A stretch of 64,000 bases of DNA from an uncultured bacterium. Its GTDB lineage: Bacteria > Actinomycetota > Acidimicrobiia > Spongiisociales > UBA5794. The stretch lies in NCBI GenBank assembly GCA_963801165.1, contig CAWDDT010000009.1, positions 256,001-320,000 of the forward strand, given 5' to 3'. Numbering within the stretch: position 1 is the first letter of the stretch; the number at the start of each line of letters is the position of its first letter. A program made the translations under genes and the position numbers. The notes beneath the pieces are model-generated. The model made no database searches, was not told where the DNA came from, and worked only from the letters and a program-made list of their open reading frames with translations. Shown piece by piece: positions 1 to 64,000 of the stretch.

Positions 1-608
1 TCGCTGCTGATCCAGCCGAACAGGTCGTCGATAAGACCGGCGCCCCACTTGACGGCGCCCTTGATGGGGCTGTCGAAGCTACCTCCGCCAACGCCGCCGG
101 CGATGGTCTCGGTGATGAACCTGGCGAGACCGGAGATCGCATGCGTGAGGATCTCGATGGGGAGAAGCACCGCCACGGATATCAGGTTGAAGAAGTCGTG
201 CATCGTGGCAGCGGTGAACGCTCGCTTGAACTCCTCGGAGCGGCGCATGTGGGCCAGAGACACAATCGTGTTGGTGACGGTGGTCCCGATGTTGGCACCC
301 ATCACCATGGGGACCGCATGCTGGACGGACAGCACGCCGGTGCCGACCAGCCCGACGATCGTCGACGTAGTCACCGATGACGACTGGACGAGGACGGTCG
401 CCAGGATCCCGACGAACAGACCGGCCAGCGGGTTGGAGACGCCCCGAAACAGCGTGTCGGTGAAACTCGATCCGAGTCCCTCGATCCCGTTCTCGAGCAG
501 CTTGACCCCGACGAGGAAGAAGTAGAGAAGCGTAAGGACCAGGATGCCCCGCACCGGGGACGGCAACCGGTGCCGGCTCGTACCGACGCCCGGTGTCTGG
601 CTTTCCAC
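1..608 (-). CDS. Na+/phosphate cotransporter (NptA/PNaS family), 3' end runs off the window
   Basis: Not in the ORF track. Manual translation from GTG at 608 (GGAGGAG RBS upstream): ...LFVGILATVLVQSSSVTTSTIVGLV...MGANIGTTVTN...AATMHDFFN; the QSSS and GANIGT motifs are typical of this family. Confidence 0.85.
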   Translation of the reverse strand, partial: MESQTPGVGTSRHRLPSPVRGILVLTLLYFFLVGVKLLENGIEGLGSSFTDTLFRGVSNPLAGLFVGILATVLVQSSSVTTSTIVGLVGTGVLSVQHAVPMVMGANIGTTVTNTIVSLAHMRRSEEFKRAFTAATMHDFFNLISVAVLLPIEILTHAISGLARFITETIAGGVGGGSFDSPIKGAVKWGAGLIDDLFGWISS

Positions 609-804
609 TACTGCTCCTCCAGTAGCCGGCCGCTGTTCCCGAGCGGCCGCCGCAGAGATACTGGCCGAGCCAGGGCACGTTCTGCAAGTCGACTTCGATA
701 GGTTTGTGGGAGACTTCGCTTGTCCGGCGGGAAAGGTGGCAGTCTGACGCCGGGAGACTCCGCCGAATGAGTGACGGCGGACAAGCTAACCCGAGGGAGC
801 CCCC

Positions 805-2181
805 ATGCCGCACCGCAGCATCATCGAACCGTTCCGTATCAAGTCCGTCCAGGCCATCGATCTGCCATCCGCCGAGGAGCGAGAGCGGGCGCTGCAACGT
901 GCCGGCTACAACCTGTTCGGTCTGCACGCCGATGAGGTCGTCATCGACCTGTTGACCGACAGCGGCACCGGCGCCATGTCGTCGCGGCAGTGGGCGGGAA
1001 TGATGCTCGGCGACGAGTCGTATGCCGGGGGTCGCTCGTTCTTCAAGTTCGAGAAGGCGGTCCGGGAGATCACAGGCTACGAGCACGTCATTCCGACACA
1101 TCAGGGGCGCGCTGCCGAGCGCATCCTATTTGCCAACGCCGTCGGCGCGGGCGATGTCGTTCCATCGAACACCCATTTCGACACGACGCGTGCCAACATC
1201 GAGTACCAGGGGGCAGAGGCACGCGACCTGGTCATTGCGGAAGGTCGGGACCCGTCTGTGGTCCTTCCCTTCAAGGGCAACGTGGACATCGACGCGCTAC
1301 AGGCAACCATTGCCGAGGTTGGTGCGGAGCGGATCCCCATGGTGATGGTGACGGTCACCAACAACTCGGGTGGTGGCCAGCCGGTGTCGATCGCAAACCT
1401 GCGGGCCGTGCGTGCGGTGTGCGACGAGCACGGGCTGCCGTTCATCCTCGATGCGTGCCGGTTTGCCGAAAATGCCTGGTTCATCAAGCTGCGCGAGAAG
1501 GGCTACGCCGACAAGACACCGCGGGAGATCGCCGGAGAGATGTTCTCGCTCGCCGACGGGTGCACCATGTCGGCCAAGAAGGATGGCCTGGCCAACATCG
1601 GGGGGTTCCTCGCTCTCAATGACCCGGCACTCGCGGTCAAGTGCCGCAACCTGCTGATCCTCACTGAGGGTTTCCCGACGTACGGTGGTCTGGCCGGCTA
1701 CGACCTCGAGGCGATCGCGGTCGGTCTCAATGAAGTGCTCGACGAGAACTATCTCCGCTACCGGATCCGGTCGACCGAGTACCTGGCTGAGAAAGTCTAT
1801 GCCGCAGGGGTGCCCATCGTCCGGCCCGCGGGAGGACACGCGGTGTACCTCGACGCCAAGGCGCTGCTCCCCCACATTCCCGCCCACCAGTACCCGGCGC
1901 AGGCCCTGGCTATCGAGCTCTATCGCAACGGAGGGGTGCGTGGCGTCGAGATCGGGTCTGTGATGTTCGGCAAACCGCAGCCCGACGGCACCGACACTGC
2001 GGCGCCGATGGAGCTCGTTCGTCTGGCGATACCTCGCCGCACCTACACCCAGAGCCATATCGACTTCGTCGCCGAGGTGATTATCGACGTGGCGTTGGGC
2101 GGGTCGGACATCAAGGGTTACCGGATCGTCGAGCAGGCGCCGTGGCTGCGTCACTTCACGGCACGCTTCGAACCCATGTAA
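805..2181 (+). CDS. tnaA: tryptophanase (PLP-dependent beta-eliminating lyase)
   Basis: EPFRIKSV, DLLTDSGT, HQGRAAE and the PLP-lysine motif MSAKKD. The C-terminal LRHFTARF has His, as in tryptophanase, where tyrosine phenol-lyase has RFFTARF. Confidence 0.85.
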   Translation: MPHRSIIEPFRIKSVQAIDLPSAEERERALQRAGYNLFGLHADEVVIDLLTDSGTGAMSSRQWAGMMLGDESYAGGRSFFKFEKAVREITGYEHVIPTHQGRAAERILFANAVGAGDVVPSNTHFDTTRANIEYQGAEARDLVIAEGRDPSVVLPFKGNVDIDALQATIAEVGAERIPMVMVTVTNNSGGGQPVSIANLRAVRAVCDEHGLPFILDACRFAENAWFIKLREKGYADKTPREIAGEMFSLADGCTMSAKKDGLANIGGFLALNDPALAVKCRNLLILTEGFPTYGGLAGYDLEAIAVGLNEVLDENYLRYRIRSTEYLAEKVYAAGVPIVRPAGGHAVYLDAKALLPHIPAHQYPAQALAIELYRNGGVRGVEIGSVMFGKPQPDGTDTAAPMELVRLAIPRRTYTQSHIDFVAEVIIDVALGGSDIKGYRIVEQAPWLRHFTARFEPM

Positions 2182-2238
2182 TCCCTCAAGAACCCGGGGA
2201 AACCGGCCGATTTCTTCAACCGACACAGGAAGGATCGG

Positions 2239-5205
2239 TTGAAGGCACCTCGCACCGTTGTGACGCTCGCGCTGGCGTTGTTGCTGGCTCTCACCGCGTG
2301 CGCTCAGGGTGACCCGGCGGTGGACTACTCAGATGGCTACGAGTACCCCGCCGAGCTGGTCGCAGCCGGTCAGGTCGCCGCCATGGCGCAAGCCACCACA
2401 ACAACGACAGTCCCGTCGCTGAGCGAACCCGCTGACGATGCCTCGCCACCGCTCGTCTGGGCGGCTCAGCAGGCGCTCCTCGCCCCGGACCCACTTCCGC
2501 TTCCTTCGTCCGTGCTACTGCCCGAAGTAGGCCGGCTGGAGCCCTTCGTCGTCACCGCCGACGGGCAGAGACGGCTCTTGCGCGAGGTCAGCGTCACGGT
2601 TTCATACGATTCCGACACCGGAGTGGTCGTTGATCCGGCCGGCTGGTGGGTCGTCAACTATCCGCTGCAACGCATCCGCGGGACCGACGGTCTCGATATC
2701 GATCAGATAGCCGAGACGCTGACCGGTCGTCCCGCCGCCGACCTCACCAACTACTATTTCTACACCGCACCGGCCCGCGGTGAATCGCCGGCAGCGCTCG
2801 CACCGGCCACCGGTCCGGCACCGATCAAGGTCACCCCGGGCCCCGATCTCGTGGTCAACAACCAGGATCCCGAGGCGTCGGATGACAACAGCGGCTCGCC
2901 GGCCCACCCGCTGCGCACCATCTCCGCCGCCGTCGAGCGGGCCCAACCCGGCACGGTCATCCACGTCTACCCCGGCGTGTATCGAGAAAGTGTTGTCGAA
3001 ACGGTCGACGGTTCCGCCAGTTCGCCTATCAAGATCGAAGGGATCAGGGGCGCCTCGGGCGCAATGCCGGTCATCACCGGCAATGATCCGTTCCCGGTCG
3101 GAGCGTGGCGCCCGGCAGAGGGTTTGTCCGGGGTCTACGAGGCGACGGCATTCACCGACATGTCCGGCTCGCTCACGGTCGACGGGCAAGCTCTCGTCGA
3201 GCGCGGCGCACCCTGGGATCTGCAACCCGGCGAGTACGTGGTGAGCGGGGGAGGAGACGCCTACGTCGACCCGCGCTTTGATGGTGACTTCAACGCCCGC
3301 GAGGGTGCGATCTACGATTTCGGCTCTAGCCAGTACATCTGGCAGCGCAAGGCGGCCGATGGCGGTGGGTTCGTCGACCTCGGCTCGGAATTCGGGGACG
3401 GCTTTGGCGGTGGGGTCTACTGGGGATCTGCCTGGGTATACGTGACCAAGCCATCCGATGTGTCTGACTATGAGTGGTACACCAGCCGGTCTGGCTACGA
3501 CCTGCAGGTGTCGGGCCCGTTCCGAGCCGGCGGAATCGGCGGCGGGAGCCTCACGGACCAGCCCTACGCGTACCGGGTGTGGCTAGACGGCGAGTTGCTC
3601 GATTCGCACATCTATGCCACCAGCGACAACGGCGAGGCCGACCTGCCGCATCCCGAGATCGGGCTCGGCGACTACGGCGAGACCTGGCACGGTGTTGTCA
3701 TGCAGCAGGGTTGGCACCATCTCATGTTCCAGTGGGACACGACTACGGCGAGTGGCACCGCGGGGAAGACGCCGTCGTTCCGGTTTGGAATTCCCGAGGT
3801 CGTCGGCGCTGCGGTCACGTCCGCATCCCGGCCTACCAGTAGCGGGCGCGGTGTGGGCGGGACCGCGCAGAATTTCGTATCCGAATACATGGTTCTCGGC
3901 CCGGTTCCGTCCGCCTTCGACCCCACCGTGTTCGTACGGCTTCCCGATGGAGCCGATCCGAACGAGGCAAGTCTCGGCCTCGCGGCCCGCTCTGGACCCG
4001 TTGTCTCGATCCTCGGCGATTTTGTGGAGTTGCACGGTTTCGAGGTGCGCGGGGGTACTCAGCACGAGGGCGAGGCGCTCATCAGCATCGGTAGTCGGGG
4101 CGAGAATCCCGCAGAGGATGTGTACGCCCACGGTGTCGTCATCGAGGGCAACTACGTGAGGGGCAGCGAGCACACCGGCATTGGCGCCGTTGTTTCGGGT
4201 GATATGGGGGTCGCCCCCATCGAGATCAGCAACAACTGGGTGGTCGACGCAGGCGCCGTAGGGATCGGTGTCTCCGGGATGAGCGTGCGGCTCACCGCAG
4301 ATACGCTCAACGACTGGGCTCCTGGCCGCACCCGGGTATCGGTGGAGTCGAACACCATCGTCAACGCGGGATGGGCCGGCTACAACCGGGTGACCGACGT
4401 CTCATCAATTCTGTTCGACAAGATGACCGGCAGCACGATCGCCCATAACACCATCACCGGCGGCGGGCCGGGAATCACACTCCGCGGCGAGAACTACGGC
4501 ATCCGGGTCGATGGCAACACCATCACCGACCCCTATGCGTGGGGGATCGGCATCGAGGCCAACCCGGGCCCCAACCTCATCGCCAACAACCTCATCAGCG
4601 GATTGCGGATCGGACCCGACTGGATGAAGGCTGCAATATTGACCTGGGATTCGGACCAGACGTGGATCATCAACAACACCGTCGACGGTCTGTGGAGCAC
4701 CGAGACCGGGTGGTTCGGTGACGTTGGCACCTGGGGCGGCGGTGGCCCGGAGAACTTCGAGAGGATTGACTATCCGACCTGGCATTTTCACACCTTCCGC
4801 CGTACCTACGTCAACAACCTCATGGTGGGTAACTGGCTCGGCGGCATCGAGGACTATCAGGGTGACTGGGGTGATTCCGACACCTTCACAGCCAACTATC
4901 GCGAGGTGCCCAAACCCGACCCGTTCGACTACCTCGCCGACGCGGCCGAACCCGCGGACGTCCGCTACGACTTCGTCGATCGCGATGGCGGCGACTACCG
5001 GCTCGAGATCTCGTCCGAGCTGAACACGATGGGCGCGGTCAACCTGACCTCTCGTGTGGCCACCCTCGATCTGCTCGGGCTGCCCCGGTTCCTCAGCGAC
5101 AGCACGTCGGTCGGCGCCTACCGTGCCGCCCCCGACGTCCCCGCCGGCACCACCGTAATCGAAGCCCTGTTCACCAACGGCAGCGCCATGAGGCTGGAAG
5201 GCTGA
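2239..5205 (+). CDS. large secreted lipoprotein with right-handed parallel beta-helix (pectin lyase-like) repeats
   Basis: Lipobox LTAC; 'SDDNSGSPAHPLRTISAAVERAQPGTVIHVYPGVYRE' is a DUF1565-like beta-helix start; repeated I-x-x-N-x-I/V units in the C-terminal half. Confidence 0.7.
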   Translation: MKAPRTVVTLALALLLALTACAQGDPAVDYSDGYEYPAELVAAGQVAAMAQATTTTTVPSLSEPADDASPPLVWAAQQALLAPDPLPLPSSVLLPEVGRLEPFVVTADGQRRLLREVSVTVSYDSDTGVVVDPAGWWVVNYPLQRIRGTDGLDIDQIAETLTGRPAADLTNYYFYTAPARGESPAALAPATGPAPIKVTPGPDLVVNNQDPEASDDNSGSPAHPLRTISAAVERAQPGTVIHVYPGVYRESVVETVDGSASSPIKIEGIRGASGAMPVITGNDPFPVGAWRPAEGLSGVYEATAFTDMSGSLTVDGQALVERGAPWDLQPGEYVVSGGGDAYVDPRFDGDFNAREGAIYDFGSSQYIWQRKAADGGGFVDLGSEFGDGFGGGVYWGSAWVYVTKPSDVSDYEWYTSRSGYDLQVSGPFRAGGIGGGSLTDQPYAYRVWLDGELLDSHIYATSDNGEADLPHPEIGLGDYGETWHGVVMQQGWHHLMFQWDTTTASGTAGKTPSFRFGIPEVVGAAVTSASRPTSSGRGVGGTAQNFVSEYMVLGPVPSAFDPTVFVRLPDGADPNEASLGLAARSGPVVSILGDFVELHGFEVRGGTQHEGEALISIGSRGENPAEDVYAHGVVIEGNYVRGSEHTGIGAVVSGDMGVAPIEISNNWVVDAGAVGIGVSGMSVRLTADTLNDWAPGRTRVSVESNTIVNAGWAGYNRVTDVSSILFDKMTGSTIAHNTITGGGPGITLRGENYGIRVDGNTITDPYAWGIGIEANPGPNLIANNLISGLRIGPDWMKAAILTWDSDQTWIINNTVDGLWSTETGWFGDVGTWGGGGPENFERIDYPTWHFHTFRRTYVNNLMVGNWLGGIEDYQGDWGDSDTFTANYREVPKPDPFDYLADAAEPADVRYDFVDRDGGDYRLEISSELNTMGAVNLTSRVATLDLLGLPRFLSDSTSVGAYRAAPDVPAGTTVIEALFTNGSAMRLEG

Positions 5206-5214
5206 AGTCCAATC

Positions 5215-6039
5215 TCAGTTGAGGCCGCGGCTGTCTTGTTTGAGAGCGGTGTCGACCGAGAGCGCTGAGGCGATGACCAGCGAGCGGAGGGGCTCGTCGA
5301 GCGTGCGGTGGAGTTGGAGGACGTAGTTGTCGGCGGTGGTGAACATGGTCTTGGCCAGGCCTTCCCACGTCTTGGTGATCCTGGCTACCTCGCTGCCGGT
5401 GCGGTCCTGGATACTGAAGTTCCACGCCCGCCAGTTCTCCGCCTTGATGGCTCCCACCGTGGTTCCGCCGGCTTGGAGAGCGAAGTTGATCTTGCCGAAC
5501 ACATTCTGCTGAACGATCGAACCGACGGGGCGCCCGGCGCCGTCGGACACCTCGACCCGTGATTTGACCAGCTTGGCGGGGCGAGTGACGGTGAGGAGGA
5601 CCGACCCGTGCATGTCGACGATCTGGAACTTGTGGGTGAGGAATTGGTCGACGCTGGTGAGGACCCGCAGCGCCTTCTTCGCCGCACTCTGACCGACCTC
5701 GCGGATGGCACCGATCTGGTTGCCGTTCTGGTCGTACACCGCGTACTCAGTATTGACCTCTATCAGCTTGGCCTTCTGGTTGACCACCAGGATCGGCTCG
5801 GTGAGGATCGTGCCACCGCCTGCCGGTGCCCCCGACAGACCGGCCTGCCGGCTCACCTGGTCCTGTACCCTGGCATTGCTCTGCTCCCCCACCGGAACTT
5901 GGGACCCGGCGGTGGCGGAGTCGTTGCGCTCCACGTTGCCGTCCATGACCCGATCGGTCCAGGTGGCGCCGTCCCAGTATCGTTTCTCGTGTCTGCCCGA
6001 TGGATCGGGATACCAGTTGGCTGCGGGTTGCTCGCTCAT
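5215..6039 (-). CDS. DUF2510 + phospholipid scramblase/LURP-one-like protein
   Basis: N-terminal WYPDPSGRHEKRYWDGATWT (DUF2510) followed by a tubby/scramblase-like domain. Start reassigned to ATG 6039 (MSEQP). Confidence 0.8.
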   Translation of the reverse strand: MSEQPAANWYPDPSGRHEKRYWDGATWTDRVMDGNVERNDSATAGSQVPVGEQSNARVQDQVSRQAGLSGAPAGGGTILTEPILVVNQKAKLIEVNTEYAVYDQNGNQIGAIREVGQSAAKKALRVLTSVDQFLTHKFQIVDMHGSVLLTVTRPAKLVKSRVEVSDGAGRPVGSIVQQNVFGKINFALQAGGTTVGAIKAENWRAWNFSIQDRTGSEVARITKTWEGLAKTMFTTADNYVLQLHRTLDEPLRSLVIASALSVDTALKQDSRGLN

Positions 6040-6145
6040 GGCGATGAGGCTACACGCCCGCGGGCCGCACCCGACGGCATCGTGTCGGTGCAGCCCGCGA
6101 ACGGGCGGTAGCGGTCTCGTGGCCCCGATCAGGGTCCCGCAAACA

Positions 6146-6190
6146 TCACTTGCGGTTGCCAATCGGTCCCGTGAGAGAGAACATGTTCAT
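6146..6190 (-). CDS. candidate 14-aa small ORF (MNMFSLTGPIGNRK)
   Basis: AGAAAGGAG RBS 7 nt before the ATG; last of three sORFs with the same RBS core. Confidence 0.4.
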   Translation of the reverse strand: MNMFSLTGPIGNRK

Positions 6191-6248
6191 CTCTGTGCTC
6201 CTTTCTGTTCTTCCCCCGTCGAGGGGGTGTTGTCCTGCCGGCGATAGG

Positions 6249-6392
6249 TCATCGGACCCTGATCGCGGCGACAGCTTCGTTCATGCGCGCAATGTGCCGT
6301 GCGTCGGCGTCCTCGACCCAGCGCGGATTGCGACCGAGATCGACGCCGTGCCGTGCCAGCACGTTGCTGATGCGGGCGATAGGTGTCTGCAC
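6249..6392 (-). CDS. candidate 47-aa small protein (MQTPIARISNVLARHGVDLGRNPRWVEDADARHIARMNEAVAAIRVR)
   Basis: GAAAGGAG RBS before a GTG start; GC-rich third codon positions; corresponds to the 3' part of track ORF 6249..6473. Confidence 0.55.
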   Translation of the reverse strand: MQTPIARISNVLARHGVDLGRNPRWVEDADARHIARMNEAVAAIRVR

Positions 6393-6417
6393 CGTCCCTC
6401 TCCTTTCATGTTGTTGC

Positions 6418-6495
6418 GACGGAAGCTGCCGGGATCTGCAGGCTGCGATGGGCCGTGTATGTGTGCAGGCCACAGGTCCCGGCGGCTTTGCCGTC
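6418..6495 (-). ncRNA. long imperfect RNA hairpin upstream of the 47-aa sORF
   Basis: Nested pairings GACGG/CCGTC, AAGC/GCTT, GCCGGGA/TCCCGGC, CTGTGG/CTGCAG and CTGC/GCAG. Confidence 0.45.
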
Positions 6496-6524
6496 TGTAC
6501 GTACTCGCCGAAGGCGACTACGCG

Positions 6525-6574
6525 TGGAGCGGGGAGGATTCGAACCTCCAGGGAACCCCCAATGGGCCCGCCCC
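6525..6574 (-). ncRNA. tRNA-like mini-structure (acceptor stem + T-arm, no D or anticodon arm)
   Basis: Minus strand reads GGGGCGG-N18-GGAGG TTCGAAT CCTCC-CCGCTCC-A: a 7-bp acceptor stem with a G3.U70 wobble and A discriminator, and a canonical 5-bp T-stem with a TTCGAAT loop. No encoded CCA. Confidence 0.55.
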
Positions 6575-6595
6575 GGGTGTCTGGAGGGGCGGGCC

Positions 6596-6624
6596 AAAGA
6601 AGAAAGCCGCCCCTGGGGCGGCTC
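6596..6624 (-). terminator. intrinsic terminator after the 42-aa sORF
   Basis: GAGCCGCCCC-A-GGGGCGGCTT hairpin followed by TCTTCTTT. Confidence 0.65.
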
Positions 6625-6653
6625 CTCGTGAACGATATGGTGGGTCGACGTCT

Positions 6654-6782
6654 CTAGATAGTCGTCGCCCCGGTGTTCCGAGGAGCCTTGCTGATGACAG
6701 CAGCGCCCGTAGCGCTGCCTCCGCCGCGACGCGGAGACACGAGGTTGCTGTGCCGGACAGCGGTGAAGTTGGTGATCATCAT
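6654..6782 (-). CDS. candidate 42-aa leader peptide (MMITNFTAVRHSNLVSPRRGGGSATGAAVISKAPRNTGATTI)
   Basis: AGAAAGGAGA RBS just before ATG ATG; followed by an intrinsic terminator, an attenuator-like layout. Confidence 0.5.
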   Translation of the reverse strand: MMITNFTAVRHSNLVSPRRGGGSATGAAVISKAPRNTGATTI

Positions 6783-6857
6783 GCGTGTCTCCTTTCTCCT
6801 CGAAACCTGAAACCAAAACGCCGCAACGCCCCCGAAGGGGTGTCACGGCCTGGACGT

Positions 6858-6886
6858 AATCTCGCATACATGTATGCCCGTGTCAA
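6858..6886 (-). promoter_or_regulatory. sigma70-type promoter with a palindromic operator in the spacer
   Basis: TTGACA-17 nt-GAGATT; the spacer holds the perfect 14-bp palindrome GCATACATGTATGC (6864-6877); a C(UUCG)G hairpin follows at 6820-6849. Confidence 0.55.
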
Positions 6887-6940
6887 GGCATTTGTTGGAT
6901 TCGGGACGAGATCCCGGGCTCCAGGAGGTAGCCTCGACAC

Positions 6941-7702
6941 ATGTTGACTTTCGATTCGTACCTCGCCCACTTCGACGCAGACGCCCATTTACTCGCTGCC
7001 GCCGCAGCCAGGGGGCTCGACCCCGATGTGCCCGGGTGCCCCGAGTGGACGGTGCGTGATCTGGTGATTCACACCGCCGACGTGCACTGTCACAAAGCCG
7101 ACATCATCACCGGAGCCTGGATCGACCAGTCGCCGCCGCATCGGGGTCTCCCCGAGGGAGCCGCCCCGCTCGACTGGTACCGGGAGGAGGCGGTCCGTCT
7201 CTACAAGATCCTCGAGAAGGCAGATCCTGCGCTGCCGTCGTACACGTTCGGGCCGGACAAGACCGTCGGGTTCTGGTACCGGCGGATGGCGCAGGAGACC
7301 GTCGTCCACCGCGTCGATGCCGAGCAGGCGCACGGCTACGAGAGCGCCATCGATCCTGAGCTAGCCGTCGACGGGGTCGCCGAGTTGTTCGAGGTGTTCC
7401 TCACCCGTCGCCCCGTCTGGGCTCAGTTCCGTCCCGGCGAGGACGTGATCTGCATCGAGACCGCCGACCAGACCTGGGCGGCGCGGCTCGGGAGGTTCGT
7501 CGGCTCCCGGAAAGGCGTCGACTACGCCGATCGCACCATGATGCTCGAACCGGACGCCGAGCCACAGGCGACGATCGGCGGTGAGCCCGATAGGGTGTTC
7601 CTGTGGATTTGGGGTAGGGCTCCGATCGACGATGTGACAGTCACCGGCGATCCCGGCGTGGTCGAGCGGTTCCGGGCAACGTGCGCCCGGCGTCTGCTCT
7701 AG
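6941..7702 (+). CDS. maleylpyruvate isomerase family mycothiol-dependent enzyme (MDMPI N-terminal domain)
   Basis: VPGCPEWTVRDLVIH and RRMAQETVVHRVDAE motifs; AGGAGG RBS. Confidence 0.85.
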   Translation: MLTFDSYLAHFDADAHLLAAAAARGLDPDVPGCPEWTVRDLVIHTADVHCHKADIITGAWIDQSPPHRGLPEGAAPLDWYREEAVRLYKILEKADPALPSYTFGPDKTVGFWYRRMAQETVVHRVDAEQAHGYESAIDPELAVDGVAELFEVFLTRRPVWAQFRPGEDVICIETADQTWAARLGRFVGSRKGVDYADRTMMLEPDAEPQATIGGEPDRVFLWIWGRAPIDDVTVTGDPGVVERFRATCARRLL

Positions 7703-7799
7703 GAGGGTGCTGTTTTGATCGCCGTGAAGCGTCGCAGGTCTGACGCATTACCGTTGTGGACCACGCGTTGAGCCTGAACTGGAATTGTTCAGCACACTC
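7703..7799. repeat. 97-bp MITE-like element, copy 1, flanked by CTAG direct repeats
   Basis: Ends GAGGGTGCTG ... CAGCACACTC form an inverted repeat; CTAG at 7699-7702 and 7800-7803; internal blocks are shared with 49275-49372. Confidence 0.65.
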
Positions 7800-7817
7800 C
7801 TAGCGCTCGATGGCTGC

Positions 7818-7991
7818 CTACTCCTCCTCCTGGTGTTTCTCCAGGGGTCGGCCGAGACGCTCGCTCTGCTCGCGCTTGCGGCGCATCCGCTCCTCGAATT
7901 GGTCCGAAGCCTTGGTGTGACCCCGGAGCTTCGCTCCGGGCACATGGGTGGCGTCGTGACTGCCGCGTCGGAATCCGCTGTCGTGGCTCAT
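7818..7991 (-). CDS. 57-aa charged hypothetical protein (MSHDSGFRRG...EKHQEEE)
   Basis: Below the ORF-track cutoff; AGAAAGGTGA RBS and typical codon usage. Preferred over the antisense ORF 7785..8021. Confidence 0.6.
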   Translation of the reverse strand: MSHDSGFRRGSHDATHVPGAKLRGHTKASDQFEERMRRKREQSERLGRPLEKHQEEE

Positions 7992-8164
7992 CAAGTCACC
8001 TTTCTTCGGCTTCTTCCATAATGGCCCGGGAACGGAGGATTGTGAAGGCCTGAGCTTCGCTCGGCCGGCGACGTGCCCGATTGCTACCGAAAGGGCGGAT
8101 CGCCCCTAACAGCCGGCCGGGCCGGTTGATACATTTATGCAGTGCCCTTGTCAGGAGGTTGCTG

Positions 8165-9295
8165 ATGACGAACAAGGCCGACGACCTAGCCGGACCGGGA
8201 ATCGGAAACTACGACGATCTCGCCAAGATCCTCCCCGACGATTACGAGTCGCTGCTCACCCCCCGACAGACCATGGATGCGCTGTTTGCCGCCAAGTCCT
8301 ACGTCGAGGAGCATCTCTGCAAGGCGTTGAACCTCATGATGGTGCAGGTGCCGCTGATCGTCGACTCTGCGAGTGGTGTCAACGACATGCTCGATCGGGA
8401 CGGTTCCCGAACCCCCGTCTCGTTCCATATCTCCAACGACCACGACCAGCACCCCATCGACGCTCAGGTGGTGCAGGCGGCGACCAAGTGGAAGCGTACC
8501 GCCCTCGCTCAGTTCGGGATGCAGCCGGGCGAGGGTATATGCACCGACATGAGGGCGGTCCGCAAGGACTACTTCCTCGACCACGACCATTCCGCCTACG
8601 TCGACCAGTGGGACTGGGAGCGGGTCATGTTGCCGGAGGAGCGAAACCTCGAGTTCCTGACCGACATCGTCAAGCGGATCTGGTCGGTGCTCGTCGGCGC
8701 CGAGCGGCACCTTCTTTCGCTCTACCCGCAGTTGAACACGCCCAGGTACCCGAACCTGCCGGACGAGCTCACGCTGCTGCATTCGGAAGACATCCTCGAC
8801 ATGTATCCGGATCTGCCCCGGAAGGAACGTGAGACCCGGATCCTTCAGGACTACCCGGCCATCTTCATCTACGGTATCGGCTGGCCGCTGGCCGACGGCT
8901 ACCCGCACGAGATGCGCGCCGCCGATTACGACGACTGGGTCACCGAGACGACCTCGGCGTCGGGCAGGACGACGCATGGTCTCAACGGCGACATCCTGGT
9001 GTGGAACCCGGTGACCCGACGCCGTCACGAGCTGACGTCGATGGGCATCCGGGTGACGAAGGAGACGCTTGCGACACAGCTGGAGATGAGCGGCCAGCTC
9101 GACTTTCTCGAGCTCCCGTATCACCGGGCGATCCTGCACGACGAGATCCCGCTGTCGATCGGCGGGGGCATTGGCCAGTCACGCACCTACATGCTGCTGC
9201 TGAAGAAGGCTCACCTCGGTGAGGTGTCGGTAACGGTCTGGCCACGGGTCCTCAAAGAAATGTGTGCCGCCAGGGGAATCAACGTCCTCGAGTGA
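8165..9295 (+). CDS. asnA: aspartate--ammonia ligase (asparagine synthetase A)
   Basis: ATKWKR, HSAYVDQWDWE, RAADYDDW, GLNGDIL, ELTSMGIRV and SIGGGIGQSR motifs; AGGAGG RBS. Confidence 0.9.
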   Translation: MTNKADDLAGPGIGNYDDLAKILPDDYESLLTPRQTMDALFAAKSYVEEHLCKALNLMMVQVPLIVDSASGVNDMLDRDGSRTPVSFHISNDHDQHPIDAQVVQAATKWKRTALAQFGMQPGEGICTDMRAVRKDYFLDHDHSAYVDQWDWERVMLPEERNLEFLTDIVKRIWSVLVGAERHLLSLYPQLNTPRYPNLPDELTLLHSEDILDMYPDLPRKERETRILQDYPAIFIYGIGWPLADGYPHEMRAADYDDWVTETTSASGRTTHGLNGDILVWNPVTRRRHELTSMGIRVTKETLATQLEMSGQLDFLELPYHRAILHDEIPLSIGGGIGQSRTYMLLLKKAHLGEVSVTVWPRVLKEMCAARGINVLE

Positions 9296-9301
9296 CGACG
9301 G

Positions 9302-10024
9302 TCATCGGCCGCGCCTTTGCTTCAGATCGAGGATTATCTCCATCAGTTGCTCCGATGACATGTGTGCCGACGGACGGCTCACCTTCCTATCCAGGGTCGA
9401 TGCGATTTGCAGGGCGATCTTGCGGCGTGCATCGGGAGCAAGATCGAAGCGGCGGCTCAGGAACTCGCGAAGCACCGCGACGTCCTGGTCGGTGACGGCG
9501 CTCACGTCCCACCCCTCGGGAAGGTCGTGGAACGGCGGAAGGTCATCCGTGGGGAGCACCCCCGCAGGGTTTGGCTCGGCGACAACAACGACACCTGCGG
9601 CCAGATCTCCTAGCCGCTGGTTCTGCGAGGTTGCGAAGACGGTGATGATCCCGATCAGATAGAACGACGGCAGGAAGTCGACGAGCCGCAACAGATTGCG
9701 GATCAACGTCTCGACGCCGCCGGCAGGCGAGCCATCGGTCCTGACCACGCGTAGCGACAGGAGCCGCTTGCCGGGTGACTGACGTCTCCCCGTCGTCTCG
9801 AAGAACATGTGATAGCCGAAGAAGAGCAGGAAGGGTGTCACGATCCGGAAGACCTCGATGATGGTCCCGCCCCCGTTGCGGAACGGGATCGCAACCGCGA
9901 GGATCATGACAACGATGATGAGCGTATCGATGATGGCGGCCGCGGACCGCGACCCGAGACCGGCGAGAGTCATCTCGAGATTGAGCCCTTCCGGCGTGCT
10001 GATCTCGATGCGGTCGCTGTCCAT
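9302..10024 (-). CDS. RDD family membrane protein
   Basis: TPEG..LAGLGSR..A.IID; SPGKRLLSLRVV; RNLLRLVD; QRLGDLAAG. Confidence 0.85.
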   Translation of the reverse strand: MDSDRIEISTPEGLNLEMTLAGLGSRSAAAIIDTLIIVVMILAVAIPFRNGGGTIIEVFRIVTPFLLFFGYHMFFETTGRRQSPGKRLLSLRVVRTDGSPAGGVETLIRNLLRLVDFLPSFYLIGIITVFATSQNQRLGDLAAGVVVVAEPNPAGVLPTDDLPPFHDLPEGWDVSAVTDQDVAVLREFLSRRFDLAPDARRKIALQIASTLDRKVSRPSAHMSSEQLMEIILDLKQRRGR

Positions 10025-10033
10025 GAGGTAGGC

Positions 10034-10996
10034 GTGAAGATAGGCATATTCACTACCGAGCGCCAGGCAGATTGGGACCGGCTTGGGGCGCTGATCGCCC
10101 AGGCTCGGGGACGCCCGGAGCGGCTGGCCGCGATCGAGGTACTCGAGTTGGGCAGGTTGTACCGCTCGGCGGTTGCCGACCTGTCGCGCCTGCGGTCGGA
10201 GCATCCAGACCATCCCGCGGCACGGCAGGTCGCCACGCTGGTCACCACGGCACGGCCGCTGGTGTATCGGTCACAGCCGCGACGCGCCCATCCGATCCGG
10301 TTCATGACCACTACGTTCTGGCGAACTTGCGCCGAGCGACCGGTGTTCCTCGTTGTGGCCGCCTCTCTTCTACTCGGCTTTGCCGTGCTCGGCTGGATAT
10401 GGGCAACGGTGGACACCCGGGCGGCGGTCGGCATGGTGCCCGGTCAATTCTCCGGCGCCCTAGATCCGCAGGGTGGCACCGACATGGGCAGGGATCTGGC
10501 GCTACAGGCGCAGTTTTCGGCCTACCTCATCACCAACAACGTGACCGTTGCCATCTTGTCCTTTGGGGTCGGCATCTTCTTCGGGATCGGCACCGTTGCC
10601 GTTCTCGCCCAGAACGGTCTCCTGCTCGGGGTCATCGGCGGCGCGCTCGTGGCCGGCAACAACGGCGGATTCTTTCTCGAACTGGTCGCCGCCCATGGTG
10701 TGCTCGAGTTGTCTTGCATCATCGTTGCCGCCGCCGCGGGCCTTCGTCTCGGCTGGGCGGTCGTCCACCCGGGGAAACGGTCACGGCGATCGGCTCTCGT
10801 CGCCGAAGCCCGCCCGGCGGTGCTGATGACACTCGGCATCTTCCCCTGGCTGGTTGTTGCCGGGGTCATCGAGTCGTTCGTGAGTAGACGCGGTATGGCG
10901 GCGCTCCCTGTGACCATCATCGGCCTGATCGTCGGTGGCGGGTTCTGGTTCCTCATGTGGCTACGCGGCAGGCCGTCCCCTTCCTACGCAGGATGA
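10034..10996 (+). CDS. stage II sporulation protein M (DUF95) family membrane protein
   Basis: LYRSAVADLSR, TNNVTVA, HGVLEL and AGVIESFVS motifs; start reassigned to GTG 10034. Confidence 0.85.
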   Translation: MKIGIFTTERQADWDRLGALIAQARGRPERLAAIEVLELGRLYRSAVADLSRLRSEHPDHPAARQVATLVTTARPLVYRSQPRRAHPIRFMTTTFWRTCAERPVFLVVAASLLLGFAVLGWIWATVDTRAAVGMVPGQFSGALDPQGGTDMGRDLALQAQFSAYLITNNVTVAILSFGVGIFFGIGTVAVLAQNGLLLGVIGGALVAGNNGGFFLELVAAHGVLELSCIIVAAAAGLRLGWAVVHPGKRSRRSALVAEARPAVLMTLGIFPWLVVAGVIESFVSRRGMAALPVTIIGLIVGGGFWFLMWLRGRPSPSYAG

Positions 10997-11012
10997 AAGG
11001 GTGCGGGCGCGC

Positions 11013-12260
11013 CTACACAACGGCGCGGTGCTTCAGGTCCAGGTAGGCACCCACGGCGGCGGCAGGGAGGGACTCGGGTGCTGCCTCGATCACGGTGATC
11101 CCGCGACGGCGAAGACGCTCGGCGGTGCGACGGTGGACCCGCAACGCATCGAGGGCAACGACGGCGCGGTAGGGGCTCTGCGGGTCGTCCCCCGGGTTGA
11201 CGACCGCCTCGCGAAGATCGTCATCGCGCACGTACGCCAACACGACCGCGTGGGTGCGGGAGAGAAGCGGTAGGGCTTCGAGCAGCGGCGCCGCCGCCAT
11301 CTCCTCGAACAGGTCGGTGAAGACCACCACCAGAGACCGTTTCGACCGGGCGGTTGCCCGGAACGCCAGCTCATAGTTGCTCTGGACCGGTTGCGGTTCG
11401 AGATCGTAGATCGCCTCGACCACCGCCTCGGCGCCACGCCGTGCCGGCGGCAGCGAGCGGAGAATCCTGTTGGAGAAGGCAACCACGCCACAGCGGTCGC
11501 CGAGGGCATCGGCCGTGTGTGCGATCGCGGCCGCGGCATCGACCGCTATGTCGAGCCGGGTGTGCGGTCCGATCGGGGACGTCATCAAACGTCCGCTGTC
11601 GATGACGCACATCACGTCGCGGTCGCGGTCGATGCGATACGCGTTGGTCATCGGTTTCCCGGTCCGCAGCGTCGCCCGCCAGTTGACGTGCCGGATATCG
11701 TCGTCCGGCGTGTAGTCGCGGATCGACTCGAACTCGGTCCCGATGCCGATGGGACCGCGTCTGCGCCAACCCACCGAGGTGAAGGCGCCGCTGGCAACCG
11801 CCCGGGCGATTCTCTTGGCACCGATGACATCGGGATACACCGTTACCTCGTGGTTGCCGCACATCTCACGATCGCGGACGGCGAGACCGAGAGGGCCGAC
11901 ACAGCGCACCGCCACCGCGGGTAACACGTGGCCGCCGCGCCGTGCCGCAGTCAAGGTCGTGACCAGCTCGCCGACGGCTTCCTGGTCGACGACGTCGATG
12001 TCCGGGATCTGCGGCTGGAGCAGCCTGACGCTTTGCGCTGCCGGGTTCGTCCCGGTGATGTGCAGCGGGGCGGGGTGCAGCCTCTGCATCAAATCAGGTA
12101 CGTCCCGGCTCACTACCGGATCCCGACGCAGCCGCCAAACGTCGACCACGTAGCCGGCGGCGACGAGCGCGACTGCGATCGCCCCCAGCGTGGCCCCAAA
12201 TGCGATCAGCACTGCCGCTGCGGCAGCCAGCGCAAAGGCGAGTCGGGGGGTCGGGGTCAC
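11013..12260 (-). CDS. DUF58 domain protein (MoxR partner)
   Basis: GTEFESIRDYTPDDDIRHVNWRAT; DSGRLM MIDAS-like motif. Confidence 0.85.
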   Translation of the reverse strand: MTPTPRLAFALAAAAAVLIAFGATLGAIAVALVAAGYVVDVWRLRRDPVVSRDVPDLMQRLHPAPLHITGTNPAAQSVRLLQPQIPDIDVVDQEAVGELVTTLTAARRGGHVLPAVAVRCVGPLGLAVRDREMCGNHEVTVYPDVIGAKRIARAVASGAFTSVGWRRRGPIGIGTEFESIRDYTPDDDIRHVNWRATLRTGKPMTNAYRIDRDRDVMCVIDSGRLMTSPIGPHTRLDIAVDAAAAIAHTADALGDRCGVVAFSNRILRSLPPARRGAEAVVEAIYDLEPQPVQSNYELAFRATARSKRSLVVVFTDLFEEMAAAPLLEALPLLSRTHAVVLAYVRDDDLREAVVNPGDDPQSPYRAVVALDALRVHRRTAERLRRRGITVIEAAPESLPAAAVGAYLDLKHRAVV

Positions 12261-13186
12261 TTCGGTACCGGCACCGCAGCCAGAGCGGCGTTGATCGCAT
12301 CGGCGGCCAGATAGCGGTCAATCGACGCATCGGCGGTCAGCACGAGACGATGTGCCAACACCGGCAGCGCCTGATTGCGGATGTCATCCGGCGTGATGAA
12401 CTCCCGCCCTTCGAGCAGCGCTCTGGCCCGGGTGGCAGTGATCAGATGCACCGCGGCGCGGGGACTGGCGCCGAGTTCGACGCTGGGCAGCGACCGGGTG
12501 TGCCGGACCAGACCCACCGCATAGCGGGCGACCTTCTCATCGACTCTCACCGAAGCGAGGGCCCGGCGCGCCTCGAGAAGATCGGCTTTGCTCACCGCCG
12601 GGCTGATGCGTTGCAGGGCGACATCCTCGAGACCAACGCGTTCCATGGTGACGATGTCGACCTCGTCGGCTTCGCTCGGGTAAGTCACGTCCAGCTTCAT
12701 CATGAAGCGGTCGAGCTGAGCTTCGGGAAGCGGGTAGGTCCCCTCGTACTCGATGGGGTTCTGGGTGGCGATCACAACGAACGGGTCCGGGAGCGGATGG
12801 CTCGTGCCGTCGACCGTCACCGATCGTTCTTGCATTGCCTCGAGTAGTGCCGCCTGGGTCTTGGGAGGGGTGCGGTTGATCTCGTCGGCAAGGATCGCAC
12901 CGGCAAACAGCGGGCCCGGTCGGAACTGCAGGGCACCCCCGGCGAGAGCCATCGTGCCCGTGATGTCGGAGGGCAGCATGTCGGGGGTGAATTGGATCCT
13001 GGCGAACTCGAGGCCGAGACTCCTGGCGACGGCACGGGCCGCGAGTGTCTTGGCCGTTCCCGGTGGTCCCTCGAGCAGGACGTGGCCACCGCTGATGATG
13101 GCGGTGAGAATGCCGTCGACGACGTAGTCGAGACCGACCACCGCCGTAGCGACCGCTGCGGCGACTCGATTGCGCAGGTCGTTCAC
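12257..13186 (-). CDS. moxR: MoxR family AAA+ ATPase
   Basis: GHVLLEGPPGTAKT, RIQFTPDMLPSD, DEINRTPPKTQ, ATQNPIEYEGTYPLPEAQLDRF. Confidence 0.92.
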   Translation of the reverse strand: MNDLRNRVAAAVATAVVGLDYVVDGILTAIISGGHVLLEGPPGTAKTLAARAVARSLGLEFARIQFTPDMLPSDITGTMALAGGALQFRPGPLFAGAILADEINRTPPKTQAALLEAMQERSVTVDGTSHPLPDPFVVIATQNPIEYEGTYPLPEAQLDRFMMKLDVTYPSEADEVDIVTMERVGLEDVALQRISPAVSKADLLEARRALASVRVDEKVARYAVGLVRHTRSLPSVELGASPRAAVHLITATRARALLEGREFITPDDIRNQALPVLAHRLVLTADASIDRYLAADAINAALAAVPVPK

Positions 13187-14271
13187 AGTTGCTCCTTGTT
13201 GATGAGATGTGATAGCAGGACCGCCTTGGCCCGTATGGTCTTCTCCGAGGCGGGTGCGGTTAACGCCAGCTCGGCGGTATCCCGATCGACACCGCTGGTC
13301 ACGGCAGAGTCGACGGCAAGCTGGGACCCGGGTGGCACTCCCCGTCGTCGCAGCTCACGCACGATGGCCCGATCGAGCGTGTCGGCGGCGGTTGGGTCCT
13401 TGCCGGCTTCGAGGGTGAGGGCAAGCGCGTCGACATAAGCCGACCGGGGCGGGGGCATATTGCGAGCCGTCTCCTCGACGGGGCCGAATCGCTTGCCGCC
13501 TGCCACCAGCCAGACGGCGCAGGCCAGGGATAGGAGCACCAGCGCCTGTTTCCAACGCGCCGGGAGAGCCGATAGACCCGTGGGCTGGGTGAACCCATGC
13601 ACGTATTCGACGAACTGCACCGTCCCCGACGTATCGCCGACGGCGGCGAGTGCAAGCAGCGCGTTGTCGCCCTGGGCGATCTGCCCGTTCTCGACGATGG
13701 TCGAGTCGGCGATGGCGACGACCGTCCCGTCACCTATGTACTCGATGCCGAGGAGGGTGCCGTCCTGGTTGCCGACGAGTGGCAGCAGGGAGCCGGCGTC
13801 GGGCCATTCCTTCGACGCGGCGACGGTGTCGACCGCTTGAAACGGGCCGAGATCGAGCAACGACGAGGCGGGGGTGCCTGTCGTCGTCGATGGGGAGGGG
13901 GCCTTGGTGATGATCCTGCCGAGGCTCGAGTCGATTGCTACGAAGCGTCCGCCGCTTCTGATGAACTCATTGAGAGCGTTCACGTCCTCGCCGCCGAGCG
14001 AGCCCCCGTCGATCAGGACAACAACGTCTTGCGGCGACAACGAGACCCCGGCGAGGGGTGTCCGGAGTTGCGAGACGTCGTAACCATTGCGCACGAGCAA
14101 TCTGGACAGCGCCGCGGTGCCGGAACTGTGCGTTGCGTAGGAGGAGCCGGAGGGACCGTCCTCTGGCTTCTGCTGCTCGGCGGATCGGGCCAGCCCGACG
14201 ACGACCAGCAGACCAACGATCGCCAGAACCACTAGACCGGCTCGGGAACGGAAAAGCGGGGCATCGTTCAT
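13183..14271 (-). CDS. DUF4350 domain membrane protein
   Basis: N-terminal TM helix, GTAALSRLL, GDNALLAL, C-terminal TM + KRFGP; position in the MoxR cluster. Confidence 0.7.
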   Translation of the reverse strand: MNDAPLFRSRAGLVVLAIVGLLVVVGLARSAEQQKPEDGPSGSSYATHSSGTAALSRLLVRNGYDVSQLRTPLAGVSLSPQDVVVLIDGGSLGGEDVNALNEFIRSGGRFVAIDSSLGRIITKAPSPSTTTGTPASSLLDLGPFQAVDTVAASKEWPDAGSLLPLVGNQDGTLLGIEYIGDGTVVAIADSTIVENGQIAQGDNALLALAAVGDTSGTVQFVEYVHGFTQPTGLSALPARWKQALVLLSLACAVWLVAGGKRFGPVEETARNMPPPRSAYVDALALTLEAGKDPTAADTLDRAIVRELRRRGVPPGSQLAVDSAVTSGVDRDTAELALTAPASEKTIRAKAVLLSHLINKEQL

Positions 14272-15080
14272 TGTGTTTGCAGCCGCTTCTGCAAGGCGTC
14301 CCACGATCGGCGTGCTTCGGTGACATCGTCGCTCAATGCTGTGTCCCCGCCGTATGCGACCGCGTCGAAGCGATCGAGAAAGCGGGGGCTCTCGGCCAGG
14401 GGCCGCACGGTGGCGGTTGATGTGGTAGCCGCGTTGCGGACAACACGCAGCTGCTCCAGGTGTTGCGCACCGTCCATGAACAACATCCGGAGAGCGCCTG
14501 CGTAGTCTCCGGCGGCTGCCGCGATGTCCGCCTCGGCGCGGTAGTCCACGGACTGTTTCGCCGGACCGGGGGCCGCAGCAACCGCCTGTCTGCGGGCGAC
14601 GACGCGGTCGAGAATGACGTAGCCGACAGCGAACGCGACTCCGACGATCACAATGAGCCCCAGACCACGGGCACCGGTTGTGTTGAGGGCATCGGCTATG
14701 AATGTGACGATCCGGGAGAGGATCCCGCTGTTGGCGGCCTCCTCGGCGGCAAACGGAGGCTTGGACGTTATGTCCCTTGCCTGGTCCCGTAGTGTGGCCG
14801 AATCGAGGCCGCCCGGTGTAGCCGCGCTGATCCTGGCGAGAGCGGCAATCCGGGCTCTCTGCTCTCGCGGTGACGCATCGATGAGCGAGGCGAGGTCGAC
14901 CGGTTTCCCGTCGATCGAAGTGACCGCAGCGAGCTGGTCGACGGTGCCGGTGGACTCGGCTTCAGCCGCGATTCGAGCGAACTCCTCGGCGGAGACATCG
15001 GCGGCAGATGCGGCAGTGGAGCCGGCGGGCCACACCAGGATGGCTGCCGAGATGAGGAGCAGCCAGGCGCGACGACGCAC
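14268..15080 (-). CDS. DUF4129-like secreted/membrane protein
   Basis: Signal peptide MRRRAWLLL..., GDYAGALRMLF, FDAVAYGG. The ORF track fuses it to the upstream gene because of a frameshift there. Confidence 0.6.
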   Translation of the reverse strand: MRRRAWLLLISAAILVWPAGSTAASAADVSAEEFARIAAEAESTGTVDQLAAVTSIDGKPVDLASLIDASPREQRARIAALARISAATPGGLDSATLRDQARDITSKPPFAAEEAANSGILSRIVTFIADALNTTGARGLGLIVIVGVAFAVGYVILDRVVARRQAVAAAPGPAKQSVDYRAEADIAAAAGDYAGALRMLFMDGAQHLEQLRVVRNAATTSTATVRPLAESPRFLDRFDAVAYGGDTALSDDVTEARRSWDALQKRLQTQ

Positions 15081-15085
15081 GGCGG

Positions 15086-15983
15086 CTACCAGGGAACCTG
15101 TGGCGGCGGCTCGTCCCTCCACGTATCGTCGGGTTCCCCGATCTGACCGAGCTTCAGCTGCATGTCCAAGCCTTCGTTGCGAACGCGGCAGTCGAAGTAC
15201 GTGACCGTGACAACCGGAGCCAGGATGATGAAGCTGATCACAGTGCCGACCAACTCGAGCCCGTTTGTCGTGAGCACGAACGGCAAGGGATCTCGCATAT
15301 TCAGGATGAGTCGACACGACGAGCGCCACCAGGCCCACCGAGAAGACCCCAATGATCACCAGACCGACCGAGAGCGCGCCGAGCACTTTCCAGAACCGGT
15401 TGCGGACGAGCGCCGAGGAGCGTCCAATCGCCTTGCTCGCCGTGATCCCCTCGTACCAGAAGGCGGGGACGCTGAGGCTGTAGTAGGTGAACCAGGCTGT
15501 GAGCACCGCCAGCAACGCAAACACGCTGAGTGGGCCGAACAAGAGGCTCCCCAGGGATGCAACGATGGCGACCCCGATGGCGTAGAGCACGAGAAGCAAG
15601 AACATCCCGATGAACGGAAGGAATCGACGTCCGCTCGAGCGAAGGATGCTTCCTGCAGTCTCCTCGTGGTTCATGTACAGCCGTGTCGACAGATGAACGA
15701 GCAACCCGAAGCACAACAGCTGGGATACACGCCCTAGTAAGCCGATCCACAGCACCGTTTGCGTGTAACTGTCGGGGTCGTTGACGAGCACGACGTTGCC
15801 GCGGATGCCGGCGATTTCGGACAGTTGGTAGGCGCTGAGGAACACAAGCGGCACGAGCACGAAGACGACTGTCAATTTCAGGTACTTGCCGAGGTTCTGG
15901 CGGAGCAGGCGAAACGCGGCATCGAGCGTCTCGCCGACACCGAGCGGTCGCAGATCCGGTGGTCCGACTTCGTCCAGGGTCAT
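15086..15983 (-). CDS. multi-pass membrane protein of the MoxR cluster, apparent frameshift near 15315
   Basis: N-terminal LRPLGVGETLDAAF in one frame and C-terminal YFDCRVRNEGLDM in another; removing one base near 15315 joins them. Confidence 0.65.
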
Positions 15984-16139
15984 CTGGACGCGGAGGATAG
16001 TCGCTCCGGTTGTTGCCGGCCCTGTCCTCACTGATAGTCGGTTACGCGTCAGGGTCGAATCAGGGGATGCCCCGATTGGAAGGCCGGCACGGTTCGTGCA
16101 TTATCGGAGTAGACGAAGTGAGAGGACGCGGGGTCACCC

Positions 16140-16340
16140 ATGTTGCTGTTTCTACTCTGGTTGTTGCTGGCCGCGATCGCCTGGCCGCTTGCTCTGCTGG
16201 CGCTGATTGCCTACCCGATCGTGTGGATACTGAGCATCCCCTTCCGCATCATCGGTATCTCGGTGCGTGGCGTTTTCGAGTTGCTGGAAGCCGTGGTCCG
16301 GTTCCCGGCGCGTGTCCTCACGGGCTCCGTCGGGCGGTGA
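16140..16340 (+). CDS. small hydrophobic membrane protein
   Basis: 66 aa, hydrophobic N-terminal half, co-oriented with the downstream genes. Confidence 0.6.
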   Translation: MLLFLLWLLLAAIAWPLALLALIAYPIVWILSIPFRIIGISVRGVFELLEAVVRFPARVLTGSVGR

Positions 16341-16364
16341 CGGGCGCCCGGGTAGGATCGCCGG

Positions 16365-16973
16365 ATGCGGCTCTACCTGATACGTCATTCGCTCACGCCC
16401 GATACCGGCAAACGGCTCTCGAGCACCGACCAGTCCATCTCGCTGTCTCCTGAGGGGTTGGCGCTGGCGACACGGCTCGGAGAGCACCTCAGAGATGTCC
16501 CACTCAACGCGATCTACTCGAGCCCGCACCGGCGGTGCCGGGAGACCGCCGCTGCGGTTGCCCGCGGCCGCAAGCTGAGGCCCCGGGTTGCGGACGCCTT
16601 CGTCGAGGCCGACTACGGGAAGTGGCGGGGCCGACCGCTCAAGTCCCTGTACCGGCTCAAGGCCTGGCAGGAGCTGATGCTGAGCGCGTCCCGGTTCAGG
16701 TTTCCCGGGGGCGAGATGCTGAGCGAGGTACAGGCGAGGGCTGTCGCCGGCATCGAACAACTTGTCGCTCGACATCCGGATGAGCAGGTCGCCGTCGCCA
16801 GCCACGGCGACGTCATAAAGGTGATCGTTGCCTACTACCTGGGTCTACCCCTCGACCTCTCGCATCGGATCGAGCCGATGGCGGCCAGTGTGTCGATCGT
16901 CGATATACCCAAGCAGGGTGCGCCACGTGTGCCGGTTCTCAACTACACCGTCGATACCGGGAGGTGGCGATGA
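16365..16973 (+). CDS. histidine phosphatase (MSMEG_4193-like phosphomutase)
   Basis: LIRHS, YSSP..RCRETA, SHGDVIK; precedes DUF3090. Confidence 0.8.
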   Translation: MRLYLIRHSLTPDTGKRLSSTDQSISLSPEGLALATRLGEHLRDVPLNAIYSSPHRRCRETAAAVARGRKLRPRVADAFVEADYGKWRGRPLKSLYRLKAWQELMLSASRFRFPGGEMLSEVQARAVAGIEQLVARHPDEQVAVASHGDVIKVIVAYYLGLPLDLSHRIEPMAASVSIVDIPKQGAPRVPVLNYTVDTGRWR

Positions 16974-17443
16974 GCAGCGTCGATCGGTTTGCCGGGGGAG
17001 CACTCGGGGAGCCGGGGGACAGGCTGTTTCTACTCGAGGTCGTGGACGGTGGTGAGTCCATCGCCTACGTCCTCGAGAAGATCCAGGTGGCCGCGCTGGC
17101 GGAGGAGGCACAGAGGCTGCTCCGCGAGCGCGGGCTCATCGGCACGGGTCTCGCCCTCGACCCAGGCACAGTTCATGCGGAGACACCGGTGAGCTTCCGT
17201 GTCGGCGGCATGCAGCTGGCCCTTGGCGACAACGATGTCGGAGAGCTCGTGCTGATGTCGACCGAGGAGGATCCGCCGGTTCGCTATGAGCTCACGATCG
17301 CCCAACTCGATGCGTTCGCCAGGGAGGCGCTCGCCATTGTCGCAGCCGGTCGGCCTGCCTGCCCTCGCTGCGGCCTGCCGATGGACCCGGAGGGTCACAA
17401 CTGCCCGCGCAGCAACGGTGACCTACGCGGGCACCGTCCCTGA
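16970..17443 (+). CDS. DUF3090 family protein
   Basis: GEPGDRLFLL, LEKIQVAAL, and the C-terminal AGRPACPRCGLPMDPEGHNCPRSNG. Confidence 0.85.
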   Translation: MSSVDRFAGGALGEPGDRLFLLEVVDGGESIAYVLEKIQVAALAEEAQRLLRERGLIGTGLALDPGTVHAETPVSFRVGGMQLALGDNDVGELVLMSTEEDPPVRYELTIAQLDAFAREALAIVAAGRPACPRCGLPMDPEGHNCPRSNGDLRGHRP

Positions 17444-18122
17444 CGTGGGATGGGAGCCGGTCATCACGGAAGTAGTCGGCCGGTTCGTCGACGCCTCAAA
17501 CGCCACGCTTCTGGCGACAACGGGTGACGGGGAGCAGGTTATTTACAAACCGACCGCGGGGGAGCGTCCGCTGTGGGACTTCCAGGTTGAGACGCTCGCC
17601 GCTCGTGAGGTGCTCACCTACGAGGTCTCCGAGGCCCTGGGATTTGACGTCGTCCCGGAGACCGTGCTCGGCGTGGGGCCTTACGGCCGGGGCGCGGTCC
17701 AACGATTCGTCGAGCTCGACCCCGACTTCGACCCGGTCAGAGCGCTGCAGACCGAGCCGCCCGAGCTGTGGCGAATAGCGGTGCTCGATCTGGTCACGAA
17801 CAATGCCGATCGCAAGCTCGGTCACATCATCTCTGATGGGCAAAGGCTGCTCGGAATCGACCATGGCCTCACCTTTCACCCTGATGACAAGCTCCGGACC
17901 GTGCTGTGGGGTTTCAGCGGCCAGTCGATCCCCGAAACGGAGCTGGATGGTCTGGGCAGGCTGGAGATGGCCGTCGCCGGCAACCTGGGCGAACGCGTCG
18001 CGGAGCTGCTTGGTGGGGCGGAACGCGAGGCGCTCGTCACCCGGGTGTCGGGGTTGCTGGCCAACCCAATCCATCCCGACCCACCCCAGGACCGCCCGCC
18101 ACTTCCCTGGCCCCCATACTGA
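17418..18122 (+). CDS. SCO1664 family PI3/4-kinase-like protein
   Basis: ASNAT, YKPTAGERPLWDF, NNADRKLGH, GIDHGLTFH; start position uncertain. Confidence 0.85.
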   Translation: MTYAGTVPDVGWEPVITEVVGRFVDASNATLLATTGDGEQVIYKPTAGERPLWDFQVETLAAREVLTYEVSEALGFDVVPETVLGVGPYGRGAVQRFVELDPDFDPVRALQTEPPELWRIAVLDLVTNNADRKLGHIISDGQRLLGIDHGLTFHPDDKLRTVLWGFSGQSIPETELDGLGRLEMAVAGNLGERVAELLGGAEREALVTRVSGLLANPIHPDPPQDRPPLPWPPY

Positions 18123-18131
18123 GCCACTCTG

Positions 18132-18167
18132 GCGTCGGAAACCGGAATATGTTCCGGTTTGCGACGC
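18132..18167. terminator. palindromic hairpin between convergent genes (bidirectional terminator or REP-like)
   Basis: GCGTCGGAAACCGGAA-TATG-TTCCGGTTTGCGACGC. Confidence 0.6.
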
Positions 18168-18188
18168 AAGAAGCTCGTTGCCCGGCGT

Positions 18189-20003
18189 CTATCCCGGCGA
18201 TTGAGCTCCGGTCGCCAGTGTGATGACGGTGTCGCCCGGGGCGGTGTCACGGAGGGGCTCATGGTTGGCGGTCGTGATCACGTGTACCCGGCCGCTCGCC
18301 TTGACTACGAAGAGAATGCCGAGGACTTCCGGGGAAGAGAGCTGCTCGTGGGCGATCTCGGGATCGGTCCCGATCTTGATTCGACGCACCTCACCACCGG
18401 TTTCGAGCAGCAGGTCGATGGCCTGGTAGTCCCAATCCACGCCGAACAGTTGTCTTCCCCCGAAGTCACTGGCCGGGTCCGATTGGATGCCGGCCGCGGT
18501 CTGCCGCGGCGGGAGCTGGTATGTCTCCGCCCCACCGAACGTGTTGGCAAAACGCGTGCTGGCCAGCGTGTTGACGTCATCGTTTGGCGTCAGTGCCAGC
18601 AGTCGCCCGATCCCGGCGAGGTCGAGATCGAGGTCGACGTCCCGGGCCAGGACGTTGCCGTAGTACGCCCGGCGTCCGGCCATCCGTGCCTCGTAGTGGT
18701 CCTGGCGGTTGGTGGTGGCGAAGACGACCGGTACTCCCGTGTCGGCGAGAGCGTCGGCCACCGCCCGCTCCACCCGACCGGCACCGAGAACGAGCACTCC
18801 CTCCTGGTGCTTTTCGGCCAGGCCGAGCCAGCGTGCCAGCGGGCCCATCCCGATGCCGTAGACGAGGACCGTTCCCACGATCACGGCAAACACCAGGGGG
18901 GTGAGTGCCTCGGCGCCGGTGATGCCCTCATGCTCGAGCTCCAACGCAAACACCGACGCCACCGAGGCGGCCACGATCCCCCGGGGCGCCACGCCCGCAA
19001 GAAGCAGGCGCTCCCGCCACCCCAAGTGTGATCGGATGGTCGCTACCGCTACCGCCAGAGGCCGGGCAACGAGGACCAGCGCCAGGAGAAGCGCGATCGC
19101 CGCCGGCAGGTCGACCCGCAGCTGCTCGGTGCTCAGCCGGGCGCTCAACACGATGAACAGCACGCCAATCAGCAGGACCCGGATCGCCTCGGAGAACCGC
19201 ACGATCTGCTCGGTTCGCACCCTTCGCTGGTTGGTGAGGATAAAACCCAGCACCGTGGTGGCCAGCAGCCCTGCCTCGGCAGAGAGCGTGTCGGCGACCA
19301 TGAAGGCCAGCAGGGCGACCGTCAAGCCGAAGAGGGGGAGCAGATGCTCCGAGACCCAGTGCCGTTGCAACACGATGGTCGAGCCGTATGCGACCGCGGC
19401 ACCCACCAGAAGGCCCGCCAGGGTGAACTGAACCATGTCGCCCAGCACGACAACCGGTGTCGGATCGCCGGTACCGCGCAGGAGTATCACCTCGAACGTG
19501 ATCACTGCGAGCAATGCCCCGATCGGGTCGATCAGAATGCTTTCCCACTTGAGAATGGACGCCACCGAGCGTCGCGGCCGTACCGTCGCCAGCAGTGGCC
19601 CGATCACCGTCGGCCCGGACACGACGAGGATCGAGCCGGTCAGCACTGCCATCCCCGGTGATAGATCGGTGAACAGGGCGGTCATCACGGCGGCTATTCC
19701 CCAGGTGATGAGGACCCCGATCGTCACCAGTAGCCAGAGGACACGCTGTTGGCCCTCCATCTCGCGCAGCCGAAGGCTGAGCCCGCCCTCGAACAGGATC
19801 AGCCCTACGGCGATGGACACCGCAGGTGCGAGCAGATCACCGAGGATCTCATCCGGATTGACGAGCCCGAAGATCGGCCCGATGAGGAAGCCGGTAACCA
19901 GCAGCGGGAGGATGATCGGGACGCGCACCCGCTCGCCGAACCAGGTGACGGCGAAAGCGACGATGACTATTCCCGATAGCTGGACGATCGGATCGTCGAG
20001 CAT
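18189..20003 (-). CDS. CPA1/NhaP-type cation:proton antiporter with a C-terminal TrkA-N-like domain
   Basis: ILFEGGLSL, SGPTVIGP, ESILIDPIGA, PRGIVAASVA. Confidence 0.88.
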   Translation of the reverse strand: MLDDPIVQLSGIVIVAFAVTWFGERVRVPIILPLLVTGFLIGPIFGLVNPDEILGDLLAPAVSIAVGLILFEGGLSLRLREMEGQQRVLWLLVTIGVLITWGIAAVMTALFTDLSPGMAVLTGSILVVSGPTVIGPLLATVRPRRSVASILKWESILIDPIGALLAVITFEVILLRGTGDPTPVVVLGDMVQFTLAGLLVGAAVAYGSTIVLQRHWVSEHLLPLFGLTVALLAFMVADTLSAEAGLLATTVLGFILTNQRRVRTEQIVRFSEAIRVLLIGVLFIVLSARLSTEQLRVDLPAAIALLLALVLVARPLAVAVATIRSHLGWRERLLLAGVAPRGIVAASVASVFALELEHEGITGAEALTPLVFAVIVGTVLVYGIGMGPLARWLGLAEKHQEGVLVLGAGRVERAVADALADTGVPVVFATTNRQDHYEARMAGRRAYYGNVLARDVDLDLDLAGIGRLLALTPNDDVNTLASTRFANTFGGAETYQLPPRQTAAGIQSDPASDFGGRQLFGVDWDYQAIDLLLETGGEVRRIKIGTDPEIAHEQLSSPEVLGILFVVKASGRVHVITTANHEPLRDTAPGDTVITLATGAQSPG

Positions 20004-20032
20004 GCTCCCCTTGACCTCGAATGCGGTGGATT

Positions 20033-20878
20033 CTACGGGTTGTCGTCGCCAACACTTCCGGGACCGCGCTCGAACTCGGAGCGCAGTGAGCGCGCCATCA
20101 TCCGCTCGTAGACGTCGGGGGCAAGTGCGTTCAGGTACCGGGATACACGACCCACGTTGCCGATGATGACATTGCGCTTGCGCCGCTCGACCGCCCAGAC
20201 GATGCGCTCGGCGACGTCTGCGGGTCGAGCCATCTTGCCGACCCGTGACTGGGGATGGTCGGTGATCCGGCCGTCACCGCCGATGGTGTGGCGCCGGAGG
20301 TTGGTGTCGATGAACGACGGTGCGGCGATGAGCACATCGACCCCGGAAGCTTCTACTTCAGTGCGCAGTGTGGCGAAGAACCCCTGCAGCGCATGTTTCG
20401 AAGCGGCGTATCCGGTGCGTCCCAACAGCGGGGCATACCCGGCGGTCGAGCTGATGACCACGATGACCCCACGGCGCTCCATGATCGAAGGCAGGGCGAT
20501 CTTGGTGCAGTTGACCGAGCCCCAGAAGTTGATGTCCATGATGCGCCGGATCACTGCGATGTCTGTCTCGGCAAATGCGCTGCGATGTGACAAACCGGCG
20601 TTGTTTACCAGGATGTCGACTGGGCCGAGCCTCTCCTCGGCAGCGTCGAGGGCACGCCGGCAGCTGTCGAAGCTGGTGACGTCGCACTCGATGGCGACGC
20701 CCTCGCCCCGACCGACCGCATCGGCCGCTACGACCGCGGCCCCATAGTCGATGTCGAGCAGGGCAACGTTGCAGCCGGCGAGACCAAACTCGCGCCCGAG
20801 TGCCGACCCGAGTCCACCGCCGCCCCCGGTGATGACGACGTTCTTCCCCTGAAGCTGGAGCTTTGTCCCTCTAGCCAT
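20033..20878 (-). CDS. short-chain dehydrogenase/reductase
   Basis: TGGGGGLG, NNAG, YAASK. Confidence 0.9.
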   Translation of the reverse strand: MARGTKLQLQGKNVVITGGGGGLGSALGREFGLAGCNVALLDIDYGAAVVAADAVGRGEGVAIECDVTSFDSCRRALDAAEERLGPVDILVNNAGLSHRSAFAETDIAVIRRIMDINFWGSVNCTKIALPSIMERRGVIVVISSTAGYAPLLGRTGYAASKHALQGFFATLRTEVEASGVDVLIAAPSFIDTNLRRHTIGGDGRITDHPQSRVGKMARPADVAERIVWAVERRKRNVIIGNVGRVSRYLNALAPDVYERMMARSLRSEFERGPGSVGDDNP

Positions 20879-21824
20879 CTCGACCCTCCATAAATGCCTC
20901 GAAGGCCTCAGCCGTAGTCTTCTGCGGTGTGTACCCGAATTGTTCCTTCAGCCGCGTGTTGGCGAGCACGGGCCGGTAGCGTAGGAAATCGACCTGCTCG
21001 GGACCGTATTGGGTGAGGTGCAGACTATGCAGCAGCCACAGAGCGCCCCGCACCACTGGCACCGGCATGGCGACGTAGGGCTTCCCAAGCCGGCGAGCGA
21101 TGTGCCGCATTGTCATTACCCCGTCGCCGCAAACGTTGTAGATGCCGGTCAGGTCGGTCTCGATGCCACGGCGCAAGACGCCCACGAGATCCTCGTCCCA
21201 GATGAAAACGAACGGTGTTGCGGCACCCCGGAGCCCCATGATTACCCGTCGCTCAAACAGTGCCGTGATCTGGTTTCTGGTGGTGGCCCCGAGGACGGTC
21301 CCCGGTCGGAGGATGAGCTGTTGCAGCTCCGGGTGGGAGCGGCGCCACTCTGCCAGCATTTCCTCGACCTGCCTCTTGTGGTCCGAATAGGCGAACTCGA
21401 CGTTGCCCCGCAGCGGATCGTCTTCACGCAGCGGCATCGAGTTGTCGGCGTGGTAGCCGTAGGCGGCGCCGCTCGAGCTGACGATGACCTTCTCCACTTC
21501 CGCTTCCAGACAGGAGTTGAGGACGTTGCGGGTCCCGTCGACGTCGATCGAATGCTCGAGGGCGCGGTCGGAGTTCTTACCGGCGGTGACGACCGCCGCC
21601 AGGTGGACCACCGTGTCGACCGCATGCCTGCTGCATGGTGGCTGGCGAGGGCGTCGTCGCGGATGTCGCCGGCCTCGTATGACGACGCCTTCGATCGGGT
21701 CGTCCGGCAGCCGTAGGTCGGTGGCGACGATCGTCTCCAGTGCGCCCCGGTCGGTAGCGAGCGCACGGACGAGCAGGCCGCCGATGTATCCACCCGCCCC
21801 GGTGACGAGCACGGACCGGCTCAT
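20871..21824 (-). CDS. NAD-dependent epimerase/dehydratase (extended SDR), locally scrambled reading frame near 21625-21685
   Basis: VLVTGAGGYIG, VVHLAAVV, YSDHK. The expected YEAGDIRD segment appears in another frame, implying compensating indels. Confidence 0.8.
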   Translation of the reverse strand: MSRSVLVTGAGGYIGGLLVRALATDRGALETIVATDLRLPDDPIEGVVIRGRRHPRRRPRQPPCSRHAVDTVVHLAAVVTAGKNSDRALEHSIDVDGTRNVLNSCLEAEVEKVIVSSSGAAYGYHADNSMPLREDDPLRGNVEFAYSDHKRQVEEMLAEWRRSHPELQQLILRPGTVLGATTRNQITALFERRVIMGLRGAATPFVFIWDEDLVGVLRRGIETDLTGIYNVCGDGVMTMRHIARRLGKPYVAMPVPVVRGALWLLHSLHLTQYGPEQVDFLRYRPVLANTRLKEQFGYTPQKTTAEAFEAFMEGRDG

Positions 21825-22744
21825 GTTGCAGTGGCTTGTACCGGGCGGCGGGACCACACACCGGCGACGATGAGCCCGGCGATGATGTGCCAGATACCCC
21901 ACCAGGCGGCGATGATGGCCATGCCGCCGAGACCGTCGAAGAAGTCGAAAATGAGCACGAGTGCCAGCGCCGAATTTTGCAGGCCCACCTCGATGGTGAC
22001 GGCGCGGAGGTCGCGCTCTTCGAGCCGGGCCAGCCTCCCCGCTACGTTGCCGATGCCGAATGCGACGGCATTGTGCACCAGTACCACCAATACCACCAGG
22101 CCCACGTACTCGACGAAGTAGCTCCAGTTGTTCGCCAGGGCGACGGCAACGAAGCCCATGAAGACCAGGACGGAGAGCACCTTGAACGGGCCGCGCACGT
22201 TCTTGGCGATCCCGGGAAAACGTCTGGCGACGAGCATGCCCGCCACCAGCGGGATCCCCAGGATCACGACGATCGTGGTGAATAGGTCGAGTGGGCTCAA
22301 CGACACAGACTGAAGGATCGGCTTGGTGTCCGGGTTGAGTGTGCCCCAGATGGACAGGTTGAGCGGTGTCATGATGACGGCGAACGCGGTCGACACCGCG
22401 GTCATCCCCACCGAGAGCGGTGCGTTGCCTCCGGCCAGGTAGGTCATCACGTTCGACAGGTTCCCGCCGGGGCACGAGGCGACCAGGATCATCCCGAGTG
22501 CGATCGACGGCCGCACGTTCAGGATCATCGTCAGTAGGAACGTGAACGCGGGGAGGAGGAGGAACTGGGCGATGAGGCCGATCGCAGGCGGTTTGGGCTT
22601 CCGGAGCAGGCGGCGGAAGTCCTCGACATCGAGATCGAGAGCCATGCCGAACATCATCAGACCGATGAGGATGTTGAGCAGGAGCAGGCTGCTCTCGTCG
22701 AAGTTGAGACGGACCTGGTCGATGCCGGCGGCGAGGACGATCAT
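21821..22744 (-). CDS. bile acid:sodium symporter (BASS/SBF) family transporter
   Basis: MFGMALDL, AQFLLLP, CPGGNLSN, IEVGLQNS. Confidence 0.9.
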   Translation of the reverse strand: MIVLAAGIDQVRLNFDESSLLLLNILIGLMMFGMALDLDVEDFRRLLRKPKPPAIGLIAQFLLLPAFTFLLTMILNVRPSIALGMILVASCPGGNLSNVMTYLAGGNAPLSVGMTAVSTAFAVIMTPLNLSIWGTLNPDTKPILQSVSLSPLDLFTTIVVILGIPLVAGMLVARRFPGIAKNVRGPFKVLSVLVFMGFVAVALANNWSYFVEYVGLVVLVVLVHNAVAFGIGNVAGRLARLEERDLRAVTIEVGLQNSALALVLIFDFFDGLGGMAIIAAWWGIWHIIAGLIVAGVWSRRPVQATAT

Positions 22745-24483
22745 CCGCCGGGCTCCTGGTGCATCTTCTTGAAGTGGAGCAGGCCTGGCGCCCACATGTG
22801 CTTGACCGGGTCGACGTCCACATGGATGACGGAGCACTTGCCACGGGCGAGACTTCGTTCGATGGCTCCCCTCAGCTCGGCGGGGTCGGCGACGCGCTCA
22901 CCGTGCGCTCCCATGGCTCGGGCCAGGTGGTCGTAGCCGATCTCGCCGAGGTCAGAGTTCACGGTGGCGCCCGGCTCGAGTGACTTGCGCAGCATCATCT
23001 TCACGGGAGCCTTGGCCACTGATTGGGTCATCTTCACCATGCCCCATTGTCGATCGCTGACTACGAGAAACACGACACGGTTGCCGTTGCGGACCGCGGT
23101 CTCGATCTCCTGGGGGTGCATGCCGAACGCGCCGTCCCCGATGATGCAGTACACCTGCCGGTCGGGGAATGCCTCGGCGGCACCGAGGGCCTGGCCGACG
23201 CCGGCACCGAGCATCCCGAAGTGCGGGGTGGCCAGCATGGTGTTCGGGACCTCGACGGTGTGAAAGAAGTTCGCCCATACCGCGGTATTGCCGCCGTCGG
23301 CGATCATGATGGCGTCCTTGTCGAACATCTCCTGGCAGATCGCCGGCACATGGGCGGTAACCATGGGCACTGCCATGTCCTCGAGCGACTTGTGGTGCTT
23401 GGTGGCGTCGGCCTTCCGGCTCTCGATGAGACGTGCTACCTCGCTGCGGCGTGTTTGGGGGGCGGCGACGTCTGCGCCGGCCAGCCGCTTGCCTACTTCG
23501 TCGAGGAACACCCCGACGTCACCGACGATCGCCAGATCGACCGGCTTGTTACGCCCGATGCTTGTTTCGTCGATGTCGACGTGGATGACCTTCTGCTCAC
23601 CGGGATCACGCCAGTTGGGCGGCTTGCCCCACCAGTCGGTCTCACCAATGCGGGAGCCGAGGATCAAGACCACGTCGGCCGCTCTGTGCACCTCGCTCGT
23701 TGGCTCGATGGCTGTGATCGGCCACACCAGTTCCGACGTCTCGGTCATGGCGCCGCGGCCAGACCAGGAAGTGGTGACCGGGGCGTACAGCCTCTCGGCG
23801 ACGACTTGTAGAGCATCATGGGCGCGGGCGTGGATGACGCCACCACCGGCGTGGATGACCGGGAGCGATGCGGTGGTGAGCATCGTCACCGCCGCATCGA
23901 CCAGGGCCGGGTCGGGGGCGATCGGCGCGGTACGGCGGGTCCGCACCGGGGGTACGACCGCCGGCAGCTTCGTCTTGCCATTGATGACGCTTTCGGCGAC
24001 GTCGAGGTGCACGACACCCGGCCGTCCCCGATAGCACCACCGCAACGCGGTGCGCAGAAGCTCAGGAAGCCGATCGACAGACGACACGCTCGCCGACCAC
24101 TTTGTGATGGGAGTGATTGCGGCTACCTGGTCGAAGTACTGATAGGTACCGCCCCGGTCCGGGTAGGTGATGCCCACCCGTCGCGAGCTCGTGATGACGA
24201 GTACCCGGTTGCCCTCGGCGTTCTCGACGGTGATCCCGGGCAGGGCGTTGGCGACGCCGGGTCCGTTGGAGGCAATGGCGACCCCGAGCTTCCCGGTCAG
24301 ACGGGCGTATGCGCCGGCCATGTGTATCGCCGTGGTCTCGTGTCGCGGGGTGACGACGGGGATGTCGTTGCCGATCAGGGCGTTGAACAGACCGAGGTAG
24401 GTCCCATCGGGAATCCCAAAGACCTTGTCGACCCCCTCCGCCGCCAGGATGTCGGCGATGATCTTGCCACCGTTGCCTGCCAC
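22741..24483 (-). CDS. thiamine diphosphate-dependent enzyme (acetolactate synthase-like superfamily)
   Basis: VFGIPDG, RHETTAIHMAGAYARLTG, GPGVAN, GDGAFGM. Confidence 0.85.
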   Translation of the reverse strand: MAGNGGKIIADILAAEGVDKVFGIPDGTYLGLFNALIGNDIPVVTPRHETTAIHMAGAYARLTGKLGVAIASNGPGVANALPGITVENAEGNRVLVITSSRRVGITYPDRGGTYQYFDQVAAITPITKWSASVSSVDRLPELLRTALRWCYRGRPGVVHLDVAESVINGKTKLPAVVPPVRTRRTAPIAPDPALVDAAVTMLTTASLPVIHAGGGVIHARAHDALQVVAERLYAPVTTSWSGRGAMTETSELVWPITAIEPTSEVHRAADVVLILGSRIGETDWWGKPPNWRDPGEQKVIHVDIDETSIGRNKPVDLAIVGDVGVFLDEVGKRLAGADVAAPQTRRSEVARLIESRKADATKHHKSLEDMAVPMVTAHVPAICQEMFDKDAIMIADGGNTAVWANFFHTVEVPNTMLATPHFGMLGAGVGQALGAAEAFPDRQVYCIIGDGAFGMHPQEIETAVRNGNRVVFLVVSDRQWGMVKMTQSVAKAPVKMMLRKSLEPGATVNSDLGEIGYDHLARAMGAHGERVADPAELRGAIERSLARGKCSVIHVDVDPVKHMWAPGLLHFKKMHQEPGG

Positions 24484-24641
24484 AGCACCTCCTCCGAGTG
24501 GGGAGGGTAATACACACGTCCTTGCTTCCGCCGGGGAATGACGCTCCTTCGCCTCTGGTGTGCCAGAACGCGATGCTTGGTCGGCGCCGGTGGACGACGT
24601 CGGTCGGGGTGTACCAGAATCTCTCTCCTAGACTCGGCTCC

Positions 24642-25040
24642 ATGTCAGGAAGGATCGCGGTCCTTGTTGCTGCCGCGGCACTTGCGGTGGGTTGCAGCGA
24701 ACCGGTGTATTTACCGGATCGGTCCGATCCGGCCGTCCAGGCGCAAGAGGCTCGGATCGTCACGGTTCTCGAGTCCGCCAGTGATATCTGGGTGCCGGGC
24801 CCATGCACTGTAAGGCTCCTGCGACAGGAAGGAGCTACCTCTTACGCATGGGCTGTGTGCGAGGGATACGAAACACCAGAGGCACCAGAGAAGTCGGCAT
24901 GGTCCGGCCCGGTGCGTGTCGACGGGGATCAGGTGTCCCAGCCCCGAGATGGAGACCTGTACGGAAGCGACGTTCGCAAGATGTTCCCGGCCGATCTCGT
25001 GACAGTGATCTTCGACCAGAGGCCGGACGTGATGCCCTAG
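24642..25040 (+). CDS. putative lipoprotein
   Basis: Lipobox LAVGC after a hydrophobic signal; start reassigned to ATG 24642. Confidence 0.65.
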   Translation: MSGRIAVLVAAAALAVGCSEPVYLPDRSDPAVQAQEARIVTVLESASDIWVPGPCTVRLLRQEGATSYAWAVCEGYETPEAPEKSAWSGPVRVDGDQVSQPRDGDLYGSDVRKMFPADLVTVIFDQRPDVMP

Positions 25041-25246
25041 ATTGCCTCGACAGGCCGATGATGAGGGCACGTAGTCTCTGACATGGAGTGGTCATCCCCA
25101 GGTCCAGCACCGCGCCTGTGGCTGAGCGCGATAGAACAGCCGAACGGGTCGCAGTGGTTCGTGCCGCTGCGGTTCGGTGGTTGGCTCGGGTGGTGGAACG
25201 GACGGAGTCCGGGGTGTGAGTTACCAGCGCCTGTGGTCGATGTGGC

Positions 25247-26524
25247 TCAAGGGCTGCGGGCGTTTCTGGCGGGTTTGCCGCTGGTGGTGTATCGGTGGCC
25301 GAGGGGTGTGGTGTGGATGGTGTCGTTGTTGACGAGTTGGTAGGTCCAACCAAACGTGTGACGGATGACGTGATGGTGGCGGCACATGGGCCCGAGGTCG
25401 CAGCTGCAGGTGATACGTGAGTGAGACCAAGGGATGCGGTGGTCGATGTCACAGTCGACTGAAGGCATCCGACAGCCGGGGTGGATACAGGTGGGATACA
25501 GGATCTCGGCCATGCGGCGTTGTGCGGTGGTTGGCTTGCGACGGGTAATGCCACCATCTATGACCTGTCCAGTGTCGGGATCGTAGAGTGACCAGCGTCG
25601 TTCTACGTGATGTTGGTGTTCGGCTACCTGACGGGCGATGTCACCCAACACGGGCCCAAACCCGTTCAGCTCGGCTGCATCGTTGGATTGCCCGGTCAAC
25701 GTCTCTGCTGTCAACCTAACGTCGAGAATGCCGTAGTCGGCCCGGGTGAGCTTCCCGTCGACAAAGCGACGTTTGAGCAGGTCGAGATAAATGTCGGCGC
25801 GGAGTTGGTCGATGCCGCGGCTGTCGCCGAGACGCTTCAGTTTGAGCGCTTCCTTGTGTATCCACTTCCCGATGGCGACGGCCTCGTCGGGTGGCAGATC
25901 CAACCCCAGAATGTTGGCGGTACCGGACCCGGTGGGTTCGACAACTACCCGCCGATCTTGGATCGACTGGTCGTGCCGTTCCTTGGCCGCTTCCGGGTCG
26001 ACGTCGATACAGAGTTTCTCCAGACGCCCGTGTAGCTGGCTTGCGGTCAACCCGGCAGCTTCCGGTAACACCTGCTCAACCACGTCTTGGGCAGCCGTGT
26101 CTGACAGCACAAGGGTGTGTTCGACGAGGATTTTGGCTCGCCACACGTCGATACGGCCATACAGGACCGCTTCGAAGACTTTCGGGTAGTGGCGGCACAG
26201 CTCGACTGCGAAGGAGGTTTCGTTCTCTGCGCTGCGTCGTGTCATGCGGAGAGCGGCACCGATCTCGGCCGAGGCACCGTCTTGCACCTCGTAGTGGTCC
26301 GTGGTGGGTGTATCTCGGAACTCTTGTTCGTAGACAGAGACGATCTTCTCTTCAGTCCAACATTTGCCGGCTTGGTAGTGGTTGATTTGGCGTTGCTGGG
26401 CTTGGAGGACACGAATCAGGTCGTATCCGGAGATCTGGTCCCAATCCAGCGACGCCAACACCCGCGCCAACTCAGGGCCGGGCGGAATGTCCTCTAGGTT
26501 GTTCGGTACTTGTGGATCGAACAT
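25247..26524 (-). CDS. DUF222 / HNH endonuclease protein (REP13E12-like)
   Basis: AEIGAALRMT, GRIDVWRA, RADIYLDLL, and the C-terminal CIHPGC...CDIDHRIPW...CRHHH; MFD start. Confidence 0.85.
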   Translation of the reverse strand: MFDPQVPNNLEDIPPGPELARVLASLDWDQISGYDLIRVLQAQQRQINHYQAGKCWTEEKIVSVYEQEFRDTPTTDHYEVQDGASAEIGAALRMTRRSAENETSFAVELCRHYPKVFEAVLYGRIDVWRAKILVEHTLVLSDTAAQDVVEQVLPEAAGLTASQLHGRLEKLCIDVDPEAAKERHDQSIQDRRVVVEPTGSGTANILGLDLPPDEAVAIGKWIHKEALKLKRLGDSRGIDQLRADIYLDLLKRRFVDGKLTRADYGILDVRLTAETLTGQSNDAAELNGFGPVLGDIARQVAEHQHHVERRWSLYDPDTGQVIDGGITRRKPTTAQRRMAEILYPTCIHPGCRMPSVDCDIDHRIPWSHSRITCSCDLGPMCRHHHVIRHTFGWTYQLVNNDTIHTTPLGHRYTTSGKPARNARSP

Positions 26525-26532
26525 ACGTTCGA
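26517..26532. promoter_or_regulatory. LexA (SOS) box over the HNH start codon
   Basis: TCGAAC-ATAC-GTTCGA matches the actinobacterial consensus TCGAAC-N4-GTTCGA; the palindrome extends to 26511-26538. Confidence 0.8.
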
Positions 26533-26596
26533 TCCACAACGATACCTATGACAAAACAAGACTTATCAGCCAATCGTGAAAGGATTCAGCACACTG

Positions 26597-27118
26597 CTAG
26601 CCGTCGCAGGGCAGGGCCGGTCTGCTTCGCCACTCGAGCGCTTCTTCTCTGATCGTTCCTGTTACCCCGTACCAATTGCAGAAGTCACTTGCTTGGACTT
26701 GGACTCGGAGGTCGACGGTGGTGTCGTCGGCGTAGACGCCGACCATTCGGGTGACATGTGGCTCATCGAGGTCGGGCGCCTGAGAGAGTGCGGCGGCGAC
26801 GGCAGCGTCCGCAGGGTTGGTGTACGCAGTGCCCGCTGTCTCCGGTACCGCCACCGCGGTTGTGACCTCGGCTCCAAACTGGAACGGGTCGGCGGCCGGC
26901 GTCGCCCGGCCCGCGGCGACAAGCCATCCAACCCAAAAGGAGATGGTGACTAGGAAAGCGGCACCTGCGACGATCCAGCCGGGCCAACTGCGGTGCACAG
27001 TCGCGGTGCGGATAGTCACCACCGGTGGCCATTCAGCGTCGGATGTCGGCGTCTGCGCGACGAGTTGGCCGTAGGTTTGGCGGAACGCCGCCGCGACGTT
27101 GTCTGAATCAGTTGGCAT
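26597..27118 (-). CDS. single-TM protein, probable anti-sigma factor
   Basis: Overlaps the end of the ECF sigma gene; short cytoplasmic N-terminus, one TM helix, external domain. Confidence 0.6.
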   Translation of the reverse strand: MPTDSDNVAAAFRQTYGQLVAQTPTSDAEWPPVVTIRTATVHRSWPGWIVAGAAFLVTISFWVGWLVAAGRATPAADPFQFGAEVTTAVAVPETAGTAYTNPADAAVAAALSQAPDLDEPHVTRMVGVYADDTTVDLRVQVQASDFCNWYGVTGTIREEALEWRSRPALPCDG

Positions 27119-27551
27119 CCAGGACTCCTTTGAGAGTGCGGCGGGCAAGGTGCAGATACCGCTTCACGGTTCCCGGGCGAATCCCCATTAGCGTCGAGGC
27201 CTCGGCGATTGACCGGCCCTCCCAATACACGAGGTAGGTGGCAGCTCGCTGCCGCGCCGGTAGCGCGAGGACGGCAGCCAGAACCTCGGGTTGGGGATCG
27301 ACCATGTGGACATCGGCAACGAGGTCCGGGGTCAGTGGCATCCCGCGACGACCCAGCCGCGTCCTCGACTCGTTGAGGACGGCACGGAACAGATAGGCCC
27401 GTGCATCATCGAGATCTACCAGGCGGCGGCGAGCCAGCACCCGCAGAACCACGGTGGAGACCACGTCTTCCGCTGCGGTCGGACCGACAAGCACTGCGGC
27501 GTATCGGACCAAATCCTCCCGGTTCTTCCTATAGATCGTCTCGTCGTCCAC
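27108..27551 (-). CDS. ECF RNA polymerase sigma factor (SigE-like)
   Basis: AEDVV, AYLFRAVLN, LPARQRA...YWEGRSIAEASTLMGIRPGTVK; start reassigned to GTG 27551. Confidence 0.85.
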   Translation of the reverse strand: MDDETIYRKNREDLVRYAAVLVGPTAAEDVVSTVVLRVLARRRLVDLDDARAYLFRAVLNESRTRLGRRGMPLTPDLVADVHMVDPQPEVLAAVLALPARQRAATYLVYWEGRSIAEASTLMGIRPGTVKRYLHLARRTLKGVLDAN

Positions 27552-27734
27552 ACCACAACCACTCGCTAGACGCCCACACGGTTGCATTGGTGATAGCGCA
27601 CCGCCTGTACCCGCGCAATCGAATCGCACCCTCATGCCGAGGCTCGCTCGATCATGAGCGCTTCTGGTAGCCGCGGCGTAGAAGCTGGATCTTGGGGTTC
27701 CCGATGGTCGCGAGGCCGGGTTTCGTGATTCCAC

Positions 27735-27884
27735 TCTGGTGGTCAACGGCGCCACAATCACAGAGGCGAATCCAGACCCAGACGTATCTGGTGGACCGAG
27801 TATCAGCGAGGGACGATAGGTCGCTGGTACTCCGAGATACGGCTGACCAAAGTCGACGAGCCACAGATCATCAGCCGACGCCAT
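27735..27884 (-). pseudogene. truncated PemK/MazF toxin remnant
   Basis: DLWLVDFGQPYLGVPATYRPSLIL...VIVAPLTT matches the MazF N-terminal pattern; similarity is lost after about 50 aa. Confidence 0.6.
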
Positions 27885-28124
27885 CGCGCACCGATGTGTC
27901 GTCTGCCCCTGCAAGGTAGGCCTACTGAGCTTCCGTGTTCTGACGGAGCTCGTCGAGTACGGCAGCTACCTGGTTGGCGAAGCGTTGTCGCGGCCGTCCG
28001 TGCGCGGAAAGAGGAACACGAGCGCCACGAACGGGAGCGTAAAGAGCAGCCGTAGCAGGTCCGTTCGCTAATCCATGTTTCGTCGGTGGCAATGCAAATC
28101 CGCGACGCACATAGACTGGGAACC

Positions 28125-28595
28125 ATGGCACGGCGATCGACGTGGATAGAGTATTTCGGTGTATCTCTCGCTGTGACCTTGCTGGCCGTCGGCGTCTTGC
28201 TGATCTTTGTCAACATGAACGGCGCGATCATGGCGGACGTCGACCCGGACTCGGTGATCGTCGTGGACGGACAGATACAGGCGGTCGTCACCTGGCCGTC
28301 CGGCGGAGCGGATGTGCGAACTGGCCAGATCACGCTCCCGCTCGAGTATCAGACCGAGACCCAGATTCCTATCAACATCCTTCCCGACGGCACCGTATCG
28401 CTCGACGAGTCGAATCAAGGATTCAGACTGCCGCCTGTGCCGTTGGTGATTCTCGTGGCTGCGATTGGGGCCATGCTGGGGCTGGGGTCAGTCGGCAGCG
28501 TGCGCGGCCACGGCTACGTACCGGGCACCGGCGAATTCGGGACCATGCCACCGGTCGACGTGGATGAAGACCGCGGGTTCTACTGGCGATCGTGA
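28125..28595 (+). CDS. hypothetical membrane protein with two TM segments
   Basis: Two hydrophobic helices; plausible codon usage. Confidence 0.6.
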   Translation: MARRSTWIEYFGVSLAVTLLAVGVLLIFVNMNGAIMADVDPDSVIVVDGQIQAVVTWPSGGADVRTGQITLPLEYQTETQIPINILPDGTVSLDESNQGFRLPPVPLVILVAAIGAMLGLGSVGSVRGHGYVPGTGEFGTMPPVDVDEDRGFYWRS

Positions 28596-28622
28596 CCATC
28601 CGAGCGGTCGGCTTGCTCCCGG

Positions 28623-29511
28623 CTACTCCCGGGTCACCTCTAGCCCTGCCAGCTCTTCCAGGGCCTTGACCAGGGCGTGGTTGCCTTCGGCGCCGTGCCC
28701 GCGGCGTTGCAGACGCCCGGTACAACTGGAATACGAGGCTGGTCGCCGGTAGGGGCACCGCAAGCTCGTCCGCCGACTCGAGGACGAGGCGGAGGTCCTT
28801 CTGCTGGAGGTCGATCGTGAAACCCGGGCGCCAGTCCCGGTCGACGATCTGTGGTCCCCGGTTGGCCAGCATCCACGACCCGGCGCCGCCGCCCTTGACC
28901 GCTTCGATGGTGGCGTCGAGATCGAGCCCGCCGGCCTTGGCCAGCAGCAAAGCCTCGGAGACGGCGAGACCGTTGATCACCACCAGCACCTGATTGACCT
29001 GCTTGACCATCTGCCCGGCGCCGACCGGGCCGACGTGGGTGATGGTCTTGCCGTAAGCCTCCATGGCCGGCCGGGCCCGCTCGATGTCTGCCGCGTCGCC
29101 GCCGGCCATGATCGCCAGCGTGCCACGCTCGGCTCCTTCGCTGCCGCCGCTCACCGGGGCGTCCACCCAGGAGGCGCCGACCTCACGGACGGCCTCCGCC
29201 AACCGTCTCGTAGCAGAGGCGCTGATCGTCGAATGGTCGACCACCAGTTTCCCGTCGCCGAGACCCTGCAGCAGCCCATGGTCGGCGAAGGTGACCTCCT
29301 CGACGTCCGGGGTATCGGAGACACAGAGCATGATGATGTCGCACGAGGCGGCAAGCTCGGCCGGAGTCGCCGCGACGGCGGCTCCGGCGGCGGCGAGAGG
29401 TTCAGTGCGCTCCGGGGTCCGGTTCCAGACAGTCACGTCGAAGCCCGCTTCGAGCAGGTTGGCTGCCATCCCCCGGCCCATGATGCCCATGCCGGCATAC
29501 CCGATCTTCAT
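28623..29511 (-). CDS. 3-hydroxyisobutyrate/2-hydroxy-3-oxopropionate reductase family dehydrogenase, apparent frameshift near 28713
   Basis: GYAGMGIMG, DAPVSGG, KQVNQ, QKDL. The expected end LQRRGHGAEGNHALVKALEEL is in a shifted frame that stops at 28623. Confidence 0.85.
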
Positions 29512-29554
29512 TGTGCACCTCATTCGCTCGTTGCCGGCAAAGCTAGCGCGGTAT

Positions 29555-30211
29555 CTACGCCCCGAGGTAGCGGAGCACCGCCAACACGCGGCGGTTGTCG
29601 CTCTCCGAAACCGGCAGATCCAGCTTCATGAATATGCTGGCGATGTGCTTTTCGATGGTTCCCTCGCCGATATCGAGCTGAGCCGCGATCGCGGCGTTCG
29701 ATCGACCTTCGGCGATCAACTCGAGCACATCGTTCTCTCTAGCGGTCAGGGTGGTGGCGATATTCGCGGTTCGACTGCTGGCACCGAGCAGCTGCGCTAC
29801 GACCTCGGGGTCGAGCGCGGTCCCTCCGGCGGCAACCCGCGTGAGCGCTTCCATGAACTCGCCGACGTCTGCAACGCGATCCTTGAGGAGGTAGCCGACA
29901 CCAGCCGGGGTGTCGGCGAGCAGCTCCCTGGCATGGGTGGTCTCGATGTACTGAGAGAACAGCAGCACCGCAGTGTCGGGATGAGTCCGGCGCAGGGTGA
30001 GCGCGGCTCGAAGTCCGTCGTCGGTGAAGGTGGGGCCCATCCTGATGTCGACGATGGCGACGTCGGGCCGGTGGGCTGCAACCGCCTCCAAAAGGCCGGG
30101 GGCATCCTCAACCGCGGCCGGTACTTCGTGCCCCCGCTCCTCCAGCAGGGCCACTAACCCGTTCCGCATGATGGCCGTGTCTTCGGCGATGACGATACGC
30201 ATCGTGCTCAC
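29555..30211 (-). CDS. NarL/LuxR family response regulator
   Basis: IAED, DIRM, YLLKDRV, LTARENDVL..IAEGRSN. Confidence 0.92.
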   Translation of the reverse strand: MSTMRIVIAEDTAIMRNGLVALLEERGHEVPAAVEDAPGLLEAVAAHRPDVAIVDIRMGPTFTDDGLRAALTLRRTHPDTAVLLFSQYIETTHARELLADTPAGVGYLLKDRVADVGEFMEALTRVAAGGTALDPEVVAQLLGASSRTANIATTLTARENDVLELIAEGRSNAAIAAQLDIGEGTIEKHIASIFMKLDLPVSESDNRRVLAVLRYLGA

Positions 30212-31449
30212 GCCTCCCTGGGGAGATCTACGGTCACGACGGTGGGGCCGTTCCGCGGGCTGGCGACGTTGAGGTTTCCGTCGACTGCAGCCACCCGCCC
30301 GGCAAGGCCGGTCAAACCGCTCCCCCTGCCAACGGCAGCTCCCCCTCGTCCGTCATCGGTAACGACGATGCGGAGCCGGTCCGGCGTCCCGGTGATCGAA
30401 ACAGACGCTTGTGTAGCGCCGCTGTGACGGGCGACGTTGGCCAGAAGCTCAGCAATGACGAAGTAGGTGATCGACTCGGCCGCCTGTGATGGTCGGGAGC
30501 TCATTTCGAAGCGGAGTGTTGTCGGAATCGCGCTGCGCGAGACGAGAGTTGTCACCGCAGGCTCGAGCCCTAGATCCAGGGCGGGAGGGTGGATGCCGCG
30601 TGCCACGTTGCGGAGCTCGACCAACGCATCCTTGGCGTGACGGTGTGCGGCATCGACGAGACGGAGTGCCCCGTCGCGATCTCCATTTGTCTCCCCGGGT
30701 CGTTCGAGCTTCTCCTTCGCTTGGCCCAGTTTCATGGCGAGAGTCGCCAGCTGGGCCTGGGCTCCGTCGTGGAGGTCGCGTTCGACGCGACGCAGGGTGG
30801 CTGCAGAGTCCTCGACGACGTGGCTGCGGGAAGCCTCCAGTTGGCGAAGCCGCTCGCTCTTGCTCTGTGGTCCCAGCAATGTGGTCATCAGCTTGCGGTC
30901 TGCAGTGACGAATGCCCGCGTCACCCAGGGGGCGGCCAGGAGCATTGCTGCGCCGCTACAAAATGCGACGAGCGTTCCGGCGAGGCTCGAGATGTGGAAG
31001 ATGCCGAAGGGTGTGAATACCGGGACCGGGCTAAGGGTTACCCCCGGTTCATGGTTCCGGAACAGGCCCCACCAGAACGGGTAGGTGAGATTGACGGCCC
31101 CGAGCCACAAGATGGCCGCGTAGACGTACAGACAGGCGAACGGGGTCTTCAGCAGGAGATATGCAGATGCTCTCCAACTGACCGGGTCCTTGAGCCGCTG
31201 CCGGGCGCGGTCCGGCTCCAGCGGTGCGGGCTCTCCGATGCGGAGGGCGAGTGTCGTCGAGGCAAGCGAGCGGTACCACCTTCCGCCGGTGCGAGCCGCA
31301 CCCGCGGCGACGAGCCCGACTACAAGAGTCAGAACCAGAGCGTATGCACCCACCACCGCAGTCAGGACCGACATGATGCCCCAGAGCAGCTCCCGTATGG
31401 CGCGTTCGCTGAAGGGCTCACGGAAGACGTCGCGCAGGTGTCGGGTCAC
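30208..31449 (-). CDS. HisKA_3-type sensor histidine kinase
   Basis: ERDLHDGAQ, ELLANVARHS, DDGRGG, GSGLTGL; start uncertain. Confidence 0.9.
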   Translation of the reverse strand: MTRHLRDVFREPFSERAIRELLWGIMSVLTAVVGAYALVLTLVVGLVAAGAARTGGRWYRSLASTTLALRIGEPAPLEPDRARQRLKDPVSWRASAYLLLKTPFACLYVYAAILWLGAVNLTYPFWWGLFRNHEPGVTLSPVPVFTPFGIFHISSLAGTLVAFCSGAAMLLAAPWVTRAFVTADRKLMTTLLGPQSKSERLRQLEASRSHVVEDSAATLRRVERDLHDGAQAQLATLAMKLGQAKEKLERPGETNGDRDGALRLVDAAHRHAKDALVELRNVARGIHPPALDLGLEPAVTTLVSRSAIPTTLRFEMSSRPSQAAESITYFVIAELLANVARHSGATQASVSITGTPDRLRIVVTDDGRGGAAVGRGSGLTGLAGRVAAVDGNLNVASPRNGPTVVTVDLPREA

Positions 31450-31492
31450 CGATTCATTATTCCAGCCCGACTTTGACGTGGGCCTGTCTTTT

Positions 31493-32281
31493 TCAGGCAT
31501 CGCGCCGTTGCAGGAGTGACAGAGCCAGCAGCATCGCCAACGCGGCGTAGCCGGCGCCGACGGCAAAGCCGACCCATGGTGACAGGAACTCCGGCTGGAG
31601 GTTGGTGGCCGACACCGAGTTGCCCAAGATGGCGACGGCCCCGAACCGCCATATCTGGCCGGGGAGCGCGAGCAGCAAGTCGGGCACGACGAGTACGAAG
31701 GCGAAGTACGCGGCGACTGCCGCTCCGGTGTGGCGGATGACTGTTCCGGTCGCGAGACCGATCAAGCTCAGCAGCGCCAGGAAGGCGCCGGAAAGCACCA
31801 GAGCCCGCAGCACACCAGGCTGGCCGAGCGTGGCGTGGGGCGCCGCGCTGTTCATTGCCATTTGCGCAGGGAAGAACGTGGCGAAGGCTGTTGCCACTGA
31901 GAGACCGAAGGCGGATGCTGCGACCACCACTGCTTTGGCGGCGAGCACTACTGCCCGGCGCGGCACCGCTGTCAATGTGACCTCGATCTCGCCGTAGGCG
32001 AACTCGCTCGTCATCATCATCAAACCCATCACGGGTAGGACCAGGTAGCCCGGGATGAGCCCGGCGAGGGCGTAGTTCGTCGGATCCCAGGTGGCGATTG
32101 TCTCCGCGGTCGGGTGGATCCACTCGGCGCTGCTCTGCTGGCCGATGACGATGCCGAAGATGATGCTCGTGATCGGGAAGATGACGAGAGCCCACCTCGA
32201 TGAGCGAAGCGAGCTGAGTTTGATCCATTCGCTTCGCACTGCATCGCCGAATCCGCCACCGCCGGCATGTGTCGAATTCAC
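31493..32281 (-). CDS. ABC-2 type transporter permease
   Basis: RSEWIKLSSLRS, TSEFAYG..TLTAVPRR, C-terminal RRDA. Confidence 0.85.
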   Translation of the reverse strand: MNSTHAGGGGFGDAVRSEWIKLSSLRSSRWALVIFPITSIIFGIVIGQQSSAEWIHPTAETIATWDPTNYALAGLIPGYLVLPVMGLMMMTSEFAYGEIEVTLTAVPRRAVVLAAKAVVVAASAFGLSVATAFATFFPAQMAMNSAAPHATLGQPGVLRALVLSGAFLALLSLIGLATGTVIRHTGAAVAAYFAFVLVVPDLLLALPGQIWRFGAVAILGNSVSATNLQPEFLSPWVGFAVGAGYAALAMLLALSLLQRRDA

Positions 32282-33237
32282 CGCGGCCTCCGATCGATCG
32301 GCTCGTCCCCGTCGTCTCGCGAGGAGCCGGTCAGCTTGTGATACGCAGCCTCGAGTGTTGCGGGTATCGTCGTCAGCTCGTGGAGCGGGATGCCGGCTGA
32401 GGACGCGACATCAGCGATCTCGGCCGAACTCATGTTTCCTACCTCGAGGCAGTCGCTCGCTGTCGCACGCACAGTCGCACCTGCGTCGAGGAGCTCACGT
32501 TGCAGGGTCGATACCGCGGGGGTGCGAAGCCGGACGTTCTCACCCGAGCCCTGATTCGTCAGCTCGCGCACGGTGGTGTCGGCGAGGAGCCTTCCAGCGG
32601 CGATGACGATCACGCGGTCCGCCACCCTGGCGACCTCATCGATCAGGTGGCTGGACACGAAGATTGTTCGGCCCTGGGCGGCGAGATCGGTGAGCAGTGC
32701 TCGCAGCCAGATGATGCCGTCGGGGTCCAGCCCGTTCACGGGCTCGTCGAGTATGAGGATCTCCGGGTCGCCGAGCAGGGCCGCGGCCAGACCGATGCGT
32801 TGTGCCATCCCCAGGGAGAAGGTCCCGAGACGTCGGTTGGCCGCAGCCTTCAGGTCGACGAGGTCGAGGACCTCGTCAACGCGGGCGCCGGGTATCGCGT
32901 TCGAGCGGGCGAGCGCCGCCAGGTGGTCGCGGGCTCGTCTCCCGGGATGGAATGACCGTGTCTCGAGCAGGCTTCCGACTGTGCGGAGCGGCCGGCGGAG
33001 CTCGGCGTAGGGCCGCCCATTGACCAGCGCCTTTCCCCGGGTTGGGTGGTCGAGGCCGAGGATCAGCCGCATTGTCGTTGTCTTTCCGGATCCGTTGGGC
33101 CCCAGGAAACCGGTGATATGACCTGGCTCCAGTCCGAAATCGATCTCATCAACTGCTATGACATCGCCGAAGTGTTTGGTGAGCGCTCTGGCCCGGATCA
33201 TCAGTGTCCCTCCTGTGGTTGCCTTTTCTGGTGTCAC
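32278..33237 (-). CDS. ABC transporter ATP-binding protein
   Basis: GPNGSGKTT, FSLGMAQR, LDEPVNGLD, SSH. Confidence 0.92.
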   Translation of the reverse strand: MTPEKATTGGTLMIRARALTKHFGDVIAVDEIDFGLEPGHITGFLGPNGSGKTTTMRLILGLDHPTRGKALVNGRPYAELRRPLRTVGSLLETRSFHPGRRARDHLAALARSNAIPGARVDEVLDLVDLKAAANRRLGTFSLGMAQRIGLAAALLGDPEILILDEPVNGLDPDGIIWLRALLTDLAAQGRTIFVSSHLIDEVARVADRVIVIAAGRLLADTTVRELTNQGSGENVRLRTPAVSTLQRELLDAGATVRATASDCLEVGNMSSAEIADVASSAGIPLHELTTIPATLEAAYHKLTGSSRDDGDEPIDRRPR

Positions 33238-33289
33238 CGTATGGAGATTTCGGGTTCACCAGAAGCCGGCCACCACCACCGTCGTGACT

Positions 33290-33303
33290 GGGGGCTAACC
33301 CCC
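33290..33303. promoter_or_regulatory. possible response-regulator operator upstream of the ABC/two-component operon
   Basis: GGGGG-CTAA-CCCCC palindrome in the divergent intergenic region. Confidence 0.3.
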
Positions 33304-33395
33304 GCCGCCGGTCGTCGAAAGGTCGTGACCTGTGGCTCTACCCGGACGGGCGTGGATGCGATACGTTGCGGATCGAGCGTCACGAGGAGGTACGG

Positions 33396-33878
33396 ATGAG
33401 CGCCACGATGAAACAAGCAGCCGTCGAGTTCCTCGGCAAGAAGCGGATCGCCGTTGCCGGGGTGTCTCGCGAGAGCGGCGGTGGGCATGGGGGCAACCCG
33501 GTGTACGTCCGTCTCCGACAGCGCGGCTACGAGGTGTTTGCGGTGAACCCGAATGCCGGCGAGGTCGAAGGCGACACTGCCTACGCGAACCTGGCCGCCA
33601 TCCCCGGCGGGGTCGAAGCCGTTGTCATCGCCACCCACCCCGATGTCGCCCCGGATGTCATGAAAGAGTGCATCTCGCTCGGCATCAAGCACGTATGGAT
33701 GCACCGGGGACCGGGGGCGGGCAGCGTCTCACCGGTAGCAACCGAGCTCGGTCGTGCCGGCGGTGTCACCGTCATCGACGGCGGGTGCCCGCTGATGTTC
33801 GACCCGACCGCCGATTTCGGGCACAAGATGATCAAGGGTGTGCTGTCGCTGATCGGGAAGATGCCGCGGCAGGTATAG
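33396..33878 (+). CDS. CoA-binding domain protein
   Basis: IAVAGVSR, AVNPN, VWMHRG, GGCP; GAGGAGG RBS. Confidence 0.85.
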   Translation: MSATMKQAAVEFLGKKRIAVAGVSRESGGGHGGNPVYVRLRQRGYEVFAVNPNAGEVEGDTAYANLAAIPGGVEAVVIATHPDVAPDVMKECISLGIKHVWMHRGPGAGSVSPVATELGRAGGVTVIDGGCPLMFDPTADFGHKMIKGVLSLIGKMPRQV

Positions 33879-33887
33879 AGACCCGCA

Positions 33888-35006
33888 TCAAGCCTGCTGG
33901 CCGCCCAGCTGGAGGAACACGCCGTTGACCGCAGCGCACGCGTTGCCTTCTCCCAGGTAGAAGCTGCGTTGTAGCCAGCGCCATCTCCCGTCCTGGGGAG
34001 ACCTGCGGAATAGCCCGGAGGCTGTGTAGGTGGTGCCGTCGCTCGTGGCGACGTAGGCGAGATCGACGAGGTCGGTGGTGAGCTCGGTGGCATCGCAGAT
34101 CTCGGTTACTTCCGTCGGCGGCCCCGTTTCGGTGGCTTCGGTGCCGGCGATCAGCCGGGGATACTCCGCCGACCGGACGTCCTCGGTCATCCCGAACTCG
34201 TGGTTGAGACCCTGGTCGGTCGTTGCCTCTTCAGTGGCGATCAGCGATTTCATGATCGACAACCAGTCCTCACCGCTCGTATCAGGGAGCGCCCGCCCGG
34301 TCGCCGTCGGGTCCCATGTGTCGGTCGCCACCGACGCAGGCGCGACAAAGGCACGGGCGGACATACCGCATTGCAGATCGGGCGACGAGCCGAGTTCCCG
34401 ATCGATGGAGACCGTCTCCCCGGGTTCGAGGAGAGCAAAGACCTCGGTCGCGGTGGCGTCGAGGCCGCCATCTGCGGTACCGCGGAATAGCGCTGCGACG
34501 ACGCCGACGTTGAAGCTGTACCCGTTGGTGATGGTTCCCGTGAGCGAGGTGTCGCACCCGAGCACGAAGTCGTTGAGGAGGAATTGGTCGTTGTCGTCGC
34601 GCAGCCGTGCGGCGAGGCTCGTGATGTTCTCCAGGTCGTCATAGGCCGTGGCCGTCCCGGCGCAGGCCGCCTTCATGGAACGCAGCAGGTCGTCGGCCGT
34701 CGTGGCCCCGTCGCGGGCGCGCTCGTCGAGGATGGCCTGACGGTCGGGGAACGGTGCCGCCTCGAACTGGGCGCACACGGTGGTGGCCAGTCCGGCCAGG
34801 GGATCGATGCTGGTCGTGGTGGTAGCCGTGGTCGGTGTCGCAGTGGTGGTCACAGGCGCGGTTGTCGTGGTCACGGCCGTTGTCGTCGTCGTGGCCACGC
34901 CGTCTGTGGTTGTGGTCACGCCGGACGACGGAGAGCATGCCGTCGTCAGTACTACTAGAGCTGCGAGGATTCCAGCGATCCGGACGGAGGGCGACCTGCG
35001 GGCCAT
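33888..35006 (-). CDS. lipoprotein with a Thr-rich linker
   Basis: Lipobox TTAC, poly-Thr linker, Cys-containing external domain. Confidence 0.65.
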   Translation of the reverse strand: MARRSPSVRIAGILAALVVLTTACSPSSGVTTTTDGVATTTTTAVTTTTAPVTTTATPTTATTTTSIDPLAGLATTVCAQFEAAPFPDRQAILDERARDGATTADDLLRSMKAACAGTATAYDDLENITSLAARLRDDNDQFLLNDFVLGCDTSLTGTITNGYSFNVGVVAALFRGTADGGLDATATEVFALLEPGETVSIDRELGSSPDLQCGMSARAFVAPASVATDTWDPTATGRALPDTSGEDWLSIMKSLIATEEATTDQGLNHEFGMTEDVRSAEYPRLIAGTEATETGPPTEVTEICDATELTTDLVDLAYVATSDGTTYTASGLFRRSPQDGRWRWLQRSFYLGEGNACAAVNGVFLQLGGQQA

Positions 35007-35159
35007 GACAGGCACGTTAGACCGCTCGTTGCCGCGGGATCGGCGCCTGAGGAATCGGCACCGGTCGAGGGCACGGGGGTCAGGTTGCAACGCCGTGCCG
35101 TACTCCGGTGGCCATCCGTTGCGATTGGACCTCCCGGTCGGCGGCAGGTCCCTGGATTG

Positions 35160-35969
35160 CTATGGCGTGTCGAGCGAAGGTCGGGCCGCGGCGAAGACGG
35201 CTTTGGCAAAGCCGGACAGAGCGGCGCCGGGTTCGGCCTCGGTCCGCACCGTATCGTATGGCATCAAGGCGCCGCTCCAGCCTTCGGTGTGCCAGCGGGC
35301 ACCGTCGGGCAGGGCCGTGGTCGCGAGAGCGTCGTCGAAGGGCCAGGGGTTGGAGTAGAAGTACGGCTCGTCGCCACCCGGGTAGAACCCGAGGTTCAGC
35401 TGGGCGGGGAGCATTTCGCGGTCGTGTTCGATTGTCCTGGTACCGAACCACTCGAAGGAGAGGTCGAAGCCGTGCGGCCACAGCTGGACCGGGCTAACGC
35501 GGTCGCCGAGGGTGGCACGGTGCCTCTCGAACACCGTGGCGACTGCAGTGAAAGTGTCGAAGTAGGCGGAGGCCGCCTCGGGTTCGTACACCCGCGGTTC
35601 GTCGCTTCCGAATCGTTCCCGGTCATAGGTGTTCTCGAGGCCGTGCGCCGAACACGCCGCGATGAGCAGACGGCCCACTTCGGTAGCGGTCGGCAGTTCC
35701 TTCATGTCGATGACGCGGAGGTCGCCGTCGCTGGCCCTGAAGACGATCTCGTGTCTCTTCAAGTCCATGGCGATCGCGACTGCACCGCCATCCCCGAGGG
35801 GAATCGGGTCGGTGACGAGACCATCAGGGCGGACTGCGAGGCTGACGTGCCACCATTTGGGATGGGGGATGCCATGGGTGCGGGCGATGGTGCTGAGCAC
35901 GAGCGCATAGGCATGAAGAGTCGCCCGGGTCGGCTCGTACTCGGATAGCAGCGGTGGCAGGTTGATCAT
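35160..35969 (-). CDS. DUF5996 family protein
   Basis: TRATLH, WWHVSL, SPVQLWPHGFDL, GFYPG..PYFY. Confidence 0.75.
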   Translation of the reverse strand: MINLPPLLSEYEPTRATLHAYALVLSTIARTHGIPHPKWWHVSLAVRPDGLVTDPIPLGDGGAVAIAMDLKRHEIVFRASDGDLRVIDMKELPTATEVGRLLIAACSAHGLENTYDRERFGSDEPRVYEPEAASAYFDTFTAVATVFERHRATLGDRVSPVQLWPHGFDLSFEWFGTRTIEHDREMLPAQLNLGFYPGGDEPYFYSNPWPFDDALATTALPDGARWHTEGWSGALMPYDTVRTEAEPGAALSGFAKAVFAAARPSLDTP

Positions 35970-36057
35970 GTGATACCCCGGAATCTGGTGTGTCTCCTAA
36001 CACAACCTACCTCTCGCCGGCGTTCTCCGACGCTGCGCCGCCGTTCTGGCGCCGCGT

Positions 36058-36690
36058 ATGATCGAGCCGGTGAGAGACGCCTCGAATGAACCCAACCCCG
36101 GCGCACAGGATCTGGTGCTGATCAGGCATGGCCAGACACAATGGAGCACGGTCAGGAAGCACACCGGTCGCAGCGACGTTCCGCTCACGACCGAGGGTCG
36201 GGACCAGGCCGAGTCGCTTCGTGACATGCTGCATCGCTTTTCGTTCACCGCGGTGTTCACCAGCCCGTTGAGCAGGGCCAGGGAAACGATGAAGCTCGCC
36301 GGCTACGCGGGGACCGCCCTGGATGATCTGGCCGAGTGGGACTATGGCGAGTACGAGGGAAGGCGGACCGAGGACATCCGCCGCGAAATCCCGGGCTGGT
36401 CCGTGTGGACGCATCCGATTCGCGGCGGTGAGTCGCTTGCGGAGGTCGCTGATCGGGCAGATCGAGTCATCGCTCGTGCGCTTTCGGTCGAGGGCTCGAT
36501 CGCCCTGTTCGGACACGCACACCTGTTTCGTGTCCTCGGTGCCCGCTGGATCGGCCTCCCACCGGCCGGAGGCCGCCTCCTCACGCTCGATACCGCGACC
36601 GTCTCCGTTCTTGGTTGGGAGCGGGAACAGCGGGTTATCCGTGTCTGGAACCTGGCCGGCGGGCTCGGCCCGCTCGATCAAACAACGTGA
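36058..36690 (+). CDS. histidine phosphatase family protein
   Basis: RHGQTQWS, HTGRSD, SPLSRA, EWDYGEYEG, GHAH. Confidence 0.88.
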   Translation: MIEPVRDASNEPNPGAQDLVLIRHGQTQWSTVRKHTGRSDVPLTTEGRDQAESLRDMLHRFSFTAVFTSPLSRARETMKLAGYAGTALDDLAEWDYGEYEGRRTEDIRREIPGWSVWTHPIRGGESLAEVADRADRVIARALSVEGSIALFGHAHLFRVLGARWIGLPPAGGRLLTLDTATVSVLGWEREQRVIRVWNLAGGLGPLDQTT

Positions 36691-37040
36691 TCTGGTCTCT
36701 TATGCAGCCACACGATGAGTGCCAGCAACGGGACATGGATCGCCGGCAAGCTCTTGGCGAGCCATCGAGGCAGGTAGATATCGGTCACCGAGCCGTGATC
36801 ATCCCCCATCGACTCGGCCACCGTTGTCAGTGGGCAATGCGCCCCGTTTGCCAGGAATACGGCGCTCTCTGCCGCCACGACCGCGGTCGCGGTGGTGACG
36901 AGTGGTCCCCGCTTGCGGGTGAGCCCGGTGTAGAGCAAGTACCCAACGCACAGTTCGACCGTGAACCAGATGGCGGTGTGGATACCTTTGACCGCGGCCA
37001 AGGCGACGTTGGGACGGTCGGACCGGGTTCGCTGAGTCAC
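36678..37040 (-). CDS. small membrane protein
   Basis: KGIHTAIW, NGAHCPLT, DIYLPRWLA; start uncertain. Confidence 0.6.
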   Translation of the reverse strand: MTQRTRSDRPNVALAAVKGIHTAIWFTVELCVGYLLYTGLTRKRGPLVTTATAVVAAESAVFLANGAHCPLTTVAESMGDDHGSVTDIYLPRWLAKSLPAIHVPLLALIVWLHKRPDHVV

Positions 37041-37261
37041 CGCGCACAAGATACCTGCCGCGTCGATCGCCGCGTTGCGTCCAGACCTTGACACCCTCGG
37101 GTCCGTCTGCCAGAGTCTGTTGTGGCCGTGGACGCAACATATGAATGCGTGTGCGGCCGTTCGTTTGTGCGACCGGACACGGTCGAGAGAAGTGAGCGCT
37201 ACATGCAGATGCATCAGCTACTGCCCATCAGCGCCGCGGGCAAGGTTCACCCCGCGGCTTG

Positions 37262-37367
37262 AGACTGGATTGACGGATTGAGGAGGAGGAATCGCTCGAT
37301 TCGCAAAGTCATCGGTACTTGCGGAGCGATCGAGCGATCCGACAATCTGCAACCGTCGATTCAGTCT
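37262..37367. repeat. 106-nt long imperfect inverted repeat (MITE-like element or structured RNA)
   Basis: AGACTGGATTGACGG pairs with CCGTCGATTCAGTCT; inner ATCGCTCGAT pairs with ATCGAGCGAT. Confidence 0.5.
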
Positions 37368-37515
37368 TAGGAGACACGTTCTCCTCCATAGGACCGTCGG
37401 GTCCAGCTGAACCAGCGCCAGGCGAATGACTCGCCAGAGTCATGACGCCGTCTCTCGACACGCACGCCCGAGACATGCCCGGAGGGCTGCCGTCTCAACA
37501 CCGCAAAGGCATCTC

Positions 37516-39255
37516 ATGATTCCGGTCCGCTCCTACATTCGACTCTTGCACGACTACCTGAGCCGTCAGAAGCTCCGGGTGGCGTTGCTCACCATCACCA
37601 TGTTCACCTACATCGGTCTGACCCTGGTCGGCCCGCAGCTGATAAGGACGTTCCTCGATCGCGCCATCGCCGGGAACCGTACCGACACGCTCATCCCGAT
37701 CGCGGTCTGGTTCATGGTCGTTGCCGTGTTGCAGCAACTGTTCAACGTGACTGCCACGTACCTCGCCGAACAGGTCGGGTGGACCGCAACCAACGAGATG
37801 CGGGCGGACCTGGCGGCACACGTGCTCGATCTCGACATGGGCTTCCACAAGGAGCACACCCCCGGCGAGATGATCGAGCGCATCGACGGTGACGTCACCG
37901 CCCAGGCCGACTTCTTCTCCGCGTTTGCGATCCGTGTGCTGGGCAACGCGATCCTCATGGTGGGCGTGATGGTCATGCTCTGGCTGGAGAACGTCTGGGT
38001 CGGGTTTGGGATCACTCTCTTCTTCGTGATCGCCATGGGCGGCATGCTTCGGATCCAGGCCTGGGCCGTTCCGTTGTGGAAGCAGGTGCGGGCCCGTTCC
38101 GCCGAGCTGATGGGGCTGGTCGGCGAGCAGCTCGGTGGCACCGAGGACATCCGGGGCAACGGCGCCGTCGGGTACATGCTGCGCCGTTTCACCGAGATCC
38201 TGCGCGCCTGGCTCCCCGACCAGATCCGGGGCCGGATCGGTTTCGCCTCGCTGTGGGCGACCAGCATCGCCAACTACCTCGTGGGCACCAGCGTGGTGTT
38301 CTGGCTCGGCTGGCTGTTCTTCGGCAATGGGACCCTGACGCTGGGGTCGGTGTACTTGATCTTCTCGTACACCGAGATAACCCGCCGCCCCATGGAGCAG
38401 ATCCGTGAGCAGATGGAGAAGTTCCAGAAGGCCGCGGCCGGCATCTCCCGGGTGCAGGCCCTCTTCGACCGGCAAACGGCGCTCGATACCAGTGGGACCG
38501 TCCAGATTCCGGCGGGGCCGCTTCGTGTCGAGATCGAAGACGTCGTCTTCGGCTACGACGACGACATCGTGCTCGACGGGGTCTCGCTCGACCTCGAAGC
38601 CGGGCATGTCCTCGGCGTGCTCGGCCGCTCCGGCTCGGGGAAGACGACCATGGCCCGGCTCCTCACCAGGCTCTACGACCCGTTGACGGGCAGTGTGGTG
38701 CTCGGTGGTGTCGAGATCCGCGGCGCCGACATCCACAGCCTGCGCCGTCACGTCGGTATGGTCACCCAGGACGTCCAGTTGTTCCGGGCCACCATCCGCG
38801 ACAACCTGACCTTCTTCGACGAGTCGGTTTCGGACGCCCGCCTCCACGAGGTTCTCCAGGAGCTCGGTCTCGACGAGTGGCTCAGCTCGATGCCGGACGG
38901 TCTCGACACCAGGCTCGAAGCCGGTGGTGCCGGGCTGTCTGCCGGTCAGGCTCAGCTTCTCGCCTTCACCCGCATCTTTCTCGAGGACCCGGGTCTGGTG
39001 ATCCTCGACGAGGCCTCGTCGCGAGTCGATCCGGCGACGGAGAAGCTGCTCGAACGCGCCGTAGACCGGCTGCTCCAGGACAGGACCGGAATCATCATCG
39101 CCCACCGGTTGGCGACGGTGACCCGGGCCGACGACATATTGATTCTCGAGGACGGCGAGGTCATCGAGTACGGCGCACGCCGTGCCCTGGCCGCCGACCC
39201 CGGCTCCCGGCTGTCGCATCTGCTGATAACTGGGATGGAGGAGGTGCTCGCATGA
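37516..39255 (+). CDS. ABC exporter half-transporter (TMD + NBD), subunit 1
   Basis: Six TM helices, GRSGSGKTT, LSAGQAQ, ILDEASS. Confidence 0.9.
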   Translation: MIPVRSYIRLLHDYLSRQKLRVALLTITMFTYIGLTLVGPQLIRTFLDRAIAGNRTDTLIPIAVWFMVVAVLQQLFNVTATYLAEQVGWTATNEMRADLAAHVLDLDMGFHKEHTPGEMIERIDGDVTAQADFFSAFAIRVLGNAILMVGVMVMLWLENVWVGFGITLFFVIAMGGMLRIQAWAVPLWKQVRARSAELMGLVGEQLGGTEDIRGNGAVGYMLRRFTEILRAWLPDQIRGRIGFASLWATSIANYLVGTSVVFWLGWLFFGNGTLTLGSVYLIFSYTEITRRPMEQIREQMEKFQKAAAGISRVQALFDRQTALDTSGTVQIPAGPLRVEIEDVVFGYDDDIVLDGVSLDLEAGHVLGVLGRSGSGKTTMARLLTRLYDPLTGSVVLGGVEIRGADIHSLRRHVGMVTQDVQLFRATIRDNLTFFDESVSDARLHEVLQELGLDEWLSSMPDGLDTRLEAGGAGLSAGQAQLLAFTRIFLEDPGLVILDEASSRVDPATEKLLERAVDRLLQDRTGIIIAHRLATVTRADDILILEDGEVIEYGARRALAADPGSRLSHLLITGMEEVLA

Positions 39256-41078
39256 CAAGCCGCAGATCGCAACTTCCAACGGTGCGCATGATGCGCTACC
39301 TGATCAAGGCCGCCCCTGGTTGGTACGCCGCAAACGTGGTCCTGTGGGCGCTGATCTGGATCATGCCGGTCATCCCGGCGCTGATTATGCGTCGCTTCTT
39401 CGACGGGCTCGGCACGGTCGGTTTCAACCCGGCCACCCTTGTCGCAGTCCTGATGGCGTATGGCGCCGCCCGGGTCGCGGTGATGTTCACCGCCATGTGG
39501 AACGACGTGAACTTCATGTTCCGGGTCAGTTCCACACTGCGACGCAACATGCTGGAGCGCATCTTCGACCTCCCCGGGGCACAGTCCGTGAAAGAGGCTC
39601 CCGGAGAGGTCATCAGCCGCTTCCGGGAAGACGTCGAGCACGTTGAGGAGGCGACCAGCATGACGGTCGATCTCGTCGGCACGGCGTTGTTCGGCACGAT
39701 CGCGGCTCTGGTGCTTACGTCGATCAACGCACGGATGACCCTGCTGGTGTTTGCGCCGCTCCTCTTCATGGTCGTTGTCGCCGAGCGGGCGGGTACCCGT
39801 ATTCGCCGCTACCGCACCGCGGCCAGGGAGGCGACCGAGAGGATCACCGGTGCCCTCGGTGAGATGTTCGGTGCGGTCCAGTCGATCAAGGTCGCCGGTG
39901 TCGAGGAACCGATGATCGAGCACTTCAAGCGGCTCAACAAGGAGCGGCGGAAGATGATGGTTCGGGACAAGGTCCTCACCGCGGTGTTGGAGTCGGTGTT
40001 CTGGAACACGCTCAGCATCGGTACCGGGCTGATCCTGATCGTGGCGGCGGGCAACATCGCACAGGAGGGCGGTCTCACCATCGGTGAGTTCGCCTTGTTC
40101 GTTTACTTCCTCGACTTCGTCACCGATGCCGGGTGGTTCATTGGGGCGTTCATCGCCAGGCTGAAGCAAGCCGGTGTGTCGTTCGAGCGGATGTTTGCTC
40201 TGCTACATACAGACGACGTGGCGATGCTCGTCCAGCCCCGGGATCTGTACCTGACGGGTGCAATGCCGGACTTCTCGGTGCGGGAACCCGCAGCGCATTT
40301 CGACAAGCTCGAGGTGGAGCAGCTCAGCTTCTCTTATCCGGGGACTGCGAACGGGATCGAGGACATCGACCTTGTCCTCGACCGGGGGAGTTTCACTGTG
40401 CTCACCGGGAAGATCGGGTCCGGCAAGACGACCCTGTTGCGCGCGCTGCTTGGTCTGGTTCCGGCCGATGGCGGGACGGTGCGGTGGAACGGCGACGTGG
40501 TCGACGACCCGGCCAACTTCTTCGTGCCGCCACGGTCGGCCTATACGCCGCAGGTCCCCAAGCTGTTCTCGATGACGCTCCGGGAGAACCTGCTCCTCGG
40601 TCGGGGGGATTCCGACGAAGGTCTCGATGCAGCCATTCGCTCTGCTGCGCTGGACCGCGATGTGGACTCGATGCCCCATGGCCTCGACACCCTCGTCGGC
40701 CCGCTCGGTATGCGTTTGTCGGGTGGGCAGGTGCAGCGCACCGCGGCGGCACGGATGTTTATCCGCGACCCGGAGCTGCTCGTGTTCGACGATCTCTCGA
40801 GCGCCCTCGATGTCGATACTGAGAAGACACTCTGGGAGCGTCTGTTCGCAGAGCACTCCGAGGCGACGGCACTCGTCGTGTCGCACAGGCGACCCGCCCT
40901 GCAGCGCGCCGACCAGATCATCGTGCTCAGCGACGGGCGGGTCGTGGCCCGGGGAAAGCTGGACTATCTGCTCGAGACCAGCCCCGAGTTCCGCGAACTG
41001 TGGGAGACCGAGGCAGCGGGCAACGGAGCCGCGGGGGATGTCGTCGACCGGGTGGTCACGTCCGCCCAGGACGGCTAG
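39252..41078 (+). CDS. ABC exporter half-transporter (TMD + NBD), subunit 2
   Basis: ATGA overlap with subunit 1; GKIGSGKTT, LSGGQ, degenerate Walker B VFDD, as in heterodimeric exporters. Confidence 0.9.
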   Translation: MTSRRSQLPTVRMMRYLIKAAPGWYAANVVLWALIWIMPVIPALIMRRFFDGLGTVGFNPATLVAVLMAYGAARVAVMFTAMWNDVNFMFRVSSTLRRNMLERIFDLPGAQSVKEAPGEVISRFREDVEHVEEATSMTVDLVGTALFGTIAALVLTSINARMTLLVFAPLLFMVVVAERAGTRIRRYRTAAREATERITGALGEMFGAVQSIKVAGVEEPMIEHFKRLNKERRKMMVRDKVLTAVLESVFWNTLSIGTGLILIVAAGNIAQEGGLTIGEFALFVYFLDFVTDAGWFIGAFIARLKQAGVSFERMFALLHTDDVAMLVQPRDLYLTGAMPDFSVREPAAHFDKLEVEQLSFSYPGTANGIEDIDLVLDRGSFTVLTGKIGSGKTTLLRALLGLVPADGGTVRWNGDVVDDPANFFVPPRSAYTPQVPKLFSMTLRENLLLGRGDSDEGLDAAIRSAALDRDVDSMPHGLDTLVGPLGMRLSGGQVQRTAAARMFIRDPELLVFDDLSSALDVDTEKTLWERLFAEHSEATALVVSHRRPALQRADQIIVLSDGRVVARGKLDYLLETSPEFRELWETEAAGNGAAGDVVDRVVTSAQDG

Positions 41079-41134
41079 CGCGGGCCGATTCCGACCGCCT
41101 GTGAGTTGCGCTGTACTGTCGCTCACATGTAATC

Positions 41135-41166
41135 TGCACTTGTGTGCAACCGTGCACATTTGTGCA
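41135..41166. promoter_or_regulatory. tandem operator palindromes upstream of the sugar ABC operon
   Basis: TGCACTTGTGTGCA (41135-41148) and TGCACATTTGTGCA (41153-41166); the motif recurs at 55735. Confidence 0.7.
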
Positions 41167-41232
41167 GTGGCACGCAGGGGCCTGCCTTTGGCAGGTCCGA
41201 GGAGCGAGATGCCATTGGACGGAAGGAGCAAA

Positions 41233-42357
41233 ATGAATACAGGAATGAGGGCGGTTCCGCGCAGAGCGATCTGGCTCGGCGTGTTTGTCGTCGCGTTCTC
41301 GATGCTTGTCGCGGCCTGTTCCCAGGACACAAAGGACACGACGACGACAACAACAACCGAGGCGGCTGCGGTCGAGACGACTGCTGCCGGCGTCGCTATG
41401 CCTGCACCGTTCGACGGTGAGGTGAACATTGCCGTTGTTCAGAACAGCGGTGCTGGTGACTATTTCCAGCAGTGGACCAATGGTGCCAAGCTGCAAGCTG
41501 ACGCCATCGGCATCAAGTACACGTGGTACGACGCTCAGGCAGACAACGCCAAGCAGGCGACCGACATGGAGACCGCCATCGGCTCCGGTGTCGACGGTAT
41601 CGTGGTCGACCACGGTCAGACCGACACCATGTGCCCACTGATCAACGATGCCCTCAACGCCGGTATCCCGGTCGTCATCTATGACATCGCGATCGCAGAG
41701 TGTGCCCCGGATGCAGTTCAGACCCAGCAGTCCGACGCCAGCCTCGCCGATCTGTCCCTGGGACAGATGCTCGCCGACATCGGCCCGGATCAGGACGTTG
41801 GCTACGTCAACGTGCTCGGTATCGCTCCGCTCGACCGCAGGCATGTGGTCTGGCAGCAGTACACGGCCGACAACAACTGGAACCAGGTCTTCTTCGTCGG
41901 TGAGTTCACCAACGCTGTTGCTACCGACAACGCCCAGCTCGTTGACGCCGCGCTCAAGGCTAACCCCGACATTCGGGCGATCTTCGCTCCGTACGACGAG
42001 TTGACCAAGGGCACCGTATCGGCAATCAACGACAACGGCCTCGCCGATTCGATCTGGGCATACGGTATCGACATCTCGAATGCCGACATCGAGGTCATGA
42101 CCGCCGATGGCAGCCCGTGGAAGGCAACGGCCACGACCGACCCGAACGCGATCGGTGCCGCCGTCATGCGAACCATGGCTCTCGAGCTGGCGGGCCAGCA
42201 GGGCCCGCGTTCGGTGGACTTCCCCGGCGTGTTGGTGACCCAGCAGTTCCTGCTCGACAACAACATCACCAACATGGTGGACTTGCGGGCAACACTTCCC
42301 GAGCTGAACCTGTCCACCGTCCAGTCGGCAGACTGGATCCCGTCGGTCAAGTTCTAG
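41233..42357 (+). CDS. sugar ABC transporter substrate-binding lipoprotein (probably a methylthioribose/deoxypentose type)
   Basis: Lipobox VAAC; RbsB-like motifs (PLDRR, AIFAPYDE, YGIDIS); AAGGAG RBS. Substrate inferred from the adjacent mtnK/mtnA genes. Confidence 0.85.
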   Translation: MNTGMRAVPRRAIWLGVFVVAFSMLVAACSQDTKDTTTTTTTEAAAVETTAAGVAMPAPFDGEVNIAVVQNSGAGDYFQQWTNGAKLQADAIGIKYTWYDAQADNAKQATDMETAIGSGVDGIVVDHGQTDTMCPLINDALNAGIPVVIYDIAIAECAPDAVQTQQSDASLADLSLGQMLADIGPDQDVGYVNVLGIAPLDRRHVVWQQYTADNNWNQVFFVGEFTNAVATDNAQLVDAALKANPDIRAIFAPYDELTKGTVSAINDNGLADSIWAYGIDISNADIEVMTADGSPWKATATTDPNAIGAAVMRTMALELAGQQGPRSVDFPGVLVTQQFLLDNNITNMVDLRATLPELNLSTVQSADWIPSVKF

Positions 42358-42363
42358 GAGGTA

Positions 42364-42414
42364 CTCAGGTGGTCGTCGGCAGTATCAGCCGGTGGCCACC
42401 ACAATCCACCTGAG
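42364..42414 (+). other. intercistronic stem-loop after the binding-protein gene
   Basis: CTCAGGTGG...CCACCTGAG; typical position for an mRNA-stabilising hairpin. Confidence 0.4.
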
Positions 42415-42430
42415 CCCATTGTCTGAGAGG

Positions 42431-43945
42431 ATGATATCGATGGAACCGGCAGTCACGATGGAAGGCATCACAATGGCCTTCGGACCCAATGAGGTGCTGA
42501 AGGGGATTGACCTTGCCATCGAGCCGGGAAAAGTGACGGCAATGCTCGGCGCCAACGGCGCCGGCAAGTCGACGCTGATCAAGGTCCTCTCGGGTGTATA
42601 CAACGGCTACGGGGGCGTCGTCGTCATCGACGGCGCCCCCGTCGTCATCGACCATCCAACCACGGCCAGGGCACTCGGCATCGAGGCGGTGCACCAGAAA
42701 ATCGCCGACGGCATAGTGCCCGGGCTGAGCGTTGCTGAGAACCTGCTGTTCGAGGGGATCGTCAACAACCAGGTGTCGCGGGTCGCCTCTCTGCGCTCGC
42801 TGATGCCGCGGGCGCGTCAGGTTGCGTCCGTTCTCGACCTCGATTGGTCCGACGATCTGCTCAGAGGCGATGTCTACGAGCTGCCAATTGCCGATCAGCA
42901 GCTCCTCCTCCTGGCACGAGCGCTCGATCACCAACCCCGGCTGCTGATTCTCGACGAGCCCACCTCTGCGCTCTCCGAGACCGAGGCGGAGCGTCTTTTC
43001 GACGTGATTCGCCAATTGCGCGACGGCGGCGTCGCCATCTTCTATGTGTCCCACCGCATCGCAGAGATCGACAGCATCGCGGACCGCCTGCTCGTTCTGC
43101 GCGATGGGGTGATCCGCAGCGAGCAGCTGCGACCATTCGACTGGGCGGCGGCGCTCCACGACATGCTCGACGTTGACGAGGCGGATCGATCGAACCGCAG
43201 TGCTGAGCAGCGGGGCACCGATGTGGCCCTCGAGCTCGCCGGCGTGCAACTCCTCCCCAAGTCCCAGCCCTTCGACCTCGTCATCCGCTCCGGTGAGGTC
43301 ACCGGAGTGTTCGGCCTGTTGGGCTCAGGCGGTGGTCAACTCGCTCACGGGATCTTCGGCGCCGAGCCGTTCGTGTCCGGCGAGATGGTCCTCAAAGGCG
43401 AGCCCTACTCCCCGAAAGCACCGGCCGACGCCATCGCCGCCGACGTCTACATGGTTCCCGAAGACCGGGTCGGAGGAACGTTGATCAAGGGCTGGACGGT
43501 GTCGATGATCGCCACCTTCCCATTCCTCGGGGACGTGTCCCGGCTGGGTGTTCTCAATCCTCTGGCCGAGGCGAAGGTGGGCCGCTCAGTGGTCCAGGAA
43601 TTCGGCGTTGTCGCCCAGTCGGAGGCGGAATCGGTCATGTCTCTCTCCGGCGGCAACCAGCAGAAGGTCGTCGTAGGCCGCTGGCTGCGTAAGCACCCCA
43701 CCGTGATGGTTCTCAACGAACCGTTCCAGGGTGTCGACGTCGGTGCCCGCCACGATCTCGCCGAGAAGGCACGCGAAGTTGCCGGGACGGGCTCGGCGGT
43801 GATCGTGATGTCTACAGATCTAGAAGAAATAATGGAAGTTTCCGACCGGGTCGTCGTGCTCGCGGACGGAAATCTCCGACACGATGCATATCTGTCGGAG
43901 ACAAGTAGGGATGAGATCCTGCAGCGACTCTCGGAGGTTGAGTAA
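42431..43945 (+). CDS. sugar ABC transporter ATP-binding protein (RbsA-like, two NBDs)
   Basis: GANGAGKSTLIK, LDEPTSAL, VPEDR, LSGGNQQKV. Confidence 0.92.
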   Translation: MISMEPAVTMEGITMAFGPNEVLKGIDLAIEPGKVTAMLGANGAGKSTLIKVLSGVYNGYGGVVVIDGAPVVIDHPTTARALGIEAVHQKIADGIVPGLSVAENLLFEGIVNNQVSRVASLRSLMPRARQVASVLDLDWSDDLLRGDVYELPIADQQLLLLARALDHQPRLLILDEPTSALSETEAERLFDVIRQLRDGGVAIFYVSHRIAEIDSIADRLLVLRDGVIRSEQLRPFDWAAALHDMLDVDEADRSNRSAEQRGTDVALELAGVQLLPKSQPFDLVIRSGEVTGVFGLLGSGGGQLAHGIFGAEPFVSGEMVLKGEPYSPKAPADAIAADVYMVPEDRVGGTLIKGWTVSMIATFPFLGDVSRLGVLNPLAEAKVGRSVVQEFGVVAQSEAESVMSLSGGNQQKVVVGRWLRKHPTVMVLNEPFQGVDVGARHDLAEKAREVAGTGSAVIVMSTDLEEIMEVSDRVVVLADGNLRHDAYLSETSRDEILQRLSEVE

Positions 43946-45010
43946 GTGGCCACAACAACGATGACGCCGAAGGGCACGAAGCAGGGGCCGCCAGGCACCG
44001 CGCCGCGTCGAGACGCCCGTGACCTGCTCGTCAAGTACGGCTTCATAGCAGTGACGGTGATCTTTCTCGTGTACTTCATGGCGACCCTGCCGGCGTTCCG
44101 AACCTCGTCGACGATGTTCACGATGCTGAAGTACATCTCGGTCGTTGCCATTGCCGGGTTGGGTGTGACCGTAACGATGGTCGTCGGTGGTCTCGATCTC
44201 TCGGTCGGGGCGACCGCCGGCATGTCGGTGACGGTCGCCGCGATGACGATGGTCATCTATGCGCAGCAGGGCTCGGTGGCAGTCATCGCCGTCATCGCGG
44301 CGGGTGCGATCATCGGTGCCGCTAATGCGCTGTTGATCGTGCTCATGAAGATCCCCGATCTGCTGGCGACCCTGGCAACGATGTTTCTCGTCCAGGGCTT
44401 GAAGCTCGTTCCCGTCGACGGGCAGTCGGTGTCCTCGGGGCTGATCCTCCGTGACGGGTCGGTGGCTCCCGGCAAGTTCACGACTGGCTTCCTCAGGATC
44501 AACCGCGGCTCGATCGGGCCGGTGCCATTCCCCGTGATCATCTTCGCGGTACTTGCGATCTTCACCTGGTTCCTGCTCTCTCGCACCAAGTGGGGCCGGG
44601 TCATGTATGCGATCGGGTCCAACCCGGAGGCGGCCCGTCTCGCCGGTGCCCGGGTCGGTCGCTACAAGGCGTTCGCCTACATGCTCTCCGGCATCTACGC
44701 ATCGATCGCAGGCCTGATTCTTGCCTCCCGTATCGGCCAGGGTGACATCTCTGCCGGGAACTCACTACTCCTCGATGCAGTCGCCGTGGCATTGGTCGGC
44801 ACGTCGGTGCTCGGTGTCGGCAAGCCGAACGCCTTCGGCACAGCGCTCGGCGCAATCCTCATCGGCATCCTTCTCACCGGCACGACCATGATGAACTTCC
44901 AGTACTACTGGCAGGACGTCGTCAAGGGCTTCGTACTCCTGGTTGCTCTGATCTTCTCCTTCACTCTGTCGAGACGGAAGCAACGATTCCAGGCGGCGGT
45001 GCCTCTATGA
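43946..45010 (+). CDS. sugar ABC transporter permease (RbsC-like)
   Basis: GGLDLSVG, GRVMYAIGSNPEAARLAG. Confidence 0.92.
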   Translation: MATTTMTPKGTKQGPPGTAPRRDARDLLVKYGFIAVTVIFLVYFMATLPAFRTSSTMFTMLKYISVVAIAGLGVTVTMVVGGLDLSVGATAGMSVTVAAMTMVIYAQQGSVAVIAVIAAGAIIGAANALLIVLMKIPDLLATLATMFLVQGLKLVPVDGQSVSSGLILRDGSVAPGKFTTGFLRINRGSIGPVPFPVIIFAVLAIFTWFLLSRTKWGRVMYAIGSNPEAARLAGARVGRYKAFAYMLSGIYASIAGLILASRIGQGDISAGNSLLLDAVAVALVGTSVLGVGKPNAFGTALGAILIGILLTGTTMMNFQYYWQDVVKGFVLLVALIFSFTLSRRKQRFQAAVPL

Positions 45011-46122
45011 GCGCTGATCAGGCCAGCAGGACCATCTGGATCGATCCCGTCGACCCCGCCTCCGTCGTCTGTATCGATCAGCGCCTGCTCCCCTTCGAGT
45101 ACCAGGAAGTTGCCATCCGCACCTCGAGCGAGATGGCGACGACGATTGCCGACATGGTTGTCCGCGGCGCCGGGTGCATCGGGGTGTCGGCCGGCTACGG
45201 CATGTATCTGGCGGCCCTCGCCACCGACGGTCTGGGCGCCGCCGAAGCGGATGCGTCGCTACACATGGATGCCAAGGAGCTCGAGGGGAGTCGGCCGACC
45301 GCGGTCAACCTGAGCTGGGCGGTGCAGCGTCAACTGAGGGAGCTGCTCGGTGTTGAGGGTTCGGAGGAGCGGATCGCCAGGGCCAGGGCGCTGGCGGACA
45401 CTATCGCCGACGAGGACGTGTCGTACTGCGCTGCCATCGGTCGCCACGGGCTGGGCATCATCGAAGACCTCCACGACCGCAAGGGCGACACGGTCAACAT
45501 CATGACCCACTGCAATGCGGGTTGGCTGGCGTTCGTCGAGCACGGAACGGCCACTGCTCCCATGTACGCAGCCCACGCAGCGGGCATCCCCATCCATGTC
45601 TACGTCTCGGAGACGCGTCCCCGCAACCAGGGTGCCCGGCTGACGGCCTGGGAGCTGGACCGGGCCGGGATCCCGGTCACCGTGATCGCCGACAACGCGG
45701 CCGGTCACCTGCTGCAGCACGGCATGGTGGACATGGTCATCGTCGGTAGCGATAGAACCACGATCAGCGGTGACGTCGCCAACAAGATCGGCACCTACAT
45801 GAAAGCCGTGGTGGCCAAGGAGAACGGCGTCCCGTTCTACGCCGCACTGCCATCGAGCACGCTTGATCCCAAGCTGCACGACGGTGTCACCGAGATCCCG
45901 ATCGAAGAGCGGGGCGGGCACGAGGTCACCAAGACGACCGGATGGTTCGACGGCAGGCAGGTCGAGATGCAGTCGGCGGCTCCCGGCGTGGGCGCCGCCA
46001 ACTATGGGTTCGACGTCACCCCGCGCCGGTTCGTGACCGGGATCATCACCGAGCGCGGTGTCTGCGAGGCGAACGAACAAGCAATCCTGGCGATGTATCC
46101 CGAGTTCGCCGCAAAGGGATGA
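45007..46122 (+). CDS. mtnA: S-methyl-5-thioribose-1-phosphate isomerase, paralogue 1
   Basis: DQRLLP, MVVRGAG, RPTAVNL, THCNAGWLA, ETRPRNQG, ANKIGT, FDVTP. Confidence 0.88.
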   Translation: MSADQASRTIWIDPVDPASVVCIDQRLLPFEYQEVAIRTSSEMATTIADMVVRGAGCIGVSAGYGMYLAALATDGLGAAEADASLHMDAKELEGSRPTAVNLSWAVQRQLRELLGVEGSEERIARARALADTIADEDVSYCAAIGRHGLGIIEDLHDRKGDTVNIMTHCNAGWLAFVEHGTATAPMYAAHAAGIPIHVYVSETRPRNQGARLTAWELDRAGIPVTVIADNAAGHLLQHGMVDMVIVGSDRTTISGDVANKIGTYMKAVVAKENGVPFYAALPSSTLDPKLHDGVTEIPIEERGGHEVTKTTGWFDGRQVEMQSAAPGVGAANYGFDVTPRRFVTGIITERGVCEANEQAILAMYPEFAAKG

Positions 46123-46151
46123 AGACCGGGTAGCGGGGCAGAAGGAAACCA

Positions 46152-48119
46152 ATGCACAACAGGTGGAGTGAGGAGCGGGCGGCCGGCTTCGAGAGCCCTC
46201 TCGATCGGTGCGTGTATGCCTCGAGACTGCTCGGCGCAGACACGGCGCTCGTTCTGCACGGCGGCGGCAACACATCTGTGAAGCTCAGGGAGCAGAATCT
46301 CTACGGCGAGCCGGTCGATGTGCTCTACATCAAGGCGAGCGGTCGAGACCTCGTCGACATTGACGACGAGGGATTTGCCCCTCTCGACCTCACCCGGGTG
46401 CGCCGGCTCGTCGAGCTGGATGAGCTCTCGGATACCGCGATGCTCAACGAGTTGAAGGGGGCCCGGCTGAGCGCAGACGCACCCGTGCCCTCGGTCGAGG
46501 CGATCCTGCACGCAATCATCCCCAGCCACGCCGTGCAGCACGCTCATCCCAACGCGCTCCTCGCCATATCGAACACCGTCGACGGTGAGGAGAAGGTCAG
46601 AAAGCTATACGGGAGCCGAGTGGTCGTCGTTCCGTACACGATGTCGGGATTCCGCGCCGCGACCGCGGCCGCAAGGGCCTACGCCCGGGAGGCGACCGGC
46701 GAAACTGAAGGTGTTGTGCTCATGAACCACGGCATCTTCACCTTCGGGGATTCACCCCGCGAGGCATATCACCGGATGGTCGACCTGGTCGGTGCCGCCG
46801 AGGACTTCCTCGCCGAGCACTCGATGGGGGGAGAGTCGCCCCGGCCGGATCGAGAGCCCCCGGTCATCGACCGGTGCGACCTGGCCGGCCTCCGCAAGGA
46901 GATCTCGGATATCGCCGGGAAGCCGTGCATCGTGCGTCGTCACCGTGACGAGGTCAGCTGGGCGTTCTCGCAGCGCCCCGACCTGGCAGCGGTGAGCCAG
47001 CAGGGAGTAGCAACACCCGACCATGTCATCTGGACCAAGCGGGTTCCGCTCCTGGGTCGGGACGTTGCCACCTACGCCAAGGACTACGAGGCCTACTTCG
47101 ACGAATATGCGGTCGGGCGCGCGCTCCGAATGCTCGATCCGGCGCCACGGGTGATCATCGACCCCGAGTTGGGGATGGTCACCGCCGGGCCCGATGTCGA
47201 CGCCGAGCAGGCGGCCGCCGACATCTATCTCCAGATCATCGACGTCATCGAGCACGCTGAGGGCCTGGGCGGCTACTCCGCCCTTCCCGCCGGTGACATT
47301 TTCGATCTCGAGTATTGGGAGCTGGAGCAGCTGAAGCTCGACCTCGTTCCCCATGAGGGTGAGTTCACCGGCGAGGTCGCCGTGGTCACCGGGGCGAACT
47401 CAGGGATCGGGCGTGGCTGCGCGCTGGCGCTGCTGGCAAAGGGAGCGGCAGTAGTGGGCCTCGACATCAACCCCGCGGTTTCCGAGATGTCGGACGATCC
47501 CGCCTTCTACGGCATCCAGTGTGACCTCTCCTCGCCGCAGGAAACCTCGGCCGCGCTCGACCGTGGTGTCGAGCGATTCGGCGGCGTCGACATGCTCGTG
47601 GCCGCCGCAGGGCTCTTCCCCGAATCGTCCCCGATCTCCGCTCACGACCCGACCGCGTGGCGCCGAGCCATGTCCGTCAACGTCGACGGACTGGTGCAAC
47701 TCCTGTCGATGATGCACCCCCTCCTCGTGCAGGCGCCGCGCGGCGGTCGTGTCGTGGTGATCGGATCGAAGAACGTCGTCGCACCCGGTCCGGGCGCCAG
47801 CGCCTACTCGGCTTCCAAGGCAGCCGCCAACCAGATCGCACGTGTCGCGGCGCTCGAATGGGCGCCGGAGGGGATCAGGGTCAACTCGGTCCATCCGGAC
47901 GCGGTCTTCGATACCGCATTGTGGACACCGGAGCTCCTGGCGGCACGGGCGGCGCACTACGGCATGACCGTTGAGGACTACAAGCGCCGCAACCTGATGA
48001 GTGTGGAGATCACCAGCGCCGCGGTCGGCGAGGTCGTTGCCACGATGCTCGGCGACGTCTTCGGCACGATTACGGGGGCGCATATCCCCATAGACGGCGG
48101 CAACGACCGCGTGATTTGA
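46152..48119 (+). CDS. bifunctional class II aldolase / short-chain dehydrogenase
   Basis: N-terminal GGGNTSVK, PSVEAILH, HAHP, NHG; C-terminal TGANSGIG, YSASK. Confidence 0.88.
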   Translation: MHNRWSEERAAGFESPLDRCVYASRLLGADTALVLHGGGNTSVKLREQNLYGEPVDVLYIKASGRDLVDIDDEGFAPLDLTRVRRLVELDELSDTAMLNELKGARLSADAPVPSVEAILHAIIPSHAVQHAHPNALLAISNTVDGEEKVRKLYGSRVVVVPYTMSGFRAATAAARAYAREATGETEGVVLMNHGIFTFGDSPREAYHRMVDLVGAAEDFLAEHSMGGESPRPDREPPVIDRCDLAGLRKEISDIAGKPCIVRRHRDEVSWAFSQRPDLAAVSQQGVATPDHVIWTKRVPLLGRDVATYAKDYEAYFDEYAVGRALRMLDPAPRVIIDPELGMVTAGPDVDAEQAAADIYLQIIDVIEHAEGLGGYSALPAGDIFDLEYWELEQLKLDLVPHEGEFTGEVAVVTGANSGIGRGCALALLAKGAAVVGLDINPAVSEMSDDPAFYGIQCDLSSPQETSAALDRGVERFGGVDMLVAAAGLFPESSPISAHDPTAWRRAMSVNVDGLVQLLSMMHPLLVQAPRGGRVVVIGSKNVVAPGPGASAYSASKAAANQIARVAALEWAPEGIRVNSVHPDAVFDTALWTPELLAARAAHYGMTVEDYKRRNLMSVEITSAAVGEVVATMLGDVFGTITGAHIPIDGGNDRVI

Positions 48120-48194
48120 GAACACCGCACGTGAGGTGCGGAGAAAAGTTGACAGATAGCTAGCCCCTCGGAGCAGGGGACAGGAGGATGGAGA

Positions 48195-48989
48195 ATGGAC
48201 TGGGGCATGAAGCGTCGGCTGGCGCAGATCATCCCGCCGGAGACAGGGCACGCGTTCTTTATCGCCATCGACCACGGATACTTCCTTGGACCAACACGCA
48301 TGCTGGAACGACCCGGCGAGACTGTGCGCGACCTCACTCCGATCGCCGATGCGCTCTTTGTGACACGGGGCGTCCTCAGAAACGCCATCCCACCCGAGAC
48401 CAAGCCGAATGTGATCCTCAGAATCAGCGGTGGCACCAGCATCGTCGGGCCGTCGCTCGAGAACGAGCAGCTGGTCGTTGACCCGGAGGAGGTGATTCGT
48501 CTGGGCGCTTGCGCAGTCGGCATCTCGGTCTTCGTCGGCTCGGAGTACGAACGGGAATCGCTCGGGAACCTTGCCCGTGCGGTGAACCAGTTCGAGCGGT
48601 ATGGCATCCCGGTCATGGCGGTCACGGCCGTCGGCAAGGAGCTCGAGAAGCGCGACGCCCGCTACCTCGCCCTCAGCTGTCGGATCGCAGCAGAGCTGGG
48701 AGCCCGGGTCGTCAAGACCTATTGGTGCGAGGACTTCGAGAAGGTCACCTCTTCGTGTCCGGCACCCGTGGTTATCGCGGGTGGGCCGAAGACCGACGAC
48801 GCCTACGAGGTCTTCTCGTTCGTTCGCGATGGCATCGATCGAGGCGCCATCGGCGTCAACCTGGGTCGCAATATCTGGCAGCACCACGATCCCGTGGGCG
48901 TCGCCCGAGGCTTGCGTGCCGTGATCCACGAGGGCGCGTCACCAGAGCAGGCCAACGCCATGGTGGCGCAGGAACCGGTGGTGGTTTGA
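48195..48989 (+). CDS. lsrF: LsrF-like class I aldolase / 3-hydroxy-5-phosphooxypentane-2,4-dione thiolase
   Basis: MDWGMKRRL, AIDHGYFLGP, RIAAELGARVVKTY, IAGGPK, GRNIWQ. Confidence 0.8.
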   Translation: MDWGMKRRLAQIIPPETGHAFFIAIDHGYFLGPTRMLERPGETVRDLTPIADALFVTRGVLRNAIPPETKPNVILRISGGTSIVGPSLENEQLVVDPEEVIRLGACAVGISVFVGSEYERESLGNLARAVNQFERYGIPVMAVTAVGKELEKRDARYLALSCRIAAELGARVVKTYWCEDFEKVTSSCPAPVVIAGGPKTDDAYEVFSFVRDGIDRGAIGVNLGRNIWQHHDPVGVARGLRAVIHEGASPEQANAMVAQEPVVV

Positions 48990-48992
48990 CCC

Positions 48993-49289
48993 ATGGAGTT
49001 CCTCGCCCGTCTCGAGCAGAACATCTCTCCGGACATGGATCCGGACCGGCTTGCGGCAGTGAAAACGGCTGAGAAGGCCCGCGGTCGGGAGTTGGTCGAG
49101 GCCGGCAAGCTGCGCCGCATCTGGAGGATCCCCGGGAGGAGGGCGGTATACGCGCTCTACCGGGTCGACAGCACCGAGGAGCTCCACGAGATCCTCAGCT
49201 CGCTGCCGCTGTACCCCTGGATGGACATAGAGGTAACCGCATTGAGCGCCCATGCGCTCGATCCCGAGAGTTGGGAGGGTGTTGCTTAA
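48993..49289 (+). CDS. muconolactone delta-isomerase family protein
   Basis: MEFL...EKARGREL..GKLRRIWRIPG...ELHEILSSLPLYPWMDIEVTAL. Confidence 0.8.
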   Translation: MEFLARLEQNISPDMDPDRLAAVKTAEKARGRELVEAGKLRRIWRIPGRRAVYALYRVDSTEELHEILSSLPLYPWMDIEVTALSAHALDPESWEGVA

Positions 49290-49372
49290 TCGCCGTGAAG
49301 GGTCGCAATGCCTCGAGGTGCTTGCGCGTCGATCCAGGCGTCGAGCCTGAACTGGAATTATTCAACACACTC
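49275..49372. repeat. 98-bp MITE-like element, copy 2
   Basis: Ends GAGGGTGTTG ... CAACACACTC; shares ATCGCCGTGAAG(C/G)GTCGCA and GAGCCTGAACTGGAATT with 7703-7799. Confidence 0.65.
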
Positions 49373-49394
49373 CAAAGAGCGGAGGAGAAGAAGG

Positions 49395-50609
49395 ATGGCC
49401 CCCGACTACGAGATCCTCAACCCGGAGACGGTCCCGGCATACATCGACAGAACACCCCGGCTGGACGGCATCGTCGACACCTCCACGCTGGAAGTGTCGG
49501 AGGTCGGTGACGGTAACCTGAACCTCGTCTTCGTCTGCAAGGATGGAAACGGCGACGGCATCTGTCTCAAGCAGTCGTTGCCCTACGTCCGGCTGGTCGG
49601 CGAGGGGTGGCCGCTGACACCGGAGCGAGTCATCGCCGAGGCGCGCGGGCTCGCCGCTGCTGTCGATCACGTCCCGGATCTGGTTCCCGCCTATTACGGA
49701 CTGGACGAGGCCAACTATGTGCTGGCCATGGAGAACCTCATTGGCTGGGACATGTGGCGGACCCAGCTGAATGAGGGTGTCTCCCACCCCGGTGTCGGCG
49801 CCAAGCTCGGCCGGTACGTGGCCAATCTCTGTTTCTACACCTCGTTTTTCACCATCGATCAGGGCGAGATCAAAGAGCGGCTCGCCGCAGCGATCAACCC
49901 GGAGCTGTGCAAGATCACCGAGGACCTCGTCTTCACCGAGCCGTACATCGATGTCCCCAACAACAGTTACGTCGATGAGCTGGTCCCCGAGGTGGAGGGC
50001 ATGCGCGCCGACGCCAGGCTCCGCGCCGACGTCGGGATGCTGAAGTACAAATTCATGACCGCAGGGCAGGCGCTGATCCACGGCGACCTGCACACCGGCT
50101 CCGTCATGGTGCGCCGTGGTGAGAACGGCGCCGAGTGCAAGGTCATCGACCCCGAGTTCTGCTACTACGGGCCGGTGGGCTTCGATCTCGGTGCGCTCTT
50201 TGGCAACTACCTCGCCGCCCGGGCCCGCGCCGCAGTTCTCGACCGACCAGCCGAATACCAGCAATGGTTGGCCGATCTGGGTCCGGAGACGTGGGATGCC
50301 TTCGCCGCGGAGATGCACCGCTTGTGGCCGGAGCGGCTCGACAAGACATGGACCGACGGTTTCCTCGAGGCCTGGCTGGCCCAGGTCGCCAGGGACACCA
50401 TCGGGTACGGCGGCTGCAAGGCGAACCGGCGCATCATCGGGCTCGCCAAGGTCACCGACATCCAGCAACTCCCGAACGAAGAGCACGTCAAGGCGGCCAC
50501 GATGGTTCTCCGCACCGCCAGCACCTGGATTCGGGAGCGCGACGGCCTCGGGACCGTCGCCGCGGCCAACGAGGTGTTCGAGACGATCCGGGCGAAGGTC
50601 CTGGGCTGA
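49395..50609 (+). CDS. mtnK: S-methyl-5-thioribose kinase
   Basis: EVGDGNLNLVF, KQSLPYVR, NPELCKITEDLVFTEPY, HGDLHTGS, IDPEF. Confidence 0.92.
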   Translation: MAPDYEILNPETVPAYIDRTPRLDGIVDTSTLEVSEVGDGNLNLVFVCKDGNGDGICLKQSLPYVRLVGEGWPLTPERVIAEARGLAAAVDHVPDLVPAYYGLDEANYVLAMENLIGWDMWRTQLNEGVSHPGVGAKLGRYVANLCFYTSFFTIDQGEIKERLAAAINPELCKITEDLVFTEPYIDVPNNSYVDELVPEVEGMRADARLRADVGMLKYKFMTAGQALIHGDLHTGSVMVRRGENGAECKVIDPEFCYYGPVGFDLGALFGNYLAARARAAVLDRPAEYQQWLADLGPETWDAFAAEMHRLWPERLDKTWTDGFLEAWLAQVARDTIGYGGCKANRRIIGLAKVTDIQQLPNEEHVKAATMVLRTASTWIRERDGLGTVAAANEVFETIRAKVLG

Positions 50610-51691
50610 TGTTGGATCTCTCGCTGGCCGATGACTTCCTCGCCAAGCTGCAACCGTCGGTGGCCTGGGTCGACGATCACATCGAGATCATCGACCAGAC
50701 CAAGCTGCCCGCCGAGCTCGAGATCCTCCAACTGCGCCGGGTCGACGAGGTGGTCGACGTTATCTACCGGCTGGCGGTGCGGGGGGCGCCCGCGATCGGG
50801 GCATGTGGCGCCCTCGGCATGGTCGTCGGCCTCGACGAAAGGCAGCCGCAAACCGCGGCCGACGCAGTTGCCGTGCTCGACGAGCTTGTGGAGACGATCG
50901 GCAACGCCCGGCCCACCGCGGTGAACCTGAGCTGGGCGGTGAAACGCCTGCGGGACGCCGCCGTGTCCGGAAGCGATGCCGCCGGGGTGAGACGGCTTGC
51001 CATGGCGGAAGCCCGGGCGATCATCGCCGAGGATCGCGACGCCTGCACCCGGATCGGTATCAACGGCCGCAAAGAGCTCGAGGGTCTGGACAAGATCCTC
51101 ACGCACTGCAACACAGGCAGACTCGCCACCGCCGGTTGGGGCACTGCTCTCGGCGTCGTCTATGCGAAGGCAGCGGCCGGTGAGCCGGTCGAGGTGCTTT
51201 CCTCCGAAACACGGCCGCTGTTGCAAGGTGCCCGGCTGACAACCTGGGAGTTGCACGACGCCGGTATCCCGGTGACCCTCATGCCGGACGGAGCCAGCTC
51301 CACGGCGATGGCGCAGGGCAAGGTCCAGGCGGTCATTGTCGGCGCCGATCGGATTGCTGCCAACGGCGACACCGCCAACAAGATCGGGACCCTTACCCAC
51401 GCCGTCAACGCCAGGTTCGCCGGGATCCCTTTCTACGTGGCCGCTCCGCTCTCGACGTTCGATACCTCTTTGAGCAGCGGCGCCGGGATAGAGATCGAGC
51501 TGCGGCCCGATGACGAGATGAGGAGGTGGCGGTCGGAGCCGACCGCCCCGGGCGACATTGCGGTGTGGAACCCCGCCTTCGACGTGACCCCCGCCGATTT
51601 GATCACCGCAATCATCACCGAGGTTGGGGTGCTGAAGCCCCCCTATGAGGAGTCGATCCGGGTCGCCTTCGAGGCTGGAGGGAAACCGTGA
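50609..51691 (+). CDS. mtnA: S-methyl-5-thioribose-1-phosphate isomerase, paralogue 2
   Basis: DQTKLP, VRGAPAIG, RPTAVNL, THCNTGRLATAGWGTA, ETRPLLQGARLT, NPAFDVTP. Confidence 0.9.
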   Translation: MLDLSLADDFLAKLQPSVAWVDDHIEIIDQTKLPAELEILQLRRVDEVVDVIYRLAVRGAPAIGACGALGMVVGLDERQPQTAADAVAVLDELVETIGNARPTAVNLSWAVKRLRDAAVSGSDAAGVRRLAMAEARAIIAEDRDACTRIGINGRKELEGLDKILTHCNTGRLATAGWGTALGVVYAKAAAGEPVEVLSSETRPLLQGARLTTWELHDAGIPVTLMPDGASSTAMAQGKVQAVIVGADRIAANGDTANKIGTLTHAVNARFAGIPFYVAAPLSTFDTSLSSGAGIEIELRPDDEMRRWRSEPTAPGDIAVWNPAFDVTPADLITAIITEVGVLKPPYEESIRVAFEAGGKP

Positions 51692-52587
51692 GCGAATGGA
51701 AGCAGGCGACCCAAGCGGTTGCCGACGGCATACGCCGGCGGGTGCTCGAGCACGTACTCGCCAACAACGGCGGATATATGAGCCAGGCATGCTCCGCGGC
51801 TGAGATCTTTGCGATGTTGTATTCCCGGGTGATGAACCTCGGTGCCAGCCAGGCCCCTCTCGAGCCTCGCCGGTTTGCGGGCGTGCCCGGCCCGGGAGTG
51901 CCCTTCATCACCGGCGCTGACTACAACGGGCCCCGCGGACCCGGGTACGACCGCTTCATCTTCTCCCCGGCTCACTATGCATTGGTGCTGTATGCCACCC
52001 TGATCGAGGTTGGCAGGCTTGCCGAGAGGGGGCTTGATCACTTCAACGAAGATGGCAGCACGGTCGAGATGATCGGTGCCGAGCATTCCCCCGGTGTCGA
52101 GACCACCACCGGGTCTCTCGCTCAAGCGTTGAGCCAGGCCGGCGGTATCGCCCTGGCACGCAAGCTGCGTGGCGACACCGGCAACGTCTGGGTGATGATG
52201 TCCGACGGTGAGTTTCAGGAGGGACAAACCTGGGAGGCCGTCGCACAGGTCGCCCGCTTCGAACTCGACAACCTCAGGGTCATCGTCGATGCGAACGGCC
52301 AGCAATGCGACGGCTGTCTCGACGAGGTGGAGACGGCCGACCCGTTGACAAACAGGATCCGGGCGTTCGGTGCCAGCGCCATCGAGAGCAACGGGCACGA
52401 TCTCGACGGTCTGGAAGAGGCGATGACTATGGCGACCGGCAAGCCGCACTTCGTGATTGCCCGGACGGACCCGGTGCGCGGGCTTCCTCTGTTTGCGGAT
52501 AGAGCACCCCTGTTGCACTACTTGCGTTTCACCTCACCCGAGGAGAGGGCCCGTTACGAGGCGGCTTACGAAGAGATGGTGAGTTGA
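51688..52587 (+). CDS. split transketolase, N-terminal (ThDP-binding) subunit, atypical
   Basis: DRFIFSPAHY, PGVETTTGSL, SDGEFQEGQTWEA...NGQQCDG. Confidence 0.85.
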   Translation: MSEWKQATQAVADGIRRRVLEHVLANNGGYMSQACSAAEIFAMLYSRVMNLGASQAPLEPRRFAGVPGPGVPFITGADYNGPRGPGYDRFIFSPAHYALVLYATLIEVGRLAERGLDHFNEDGSTVEMIGAEHSPGVETTTGSLAQALSQAGGIALARKLRGDTGNVWVMMSDGEFQEGQTWEAVAQVARFELDNLRVIVDANGQQCDGCLDEVETADPLTNRIRAFGASAIESNGHDLDGLEEAMTMATGKPHFVIARTDPVRGLPLFADRAPLLHYLRFTSPEERARYEAAYEEMVS

Positions 52588-52588
52588 G

Positions 52589-53596
52589 ATGGAGATCGTC
52601 AAGCGGCCGCACGTTCAGAATTTCATCGATTGGAGTCGCGATAAGCCCGAGGTGGTCGTCCTCACCGCCGATCTGACCAACTCGAGCGAGGTGGGGCAAT
52701 GGCGGGACACCTACCCCGACCGCTTCTTTGCGATGAAGATGGCCGAGCAGAACATGATGGGTTTCGCCGCCGGGCTTGCCCGCGAGGGCTACGAGCCGTG
52801 GATACACACCTTCGCCGTGTTCATCTACCGGCGTCCGCTCGATCAGCTTGCCATGTCGATCGCATACCCCAACCTTCCGGTGCGGTTTGTCGGGTTCCTC
52901 CCCGGGATCACGACTCCAGGCGGGGTCACTCACCAGGCTATTGAGGATCTCGCCGTGATGCGGGCGACGCCGAACATGACCATCCTCGAGACCGGCGACG
53001 CCACCGAGGTAGAGAGCGTGCTCGATGTCGCCCACGGTGTCGAAGGGCCCGTCTACATCCGGATGTTGCGAGGCGAGGTACCCCGGTTGTTCGCCAAAGA
53101 CGAGCCGATGCGGCTCGACAAGGTCAGGGTGCTCAGCGAGGGCGACGACGTCACCGTGTTCACCGCCGGTATCACCACAGAAGAGGCCATGCGAGCGGCC
53201 GCTCCTCTCGCCGCTGCCGGGGTCGGGATGACCCATGTCCATGTCTCGACCCACAAGCCGTTCAGCGATCCCCTGATCGTCGAGTCGATCAAACGCGCCA
53301 GGTACGGCGTGATGACGCTGGAGAACCACACGATCATCGGTGGCCTCGGCTCGGCGGTGGCTGAGTTGATGGCGGAGAACGCCGTCGGGCAACGTCTTGT
53401 CAGGCTGGGTCTGCGTGACACGTACGCTCACGGCGCCAGCCGGCAGTACCTGATGAAGGAGTACGGTCTCGATGCCCCCGCTCTTGTGAAGGGCATCGAA
53501 GACCTCCTCGGGAGACCGACGGGGATCACGGAGCCGGATCTCGAAGCGGTGCGTATCGAAGCCGTCCATAGCATGGCCAAGGCGGAGGCGCTGTGA
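52589..53596 (+). CDS. split transketolase, C-terminal (pyrimidine-binding) subunit
   Basis: LTADLTNS, MAEQNMM, GGVTHQAIED, ENHTIIGGLG. Confidence 0.88.
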   Translation: MEIVKRPHVQNFIDWSRDKPEVVVLTADLTNSSEVGQWRDTYPDRFFAMKMAEQNMMGFAAGLAREGYEPWIHTFAVFIYRRPLDQLAMSIAYPNLPVRFVGFLPGITTPGGVTHQAIEDLAVMRATPNMTILETGDATEVESVLDVAHGVEGPVYIRMLRGEVPRLFAKDEPMRLDKVRVLSEGDDVTVFTAGITTEEAMRAAAPLAAAGVGMTHVHVSTHKPFSDPLIVESIKRARYGVMTLENHTIIGGLGSAVAELMAENAVGQRLVRLGLRDTYAHGASRQYLMKEYGLDAPALVKGIEDLLGRPTGITEPDLEAVRIEAVHSMAKAEAL

Positions 53597-54726
53597 TGAT
53601 CGAGCCGACTTCCCTCACCGTCAGCGGCGGCCGAATCGAAGCCGTATACGAGTTCTATGGTGACGTTGCCGAGGCGGAAGCGCGCGTCGATGCCTTGCGG
53701 GTGGAACAGACGATCGAGTTCCCGGCCGACCTCGTCCCGGATGACGACATCCAGCGGGAGGTCGTCGGCCGTGTCGAGTCGCTCGAAGTAGTAGGCGACG
53801 ATGTGACGCGTGCCGCGATCAGCTATGCCGTGGAGGACACCGGGTTCGAACTCCCCCAGCTCATGAACGTCCTGTGGGGAAATAGCGCCTTGCTGCCGGG
53901 AATCCGGCTCGTGGACTTCACCCTGCCAGATTCTCTGCTGGAGTACTTTCCCGGACCGACGTACGGAATCGCGGGTCTCCGCGAGATGTTCGACGCACCG
54001 TCCCGTCCTCTGCTGGCGACTGCGCTGAAACCGATGGGTCTGTCGTCCGAGCGGCTGGCCGGCGAGGCATACGAGCTTGCGCTGGGTGGAATCGACATGA
54101 TCAAGGACGACCACAGCCTCGCCAACCAGCCTTTTGCCCCGTTCGCAGAGCGGGTGCAGCGCTGCGCCGAGGCGGTGGCCAAGGCGAACGAGCAGACCGG
54201 TTTCGGGGCCGTCTATATGCCGAGCATCAACGCCCCGTACAACGAGCTGGAGCGGCGTGTGGAGGTTGCCCTGGACGCCGGCGCAGGTGCGTTTCTCGTC
54301 CTCCCCGGTCTCACCGGGTTCGATCAGATGCGCTATTTGGCCTCCGAGGTCGACGTCCCCATCATGGGGCACCCCGCCTTCCTCGGCTCGTACTCTGCCT
54401 CCCCGACAAACGGCATTGCCCACGGCAAGCTGTACGGAACGTTGATGCGTCTCGCCGGTGCCGACCTCTCGATCTTTCCGAACTTTGGCGGCCGATTCAG
54501 TTTCACCCGTGAAGAATGCCGTGACGTCGCCGAGCGCCTCACCGAGCCGCTTGGCGACTTGAAGCCGGCGTTCCCGGCACCGGGTGGAGGCATGACTCTC
54601 TCGAGAGTTAGCGAGATAGTCGACTTCTACGGCAACGACGCGGCGCTTCTCATCGGCGGCGATCTCTATCGTGGGGAGAGCCTGGCGAGAACCGCAGCCG
54701 CCTTTCGCGAAGCGGTATCCGCCTGA
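53593..54726 (+). CDS. RuBisCO-like protein (form IV)
   Basis: EQTIE, ALKPMGLS, GGIDMIKDDH (KDDH instead of the RuBisCO KDDE), HPAF, PAPGGGM, LIGG. Confidence 0.9.
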   Translation: MMIEPTSLTVSGGRIEAVYEFYGDVAEAEARVDALRVEQTIEFPADLVPDDDIQREVVGRVESLEVVGDDVTRAAISYAVEDTGFELPQLMNVLWGNSALLPGIRLVDFTLPDSLLEYFPGPTYGIAGLREMFDAPSRPLLATALKPMGLSSERLAGEAYELALGGIDMIKDDHSLANQPFAPFAERVQRCAEAVAKANEQTGFGAVYMPSINAPYNELERRVEVALDAGAGAFLVLPGLTGFDQMRYLASEVDVPIMGHPAFLGSYSASPTNGIAHGKLYGTLMRLAGADLSIFPNFGGRFSFTREECRDVAERLTEPLGDLKPAFPAPGGGMTLSRVSEIVDFYGNDAALLIGGDLYRGESLARTAAAFREAVSA

Positions 54727-54756
54727 TCGATCCTCGCCGGCAGCGGCGAGCCCGTA

Positions 54757-55692
54757 TCAGGCGAGAAGTGCCCTGGCGAGACCGTCGTCGATGGCCAGTT
54801 CGTTGATGATGCCTGCGGCGATTGCTCCCTTGACCGGTTCCACCTTCTCAACTCCGCCCGCGGCCGCGATGACCCGTTTCGAAGCCCTCAGATCGTCGAG
54901 TGTCAGTGAGATGGGGTGTAGTGCGTCCGGTTTCACGGCGTTGCCATCTGCGTCGTAATACAGGCCAAAAACCTCTCCGACCGCGCCTGCGGCGATGATT
55001 TCCTCCATGGCGTCTTCATCGAGATAGCCGGCCTGCACCAGGAGCGACTCGGGGCCGATGACGCCCACGGCCACCATCACCATGTCGGCCTTGCGGGCGC
55101 GCTCGAGCGCCGTCGCCACCGGCTCGGATGCGAAGAAGTTGCCGGCGACCTCGGCCGATGGGGCGAATCCAGGGGATGGGATGTGCATGACTCTGGCGCC
55201 GAACTTCAGCCCCAACGTGTTCGTGACCTCGACCGCGGGGGCGATGTTGGCCGTGGTCGTGTGACCGAAAGCGTCCACCAGCGTCACTCCGGAGGTACGT
55301 GTGCGCCGCGCTCGTTGGGCGGCGGCACCAAGCGTTCGTCCCCACCCGGCCGCAATCGTGGTCGAGCCGGTTGCCACCATATGCTCCAATCTGCGGGCCA
55401 TGGCAGTTGCGGCCCCCTCTCGGGGTGACTCGCCATCGAGCGCTACCTCGACGGTAGCCCCGGCCAGCCCGTACTTCTCGATGAGTTCCTCAGCCAGGCT
55501 CGCGGTCTCCGGCAGCGGCTCAGTTACGATCACGCGCACGATGCCGTCGCGGGCAGCGTCGGCGAGGAGACGGCTCACCGTTGACCGGGAGATCCCCAAC
55601 CGATCGGCAACGGCCTGTTGATTGAAACTACGCTCGTGATAGAGCCAGGCCGCCCGGATTGCGAGCTCTCTGCGAGGATTGTCGTCGTCCAC
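54757..55692 (-). CDS. SorC/LsrR-family sugar-phosphate-binding transcriptional regulator
   Basis: AAWLYH...QQAVADRLGISRSTVSRLL HTH, GWGRTL, GAVGEVFG, AGGVEK. Confidence 0.9.
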   Translation of the reverse strand: MDDDNPRRELAIRAAWLYHERSFNQQAVADRLGISRSTVSRLLADAARDGIVRVIVTEPLPETASLAEELIEKYGLAGATVEVALDGESPREGAATAMARRLEHMVATGSTTIAAGWGRTLGAAAQRARRTRTSGVTLVDAFGHTTTANIAPAVEVTNTLGLKFGARVMHIPSPGFAPSAEVAGNFFASEPVATALERARKADMVMVAVGVIGPESLLVQAGYLDEDAMEEIIAAGAVGEVFGLYYDADGNAVKPDALHPISLTLDDLRASKRVIAAAGGVEKVEPVKGAIAAGIINELAIDDGLARALLA

Positions 55693-55715
55693 TAGCGGGA
55701 AGTATCATCCTTCCG

Positions 55716-55748
55716 CGAGCATTTGTCTAACCCACGCACATTTGTGCA
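55716..55748. promoter_or_regulatory. operator sites between the divergent regulator and rbsD genes
   Basis: CGCACATTTGTGCA (55735-55748) matches the 41153 site at 13 of 14 positions; weaker site CGAGCATTTGTCTA at 55716. Confidence 0.7.
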
Positions 55749-55768
55749 CGGGCGTCTGGGAGGCGAAG

Positions 55769-56221
55769 ATGAGAACGTCGGGTGTCCTTCATCCAGGGCT
55801 GATCGAACTCATCGCGGCGGCTGGTCACGGCGATCATATCGTGCTGGCCGATGCCGGTCTTCGGATCCCCGACGACAAGGCACGTATCGACCTCGGTGTT
55901 ACTTGTGGTGTGCCAACGATGGCGCAGGTAGTGGCTGCGGTGAAGCAAGAGTTGGTGATCGAGGCGGCAATCGTCGCCACCGAGTTCTCCGACTGGAATC
56001 CGGACGTCTATCGCGACGTCACCGGTCTTCTCGAAGTTGAGCCGACGGCGAAACCGCACGCCGAACTGATGGCCGACGCTGCAGAATCAGCGTTTGCGTA
56101 TGTGAAAACGGGTGAGTGCACAGCCTATTCGAGCGTTGTACTGGTATGCGGTGTGAATTACCTGGACGAGGCGGTGGCGTTGTACAAGGAGCTGCACCCG
56201 GTGGCCCCTGATCCGTTCTGA
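55769..56221 (+). CDS. rbsD: D-ribose pyranase (RbsD/FucU family)
   Basis: GHGDHIVLADAGL, RIDLG, KTGECTAYS. Confidence 0.85.
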   Translation: MRTSGVLHPGLIELIAAAGHGDHIVLADAGLRIPDDKARIDLGVTCGVPTMAQVVAAVKQELVIEAAIVATEFSDWNPDVYRDVTGLLEVEPTAKPHAELMADAAESAFAYVKTGECTAYSSVVLVCGVNYLDEAVALYKELHPVAPDPF

Positions 56222-56263
56222 CGGATCGGCGGTGCCGGTCCGGGGACTAGCCTCGCCGCGCTG

Positions 56264-57091
56264 ATGACCCTTTTTCTCGCCCTCGCCGGCGCCGTGTGCT
56301 ACGGGTTCGCCGATTTCTCCGGTGGTTACGCCTCGAAGCGATTGCCGCCGTGGGGCGTAGTGGCGTGGTCGCAGCTGATCGGGCTCGCTGCGCTTGGTGC
56401 CGGGCTCGTCATTTTCCCGGCGGACCGGGTCACTCTCGGGGACGTCTTCTGGGGCGCTCTCGGCGGACTGGGCGGATCGGTCGCGATCGGTCTGCTCTAT
56501 CGCGCTCTGGCCGAAGGCACTATGGCGATCATCTCGCCCGTCACGGCGGCGACCACAGCTGCGATCCCGGTCGTCGTCGATCTCGTCTCAGGCGGGACGC
56601 TGGCCCCGTTGGCGGTGGTCGGGGTGCTGCTCGCACTGGCAGCAATCACGATGATTGCGGGCGAGAGGTCGATCACACGTATCAGCGTCCGGCTGCTGGT
56701 CATGGCTTTGGCGGCCGGAACCGGGTTCGCTCTCTTCTTCATCGCCATCGCCCAGACCTCCGAAGCGAGTGGCTTCTGGCCTCTCGTCTCAGCCAGAGTG
56801 GTCACCATCCCGCTTGCGGCGCTGCTCCACGCGTCGATAGAGCCAAAGGTCCGGCCTTCCAGGTTTGATGTGCGTTGGGTGGCGGCGGCGGGTGCGCTCG
56901 ACATGACCGCCAACCTGCTGGTCGCCGCCGCGCTACAGCGAGGGCCGCTTGGGATCGTGTCGGTGCTGACTTCGCTGTACCCGGTGGTAACCGCACTGTC
57001 GGCCGTGATCATCCTGCGCGAGCGACTGTCTCGTGTCCAGGTGGCTGCCGTGGCGTGTGCCGTGACCGCGGTCGCGCTACTCGTCGCTTGA
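56264..57091 (+). CDS. DMT/EamA family transporter
   Basis: YGFADFSGG, about 10 TM helices, SLYPVVT, LRERL. Confidence 0.85.
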   Translation: MTLFLALAGAVCYGFADFSGGYASKRLPPWGVVAWSQLIGLAALGAGLVIFPADRVTLGDVFWGALGGLGGSVAIGLLYRALAEGTMAIISPVTAATTAAIPVVVDLVSGGTLAPLAVVGVLLALAAITMIAGERSITRISVRLLVMALAAGTGFALFFIAIAQTSEASGFWPLVSARVVTIPLAALLHASIEPKVRPSRFDVRWVAAAGALDMTANLLVAAALQRGPLGIVSVLTSLYPVVTALSAVIILRERLSRVQVAAVACAVTAVALLVA

Positions 57092-58969
57092 CGGTTCTCC
57101 GCCTGATTTGTGAGGCGTCTTCAGGGGAAGCCTGATCACGAAGACGGCACCCGGATTTCCGCTCTCGATCCTGACTTCTCCCTGGTGCTTGTCGACGATG
57201 ACCGACCGGGCGATCGACAGACCCTGCCCGGAGCCCTTGCCGACGTCCTTCGTGGTGAAGAAGGGATCGAAGATCCTGTCCGCTATCTCCGGAGGAACGC
57301 CCGGTCCGTTGTCGGCCACGCGGATTTCCACGTACTCGCCATCCTGCCGGCTGGATACGCGGATGCGCCCCTTGCCGGCGTCGTCGCTGCGGTGCTCGCC
57401 GATGGCTTGTGCGCTGTTGACGATCATGACGAGCAGGGTCTGACCGAGCGGTCCAGGGAGACCTTGAATCAGTGGGAGGTCCTTGTCGAGATCGAGCTTC
57501 AGTTCGGCCACGTACTTCCATTCGTTGCGTGACACCTGGGCCGTGGTGCGGATGACACGATTGATATCGACCGATGTCTTGGTGTCGGAGCCGGGATGGG
57601 CGAATTCCTTCATCGCTCGCACGATCTCGGCCACGCGGTTTGCGCCATCCAGGGTCTCCTCAATCGCGACCGGTACCTCCTCCATCAGGAACTCGAGGTC
57701 CTTCTCCTGCCAGAGCTCGGTCATCTTCCGGACCTCGTCGAGGTACAGGCCGTCCTGCTCGACCTTTTCGAGGAACTCTTCCGCACCGGCGACGACTTCC
57801 CGGAAGGACTCGACCGCGTCCTTGATGAACGTCGTGTTGTCGGACACAAACTGGATGGGGGTGTTGATCTCATGGGCGATGCCCGCCGCGAGTGAGCCGA
57901 TTGCCTCCAGCTTCTGGGCCGAGAGCAGCTTGGTCTGGGTTCGCTTGAGCGCCTCGTGCGCCTCCTGCAACGAGTCGCGGCTTCGCCGGATCTCCTCGTA
58001 TAGAGCGGCATTGCGGATAGCGACCGCTGCCTGTGCTGCAGCCATGCGAACTAGTGAACGATCGAGGTCGTTGAAGCGGCGGGCATCAGGTCCGTTAGTG
58101 GCCAGTACCGCTCCCAGCGCGGTGTCGTCAACGACGATGGGCGCTTCCACGATGGACGCTTCCACGATGGACGCTTCCACGATGGGCGCTTCCACGATGG
58201 ACGAACCGCTCTCGGTGCGAGCCAGTGTGGCCTCGTGGTGTGATTCGAGCACGGCCCCCGCATCGATCAGGCCCCGAGCAGCACGTGTGACAGGCTCGCC
58301 CGTCTCCTCGTCGAACATCACGATGACACAGGCATCGGCGTCGATCAGAGAGATCGTCGATTCCACCAGCAATTGGAGGATCGCGTCCACGTCCAGGATG
58401 GCGGCTATTCCCCGGCCCACGTCGATCAAGGTCTCGAGCTGCTCGACATGCTTCTGCATCTCCCTTTCCGAAGCGACATGCTCGCTGACGTCGCGGATGA
58501 GCACGACCACCTGCGAATAGTCCGGCTCCCCATCGGTCACCGGGGCCGCCCAGTCGAGCTGGCATTCGATGTCGGCTCCCCCGAGATCGATGCCCGACAT
58601 CTCGACGTGGAGATGACTCTCACGGTTCCACACCGCCATTATCTGGTCGACGAGAGAACCAAGAGCACCCTCGTTCAGCAGTTCACCCGGAATCTTGCCC
58701 AGCAGCTGCGCCGGATCGTCGGACCCGACGAAATCGGCGGCATGCCGGTTCACATCGACCACGACGACGCTGGAGACGACGGTTCGCAACAGATCCAGGT
58801 CCGCTTCGAGCTCGGCACGGAGGTCGGTAACACCGGCGGCACGGCGGGTTTCACACAATGCGGCTACCCCACTCCAGTCCTCGAGCCAGATCGGTGCAGG
58901 GGCGATCTCGAGTAACACCCGGTCGTTGGGGCTGAGGCTGGAGGGTTTCGACTCTCGAATAGCGACCAA
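57077..58969 (-). CDS. cytoplasmic NtrB-like sensor histidine kinase (PAS-like + GAF + HisKA + HATPase)
   Basis: [36 protein letters not shown]; GAF end [12 protein letters not shown]. Confidence 0.9.
58134..58203. repeat. 15-bp in-frame tandem repeat (about 4.7 copies)
   Basis: ACGATGG(A/G)CGCTTCC units encoding [10 protein letters not shown] on the minus strand. Confidence 0.9.
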
Positions 58970-59137
58970 GACGCGTCTCCTCGCGGTCTATGTACACCCG
59001 TCGGCGACGACGCCTGAGCGATAAGCGACCGGGCTGGTGAGATGTTGCAGAACGGTGGGAATGACGCGGTCGGGCCGTGCGTTGCACCGGCGACAACAAC
59101 GTGCGTGACACTTGCGCGCTATCTACGCTGGGCCGAT

Positions 59138-59515
59138 ATGGAACTCGACCGGATACTCATCAAGGACCTGAGCGTCTCAGGGATCCTCGGCATAAATCCC
59201 GAGGAACGGGTCACCGAGCAGGAGATCCTGGTGAACGCGGTGCTCTGGACCGACACCAGCGGGGCCGCTCGCAGCGACGACATCGATGACGCCGTCAACT
59301 ACAGAACCGTCACCAAGGCGCTGATCGACCACATCCGCCGTGGTGAGCCGAAGCTGGTCGAGCGGCTGGTTCAGGAGCTGGTCGACGTCTGCTTCGCCAC
59401 GGAGCCGCACATAGCTCAGGTCGAGATGACCGTCGAGAAGCCAGGGGCGCTGCGTTACGCCCGATCCGTTGGCGTTTCGATAACCCGCCGGAGGCAACCG
59501 GCATCGGAGGAGTAG
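59138..59515 (+). CDS. folB: dihydroneopterin aldolase
   Basis: [33 protein letters not shown]. Confidence 0.88.
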
Positions 59516-59519
59516 CAGG

Positions 59520-60662
59520 ATGGGTACAGAAGGGTCTGTCGAGACAGTCATCTCGCTCGGTTCGAGTATCGAGAAGGAGCGCCATCTTCCTGAGGCGATC
59601 CGGTTGCTGCGGCGTCACCGTCGCATCGAGGTGACCAACGTGAGTCGTTTCTTCGAGAGCGCCGCCGTCGGCGGGCCACCCGATGCCCCCGACTTCTTCA
59701 ATGCGGCCGTTGTTGCCCGCACCGACCTCACCCCAACCGAGCTGCGCGCCGAGCTCCGTCACATCGAGGACGTGTTGGGCCGCAAGCGCACCGACGACAA
59801 GTCCGCACCACGAACCATCGATCTCGACATTGCCTACTACGGCGATCTCGTCGCCAAGTTCGACGACTGGGAGTTGCCCGACCCGGCTGCGGCGGCGGTG
59901 CCACATGTTGTCATCCCGATCGCCGATGTCGCTCCCGACTGGGTCGATCCGCGGACCCACAGGACGGTGTACCAGCTCATGAGAGCCTTGAGCGACGGCG
60001 GCGGCGACCGGGTTCGTCCGGCAGCGGCGATCCGGCTGGCACACCCGTACGAATCGCGTGGGCCTGAGGACTTCGACCTGGCAGGCGATGTATACGCACC
60101 GCAACTCGAAGCGCTGGTGCGGGCCCAACTCCTGGAGCTGGGGGAGAACCCGGATCGCGAAGGGCTCGTCCGCACGCCGCTCAGGGTCGCCCAGGCGCTC
60201 GACTTCCTGACCAACGGCTATGCGACCTCGCTCGAGGAGGTGGTCAACGGAGCAGTCTTCAGCGCCGAAGGCGCCGACGAGATGGTGCTGGTGAGGGATA
60301 TCGAGTTCTACTCGATGTGCGAGCACCACATGCTCCCGTTCTTCGGCAAGGCGGCCGTTGCCTACATCCCGAAGGGCAAGATCATCGGTCTCTCCAAGGT
60401 CGCCCGAATCGTCGATCTATATGCTCGCCGGTTCCAGGTCCAGGAGCGGATGACCAACCAGATCGCCGACGCCCTGTGGGACGTGCTCGAGCCGCTCGGT
60501 GTCGGTGTCGTGATCGAGGGCCAGCACCTGTGCATGATGATGCGGGGGGTGCAAAAGCAGGACAGCTCGACGGTGACGAGTGCCATGAGGGGAACGTTCA
60601 AGAAGGATCCCCGCACCAGAGCCGAGTTCCTCGATCTGGCCACAACCGGCACTCACCGTTAG
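59520..60662 (+). CDS. fusion of HPPK (FolK) and GTP cyclohydrolase I (FolE)
   Basis: N-terminal [19 protein letters not shown]; C-terminal [44 protein letters not shown]. One uninterrupted ORF. Confidence 0.9.
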
Positions 60663-60720
60663 CTGGATGGCGTCACCGACGCCATCCAGGGTGCGTGTTA
60701 CTGGGTAATCTCATGGTGCA

Positions 60721-61725
60721 ATGACTCTTGTAGACACCCGCGGCCGTACCCTGCGCGATCTTCGCATCTCGATCACCGATCGATGCAACTTCCGCTGCCG
60801 GTACTGCATGCCAAAAGAGATCTTCAACCGCGAGTACGAGTTCCTGAAACGGGAGCTTTTGCTCTCCTTCGAGGAGATCACCAGGCTCACCACGGTCTTT
60901 CATTCCCAGGGCGTGGAGAAGGTTCGCATCACCGGTGGCGAACCGCTTCTACGCAATGGTGTAGAAGAGCTGGTCGGGAAACTCGCCGGGATAGGGCTCG
61001 ACGACCTCACGCTCACCACGAACGGCTCGCTGCTGGCCCGCAAGGCCGAGGCGCTGGCCGAGGCGGGTCTCGGCAGGGTGACGGTGAGCCTCGATTCAAT
61101 GGACCCGGAGGTCTTCGGGGCGATGAACGATGTCGACTTCCCGGTGTCGCGGGTGCTCGCCGGCATCGACGCCGCCGCTGCAGCAGGGCTCACGCCGGTG
61201 AAGGTGAACATGGTGGTGAAACGGGGGGTCAATGCGGACGGAGTGCTGGCAATGGCCGAGCATTTCCGAGGAACCGGGCACATAGTCCGCTTCATCGAGT
61301 TCATGGACGTCGGCACGTCCAACGGATGGCGTCTCGACGACGTGGTGCCTGCCCAAGAGATCCTGAAGACGATCGCGGCCCGGTATCCGATCGAGCCGGT
61401 CGATGCCAACTATGAAGGAGAGGTTGCCGGCCGGTGGCGTTACAAGGACGGTGCCGGGGAGATCGGGGTGATCAGCTCGATATCGAAGCCCTTCTGTGGC
61501 GGCTGCACCCGAGCGCGGCTGTCGGCCGAGGGTGTGCTGTACACGTGTCTGTTTGCCACCGGCGGCATCGACTTCCGGGCGCCGCTGCGCTCGGGTGCCA
61601 CCGATGACGACCTCGTCGAGATGATCAGCGACATCTGGAAGCGGCGCACCGACCGCTACAGCGAGCTGCGTTCGGCGGCCACCCTCGACATGCCCAAGGT
61701 GGAGATGAGCTACATCGGCGGTTGA
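60721..61725 (+). CDS. moaA: GTP 3',8-cyclase (molybdenum cofactor biosynthesis)
   Basis: LRISITDRCNFRCRYCM, FCGGCTRARLS..G.LYTCL, C-terminal MSYIGG. Confidence 0.95.
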   Translation: MTLVDTRGRTLRDLRISITDRCNFRCRYCMPKEIFNREYEFLKRELLLSFEEITRLTTVFHSQGVEKVRITGGEPLLRNGVEELVGKLAGIGLDDLTLTTNGSLLARKAEALAEAGLGRVTVSLDSMDPEVFGAMNDVDFPVSRVLAGIDAAAAAGLTPVKVNMVVKRGVNADGVLAMAEHFRGTGHIVRFIEFMDVGTSNGWRLDDVVPAQEILKTIAARYPIEPVDANYEGEVAGRWRYKDGAGEIGVISSISKPFCGGCTRARLSAEGVLYTCLFATGGIDFRAPLRSGATDDDLVEMISDIWKRRTDRYSELRSAATLDMPKVEMSYIGG

Positions 61726-61765
61726 ACATATTGAATCGGCCGGTCCGGTTCCGTACGTTCGAGCC

Positions 61766-62416
61766 ATGACCGATCACACCGACTTCGAAGAGCTCGAGCA
61801 AATCCCCTGGGCGTCGCTCGCTGCTCAGACGCCCGACCCCAGGGCTCGCTACCTGAGTATCGCCGCATTGGCCGTTGTCCTCCTGGCTGCCGCTGCGTGG
61901 CTGACCTTGCGGGGCGGGGGAGCACCCGCCGCGGCGGCCCTTCCGGCCACCACCACCACCACCACCACGGCGCCGGCGGCGGTCCCTGCCACCGTCGCTG
62001 AGACGACCACGACGGAGCCGGTTGTCTACTCAGAGGCCGACCTCATGTCCATCGACATCGGCGACGAGGAACGGCTCGCCGTGGCCCAGGCCGAGTGGCT
62101 GGTGCGCGACTATCTCACGGTCGACGGTGATCCCGTCGTTGCCGACCGGATCGGTGCGTTGCTGCCCGATGTCGAGCGCGACGATACGGGTACCTATGTG
62201 GAATGGGCAAAGGCGTTTGCGGTGACGTCGGGGGAGCCGGGCCACTACCGGGTCGAGGTGGTCTACCGGATACTCAGCGAGACGGAGGCCGGCTTTGTCA
62301 GGCAGCCTGCGGCCGCGCTCGCAGTCGATCTGAGCATCGACGTCGATGGTACGGCCCGTCTCGAGGTACCCCCGGAAGAGATCCCGGTGCCGGTGCTAGA
62401 GGGCCTGGAGGGGTAG
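61766..62416 (+). CDS. hypothetical single-TM protein with a Thr/Ala-rich linker
   Basis: One TM helix and poly-Thr; plausible codon usage. Confidence 0.6.
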   Translation: MTDHTDFEELEQIPWASLAAQTPDPRARYLSIAALAVVLLAAAAWLTLRGGGAPAAAALPATTTTTTTAPAAVPATVAETTTTEPVVYSEADLMSIDIGDEERLAVAQAEWLVRDYLTVDGDPVVADRIGALLPDVERDDTGTYVEWAKAFAVTSGEPGHYRVEVVYRILSETEAGFVRQPAAALAVDLSIDVDGTARLEVPPEEIPVPVLEGLEG

Positions 62417-62500
62417 CACCGTCTCTACAGCCGAGCCGAAGTCCGCAGAGACGTTCGTCGCATGGACGCCACGAGGTTTGGCACCTGTTTGAATGCGTGG

Positions 62501-63397
62501 ATGAATCGTGGGATTGCGCTCGGAGTCGGCGCCTATCTGTGTTGGGGCGTTCTGCCGATCTATTGGAAGGCGCTCGATTCTGTCGGTGCTGCCGAGATCC
62601 TGGCGCACCGGTTCGTATGGTCGATCGTCTTCCTGACCCTGGTGCTCACCGCCCGCAAGAGCTGGTCGCGGATAGCTGCCCTCCCGCCGCGGGTGATAGG
62701 AAGACTGCTGCTTGCCGGGCTACTCCTCGCCGTCAACTGGGGGACGTACATCTGGGCGGTAAACAACGGGCACATCGTCGAGGCGAGTCTCGGCTACTTC
62801 ATCAACCCGCTTCTCAACGTGGTGCTCGGCGTGGTCATCCTGCGGGAGCGGCTCGACCCGGGCCAGTGGGCAGCTGTTGCGATTGCTACCGCCGGCGTCG
62901 GCTACATGACCATCGAAGTCGGCTCGCTTCCCTGGATCGCCCTCGTGCTTGCGGGTTCCTTTGCTCTCTACGCTCTCTGGAAGAAACAGCTCGTAGGCGT
63001 GGGGCCGATAGAGAGCCTCACCGTCGAGATCTCGGTGATCTTCGTCCCGGCGCTCGGGTTTCTCATTGCCAGGGGTGTCACAGGAACAGGGTCCTTCATA
63101 GCCGATGGGTCGAAGACAACGCTGCTGCTGGCTCTCACCGGCGTTGCCACCGCGGTGCCTCTGATGCTCTTTGGTGCCGCCGCGCAACGCATCAAGTTGT
63201 CGACCGTGGGGATCCTCCAATACATCGCCCCGTCTCTGCAATTCCTGATCGGCGTGTTCATCTACAACGAGGAGGTCACCGGGCACCAGTTGGTCGGTTT
63301 CATCCTGGTGTGGATTGCCCTCGCCGTTTTCACCGGCCACGGCTTGCTCCGCTCCCGGCATCAGAATGTGGGTTCGCTCGTCGTGGGCGAGCTGTAG
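62501..63397 (+). CDS. rarD: RarD family EamA transporter
   Basis: EILAHRFVWS, NWGTYIWAVNNG..EASLGYFINPL, GILQYIAP. Confidence 0.9.
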   Translation: MNRGIALGVGAYLCWGVLPIYWKALDSVGAAEILAHRFVWSIVFLTLVLTARKSWSRIAALPPRVIGRLLLAGLLLAVNWGTYIWAVNNGHIVEASLGYFINPLLNVVLGVVILRERLDPGQWAAVAIATAGVGYMTIEVGSLPWIALVLAGSFALYALWKKQLVGVGPIESLTVEISVIFVPALGFLIARGVTGTGSFIADGSKTTLLLALTGVATAVPLMLFGAAAQRIKLSTVGILQYIAPSLQFLIGVFIYNEEVTGHQLVGFILVWIALAVFTGHGLLRSRHQNVGSLVVGEL

Positions 63398-63424
63398 GCT
63401 GTGGCTCGTCGAGCCGAGGCACCG

Positions 63425-63436
63425 ATGCGCAAGTAA
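63425..63436 (+). promoter_or_regulatory. candidate 3-codon uORF (MRK*) in the ABC-F leader
   Basis: GAGG-CACCG-ATG CGC AAG TAA, ending 51 nt upstream of the ABC-F start. Confidence 0.4.
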
Positions 63437-63487
63437 CCCCAGAAGCATCCGCGACGTCTTTGTGCGTCCCCTCTCCTGGAGTTACCA

Positions 63488-64000
63488 ATGCCCGCTGTGC
63501 ACCTTCGCGATCTCTGTTTTCGTTACACATCCGACGTTCCCGTCATAATCGACGCGGCCTTCTCCCTCGGTGCCGGTTGGACCGGCGTCGTCGGCGCCAA
63601 CGGTGCCGGCAAGACCACGCTGCTACGCCTGATCGAAGGGTCGCTCTCTGCGACCGCGGGCACCGTCATCCTCGATCCGAGCGACGGCGTTGTCGTCCAT
63701 TGCCCGCAGACGGCAGACACGATCGATGGGAACATCTCGGCTCTCTCGGAGGCGCGGGATGGCGCCGCCCGTGCGCTGCTCGGCAAGTTGGATCTGGATC
63801 GCTCCGACCTCGATCGCTGGCCCAGCCTGTCGCCGGGGGAGAAGAAGCGCTGGCAGATTGCCGGTGCTCTCCACCGCAATCCCGACATGTTGTTGCTCGA
63901 TGAGCCGACCAACCATCTCGACGCTGCCGCCCGGCACCTGTTGCTCGCTGCATTGCGGCCGTATCGCGGGGTGGGGCTGGTGGTGTCTCACGATCGCACG
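63488..64000 (+). CDS. ABC-F family ATP-binding protein, partial (runs off the window)
   Basis: Manual translation: MPAVHLRDL...GVVGANGAGKTTLL...LSPGEKKR...LLLDEPTNHLD...VVSHDR. Confidence 0.88.
   Translation, partial: MPAVHLRDLCFRYTSDVPVIIDAAFSLGAGWTGVVGANGAGKTTLLRLIEGSLSATAGTVILDPSDGVVVHCPQTADTIDGNISALSEARDGAARALLGKLDLDRSDLDRWPSLSPGEKKRWQIAGALHRNPDMLLLDEPTNHLDAAARHLLLAALRPYRGVGLVVSHDRT

Follow-up and report, generated by a model that had tools for sequence, protein, structure and literature searches.

A conserved cassette of uncultured Acidimicrobiia with attenuator anatomy ahead of a tRNA-like element and a 47-residue protein

Leader-peptide attenuators are the textbook switches for amino-acid operons. 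RNase P and Z process RNAs of the mascRNA/menRNA and t-element type, and these enzymes use tRNA-like structures as processing signals in other systems, according to PMC4919922. The P4 CI and P1 C4 RNAs are also RNase P substrates, described in PMC5499578 as hairpin-like and without an equivalent of the T loop. In the locus presented here, what follows the attenuator anatomy is a tRNA mimic and then a very small protein without a known family, and no description of such an arrangement (leader ORF, attenuator, tRNA look-alike and small protein) was found in the bacterial literature.

The host lineage of this cassette is uncultured Acidimicrobiia, marine and sediment. The window, which is the whole stretch of DNA that was analysed (64,000 nucleotides), carries the unit on its minus strand, from about 6886 to about 6062 (about 0.8 kb). 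The first-pass annotation of this DNA had placed a transcription unit with three small ORFs and stacked RNA structures at 6146..6886. Every element that it listed is present on the minus strand when the sequence is read, but the unit is longer, since a mini-ORF of 6 codons (6146-6129) and then a closing hairpin (6096-6062) carry it past 6146 to about 6062. This hairpin is probably the end of the unit and is kept in L005 and L009, both without the scramblase-like gene. The features are as follows, with the basis of each in brackets.

6858..6886, minus strand: promoter, with the -35 TTGACA at 6886-6881, a 17-nt spacer and the -10 GAGATT at 6863-6858 (sequence and conservation)
6864..6877, minus strand: palindrome GCATACATGTATGC in the promoter spacer, the operator of the first-pass annotation (sequence)
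6820..6849, minus strand: 5'-terminal hairpin GCCGUGAC-A-CCCC-UUCG-GGGG-C-GUUGCGGC (sequence and alignment)
6796..6805, minus strand: segment 1 (UUUCGAGGAG), partner of segment 2 (alignment and centroid fold)
6785..6796, minus strand: SD of ORF1 (GAAAGGAG) with the paired stretch GGAGACAC (sequence and alignment)
6654..6782, minus strand: ORF1, leader peptide of 42 codons (reading frame and conservation)
6733..6740, minus strand: anti-SD GUGUCUCC, inside ORF1 at codons 15-17 (pairing across sequences)
6676..6687, minus strand: segment 2 (GGCUCCUCGGAA), which pairs with segment 1 or segment 3 (pairing and folds)
6620..6628, minus strand: segment 3 (CGAGGAGCC), shared by the antiterminator (as its 3' arm) and the terminator (as its 5' foot) (pairing and MFE fold)
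6596..6625, minus strand: intrinsic terminator with a GC stem, a 3-nt loop and UUUCUUCUUU (terminator scan and conservation)
6565..6595, minus strand: GC hairpin, whose 3' arm also supplies the tRNA-like element with its 5' acceptor strand (alignment)
6525..6574, minus strand: tRNA-like element without an anticodon arm (helices in the alignment and model R1)
6418..6495, minus strand: hairpin C, about 80 nt, with the invariant loop CACAUACACGGCCC at 6463-6450 (alignment)
6249..6392, minus strand: ORF2, basic protein of 47 aa, with a GTG start at 6392 and its SD at 6407-6400 (frame and dN/dS)
6213..6227, minus strand: hairpin CCCCC-UCGAC-GGGGG between ORF2 and ORF3 (alignment reading)
6146..6190, minus strand: ORF3, 14 codons, with its SD at 6205-6198 (frame)
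6129..6146, minus strand: ORF4, 6-codon mini-ORF that overlaps the ORF3 stop (UGAUG) and ends in Pro-UGA (alignment reading)
6062..6096, minus strand: closing hairpin GCACC...GGUGC (sequence reading and alignment)

The cassette is present as one copy per genome in three genera of a single Acidimicrobiia family (g1, referred to here as the genus, g29 and g10). Within the genus, 730 nt are kept with 65-83% identity in 14/14 genomes, and this region found no match in the 26 other genomes searched. A model of the tRNA-like element (R1) matched 20 of the 133 genomes of the family and none of the 131 genomes in other families of the same order. The order of the core is identical in the three genera, and the neighbour genes differ between them; within the genus the chromosomal place is also kept. 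This core comprises the promoter, the 5' hairpin, ORF1, three competing helices with the terminator, the tRNA mimic, hairpin C and ORF2, and the palindrome, ORF3 and ORF4 are lineage-specific parts outside it. Moreover, the folding of the leader beats 200/200 shuffles (z = -3.94). The proposal of a conserved and structured small-protein unit is in agreement with these data, but not that of a cascade of three conserved small ORFs, as only ORF1 and ORF2 are common to the three genera.

Concerning described families, the cassette has no match in Rfam, Pfam, PADLOC or IMG/VR, and PHROGs gave only one weak match, of unknown function (E = 0.0047). No Rfam family reaches its gathering score anywhere in the 64-kb window, in keeping with the earlier statement that the unit was not recognised as a described family. 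A phage or defence origin was rejected: searches of IMG/VR returned 0 matches to the 5' motif and 0 relatives of ORF2, and PADLOC gave 0 families. The phage immunity module that had been suggested does not fit a unit that is single-copy and chromosomal, with neighbours that differ between genera and no IMG/VR match. The layout of a type III toxin-antitoxin system (RNA, terminator, protein) was also set aside, given the lack of a PADLOC match and the small size of ORF2 (47 aa).

The promoter presents a TGc-extended -10 (6866-6858), and transcription likely starts near A6851/G6850. The TTGACA hexamer is kept in 24/25 sequences of the genus (L025, the exception, has TTGACT), in 5/5 g29 sequences and in g10, and the TGn and nAnnnT positions are kept in all promoter sequences according to the reading of the genus, g29 and g10 alignments. 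A consensus promoter scan called 0 sites and did not detect the one at 6858..6886; nevertheless, the promoter is supported because its -35 and its TGn-extended -10 are conserved. The promoter had been described as operator-gated, and the comparison does not support that part: the palindrome is complete (14 nt) only in L001 and L022 and retains 12 nt in L007 and L023 (alignment reading), the other members of the genus have degraded versions, and g29 and g10 lack it. By simple arithmetic, about 4 perfect 14-nt palindromes are expected by chance per 64 kb. Downstream, CCCC-UUCG-GGGG caps a larger 5' hairpin (6849-6820), whose lower stem is invariant in 25/25 sequences. The hairpin is found once per genome in 18 of the 401 genomes of the order, and in g10 its stem is GCCGUGAA/UUCGCGGC, i.e., a compensated change.

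ORF1 is open in 12/12 loci of the genus (36-42 aa, with lengths that differ by whole codons), in 5/5 g29 loci and in the 1/1 g10 locus, with 36-46 codons overall, and its own SD precedes it in every locus examined. The SD core GAAAGGAG is found before all three ORFs (6796-6789, 6407-6400 and 6205-6198). The dN/dS of ORF1, 0.69, indicates weak constraint at the protein level, in line with a leader peptide. It shows no regulatory codon run for one sensed amino acid in the three genera, and no leader-peptide residue between the anti-SD and segment 2 is common to them. The possibility of a RiPP precursor was set aside because of this dN/dS and because the neighbour genes are not common to the genera.

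As far as can be read from its sequence, the first stage of the unit has attenuator anatomy, as had been proposed: an SD-led leader ORF precedes an intrinsic terminator, and helices 1:2, 2:3 and 3:4 compete, with the antiterminator (2:3) and the terminator (3:4) mutually exclusive and 1:2 holding the antiterminator arm; an additional helix pairs the SD with the anti-SD. This last helix keeps at least 7 of 8 pairs in 30/30 sequences, 36-47 nt past the ATG, with the compensated forms ACAC/GUGU, ACGC/GCGU, GGGGC/GCCCC and GGAGC/GUUCC; within the genus, 99.5% of its cells are paired and one pair is AU in 13 and GC in 11 sequences. As all the sequences used come from closely related members of three genera, covariation counts overstate the independent events. 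The helix of segments 1 and 2 (57-66 with 179-188 of A3) has 91.7% of cells paired, with one pair that is GC in 15, AU in 3 and other in 6; the break at one pair in 6/24 distinct sequences counts against the attenuator. Segments 2 and 3 keep at least 8 of 9 pairs in 30/30 sequences, with 97.2% of cells paired versus 43-64% when slid. Within the genus no pair of this helix changes on both sides, and its sole compensation is one pair between genera, the closing pair, which is G-C in g1 and U-A in g29. The closed state has 95.8% of cells paired within the genus versus 42-52% when slid, and 0/500 shuffles reach its covariation score. Both alternatives appear in the predicted folds, since the MFE fold holds the 2:3 helix and the centroid fold holds 1:2 and the terminator. 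The terminator, located about 25 nt beyond the ORF1 stop, was predicted as strong by the scan and is kept in 30/30 sequences and in g10.

We infer from this anatomy a self-contained transcription unit in which the first 255 nt would work as a ribosome-sensed transcription attenuator. If ORF1 is free of ribosomes, the SD:anti-SD, 1:2 and 3:4 (terminator) helices would form and a short RNA would be released. A ribosome that reads ORF1 to its stop would mask segment 2 while the terminator is made, again giving the short RNA. When ribosomes initiate and then lag or stall before segment 2, however, 2:3 could pair, the terminator would be disabled and RNA polymerase would read on. In the read-through RNA, RNase P and a 3' tRNA-processing activity could cut out the tRNA mimic, and this excision would part the leader from the mRNA for ORF2, where hairpin C lies ahead of the ORF and its loop would be able to pair with the transcript 5' end. 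We give an even chance to this reading, in which an attenuator that senses ribosomes controls whether transcription reaches the tRNA-like RNA and ORF2. The data show the conservation, the frames, the helix covariation and the tRNA-like anatomy, whereas the transcription start, termination with read-through, processing and a role of ORF2 are inferred.

The tRNA-like element consists of a 7-bp acceptor, a D-like arm with a loop ending in GG, a 5-nt linker, the T arm GGAGG-UUCGAAU-CCUCC and a discriminator A. The acceptor, D-like and T arms are found in 30/30 sequences with compensated changes, so, judging by three covarying helices, the tRNA-like element that had been noticed earlier is a real structured element. 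As in canonical tRNA arms, the T loop UUCGA and the GG-ending D-like loop are present in 30/30, and a linker of 2-7 nt replaces the anticodon and variable arms in the 30 sequences. Model R1 gave one match per genome, and at E<=0.001 true tRNAs were not among its matches. ARAGORN found 0 tRNA genes in the window, and the Rfam tRNA model gave no match even at E<=10. The identity as a tRNA-Sec was rejected, with 16.4 bits versus a cut-off of 47. The best sub-threshold Rfam match is mascRNA-menRNA (RF01684), with 22.7 bits versus 42.5 and E = 0.063, which leaves the element outside that family, and among the 13 weak Rfam matches listed at the locus none is of the P4 CI/C4 kind. An unusual tmRNA was rejected as well: RF00023 is over its cut-off only at C4:761564-761917, the weaker listed matches are not at the locus, and the other short RF00023 matches in the genome are parts of true tRNAs. 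The reading as an att-site remnant was likewise rejected, as the longest BLAST matches of the tRNA-like stretch in the genome span 18-19 nt.

Folded alone, the tRNA-like stretch does not exceed shuffles in stability (z = +0.39), and its MFE is a fold other than the tRNA-like one. The acceptor stem and the GC hairpin claim the same strand, and within the genus they are indistinguishable because each is paired in 97% of cells. Some relatives have a large extra hairpin inside the loop of the GC hairpin, and in g29 the alignment reading shows no matching 5' arm for it. RNase P and Z probably use the tRNA-like part as a processing signal.

For hairpin C, which follows, 17 pairs are predicted, compensated changes occur in 5 of these, and the loop columns are identical in 25/25 sequences. 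ORF2 encodes an arginine-rich protein under purifying selection (dN/dS 0.30, versus 1.76 in the +2 frame and a closed +1 frame). It had been considered too short for gene callers, but it is already a predicted 47-aa hypothetical protein in public records, with 38 public homologues, all called hypothetical. Positional homologues are found in g29 (49-55 aa) and g10 (48 aa). The profile comparison of g1 and g29 is weak (4.8% probability), and their homology is proposed because they share the position and a common R-I...G...R-x-P-R pattern. Sequence searches of ORF2 in Pfam, NCBIfam and PDB gave nothing meaningful, and the best score in the ESM Atlas (0.86) is at noise level. Its AlphaFold model is a two-helix hairpin (pLDDT 69), with 0 Foldseek matches against PDB at E<=0.001. 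RNA-library contigs of four runs cover 6116-6508, and one run also covers 6976-7100; being assembled only, they give no ends, strand or level, and ORF1, the terminator and the tRNA-like stretch lie outside the coverage, which carries no inference of absence. ORF2 may have a separate promoter.

Beyond ORF2, most aligned relatives keep a hairpin with another stem sequence (L012 and L026 are ambiguous). ORF3 is genus-specific, with 14-19 aa that are weakly alike within the genus; the alignment reading shows none in g29, and g10 has an unrelated ORF of about 45 aa there. For ORF4, the reading of 19 aligned sequences shows a frame of 5-7 codons ending in CCN-TGA in most of them, and L025 looks divergent.

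Other explanations of the locus must be weighed against the ribosome-sensed attenuator. It is possible, if unlikely, that the terminated RNA of about 255 nt (5' hairpin, ORF1 and terminator) is the main product and acts as a dual-function regulator, with its 5' GGCCGUG(AC) pairing with the loop of hairpin C, in cis or in trans, and setting the stability or translation of the ORF2 mRNA. This logic would resemble that of P4 CI or of attenuator-derived sRNAs such as rnTrpL, and PMC6614838 offers a precedent for an attenuator-derived trans-acting sRNA. The loop sequence CACGGCC is complementary to GGCCGUG at the transcript 5' end, nothing else in the unit is as conserved as these two stretches, and the complementarity is kept in the three genera (6-7 nt in g1, 9 nt in 5/5 g29 and 6 nt in g10) despite the divergence of the rest of hairpin C; the strong terminator also points in this direction. 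However, the partners are nearly invariant, so the pairing does not covary, nine sequences of the genus carry AGCCGUG and lose one pair, and a very stable local hairpin also uses the 5' stretch as one of its arms, the 5' one. In addition, the genome has no other extended target of the loop: no trans target was found at 0-1 mismatch, and the 14-mer complement occurs once, as the loop's own DNA on the opposite strand.

Distinctly unlikely is the reading in which the excised tRNA mimic is itself a functional small RNA for the tRNA-binding machinery (the CCA-adding enzyme, a synthetase, EF-Tu, the ribosome or a tRNA-targeting enzyme could recognise it), with ORF2 as its partner and the attenuator coupling both to the translation state. 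The elbow hallmarks kept in 30/30 sequences would suit such a role, as would an acceptor end closest to tRNA-Ala in the source genome (G3:U70, A73) and an arginine-rich ORF2 that is under purifying selection and always found together with the element. Against it, the alanine identity is not conserved, because G3:U70 is present in only 14/24 distinct sequences of the genus and is altered in g29 (A:U or G:U-shifted); the discriminator is A in only 24/30 sequences, no CCA is encoded, and ORF2 has no detectable family or fold match. Quite improbable too is the idea that the mini-tRNA, made only when translation of the test ORF falters and excised by RNase P and a 3' tRNA-processing activity, acts with the arginine-rich 47-aa protein on the translation apparatus, e.g., as an adaptor or decoy at the ribosome or at an enzyme that modifies or charges tRNAs. 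Partial copies of tRNAs are frequently left behind by mobile elements, and the locus could also be a decaying relic without a function today, e.g., a tRNA operon in decay or the 3' part of a tRNA gene displaced by an integrating element, with ORFs that arose by chance. A partial-tRNA pair exists elsewhere in the source genome, and the palindrome, ORF3 and ORF4 are not conserved. Nevertheless, this explanation is barely credible for a single-copy unit with a kept internal order and no viral-contig match, in which three helices keep their pairing through compensated changes across three genera and ORF2 has a dN/dS of 0.30; besides, no tRNA match extends beyond the 18-nt T-arm stretch in the genome, and the part that is missing is the anticodon arm and not the 5' half.

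If the ribosome-sensed attenuator is correct, the cassette would show, for bacteria, a tRNA-like element that serves within an RNA as its processing signal or that is itself a product, would allow the sensing of the translation state without an obvious amino-acid signal to be tested, and would give a first context to a family of 47-residue proteins labelled as hypothetical. If the tRNA mimic acts on translation, it would be a bacterial counterpart of the mascRNA-type mimics with its own translation-sensing switch. The narrow range of three genera limits the reach of this finding.

Regarding known systems, the cassette shares with P4 CI and P1/P7 C4 the complementary boxes in one transcript, a candidate RNase P substrate and a possible control of termination ahead of small genes. 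The likeness that had been drawn to them ends there: unlike those RNAs, the element has a canonical T loop, and the cassette lies outside any prophage or plasmid and outside an immunity region. Rfam includes a C4 family, and there was no match to a P4 CI/C4 RNA model, with 0 Rfam families at gathering score in the window. The tRNA-like domain of tmRNA also combines an acceptor and a T arm without an anticodon arm, with a tRNA-Ala-like end as in the source genome, where a normal tmRNA is present elsewhere; in contrast to it, there is no tag frame and there are no pseudoknots between the acceptor strands of the element, and G3:U70 is not conserved.

In MALAT1 mascRNA, MEN-beta menRNA and the plant mitochondrial t-elements, a small tRNA mimic (acceptor and T arm) is likewise embedded in a longer RNA, at a point where a cut would part two functional pieces. 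Those RNAs are eukaryotic or organellar, whereas the cassette is bacterial and its element, a candidate for processing only, lacks an anticodon-like stem and is placed after an attenuator and before a protein gene. As with rnTrpL (PMC6614838), the freed leader RNA could have a second role. Finally, the trp/his/thr attenuators present the same SD-led leader ORF, three competing helices and a terminator right after the ORF. Unlike them, the leader described here has no run of codons for a single amino acid, its segment 1 is at the SD and outside the ORF, and an extra SD:anti-SD helix is present; the genes that it would control are a tRNA-like RNA and a 47-aa protein instead of a biosynthetic operon.

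The minus-strand cassette is confirmed as conserved far beyond chance. When the strand was read, every element listed in the first-pass annotation was found, and the layout is as follows (read in the sequence unless marked otherwise):

6886-6881 and 6863-6858, minus: promoter, -35 TTGACA, 17 nt, then GAGATT
6877-6864, minus: palindrome
6849-6820, minus: 5' hairpin, with the UUCG-capped hairpin as its tip
6782-6654, minus: ORF1, 42 aa
6625-6596, minus: intrinsic terminator, called by prediction
6595-6565, minus: GC hairpin
6574-6525, minus: tRNA-like stretch
6495-6418, minus: long hairpin (hairpin C)
6392-6249, minus: ORF2, 47 aa, GTG start at 6392
6227-6213, minus: CCCCC/GGGGG hairpin
6190-6146, minus: ORF3, 14 aa
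6146-6129, minus: 6-codon mini-ORF overlapping the ORF3 stop and ending Pro-UGA, beyond the stretch first annotated
6096-6062, minus: closing hairpin, also beyond that stretch

The same GAAAGGAG stands before ORF1, ORF2 and ORF3. An Rfam scan of the whole window returned no family at the cut-off, and ARAGORN called neither tRNA nor tmRNA genes there.

The 730 nt of the cassette are 65-83% identical in 14/14 genomes of the same genus (g1), which makes 15/41 with the source genome G000; the other 26 genomes searched gave no match. These relatives are uncultured Acidimicrobiia by their names in public sources. After the addition of 13 metagenome loci, the g1 set comprised 25 sequences, nine further contig loci being duplicates. 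Of 401 genomes of the order, 18 carry the near-invariant 5' hairpin motif, always in exactly one copy: 12/13 of g1 plus G000, 5/5 of g29 (another genus of the family) and none in the other 105 genera. R1, a covariance model built on the tRNA-like element, gave a single match per genome in 20/133 family genomes (13/14 of g1 plus G000, 5/5 of g29 and 1/1 of a third genus, g10), and no true tRNA scored at E ≤ 0.001. No match was found in 131 genomes from the remaining 11 families of the order, nor in 150 further genomes of the class.

Promoter, 5' hairpin, ORF1, terminator, tRNA-like element, hairpin C and ORF2 keep this order in g1, g29 and g10. The usual neighbours in g1 are a divergent DinB/MDMPI-family gene upstream (10/12 loci) and a DUF2510-scramblase-like gene downstream (7/12); the g29 unit is flanked by a flavodoxin-like and a membrane-protein ORF. 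Because the order is the same in three genera and the neighbouring genes differ, we conclude from these comparisons that the cassette is autonomous, and not the leader of one particular gene. Where the scramblase-like gene is missing, ORF3 and the mini-ORF are still kept, as is the closing hairpin in loci L005 and L009. Regarding the scramblase-like gene itself (ATG at 6039, minus strand), TAGCCT lies exactly 7 nt upstream (6037-6052), and the relatives having the gene carry a TANNNT hexamer at the same place (alignment read by eye). In Actinobacteria, this hexamer 7 nt before ATG is the pattern of leaderless mRNAs, which suggests that the gene is transcribed leaderless from a promoter of its own. 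This hexamer, like the retention of ORF3, the mini-ORF and the closing hairpin where the gene is missing, argues against the part after ORF2 being a leader of the scramblase-like gene. A side finding lies outside the window: 37 nt of a tRNA 3' part with anticodon loop CUUUUAA are repeated at G000:C9:426578-426614, about 18 kb from the full tRNA gene (C9 444754-444829) and in the same orientation; a partial 3' copy near the full gene typically marks an integrated element.

In the leader, the pairing partner of the SD stretch GGAGACAC is GUGUCUCC, which lies within ORF1. At least 7/8 pairs form in all 30 g1 and g29 sequences, 36-47 nt after the ATG, with compensated forms (ACAC/GUGU, ACGC/GCGU, GGGGC/GCCCC, GGAGC/GUUCC), and 7/8 in g10; within g1, 99.5% of cells pair, and one pair is AU in 13 sequences and GC in 11. 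Close to the ORF1 end, segment 2 (GGCUCCUCG) has segment 3 (CGAGGAGCC) as a possible downstream partner that doubles as the foot of the terminator stem. Helix 2:3 keeps at least 8/9 pairs in 30/30 sequences (9/9 in g10), with 97.2% of cells pairing vs 43-64% when slid; its closing pair, G-C in g1, is U-A in g29, and no pair changed on both sides within g1. Alternatively, segment 2 pairs upstream with segment 1 (UUUCGAGGAG), beside the SD (91.7% of cells). This helix 1:2 shows one G-C to A-U compensation, in the three sequences with C to U in segment 2, and the compensated pair is broken in 6/24 sequences. The leader fold is more stable than 200/200 shuffles (z = -3.94); helix 2:3 is part of the MFE fold, and the centroid shows 1:2 and SD:anti-SD together with the terminator. 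The leader is built like a trp-type attenuator that also carries an SD lock, and no recognisable run of regulatory codons was seen in the leader. The first stage of the cassette is best read as a putative ribosome-sensed attenuator.

ORF1 is open in 12/12 g1 loci (36-42 aa, with length differences of whole codons), in 5/5 g29 loci and in g10, and the peptides of the three genera have almost nothing in common. Its dN/dS is 0.69 vs 0.96 in the +2 frame, for the 20/25 sequences with exactly 42 codons. The loop that holds the ORF1 stop UAG (6656-6654) belongs to a small hairpin, CGACG...CGUCG (6646-6671, minus strand), which is predicted in both leader folds and kept by relatives with other stem letters.

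ORF2 is intact in 10/12 g1 loci, and the frameshifts in L003 and L007 could be assembly error or loss. In the 20/25 sequences passing the filter (the five dropped include frameshifted and contig-truncated ones), dN/dS is 0.30, compared with 1.76 in the +2 frame, and the +1 frame is closed in 20/20. As a separate observation, L023, a close metagenome relative of L007, has an intact ORF2. There are 38 public homologues of 46-76 aa, all labelled hypothetical, and of 1.84 billion representatives searched exhaustively by profile, 14 matched at E ≤ 0.001, namely 11 small proteins (36-95 aa) and three long ones, which we take as spurious. In g29 and g10, ORF2 (48-55 aa) is a positional homologue with a shared pattern and a weak profile match. 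Structure prediction gives, at modest confidence, two helices forming a hairpin, and a fold search returned no match.

Regarding the tRNA-like element, its three arms are present in 30/30 g1 and g29 sequences with compensated changes, so the element first annotated is real. The 7-bp acceptor stem keeps at least 6/7 pairs in 30/30 (forms include GGGGCGG/CCGCUCC, GGGACGG/CCGUUCC, GGAGCGG/CCGUUCC and GGAACGG/CCGUUCC; GGGGCGA/UCGUCCC in g10). The D-like arm has 3-4 bp, covarying stems (CCC/GGG, CUC/GAG, UCC/GGA, UCUC/GAGA) and a loop ending GG, a linker of 2-7 nt replaces the anticodon and variable arms, and the T arm is GGAGG-UUCGAAU-CCUCC with compensated variants. The discriminator is A in 24/30. 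Across 32 positions of the acceptor and T arm, tRNA-Ala(GGC) comes closest, differing at 7, and G3:U70 occurs in only 14/24 distinct g1 sequences; genome comparison ruled out a copy of any G000 tRNA. Folded alone, the stretch showed no unusual stability. Within g1, the upstream GC hairpin offers the 5' acceptor strand an alternative partner, both pairings being 97% kept; g29 lacks this alternative arm (alignment read by eye), which leaves the acceptor helix as the conserved pairing. Some loci carry an extra 20-45 nt hairpin in the GC hairpin loop (L005, L009-L011, L031, L033, L034) or have 80-110 nt inserted after hairpin C, ahead of the ORF2 SD (L008, L009, L012, L027); insertions are tolerated at these two places, not in the tRNA-like element.

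In hairpin C, 5 of the 17 predicted pairs show compensated changes and the loop CACAUACACGGCCC is identical in 25/25. The loop core is complementary to the transcript 5' end (GGCCGUG, 6-7 nt, in g1; GGCCGUGAC, 9 nt, in g29; GGCCGU in g10), a predicted contact that covariation cannot test because both partners are invariant.

All three genera retain both the -35 TTGACA and a -10 (nAnnnT) with a TGn extension. Contigs from four salt-marsh metatranscriptome runs cover 6116-6508, from hairpin C to past the mini-ORF, and one run has an additional contig on 6976-7100; as assembled contigs from RNA libraries, they are evidence of presence only, with ends, strand and level beyond their reach. Contigs of three RNA runs are one base short at 6207-6208, after the post-ORF2 hairpin and before the ORF3 SD, probably a strain difference.

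With these data, the first interpretation stands in part. A conserved riboregulated small-protein cassette with an attenuator-like first stage and a tRNA-like element is retained. The proposed operator is unsupported, as the palindrome is not conserved and its full 14 nt are found in L001 and L022 only (alignment read by eye). The three-ORF cascade is also unsupported, since ORF3 and the mini-ORF are kept within g1 only, g29 has neither and g10 has an unrelated ORF of about 45 aa. The phage-immunity reading likewise lacks support. Searches of PHROG and PADLOC gave no ORF2 relative, nor did Pfam, NCBIfam or PDB. As far as found, the cassette is an undescribed conserved riboregulated unit for a small protein, whose function we infer; literature searches, covering open-access full text, turned up no account of such a cassette.

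Compared with known systems, the leader matches leader-peptide attenuators in anatomy and differs from them in having neither their codon runs nor their kind of controlled gene. The tRNA-like element does not belong to tmRNA. Nor does the suggested likeness to P4 CI and P1 c4 amount to membership, since those RNAs are phage-borne and lack a T loop (PMC5499578), whereas the cassette's element has one. PMC4919922 presents mascRNA and t-elements as tRNA-like processing signals; the mascRNA model gave the element 22.7 bits vs a cut-off of 42.5, and the element, outside that group, could at best work alike.

Follow-up and report, generated by a model that had tools for sequence, protein, structure and literature searches.

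Described routes and the operon in the window

Among the closest described systems is the MTA-isoprenoid shunt of Rhodospirillum rubrum and Rhodopseudomonas palustris, composed of MtnP, MtnA, the DeepYkr RuBisCO-like protein (RLP) RLP1 and a cupin 1-methylthioxylulose-5-P methylsulfurylase; in these two species RLPs of this type were shown to make 1-methylthioxylulose-5-P. The DHAP shunt (MtnK/MtnP, MtnA and the aldolase Ald2) shares its substrates and first two enzymes with the locus analysed here, and R. palustris runs the aldolase route and the RLP route side by side. [quoted passage not shown] As in the shunt, this RLP is the sole RuBisCO-family gene of the genome, and the route would likewise be oxygen-independent. 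The locus differs in that a two-subunit ThDP enzyme takes the place of the RLP-adjoining cupin and in that MtnN/MtnK and an ABC importer provide the entry, whereas the shunt employs MtnP. Full-text literature searches returned no description of this pairing or its route.

The operon is encoded on the forward strand and includes a three-gene sugar ABC importer (41233..45010), consisting of a binding protein with a lipoprotein-type N-terminus (41233-42357, PF13407), an ATPase (42392-43945, PF00005) and a permease (43946-45010, PF02653). This is followed by MtnA copy 1 (5-methylthioribose-1-P isomerase, 45007..46122; TIGR00512, 390.9 bits against a cut-off of 279), a class II aldolase/short-chain dehydrogenase (SDR) fusion (46152..48119; NF006196, 912.9 bits against 831; PF00596, PF00106), an accessory LsrF-like DeoC-family enzyme (48195..48989; NF006081, 332.7 bits against 297), MtnK (5-methylthioribose kinase, 49308..50609; TIGR01767, 393.7 bits against 275) and MtnA copy 2 (50609..51691, starting at ATG 50609; TIGR00512, 403.5 bits against 279). 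The MtnK family match begins at residue 34 of the reading frame, which makes a start further downstream, near 49395, likely. The aldolase/SDR fusion resembles a fused form of the last steps of the DHAP shunt and is a candidate branch of that type, and the LsrF-like enzyme was seen in Acidimicrobiia-type clusters only (9/50 RLP-linked genome loci). The remaining genes are TK-N (51688..52587, 299 aa), the N-terminal, diphosphate-binding (PP domain) subunit of a remodelled transketolase-like ThDP enzyme, TK-C (52589..53596, 335 aa; PF02779, PF02780), its C-terminal subunit with the pyrimidine-binding and C-terminal domains, and a form IV RLP (53593..54726, 377 aa), putatively a methylthioribulose-1-P 1,3-isomerase. 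A SorC/DeoR-type sugar-phosphate-binding regulator on the reverse strand (54757..55692; PF04198, E 4.8e-46) is convergent with the operon, and its homologues adjoin the transketolase-like genes in many loci.

Reading frames overlap or abut from MtnK through MtnA, TK-N and TK-C to the RLP: the stop of MtnA copy 2 and the start of TK-N share GTGA, a single nucleotide separates TK-N from TK-C and, as the initial annotation had stated, the RLP gene (start GTG 53593 or ATG 53596) overlaps the TK-C stop (TGA 53594-53596). In 52 of 74 loci the estimated distance between TK-C and RLP was zero or negative. Elsewhere, the host genome (98% complete) encodes MtnN, two O-acetylhomoserine sulfhydrylases as potential consumers of methanethiol, an ordinary 671-aa transketolase and another split transketolase. 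MTAP, MtnB and ARD gave no match over cut-off in this genome, and a search of it with a single cupin query, that of locus L157, found no relative.

Fold and donor site of the transketolase-like enzyme

TK-N matched Pfam PF00456 with an E value of 2e-21, but its best NCBIfam transketolase model gave 157 bits against a cut-off of 488 and the DXS model TIGR00204 gave 154 bits against 466 for the enzyme, which falls under all curated transketolase cut-offs. Using HMMER, TK-N was matched to the solved split transketolase of Carboxydothermus hydrogenoformans (6yak, E 1e-33) and TK-C to 6yaj (E 1.3e-62), DXS (8a29, E 9.9e-34) and human transketolase (E 1.2e-31). The AF2 model of TK-N (pLDDT 86.4, with low confidence at 123-127 and 212-217) aligned with VIA Z scores of 30.4 to 6yak, 26.8 to E. 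coli transketolase and 22.8 to DXS. Fold and domain order are those of canonical transketolases, and the split-gene form is that of the split ones, but a long branch of 3.17 parts the family from E. coli TktA and the host's own transketolase. Across many phyla members are 55-90% identical, conservation reaches at least 95% at 83 and 105 positions, and the family is distinct and widely spread.

Active-site residues were compared in three alignments: one made by HMMER against human and solved split transketolases, one by MAFFT that included E. coli TktA, DXS and 66 relatives, and one by MAFFT of N-subunits bridged by the host genome's own ordinary split transketolase. The preprint 10.1101/719906 lists nine residues within 5 Å of the donor C1-C2 in E. 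coli transketolase and reports that H100 hydrogen-bonds the donor hydroxymethyl OH, in agreement with the role the initial annotation had given to the GHP histidine, and that the changes H100L, H100F and H100Y were required for pyruvate, which has no such hydroxyl, to serve as donor. Four of these nine first-shell residues of TktA (H26, H100, I189 and D469 in Ec numbering) were replaced in 65-66 of the 66 relatives. Y30 of TK-N (51775-51777) stands at Ec H26, with Tyr in 66/66 relatives, bearing out the reading of GGYMSQACS as a substitute for GGH. The Ec H100 column held Met in 50, Leu in 15 and His in one of the 66 sequences in the alignment with TktA and DXS, and EMIGAEH does stand for QGHP; the partner of Ec H100 in TK-N varied with the alignment between M128, I129 and a one-residue gap between the two. 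E. coli DXS was also found, as claimed, to be without this histidine, carrying a hydrophobic F107 in that column, and it keeps the Ec H26 and D469 equivalents.

Three further replacements, absent from the list in the initial annotation, were observed at Ec I189 (C207 of TK-N, 65/66 relatives), Ec H461 (F103/L104 of TK-C, 66/66) and Ec D469 (G111 of TK-C, 66/66), as was an insert of about 27 residues at N52-80 of TK-N. The replacement of GDGE by SDGE was confirmed, S172 standing in place of the first Gly of GDG (G154S). The SPAH motif lies where SKGH was expected, but its His is kept (H96, equivalent to Ec H66; H in 58, Q in 7 and a gap in 1 of 66) and the sole change is the Gly preceding it, so that it does not count among altered catalytic histidines. 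Of the Ec histidines, H26, H100 and H461 are replaced, whereas H66, H261 (H277 of TK-N in the bridged alignment) and H473 are kept. The four motifs return in single-chain relatives (104-120 of 120) and in the split N-subunit matches listed (105-120 of 120), and are family signatures rather than chance resemblances.

Further conserved equivalents are those of Ec L116, R358, S385, E411, F434, F437 and R520, with TK-N keeping the Mg/diphosphate ligands D173 and N203 and TK-C keeping E53 (the cofactor Glu), R6, S32, R161 and H115. Residues R358, S385 and R520, which we take to be the phosphate site, fit a phosphorylated substrate with glyceraldehyde-3-P as a product. The intact catalytic core (the SDG...N motif, cofactor Glu and H66/H261/H473 equivalents), together with the strong constraint on the family, predicts an active enzyme. 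It is exceedingly unlikely that this is a dead or purely structural or regulatory relative: two classical active-site histidines are lost, as such a protein would allow, but the replacements are themselves invariant and the sequence is conserved across phyla.

Pairing with the RuBisCO-like protein

The RLP gave 99 bits against PF00016 and fell under the cut-offs of the MtnW, form III RuBisCO and OiaX models, its best solved structure being 3qfw (E 8.6e-76, 259 bits; next 155 bits). Its identity of approximately 45-50% to assayed or cupin-linked RLPs and its match to this structure assign it, by kinship, to the methylthioribulose-1-P isomerase type. The transketolase-linked RLPs share 43-57% identity among themselves and with cupin-linked RLPs, and in the tree five clusters of cupin-fused RLPs, as well as the RLP of locus L157, which adjoins a cupin and a Cys/Met PLP enzyme, nest among the transketolase-linked ones; the RLP of the window groups with these cupin-fused and cupin-adjacent proteins. 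Therefore partner choice switches within one RLP family, and the mixing suggests that the transketolase-like enzyme takes the place of the known downstream cupin.

Among 71 loci centred on the transketolase-like genes, 50 had an adjoining RLP, 12 had none within flanks of 1.5 kb or more and nine were too short, giving 50/62 evaluable loci; of 80 RLP-centred metagenome loci, 44 had the transketolase-like genes, 15 did not, with flanks of 2.2 kb or more, and 21 were too short (44/59 evaluable). This linkage is conserved in many different phyla. MtnA was the commonest neighbour, MtnA and/or MtnK lying within 10 kb in 24/50 RLP-linked loci, as in Colwellia (phosphorylase-MtnA-TKN-TKC-RLP), and in four of five stand-alone modules MtnA was found elsewhere in the genome. 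Of the 15 evaluable RLP-centred loci without the transketolase-like genes, 10 carried MtnA and an aldolase/SDR fusion instead, and therefore the RLP product can have other outlets.

A RuBisCO-family gene was searched for in four genomes with RLP-less transketolase-like loci and was found in none; together with the 12/62 loci above, this indicates that the substrate need not come from an RLP. One clade is without any RLP, and an RLP partner is therefore not all that defines the enzyme; in this clade it follows a XylB-like kinase, a Zn-dehydrogenase and an AraD-like epimerase, a gene set that, on paper, would also end in a 1-deoxy-D-xylulose-5-P-type sugar. The proposal that the enzyme is tuned to donors without a C1 hydroxyl is partly supported: it is favoured by Met/Leu/Ile at H100, by the hydrophobic residue of E. 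coli DXS at that column and by the RLP that is gene-coupled to the enzyme across phyla.

Proposed reaction and alternatives

The reading we prefer, at a probability of roughly 60%, is that of a transketolase-fold ThDP enzyme whose donor pocket was rebuilt for a ketose-phosphate without C1 hydroxyl and which acts as a dedicated step after the RLP. Judged by family cut-offs, 5-methylthioribose, imported or MtnN-derived, would be phosphorylated by MtnK and converted by MtnA to methylthioribulose-1-P, which the RLP, in line with assays of related RLPs from other species, would turn into 1-methylthio-D-xylulose-5-P. The most likely task of the transketolase-like enzyme, which would occupy the position of the cupin methylsulfurylase, is cleavage of this compound between C2 and C3: ThDP would add to C2, the C2-C3 bond would break and, as we infer from the retained phosphate-site residues, glyceraldehyde-3-P would be released. 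The C2 unit might lose methanethiol by beta-elimination and leave as an acetyl unit, chemically the most natural of three exits, be protonated to 2-methylthioacetaldehyde or be transferred to an acceptor aldehyde. With a ThDP enzyme in the cupin's place, glyceraldehyde-3-P and a C2 unit are expected, and not DXP and a glutathione persulfide-type adduct. In contrast to the DHAP shunt, which yields DHAP from C1-C3, this branch would yield triose phosphate from C3-C5 after 1,3-isomerisation. The proposed chemistry, and nothing else, resembles phosphoketolase (Xfp), in which a beta-carbon leaving group departs after C2-C3 cleavage and acetyl-ThDP forms; phosphoketolase keeps the histidines lost here, and no phosphoketolase family matched either subunit at E 0.001 or better in Pfam and NCBIfam. 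Perhaps 5-deoxyribose could pass through the same enzymes, with 1-deoxy-D-xylulose-5-P as a second substrate of the cleavage, but non-oxidative acyloin cleavage to two aldehydes is not favourable, so that plain lyase action is a weaker proposal for the 1-deoxy substrate. Against the preferred reading count also the operon aldolase/SDR, which could consume methylthioribulose-1-P directly, and H133 of TK-N, invariant and four to five residues downstream of the lost H100, which could reach the donor pocket.

That the two proteins are partners in a chemistry unlike that of R. rubrum, with another RLP product (for instance an enol, or a different 1,3- or 1,2-isomer) or with the RLP acting after the ThDP enzyme, is rather unlikely. 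The RLP function is assigned from sequence, RLP clades differ in reaction, the identities within this group are only 43-57%, and D469G and H26Y fall at positions that presumably read the C3/C4 hydroxyls, so that substrate stereochemistry may differ; however, cupin-linked RLPs nest inside the transketolase-linked ones and the commonest neighbour, MtnA, yields the known RLP substrate. An ordinary isozyme, using xylulose-5-P or fructose-6-P as donors and aldose-phosphates as acceptors to feed pentose phosphates from salvaged sugars into central metabolism, has little to recommend it: the fold, nearest solved relatives, phosphate site and cofactor motifs would suit it, as would the RLP-less clade, where a xylulokinase-like kinase and AraD-like epimerase have xylulose-5-P as textbook product, but five Ec residues (H26, H100, I189, H461, D469) are replaced in 65-66/66 relatives, model scores are low and the branch is very long, the genome already has two other transketolases, and the compound that RLPs of this type are known to make is no ordinary pentose phosphate. 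Synthesis in the manner of DXS, from a C2 donor (pyruvate, 2-methylthioacetaldehyde or acetaldehyde) and glyceraldehyde-3-P to DXP or its methylthio analogue, is similarly improbable. DXS belongs to the same ThDP superfamily, handles a 1-deoxy ketose phosphate and glyceraldehyde-3-P, shares a hydrophobic residue at the H100 column and is matched by TK-C almost as well as transketolase; NCBI labels some relatives "DXS N-terminal domain-containing protein", and the operon aldolase would yield such aldehydes. The family has Tyr and Gly where DXS keeps the Ec H26 and D469 equivalents, however, the DXS domain arrangement differs, transketolase is the nearer relative in both structure and sequence (Z 30 versus 22.8), remaking the RLP product from aldolase products would be a futile loop, and 37/50 modules have no aldolase/SDR nearby. 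On the preferred reading, the transketolase-like enzyme and the RLP probably degrade the sulfur sugar left from S-adenosylmethionine.

Active site and class of the transketolase-like pair

The active-site motifs of the split ThDP enzyme encoded by TK-N (51688-52587, +) and TK-C (52589-53596, +) were examined in three alignments: HMMER alignments to the solved split transketolase (6yak/6yaj), to human transketolase and to DXS; 66 family members aligned by MAFFT with the annotated records of E. coli TktA and DXS; and a MAFFT alignment of the N-subunits bridged by the ordinary split transketolase of the same genome. Reference residues are given in E. coli TktA numbering (Ec) and counts refer to the 66 aligned members. 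All three domains that make up the transketolase fold (PP, Pyr and C-terminal) were matched (Pfam PF00456, PF02779 and PF02780). An AF2 model of TK-N (pLDDT 86.4, pTM 0.89), less confident in two loops beside the changed motifs, was aligned with 6yak at a Z score of 30.4 and an rmsd of 2.8 over 271 residues; it matched split and human transketolase at Z 30, bacterial transketolases at Z 26-27, PDH E1 at Z 23.0 and DXS at Z 22.8.

The cofactor machinery is intact and conserved. The ThDP/Mg motif of TK-N, S172-D173-G174 with N203, was aligned with Ec D155 and N185, the first glycine of GDG being replaced by Ser172 and the metal ligands D173 and N203 being kept, and the cofactor-activating glutamate is found as E53 of TK-C, aligned with Ec E411. 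The pocket, in contrast, is rebuilt around the donor C1-C2 and around the hydroxyl-reading aspartate. Tyr30 stands at Ec H26 in all 66 members and in each of the three alignments. The column of Ec H100 is occupied by Met128, by Ile129 or by a gap between them, depending on the alignment (M or L in 65/66, I in the bridged N-subunit alignment), so that H100 is lost. Cys207 replaces Ec I189 in 65/66, with 'QCDG' present in 120/120 of the single-chain relatives listed, and in TK-C, Ec H461 is replaced by Phe or Leu (66/66). Ec D469, which we take to be the aspartate sensing the hydroxyl that adjoins the reacting carbon of the sugar, is G111 of TK-C in every member, a placement with which HMMER against 6yaj concurs ('gedg' against '.pgg'). 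Conversely, Ec H66 is kept as H96 (His in 58/66, Gln in 7), Ec H261 as His277 in the bridged alignment, and the equivalents of R358, S385, E411, F434, F437, H473 and R520 are all retained, the two arginines R358 and R520 with S385 presumably forming the phosphate site. An insert of about 27 residues, specific to the family, separates the first helix pair from the DRF motif. The invariant H133, near the lost H100, might reach the pocket.

As the three alignments agree, the four motif statements of the initial annotation can be accepted with one exception: GGYMSQACS for GGH, EMIGAEH for QGHP and SDGE for GDGE were correctly recognised, and SPAH does take the place of SKGH but conceals no lost histidine. 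Of the five donor-site histidines of TktA, H26 and H100 are thus lost, and H66, H261 and H473 are kept. According to a preprint on E. coli transketolase, nine residues lie within 5 Å of C1-C2 of bound xylulose-5-P (H26, H66, H100, L116, I189, H261, S385, D469 and H473), and engineered H100L/F/Y variants allow the enzyme to use pyruvate (10.1101/719906). Four of these nine donor-site residues (H26, H100, I189 and D469) are replaced almost invariantly throughout the family.

The pair was placed outside transketolase proper (EC 2.2.1.1), because two defining residue sets, the donor histidines and D469, and all curated cut-offs fail, although the fold and the cofactor motifs are those of transketolase. 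The best NCBIfam transketolase model, NF004559, gave 157 bits for TK-N and 205 bits for TK-C against a cut-off of 488, and TIGR00232 gave 65 and 34 bits against 682. DXP synthase was rejected with a TIGR00204 score of 154 bits against a cut-off of 466 and with Tyr and Gly found by MAFFT at H49 and D427 of E. coli DXS, which occupy the columns of H26 and D469. Phosphoketolase was likewise rejected, no XFP family being present among the Pfam and NCBIfam matches at E 0.001 or better, and no NCBIfam model named for apulose-4-P transketolase or sulfo-transketolase was among the matches of the pair. Only transketolase-subunit clusters were returned by the ESM Atlas for TK-C, and the public names of the family are 'transketolase', 'DXS N-terminal domain-containing protein' and 'thiamine pyrophosphate-dependent enzyme'.

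Operon and genome context

A single string of plus-strand genes runs from about 41.2 to 54.7 kb of the window (GC 0.62-0.67). It opens with a sugar ABC importer (lipoprotein binding protein, ATPase and permease), continues with a first copy of MtnA (5-methylthioribose-1-P isomerase), a fusion of a class II aldolase with a short-chain dehydrogenase (aldolase/SDR) and an LsrF-like enzyme of the DeoC family, and closes with MtnK (5-methylthioribose kinase), the other MtnA, TK-N, TK-C and the RuBisCO-like protein RLP (53593-54726, +), after which a SorC/DeoR-type regulator lies on the minus strand. From MtnK to RLP, the last five genes are arranged for translational coupling: one base belongs to both the MtnK stop and the ATG of MtnA, GTGA is common to the end of this MtnA and the start of TK-N, a gap of one base parts TK-N from TK-C, and the TGA stop of TK-C (53594-53596) overlaps the RLP start (GTG 53593 or ATG 53596), an overlap to which the initial annotation had already pointed. 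The enzyme is thus translationally coupled to MtnK, MtnA and RLP. Curated NCBIfam cut-offs were passed by MtnK, both MtnA copies, the aldolase/SDR fusion and the LsrF-like protein, and by none of TK-N, TK-C and RLP. Consensus scans for promoters and terminators across 40800-56300 yielded sites no more numerous than in shuffles.

Two further reading frames lie downstream in the window. A 630-aa ORF (57077-58969, -) has a C-terminal end resembling, by eye, a histidine-kinase domain, carries five copies of the short tandem repeat 'IVEA[SP]' and is mirrored by an opposite-strand ORF (57483-58520). The C-terminal half of a 380-aa ORF (59520-60662, +) resembles GTP cyclohydrolase I, also by eye, with roughly 180 residues of a different domain ahead of it; this ORF might encode a fusion enzyme of the folate pathway.

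The genome, with a completeness of 98%, encodes MtnN, two O-acetylhomoserine sulfhydrylases and, elsewhere than in the operon, an ordinary transketolase in addition to the ordinary split one used for the bridged alignment; MTAP, MtnB and ARD gave no match over their cut-offs. RLP is its sole RuBisCO-family gene. No cupin methylsulfurylase lies beside RLP in the window operon, and a search of the genome with one cupin query, that of the metagenome RLP locus L157, gave no match, which as a single-query result is weak.

Distribution of the family and partners of the RLP

One genome per species was scanned for relatives of TK-N at 55-90% identity. A total of 71 loci were found, in Actinomycetota, Chloroflexota, Planctomycetota, Acidobacteriota, Myxococcota, Bacillota, Nitrospirota, Spirochaetota and Pseudomonadota, with the isolates Colwellia chukchiensis, Erythrobacter longus and Sporotomaculum syntrophicum among the carriers. 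RLP adjoins the pair in 50 of the 71 loci and is absent from 12 despite flanks of at least 1.5 kb, the remaining 9 contigs being too short. MtnA and/or MtnK accompany 24 of the 50 RLP-linked loci, and in the other 26 the three genes stand alone among unrelated neighbours; MtnA is encoded elsewhere in 4/5 tested genomes of this latter kind. The presence of MtnA did not discriminate RLP-linked genomes (4/5) from RLP-less genomes (3/5). The gap between TK-C and RLP (stop to start) was estimated, with starts extrapolated from tblastn, at zero or less in 52/74 loci. In the converse view, the metagenome loci most similar to an alignment of TK-linked RLPs were taken (the best 80 of 581), and the pair was adjacent in 44, absent from 15 with flanks of at least 2.2 kb, and not assessable in 21 that were too short.

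Gene orders vary among carriers. Erythrobacter has MtnA, TK-N, TK-C, RLP and a nucleoside transporter, and Colwellia a nucleoside phosphorylase, MtnA, TK-N, TK-C and RLP. The Colwellia chukchiensis phosphorylase (L033:8002-13071) passes the cut-off for purine-nucleoside phosphorylase (NF006054, 336 bits) and not that for MTAP, which hints at entry via methylthioinosine or 5'-deoxyinosine. Two Desulfallaceae loci (L059:6283-9792 and L060:6336-9845) carry a 1169-aa gene of pyruvate:ferredoxin oxidoreductase type directly upstream of TK-N on the same strand. Some modules have a reductase in their vicinity: the SDR fusion (the window), an SDR (L034), an aldo-keto reductase (L051) and a Zn-ADH (L060). 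Long relatives of TK-C numbered 387, and the 120 of these that were listed are all single-chain TK-N+TK-C proteins of 606-689 aa without an RLP domain. These single-chain members (P0128-P0247, at least 120 clusters) have the same pocket signature, most with F or Y for the first Q of NGQQCDG.

The best solved relative of the window RLP is 3qfw, presumably RLP1 of R. palustris, at 259 bits, with other solved RLPs and RuBisCOs at 155 bits or less. 3qfw is an RLP (PMC13454268). The window protein falls below the MtnW, form III and OiaX cut-offs, and an RLP of the apiose type was rejected on an OiaX score of 80.7 bits against a cut-off of 700; the genomic link to MtnA is present in the window, where MtnA lies two genes upstream. 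By sequence comparison RLP is closest to the DeepYkr type (methylthioribulose-1-P 1,3-isomerase) rather than to YkrW/MtnW, Photo or true RuBisCO. PMC5893883 describes the DeepYkr RLPs of R. rubrum and R. palustris as converting methylthioribulose-1-P to 1-methylthioxylulose-5-P and 1-methylthioribulose-5-P at 3:1, a neighbouring cupin then removing the methylthio group with glutathione to give DXP, and R. palustris as running this RLP/cupin shunt side by side with an aldolase (DHAP) route.

Seven long RLP relatives were found, comprising five RLP-cupin fusions (clusters P0123-P0127, 696-780 aa, 43-48% identical to the window RLP), a SorC-RLP product and an RLP extended at its N-terminus by a repeat-rich stretch, and no RLP-transketolase fusion was among the seven. 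The last of these, P0122 (682 aa), bears about 270 N-terminal residues of repeats with 'FxxMFxxSPxxLxKM' and has a eukaryote-like look. At L157, a cupin, a CoA-binding protein and a Cys/Met PLP enzyme lie beside RLP. The five fusions and this locus independently reproduce the RLP-cupin signature described for the DeepYkr shunt. In an RLP tree obtained by a quick search with a midpoint root, cupin-linked RLPs were interspersed with TK-linked ones, the L157 protein being sister to a TK-linked RLP (support 100) and the cupin-fused clade sister to two others (support 84); therefore these proteins constitute one RLP family with alternative downstream partners, of which the transketolase-like pair was the commonest in the samples examined. 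A third context was seen in low-GC metagenome loci (L109-L111, L115, L117, L118, L120, L130, L132, L133 and L138), ordered as ABC ATPase, MtnA, aldolase/SDR fusion, RLP, FUSC-like membrane protein and Zn-dehydrogenase, with neither the pair nor a cupin nearby.

In a quick-search tree of concatenated TK-N and TK-C sequences, calculated without bootstrap, 3.17 changes per column lie on the branch between the whole family and the transketolases of E. coli and of the genome itself. A clade of 50 rows (SH-aLRT 99) contained 45 RLP-linked, 4 unknown-context and 1 RLP-less rows. Two basal groups without RLP have the same pocket signature, so that the identity of the enzyme is independent of RLP: a clade of 10 rows from Acidimicrobiales and Aldehydirespiratoraceae, nine RLP-less (L054, L035, L057, L075, L052, L062, L066, L063 and L037) and one of unknown context, and a group of three Propionibacteriales rows. 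No RuBisCO-family match was found in 4/4 RLP-less genomes tested, the completeness of which is not known. In the two loci of the clade in which the operon was annotated (L035:3083-13065 and L054:3156-12870), the pair closes an operon of an ABC importer, an XylB-like FGGY kinase, a Zn-dehydrogenase, a protein resembling AraD (218-235 bits, under the cut-off of 251 for an L-ribulose-5-P 4-epimerase model) and a SorC regulator. Upstream of the pair in L047 (Propionibacteriales), two Zn-dehydrogenases, a SorC regulator and a class II aldolase-like protein were annotated, and the examined stretch contained no kinase. In principle, 5-deoxy-D-ribitol would lead to 1-deoxy-L-ribulose-5-P, as would phospho-AI-2 reduced at C3, and the 4-epimer of this sugar is DXP. 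The RLP-less operon may accordingly represent an undescribed 1-deoxy-pentulose pathway (from 5-deoxyribose/5-deoxyribitol or AI-2) converging on DXP, and both contexts can be read as supplying a 1-deoxy or 1-substituted D-xylulose-5-P, as the pocket suggests.

Proposed reaction and its meaning

The predicted substrate class of the enzyme is 1-methylthio- (or 1-deoxy-) xylulose-5-P, to which a probability of about 0.6 was assigned. The enzyme would take the RLP product, 1-methylthio-D-xylulose-5-P; ThDP would add to C2, the C2-C3 bond would break as in transketolase and G3P would leave. The suggestion of the initial annotation that the enzyme is tuned to donors without a C1 hydroxyl is partly supported: it is consistent with the loss of H100 and draws nothing from SPAH, in which no histidine is altered. 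5-Deoxyribose, the other SAM by-product, handled by MtnK and MtnA in the DHAP shunt, would yield DXP at the RLP step, and the same enzyme could cleave DXP. The pathway would resemble the MTA-isoprenoid shunt up to RLP and differ after it, the window operon having no cupin methylsulfurylase; the step following RLP would instead work like the half-reaction of transketolase or phosphoketolase.

For the C2 fragment, several fates can be written. The ThDP-bound carbanion would have the methylthio group on the adjacent carbon, and expulsion of methanethiol would give acetyl-ThDP, providing methanethiol for MetY and an acetyl unit; the same expulsion chemistry is performed by phosphoketolase with hydroxide and by ThDP enzymes with fluoropyruvate. 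Alternatively, the fragment could be protonated to 2-methylthioacetaldehyde or transferred to an acceptor. A 'methylthio-ketolase', in which cleavage and methanethiol expulsion are followed by release of acetyl-ThDP as acetate, acetyl phosphate or acetyl-CoA, is considered rather unlikely. In it, a transketolase scaffold would have acquired chemistry of the phosphoketolase type independently, with the invariant Cys207 and Tyr30 replacing the lost histidines as acid/base or acyl-transfer groups.

Cleavage of the RLP product by the transketolase-like enzyme has to be weighed against routes that bypass it. The window itself encodes the aldolase/SDR fusion and the LsrF-like thiolase, and a plain lyase reaction on DXP is thermodynamically unattractive; both points count against the proposed cleavage, as would entry of the invariant H133 into the pocket. 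A second MtnA, the aldolase/SDR fusion and the LsrF-like thiolase (over the NF006081 cut-off) occupy 45007-48989 of the same operon. These three may be a second outlet for the RLP product, to DHAP and acetyl-CoA, because 4-oxidation of a 1-deoxy-pentulose-5-P would yield the known substrate of LsrF, or they may be a fused DHAP shunt. Among the best 80 of 581 RLP loci, 10 of the 15 evaluable ones without the pair have MtnA and the aldolase/SDR fusion instead, and there are therefore other outlets for the RLP product or substrate. A full-text literature search found no link between RLP and a transketolase in methylthioribose/MTA salvage, a mention in the founding RLP papers or in supplements being possible; PMC7895386, which matched looser term pairs, was set aside since its subject is Calvin-cycle operons.

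The analysis suggests that SAM by-products are salvaged by a new branch in which a rebuilt transketolase is central, and there is a fair prospect that the reaction is new to ThDP enzymes. Direct tests are feasible, as some carriers can be cultured (C. chukchiensis, E. longus and S. syntrophicum). The family would represent a natural transketolase with pocket changes of the kind engineered for non-hydroxylated donors (cf. 10.1101/719906). If the methanethiol-expelling reaction were true, an oxygen- and glutathione-independent methionine salvage would be closed, with all carbon (G3P and acetyl) and the sulfur (methanethiol to MetY) recovered, and the RLP-less clade would mark a second, as yet undescribed pathway degrading 1-deoxy-pentuloses (5-deoxyribose or AI-2) via DXP. 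Methylthioadenosine and 5'-deoxyadenosine are made by every SAM-using cell and must be removed. To our knowledge, removal without oxygen proceeds through either the DHAP shunt or the RLP/cupin shunt; a third outlet is suggested here, composed of a RuBisCO-like isomerase and a rebuilt transketolase, in phyla from Actinomycetota to Pseudomonadota. If real, it would change the annotation of sulfur and carbon salvage in a large share of environmental genomes, in which these genes are now named just 'transketolase'.
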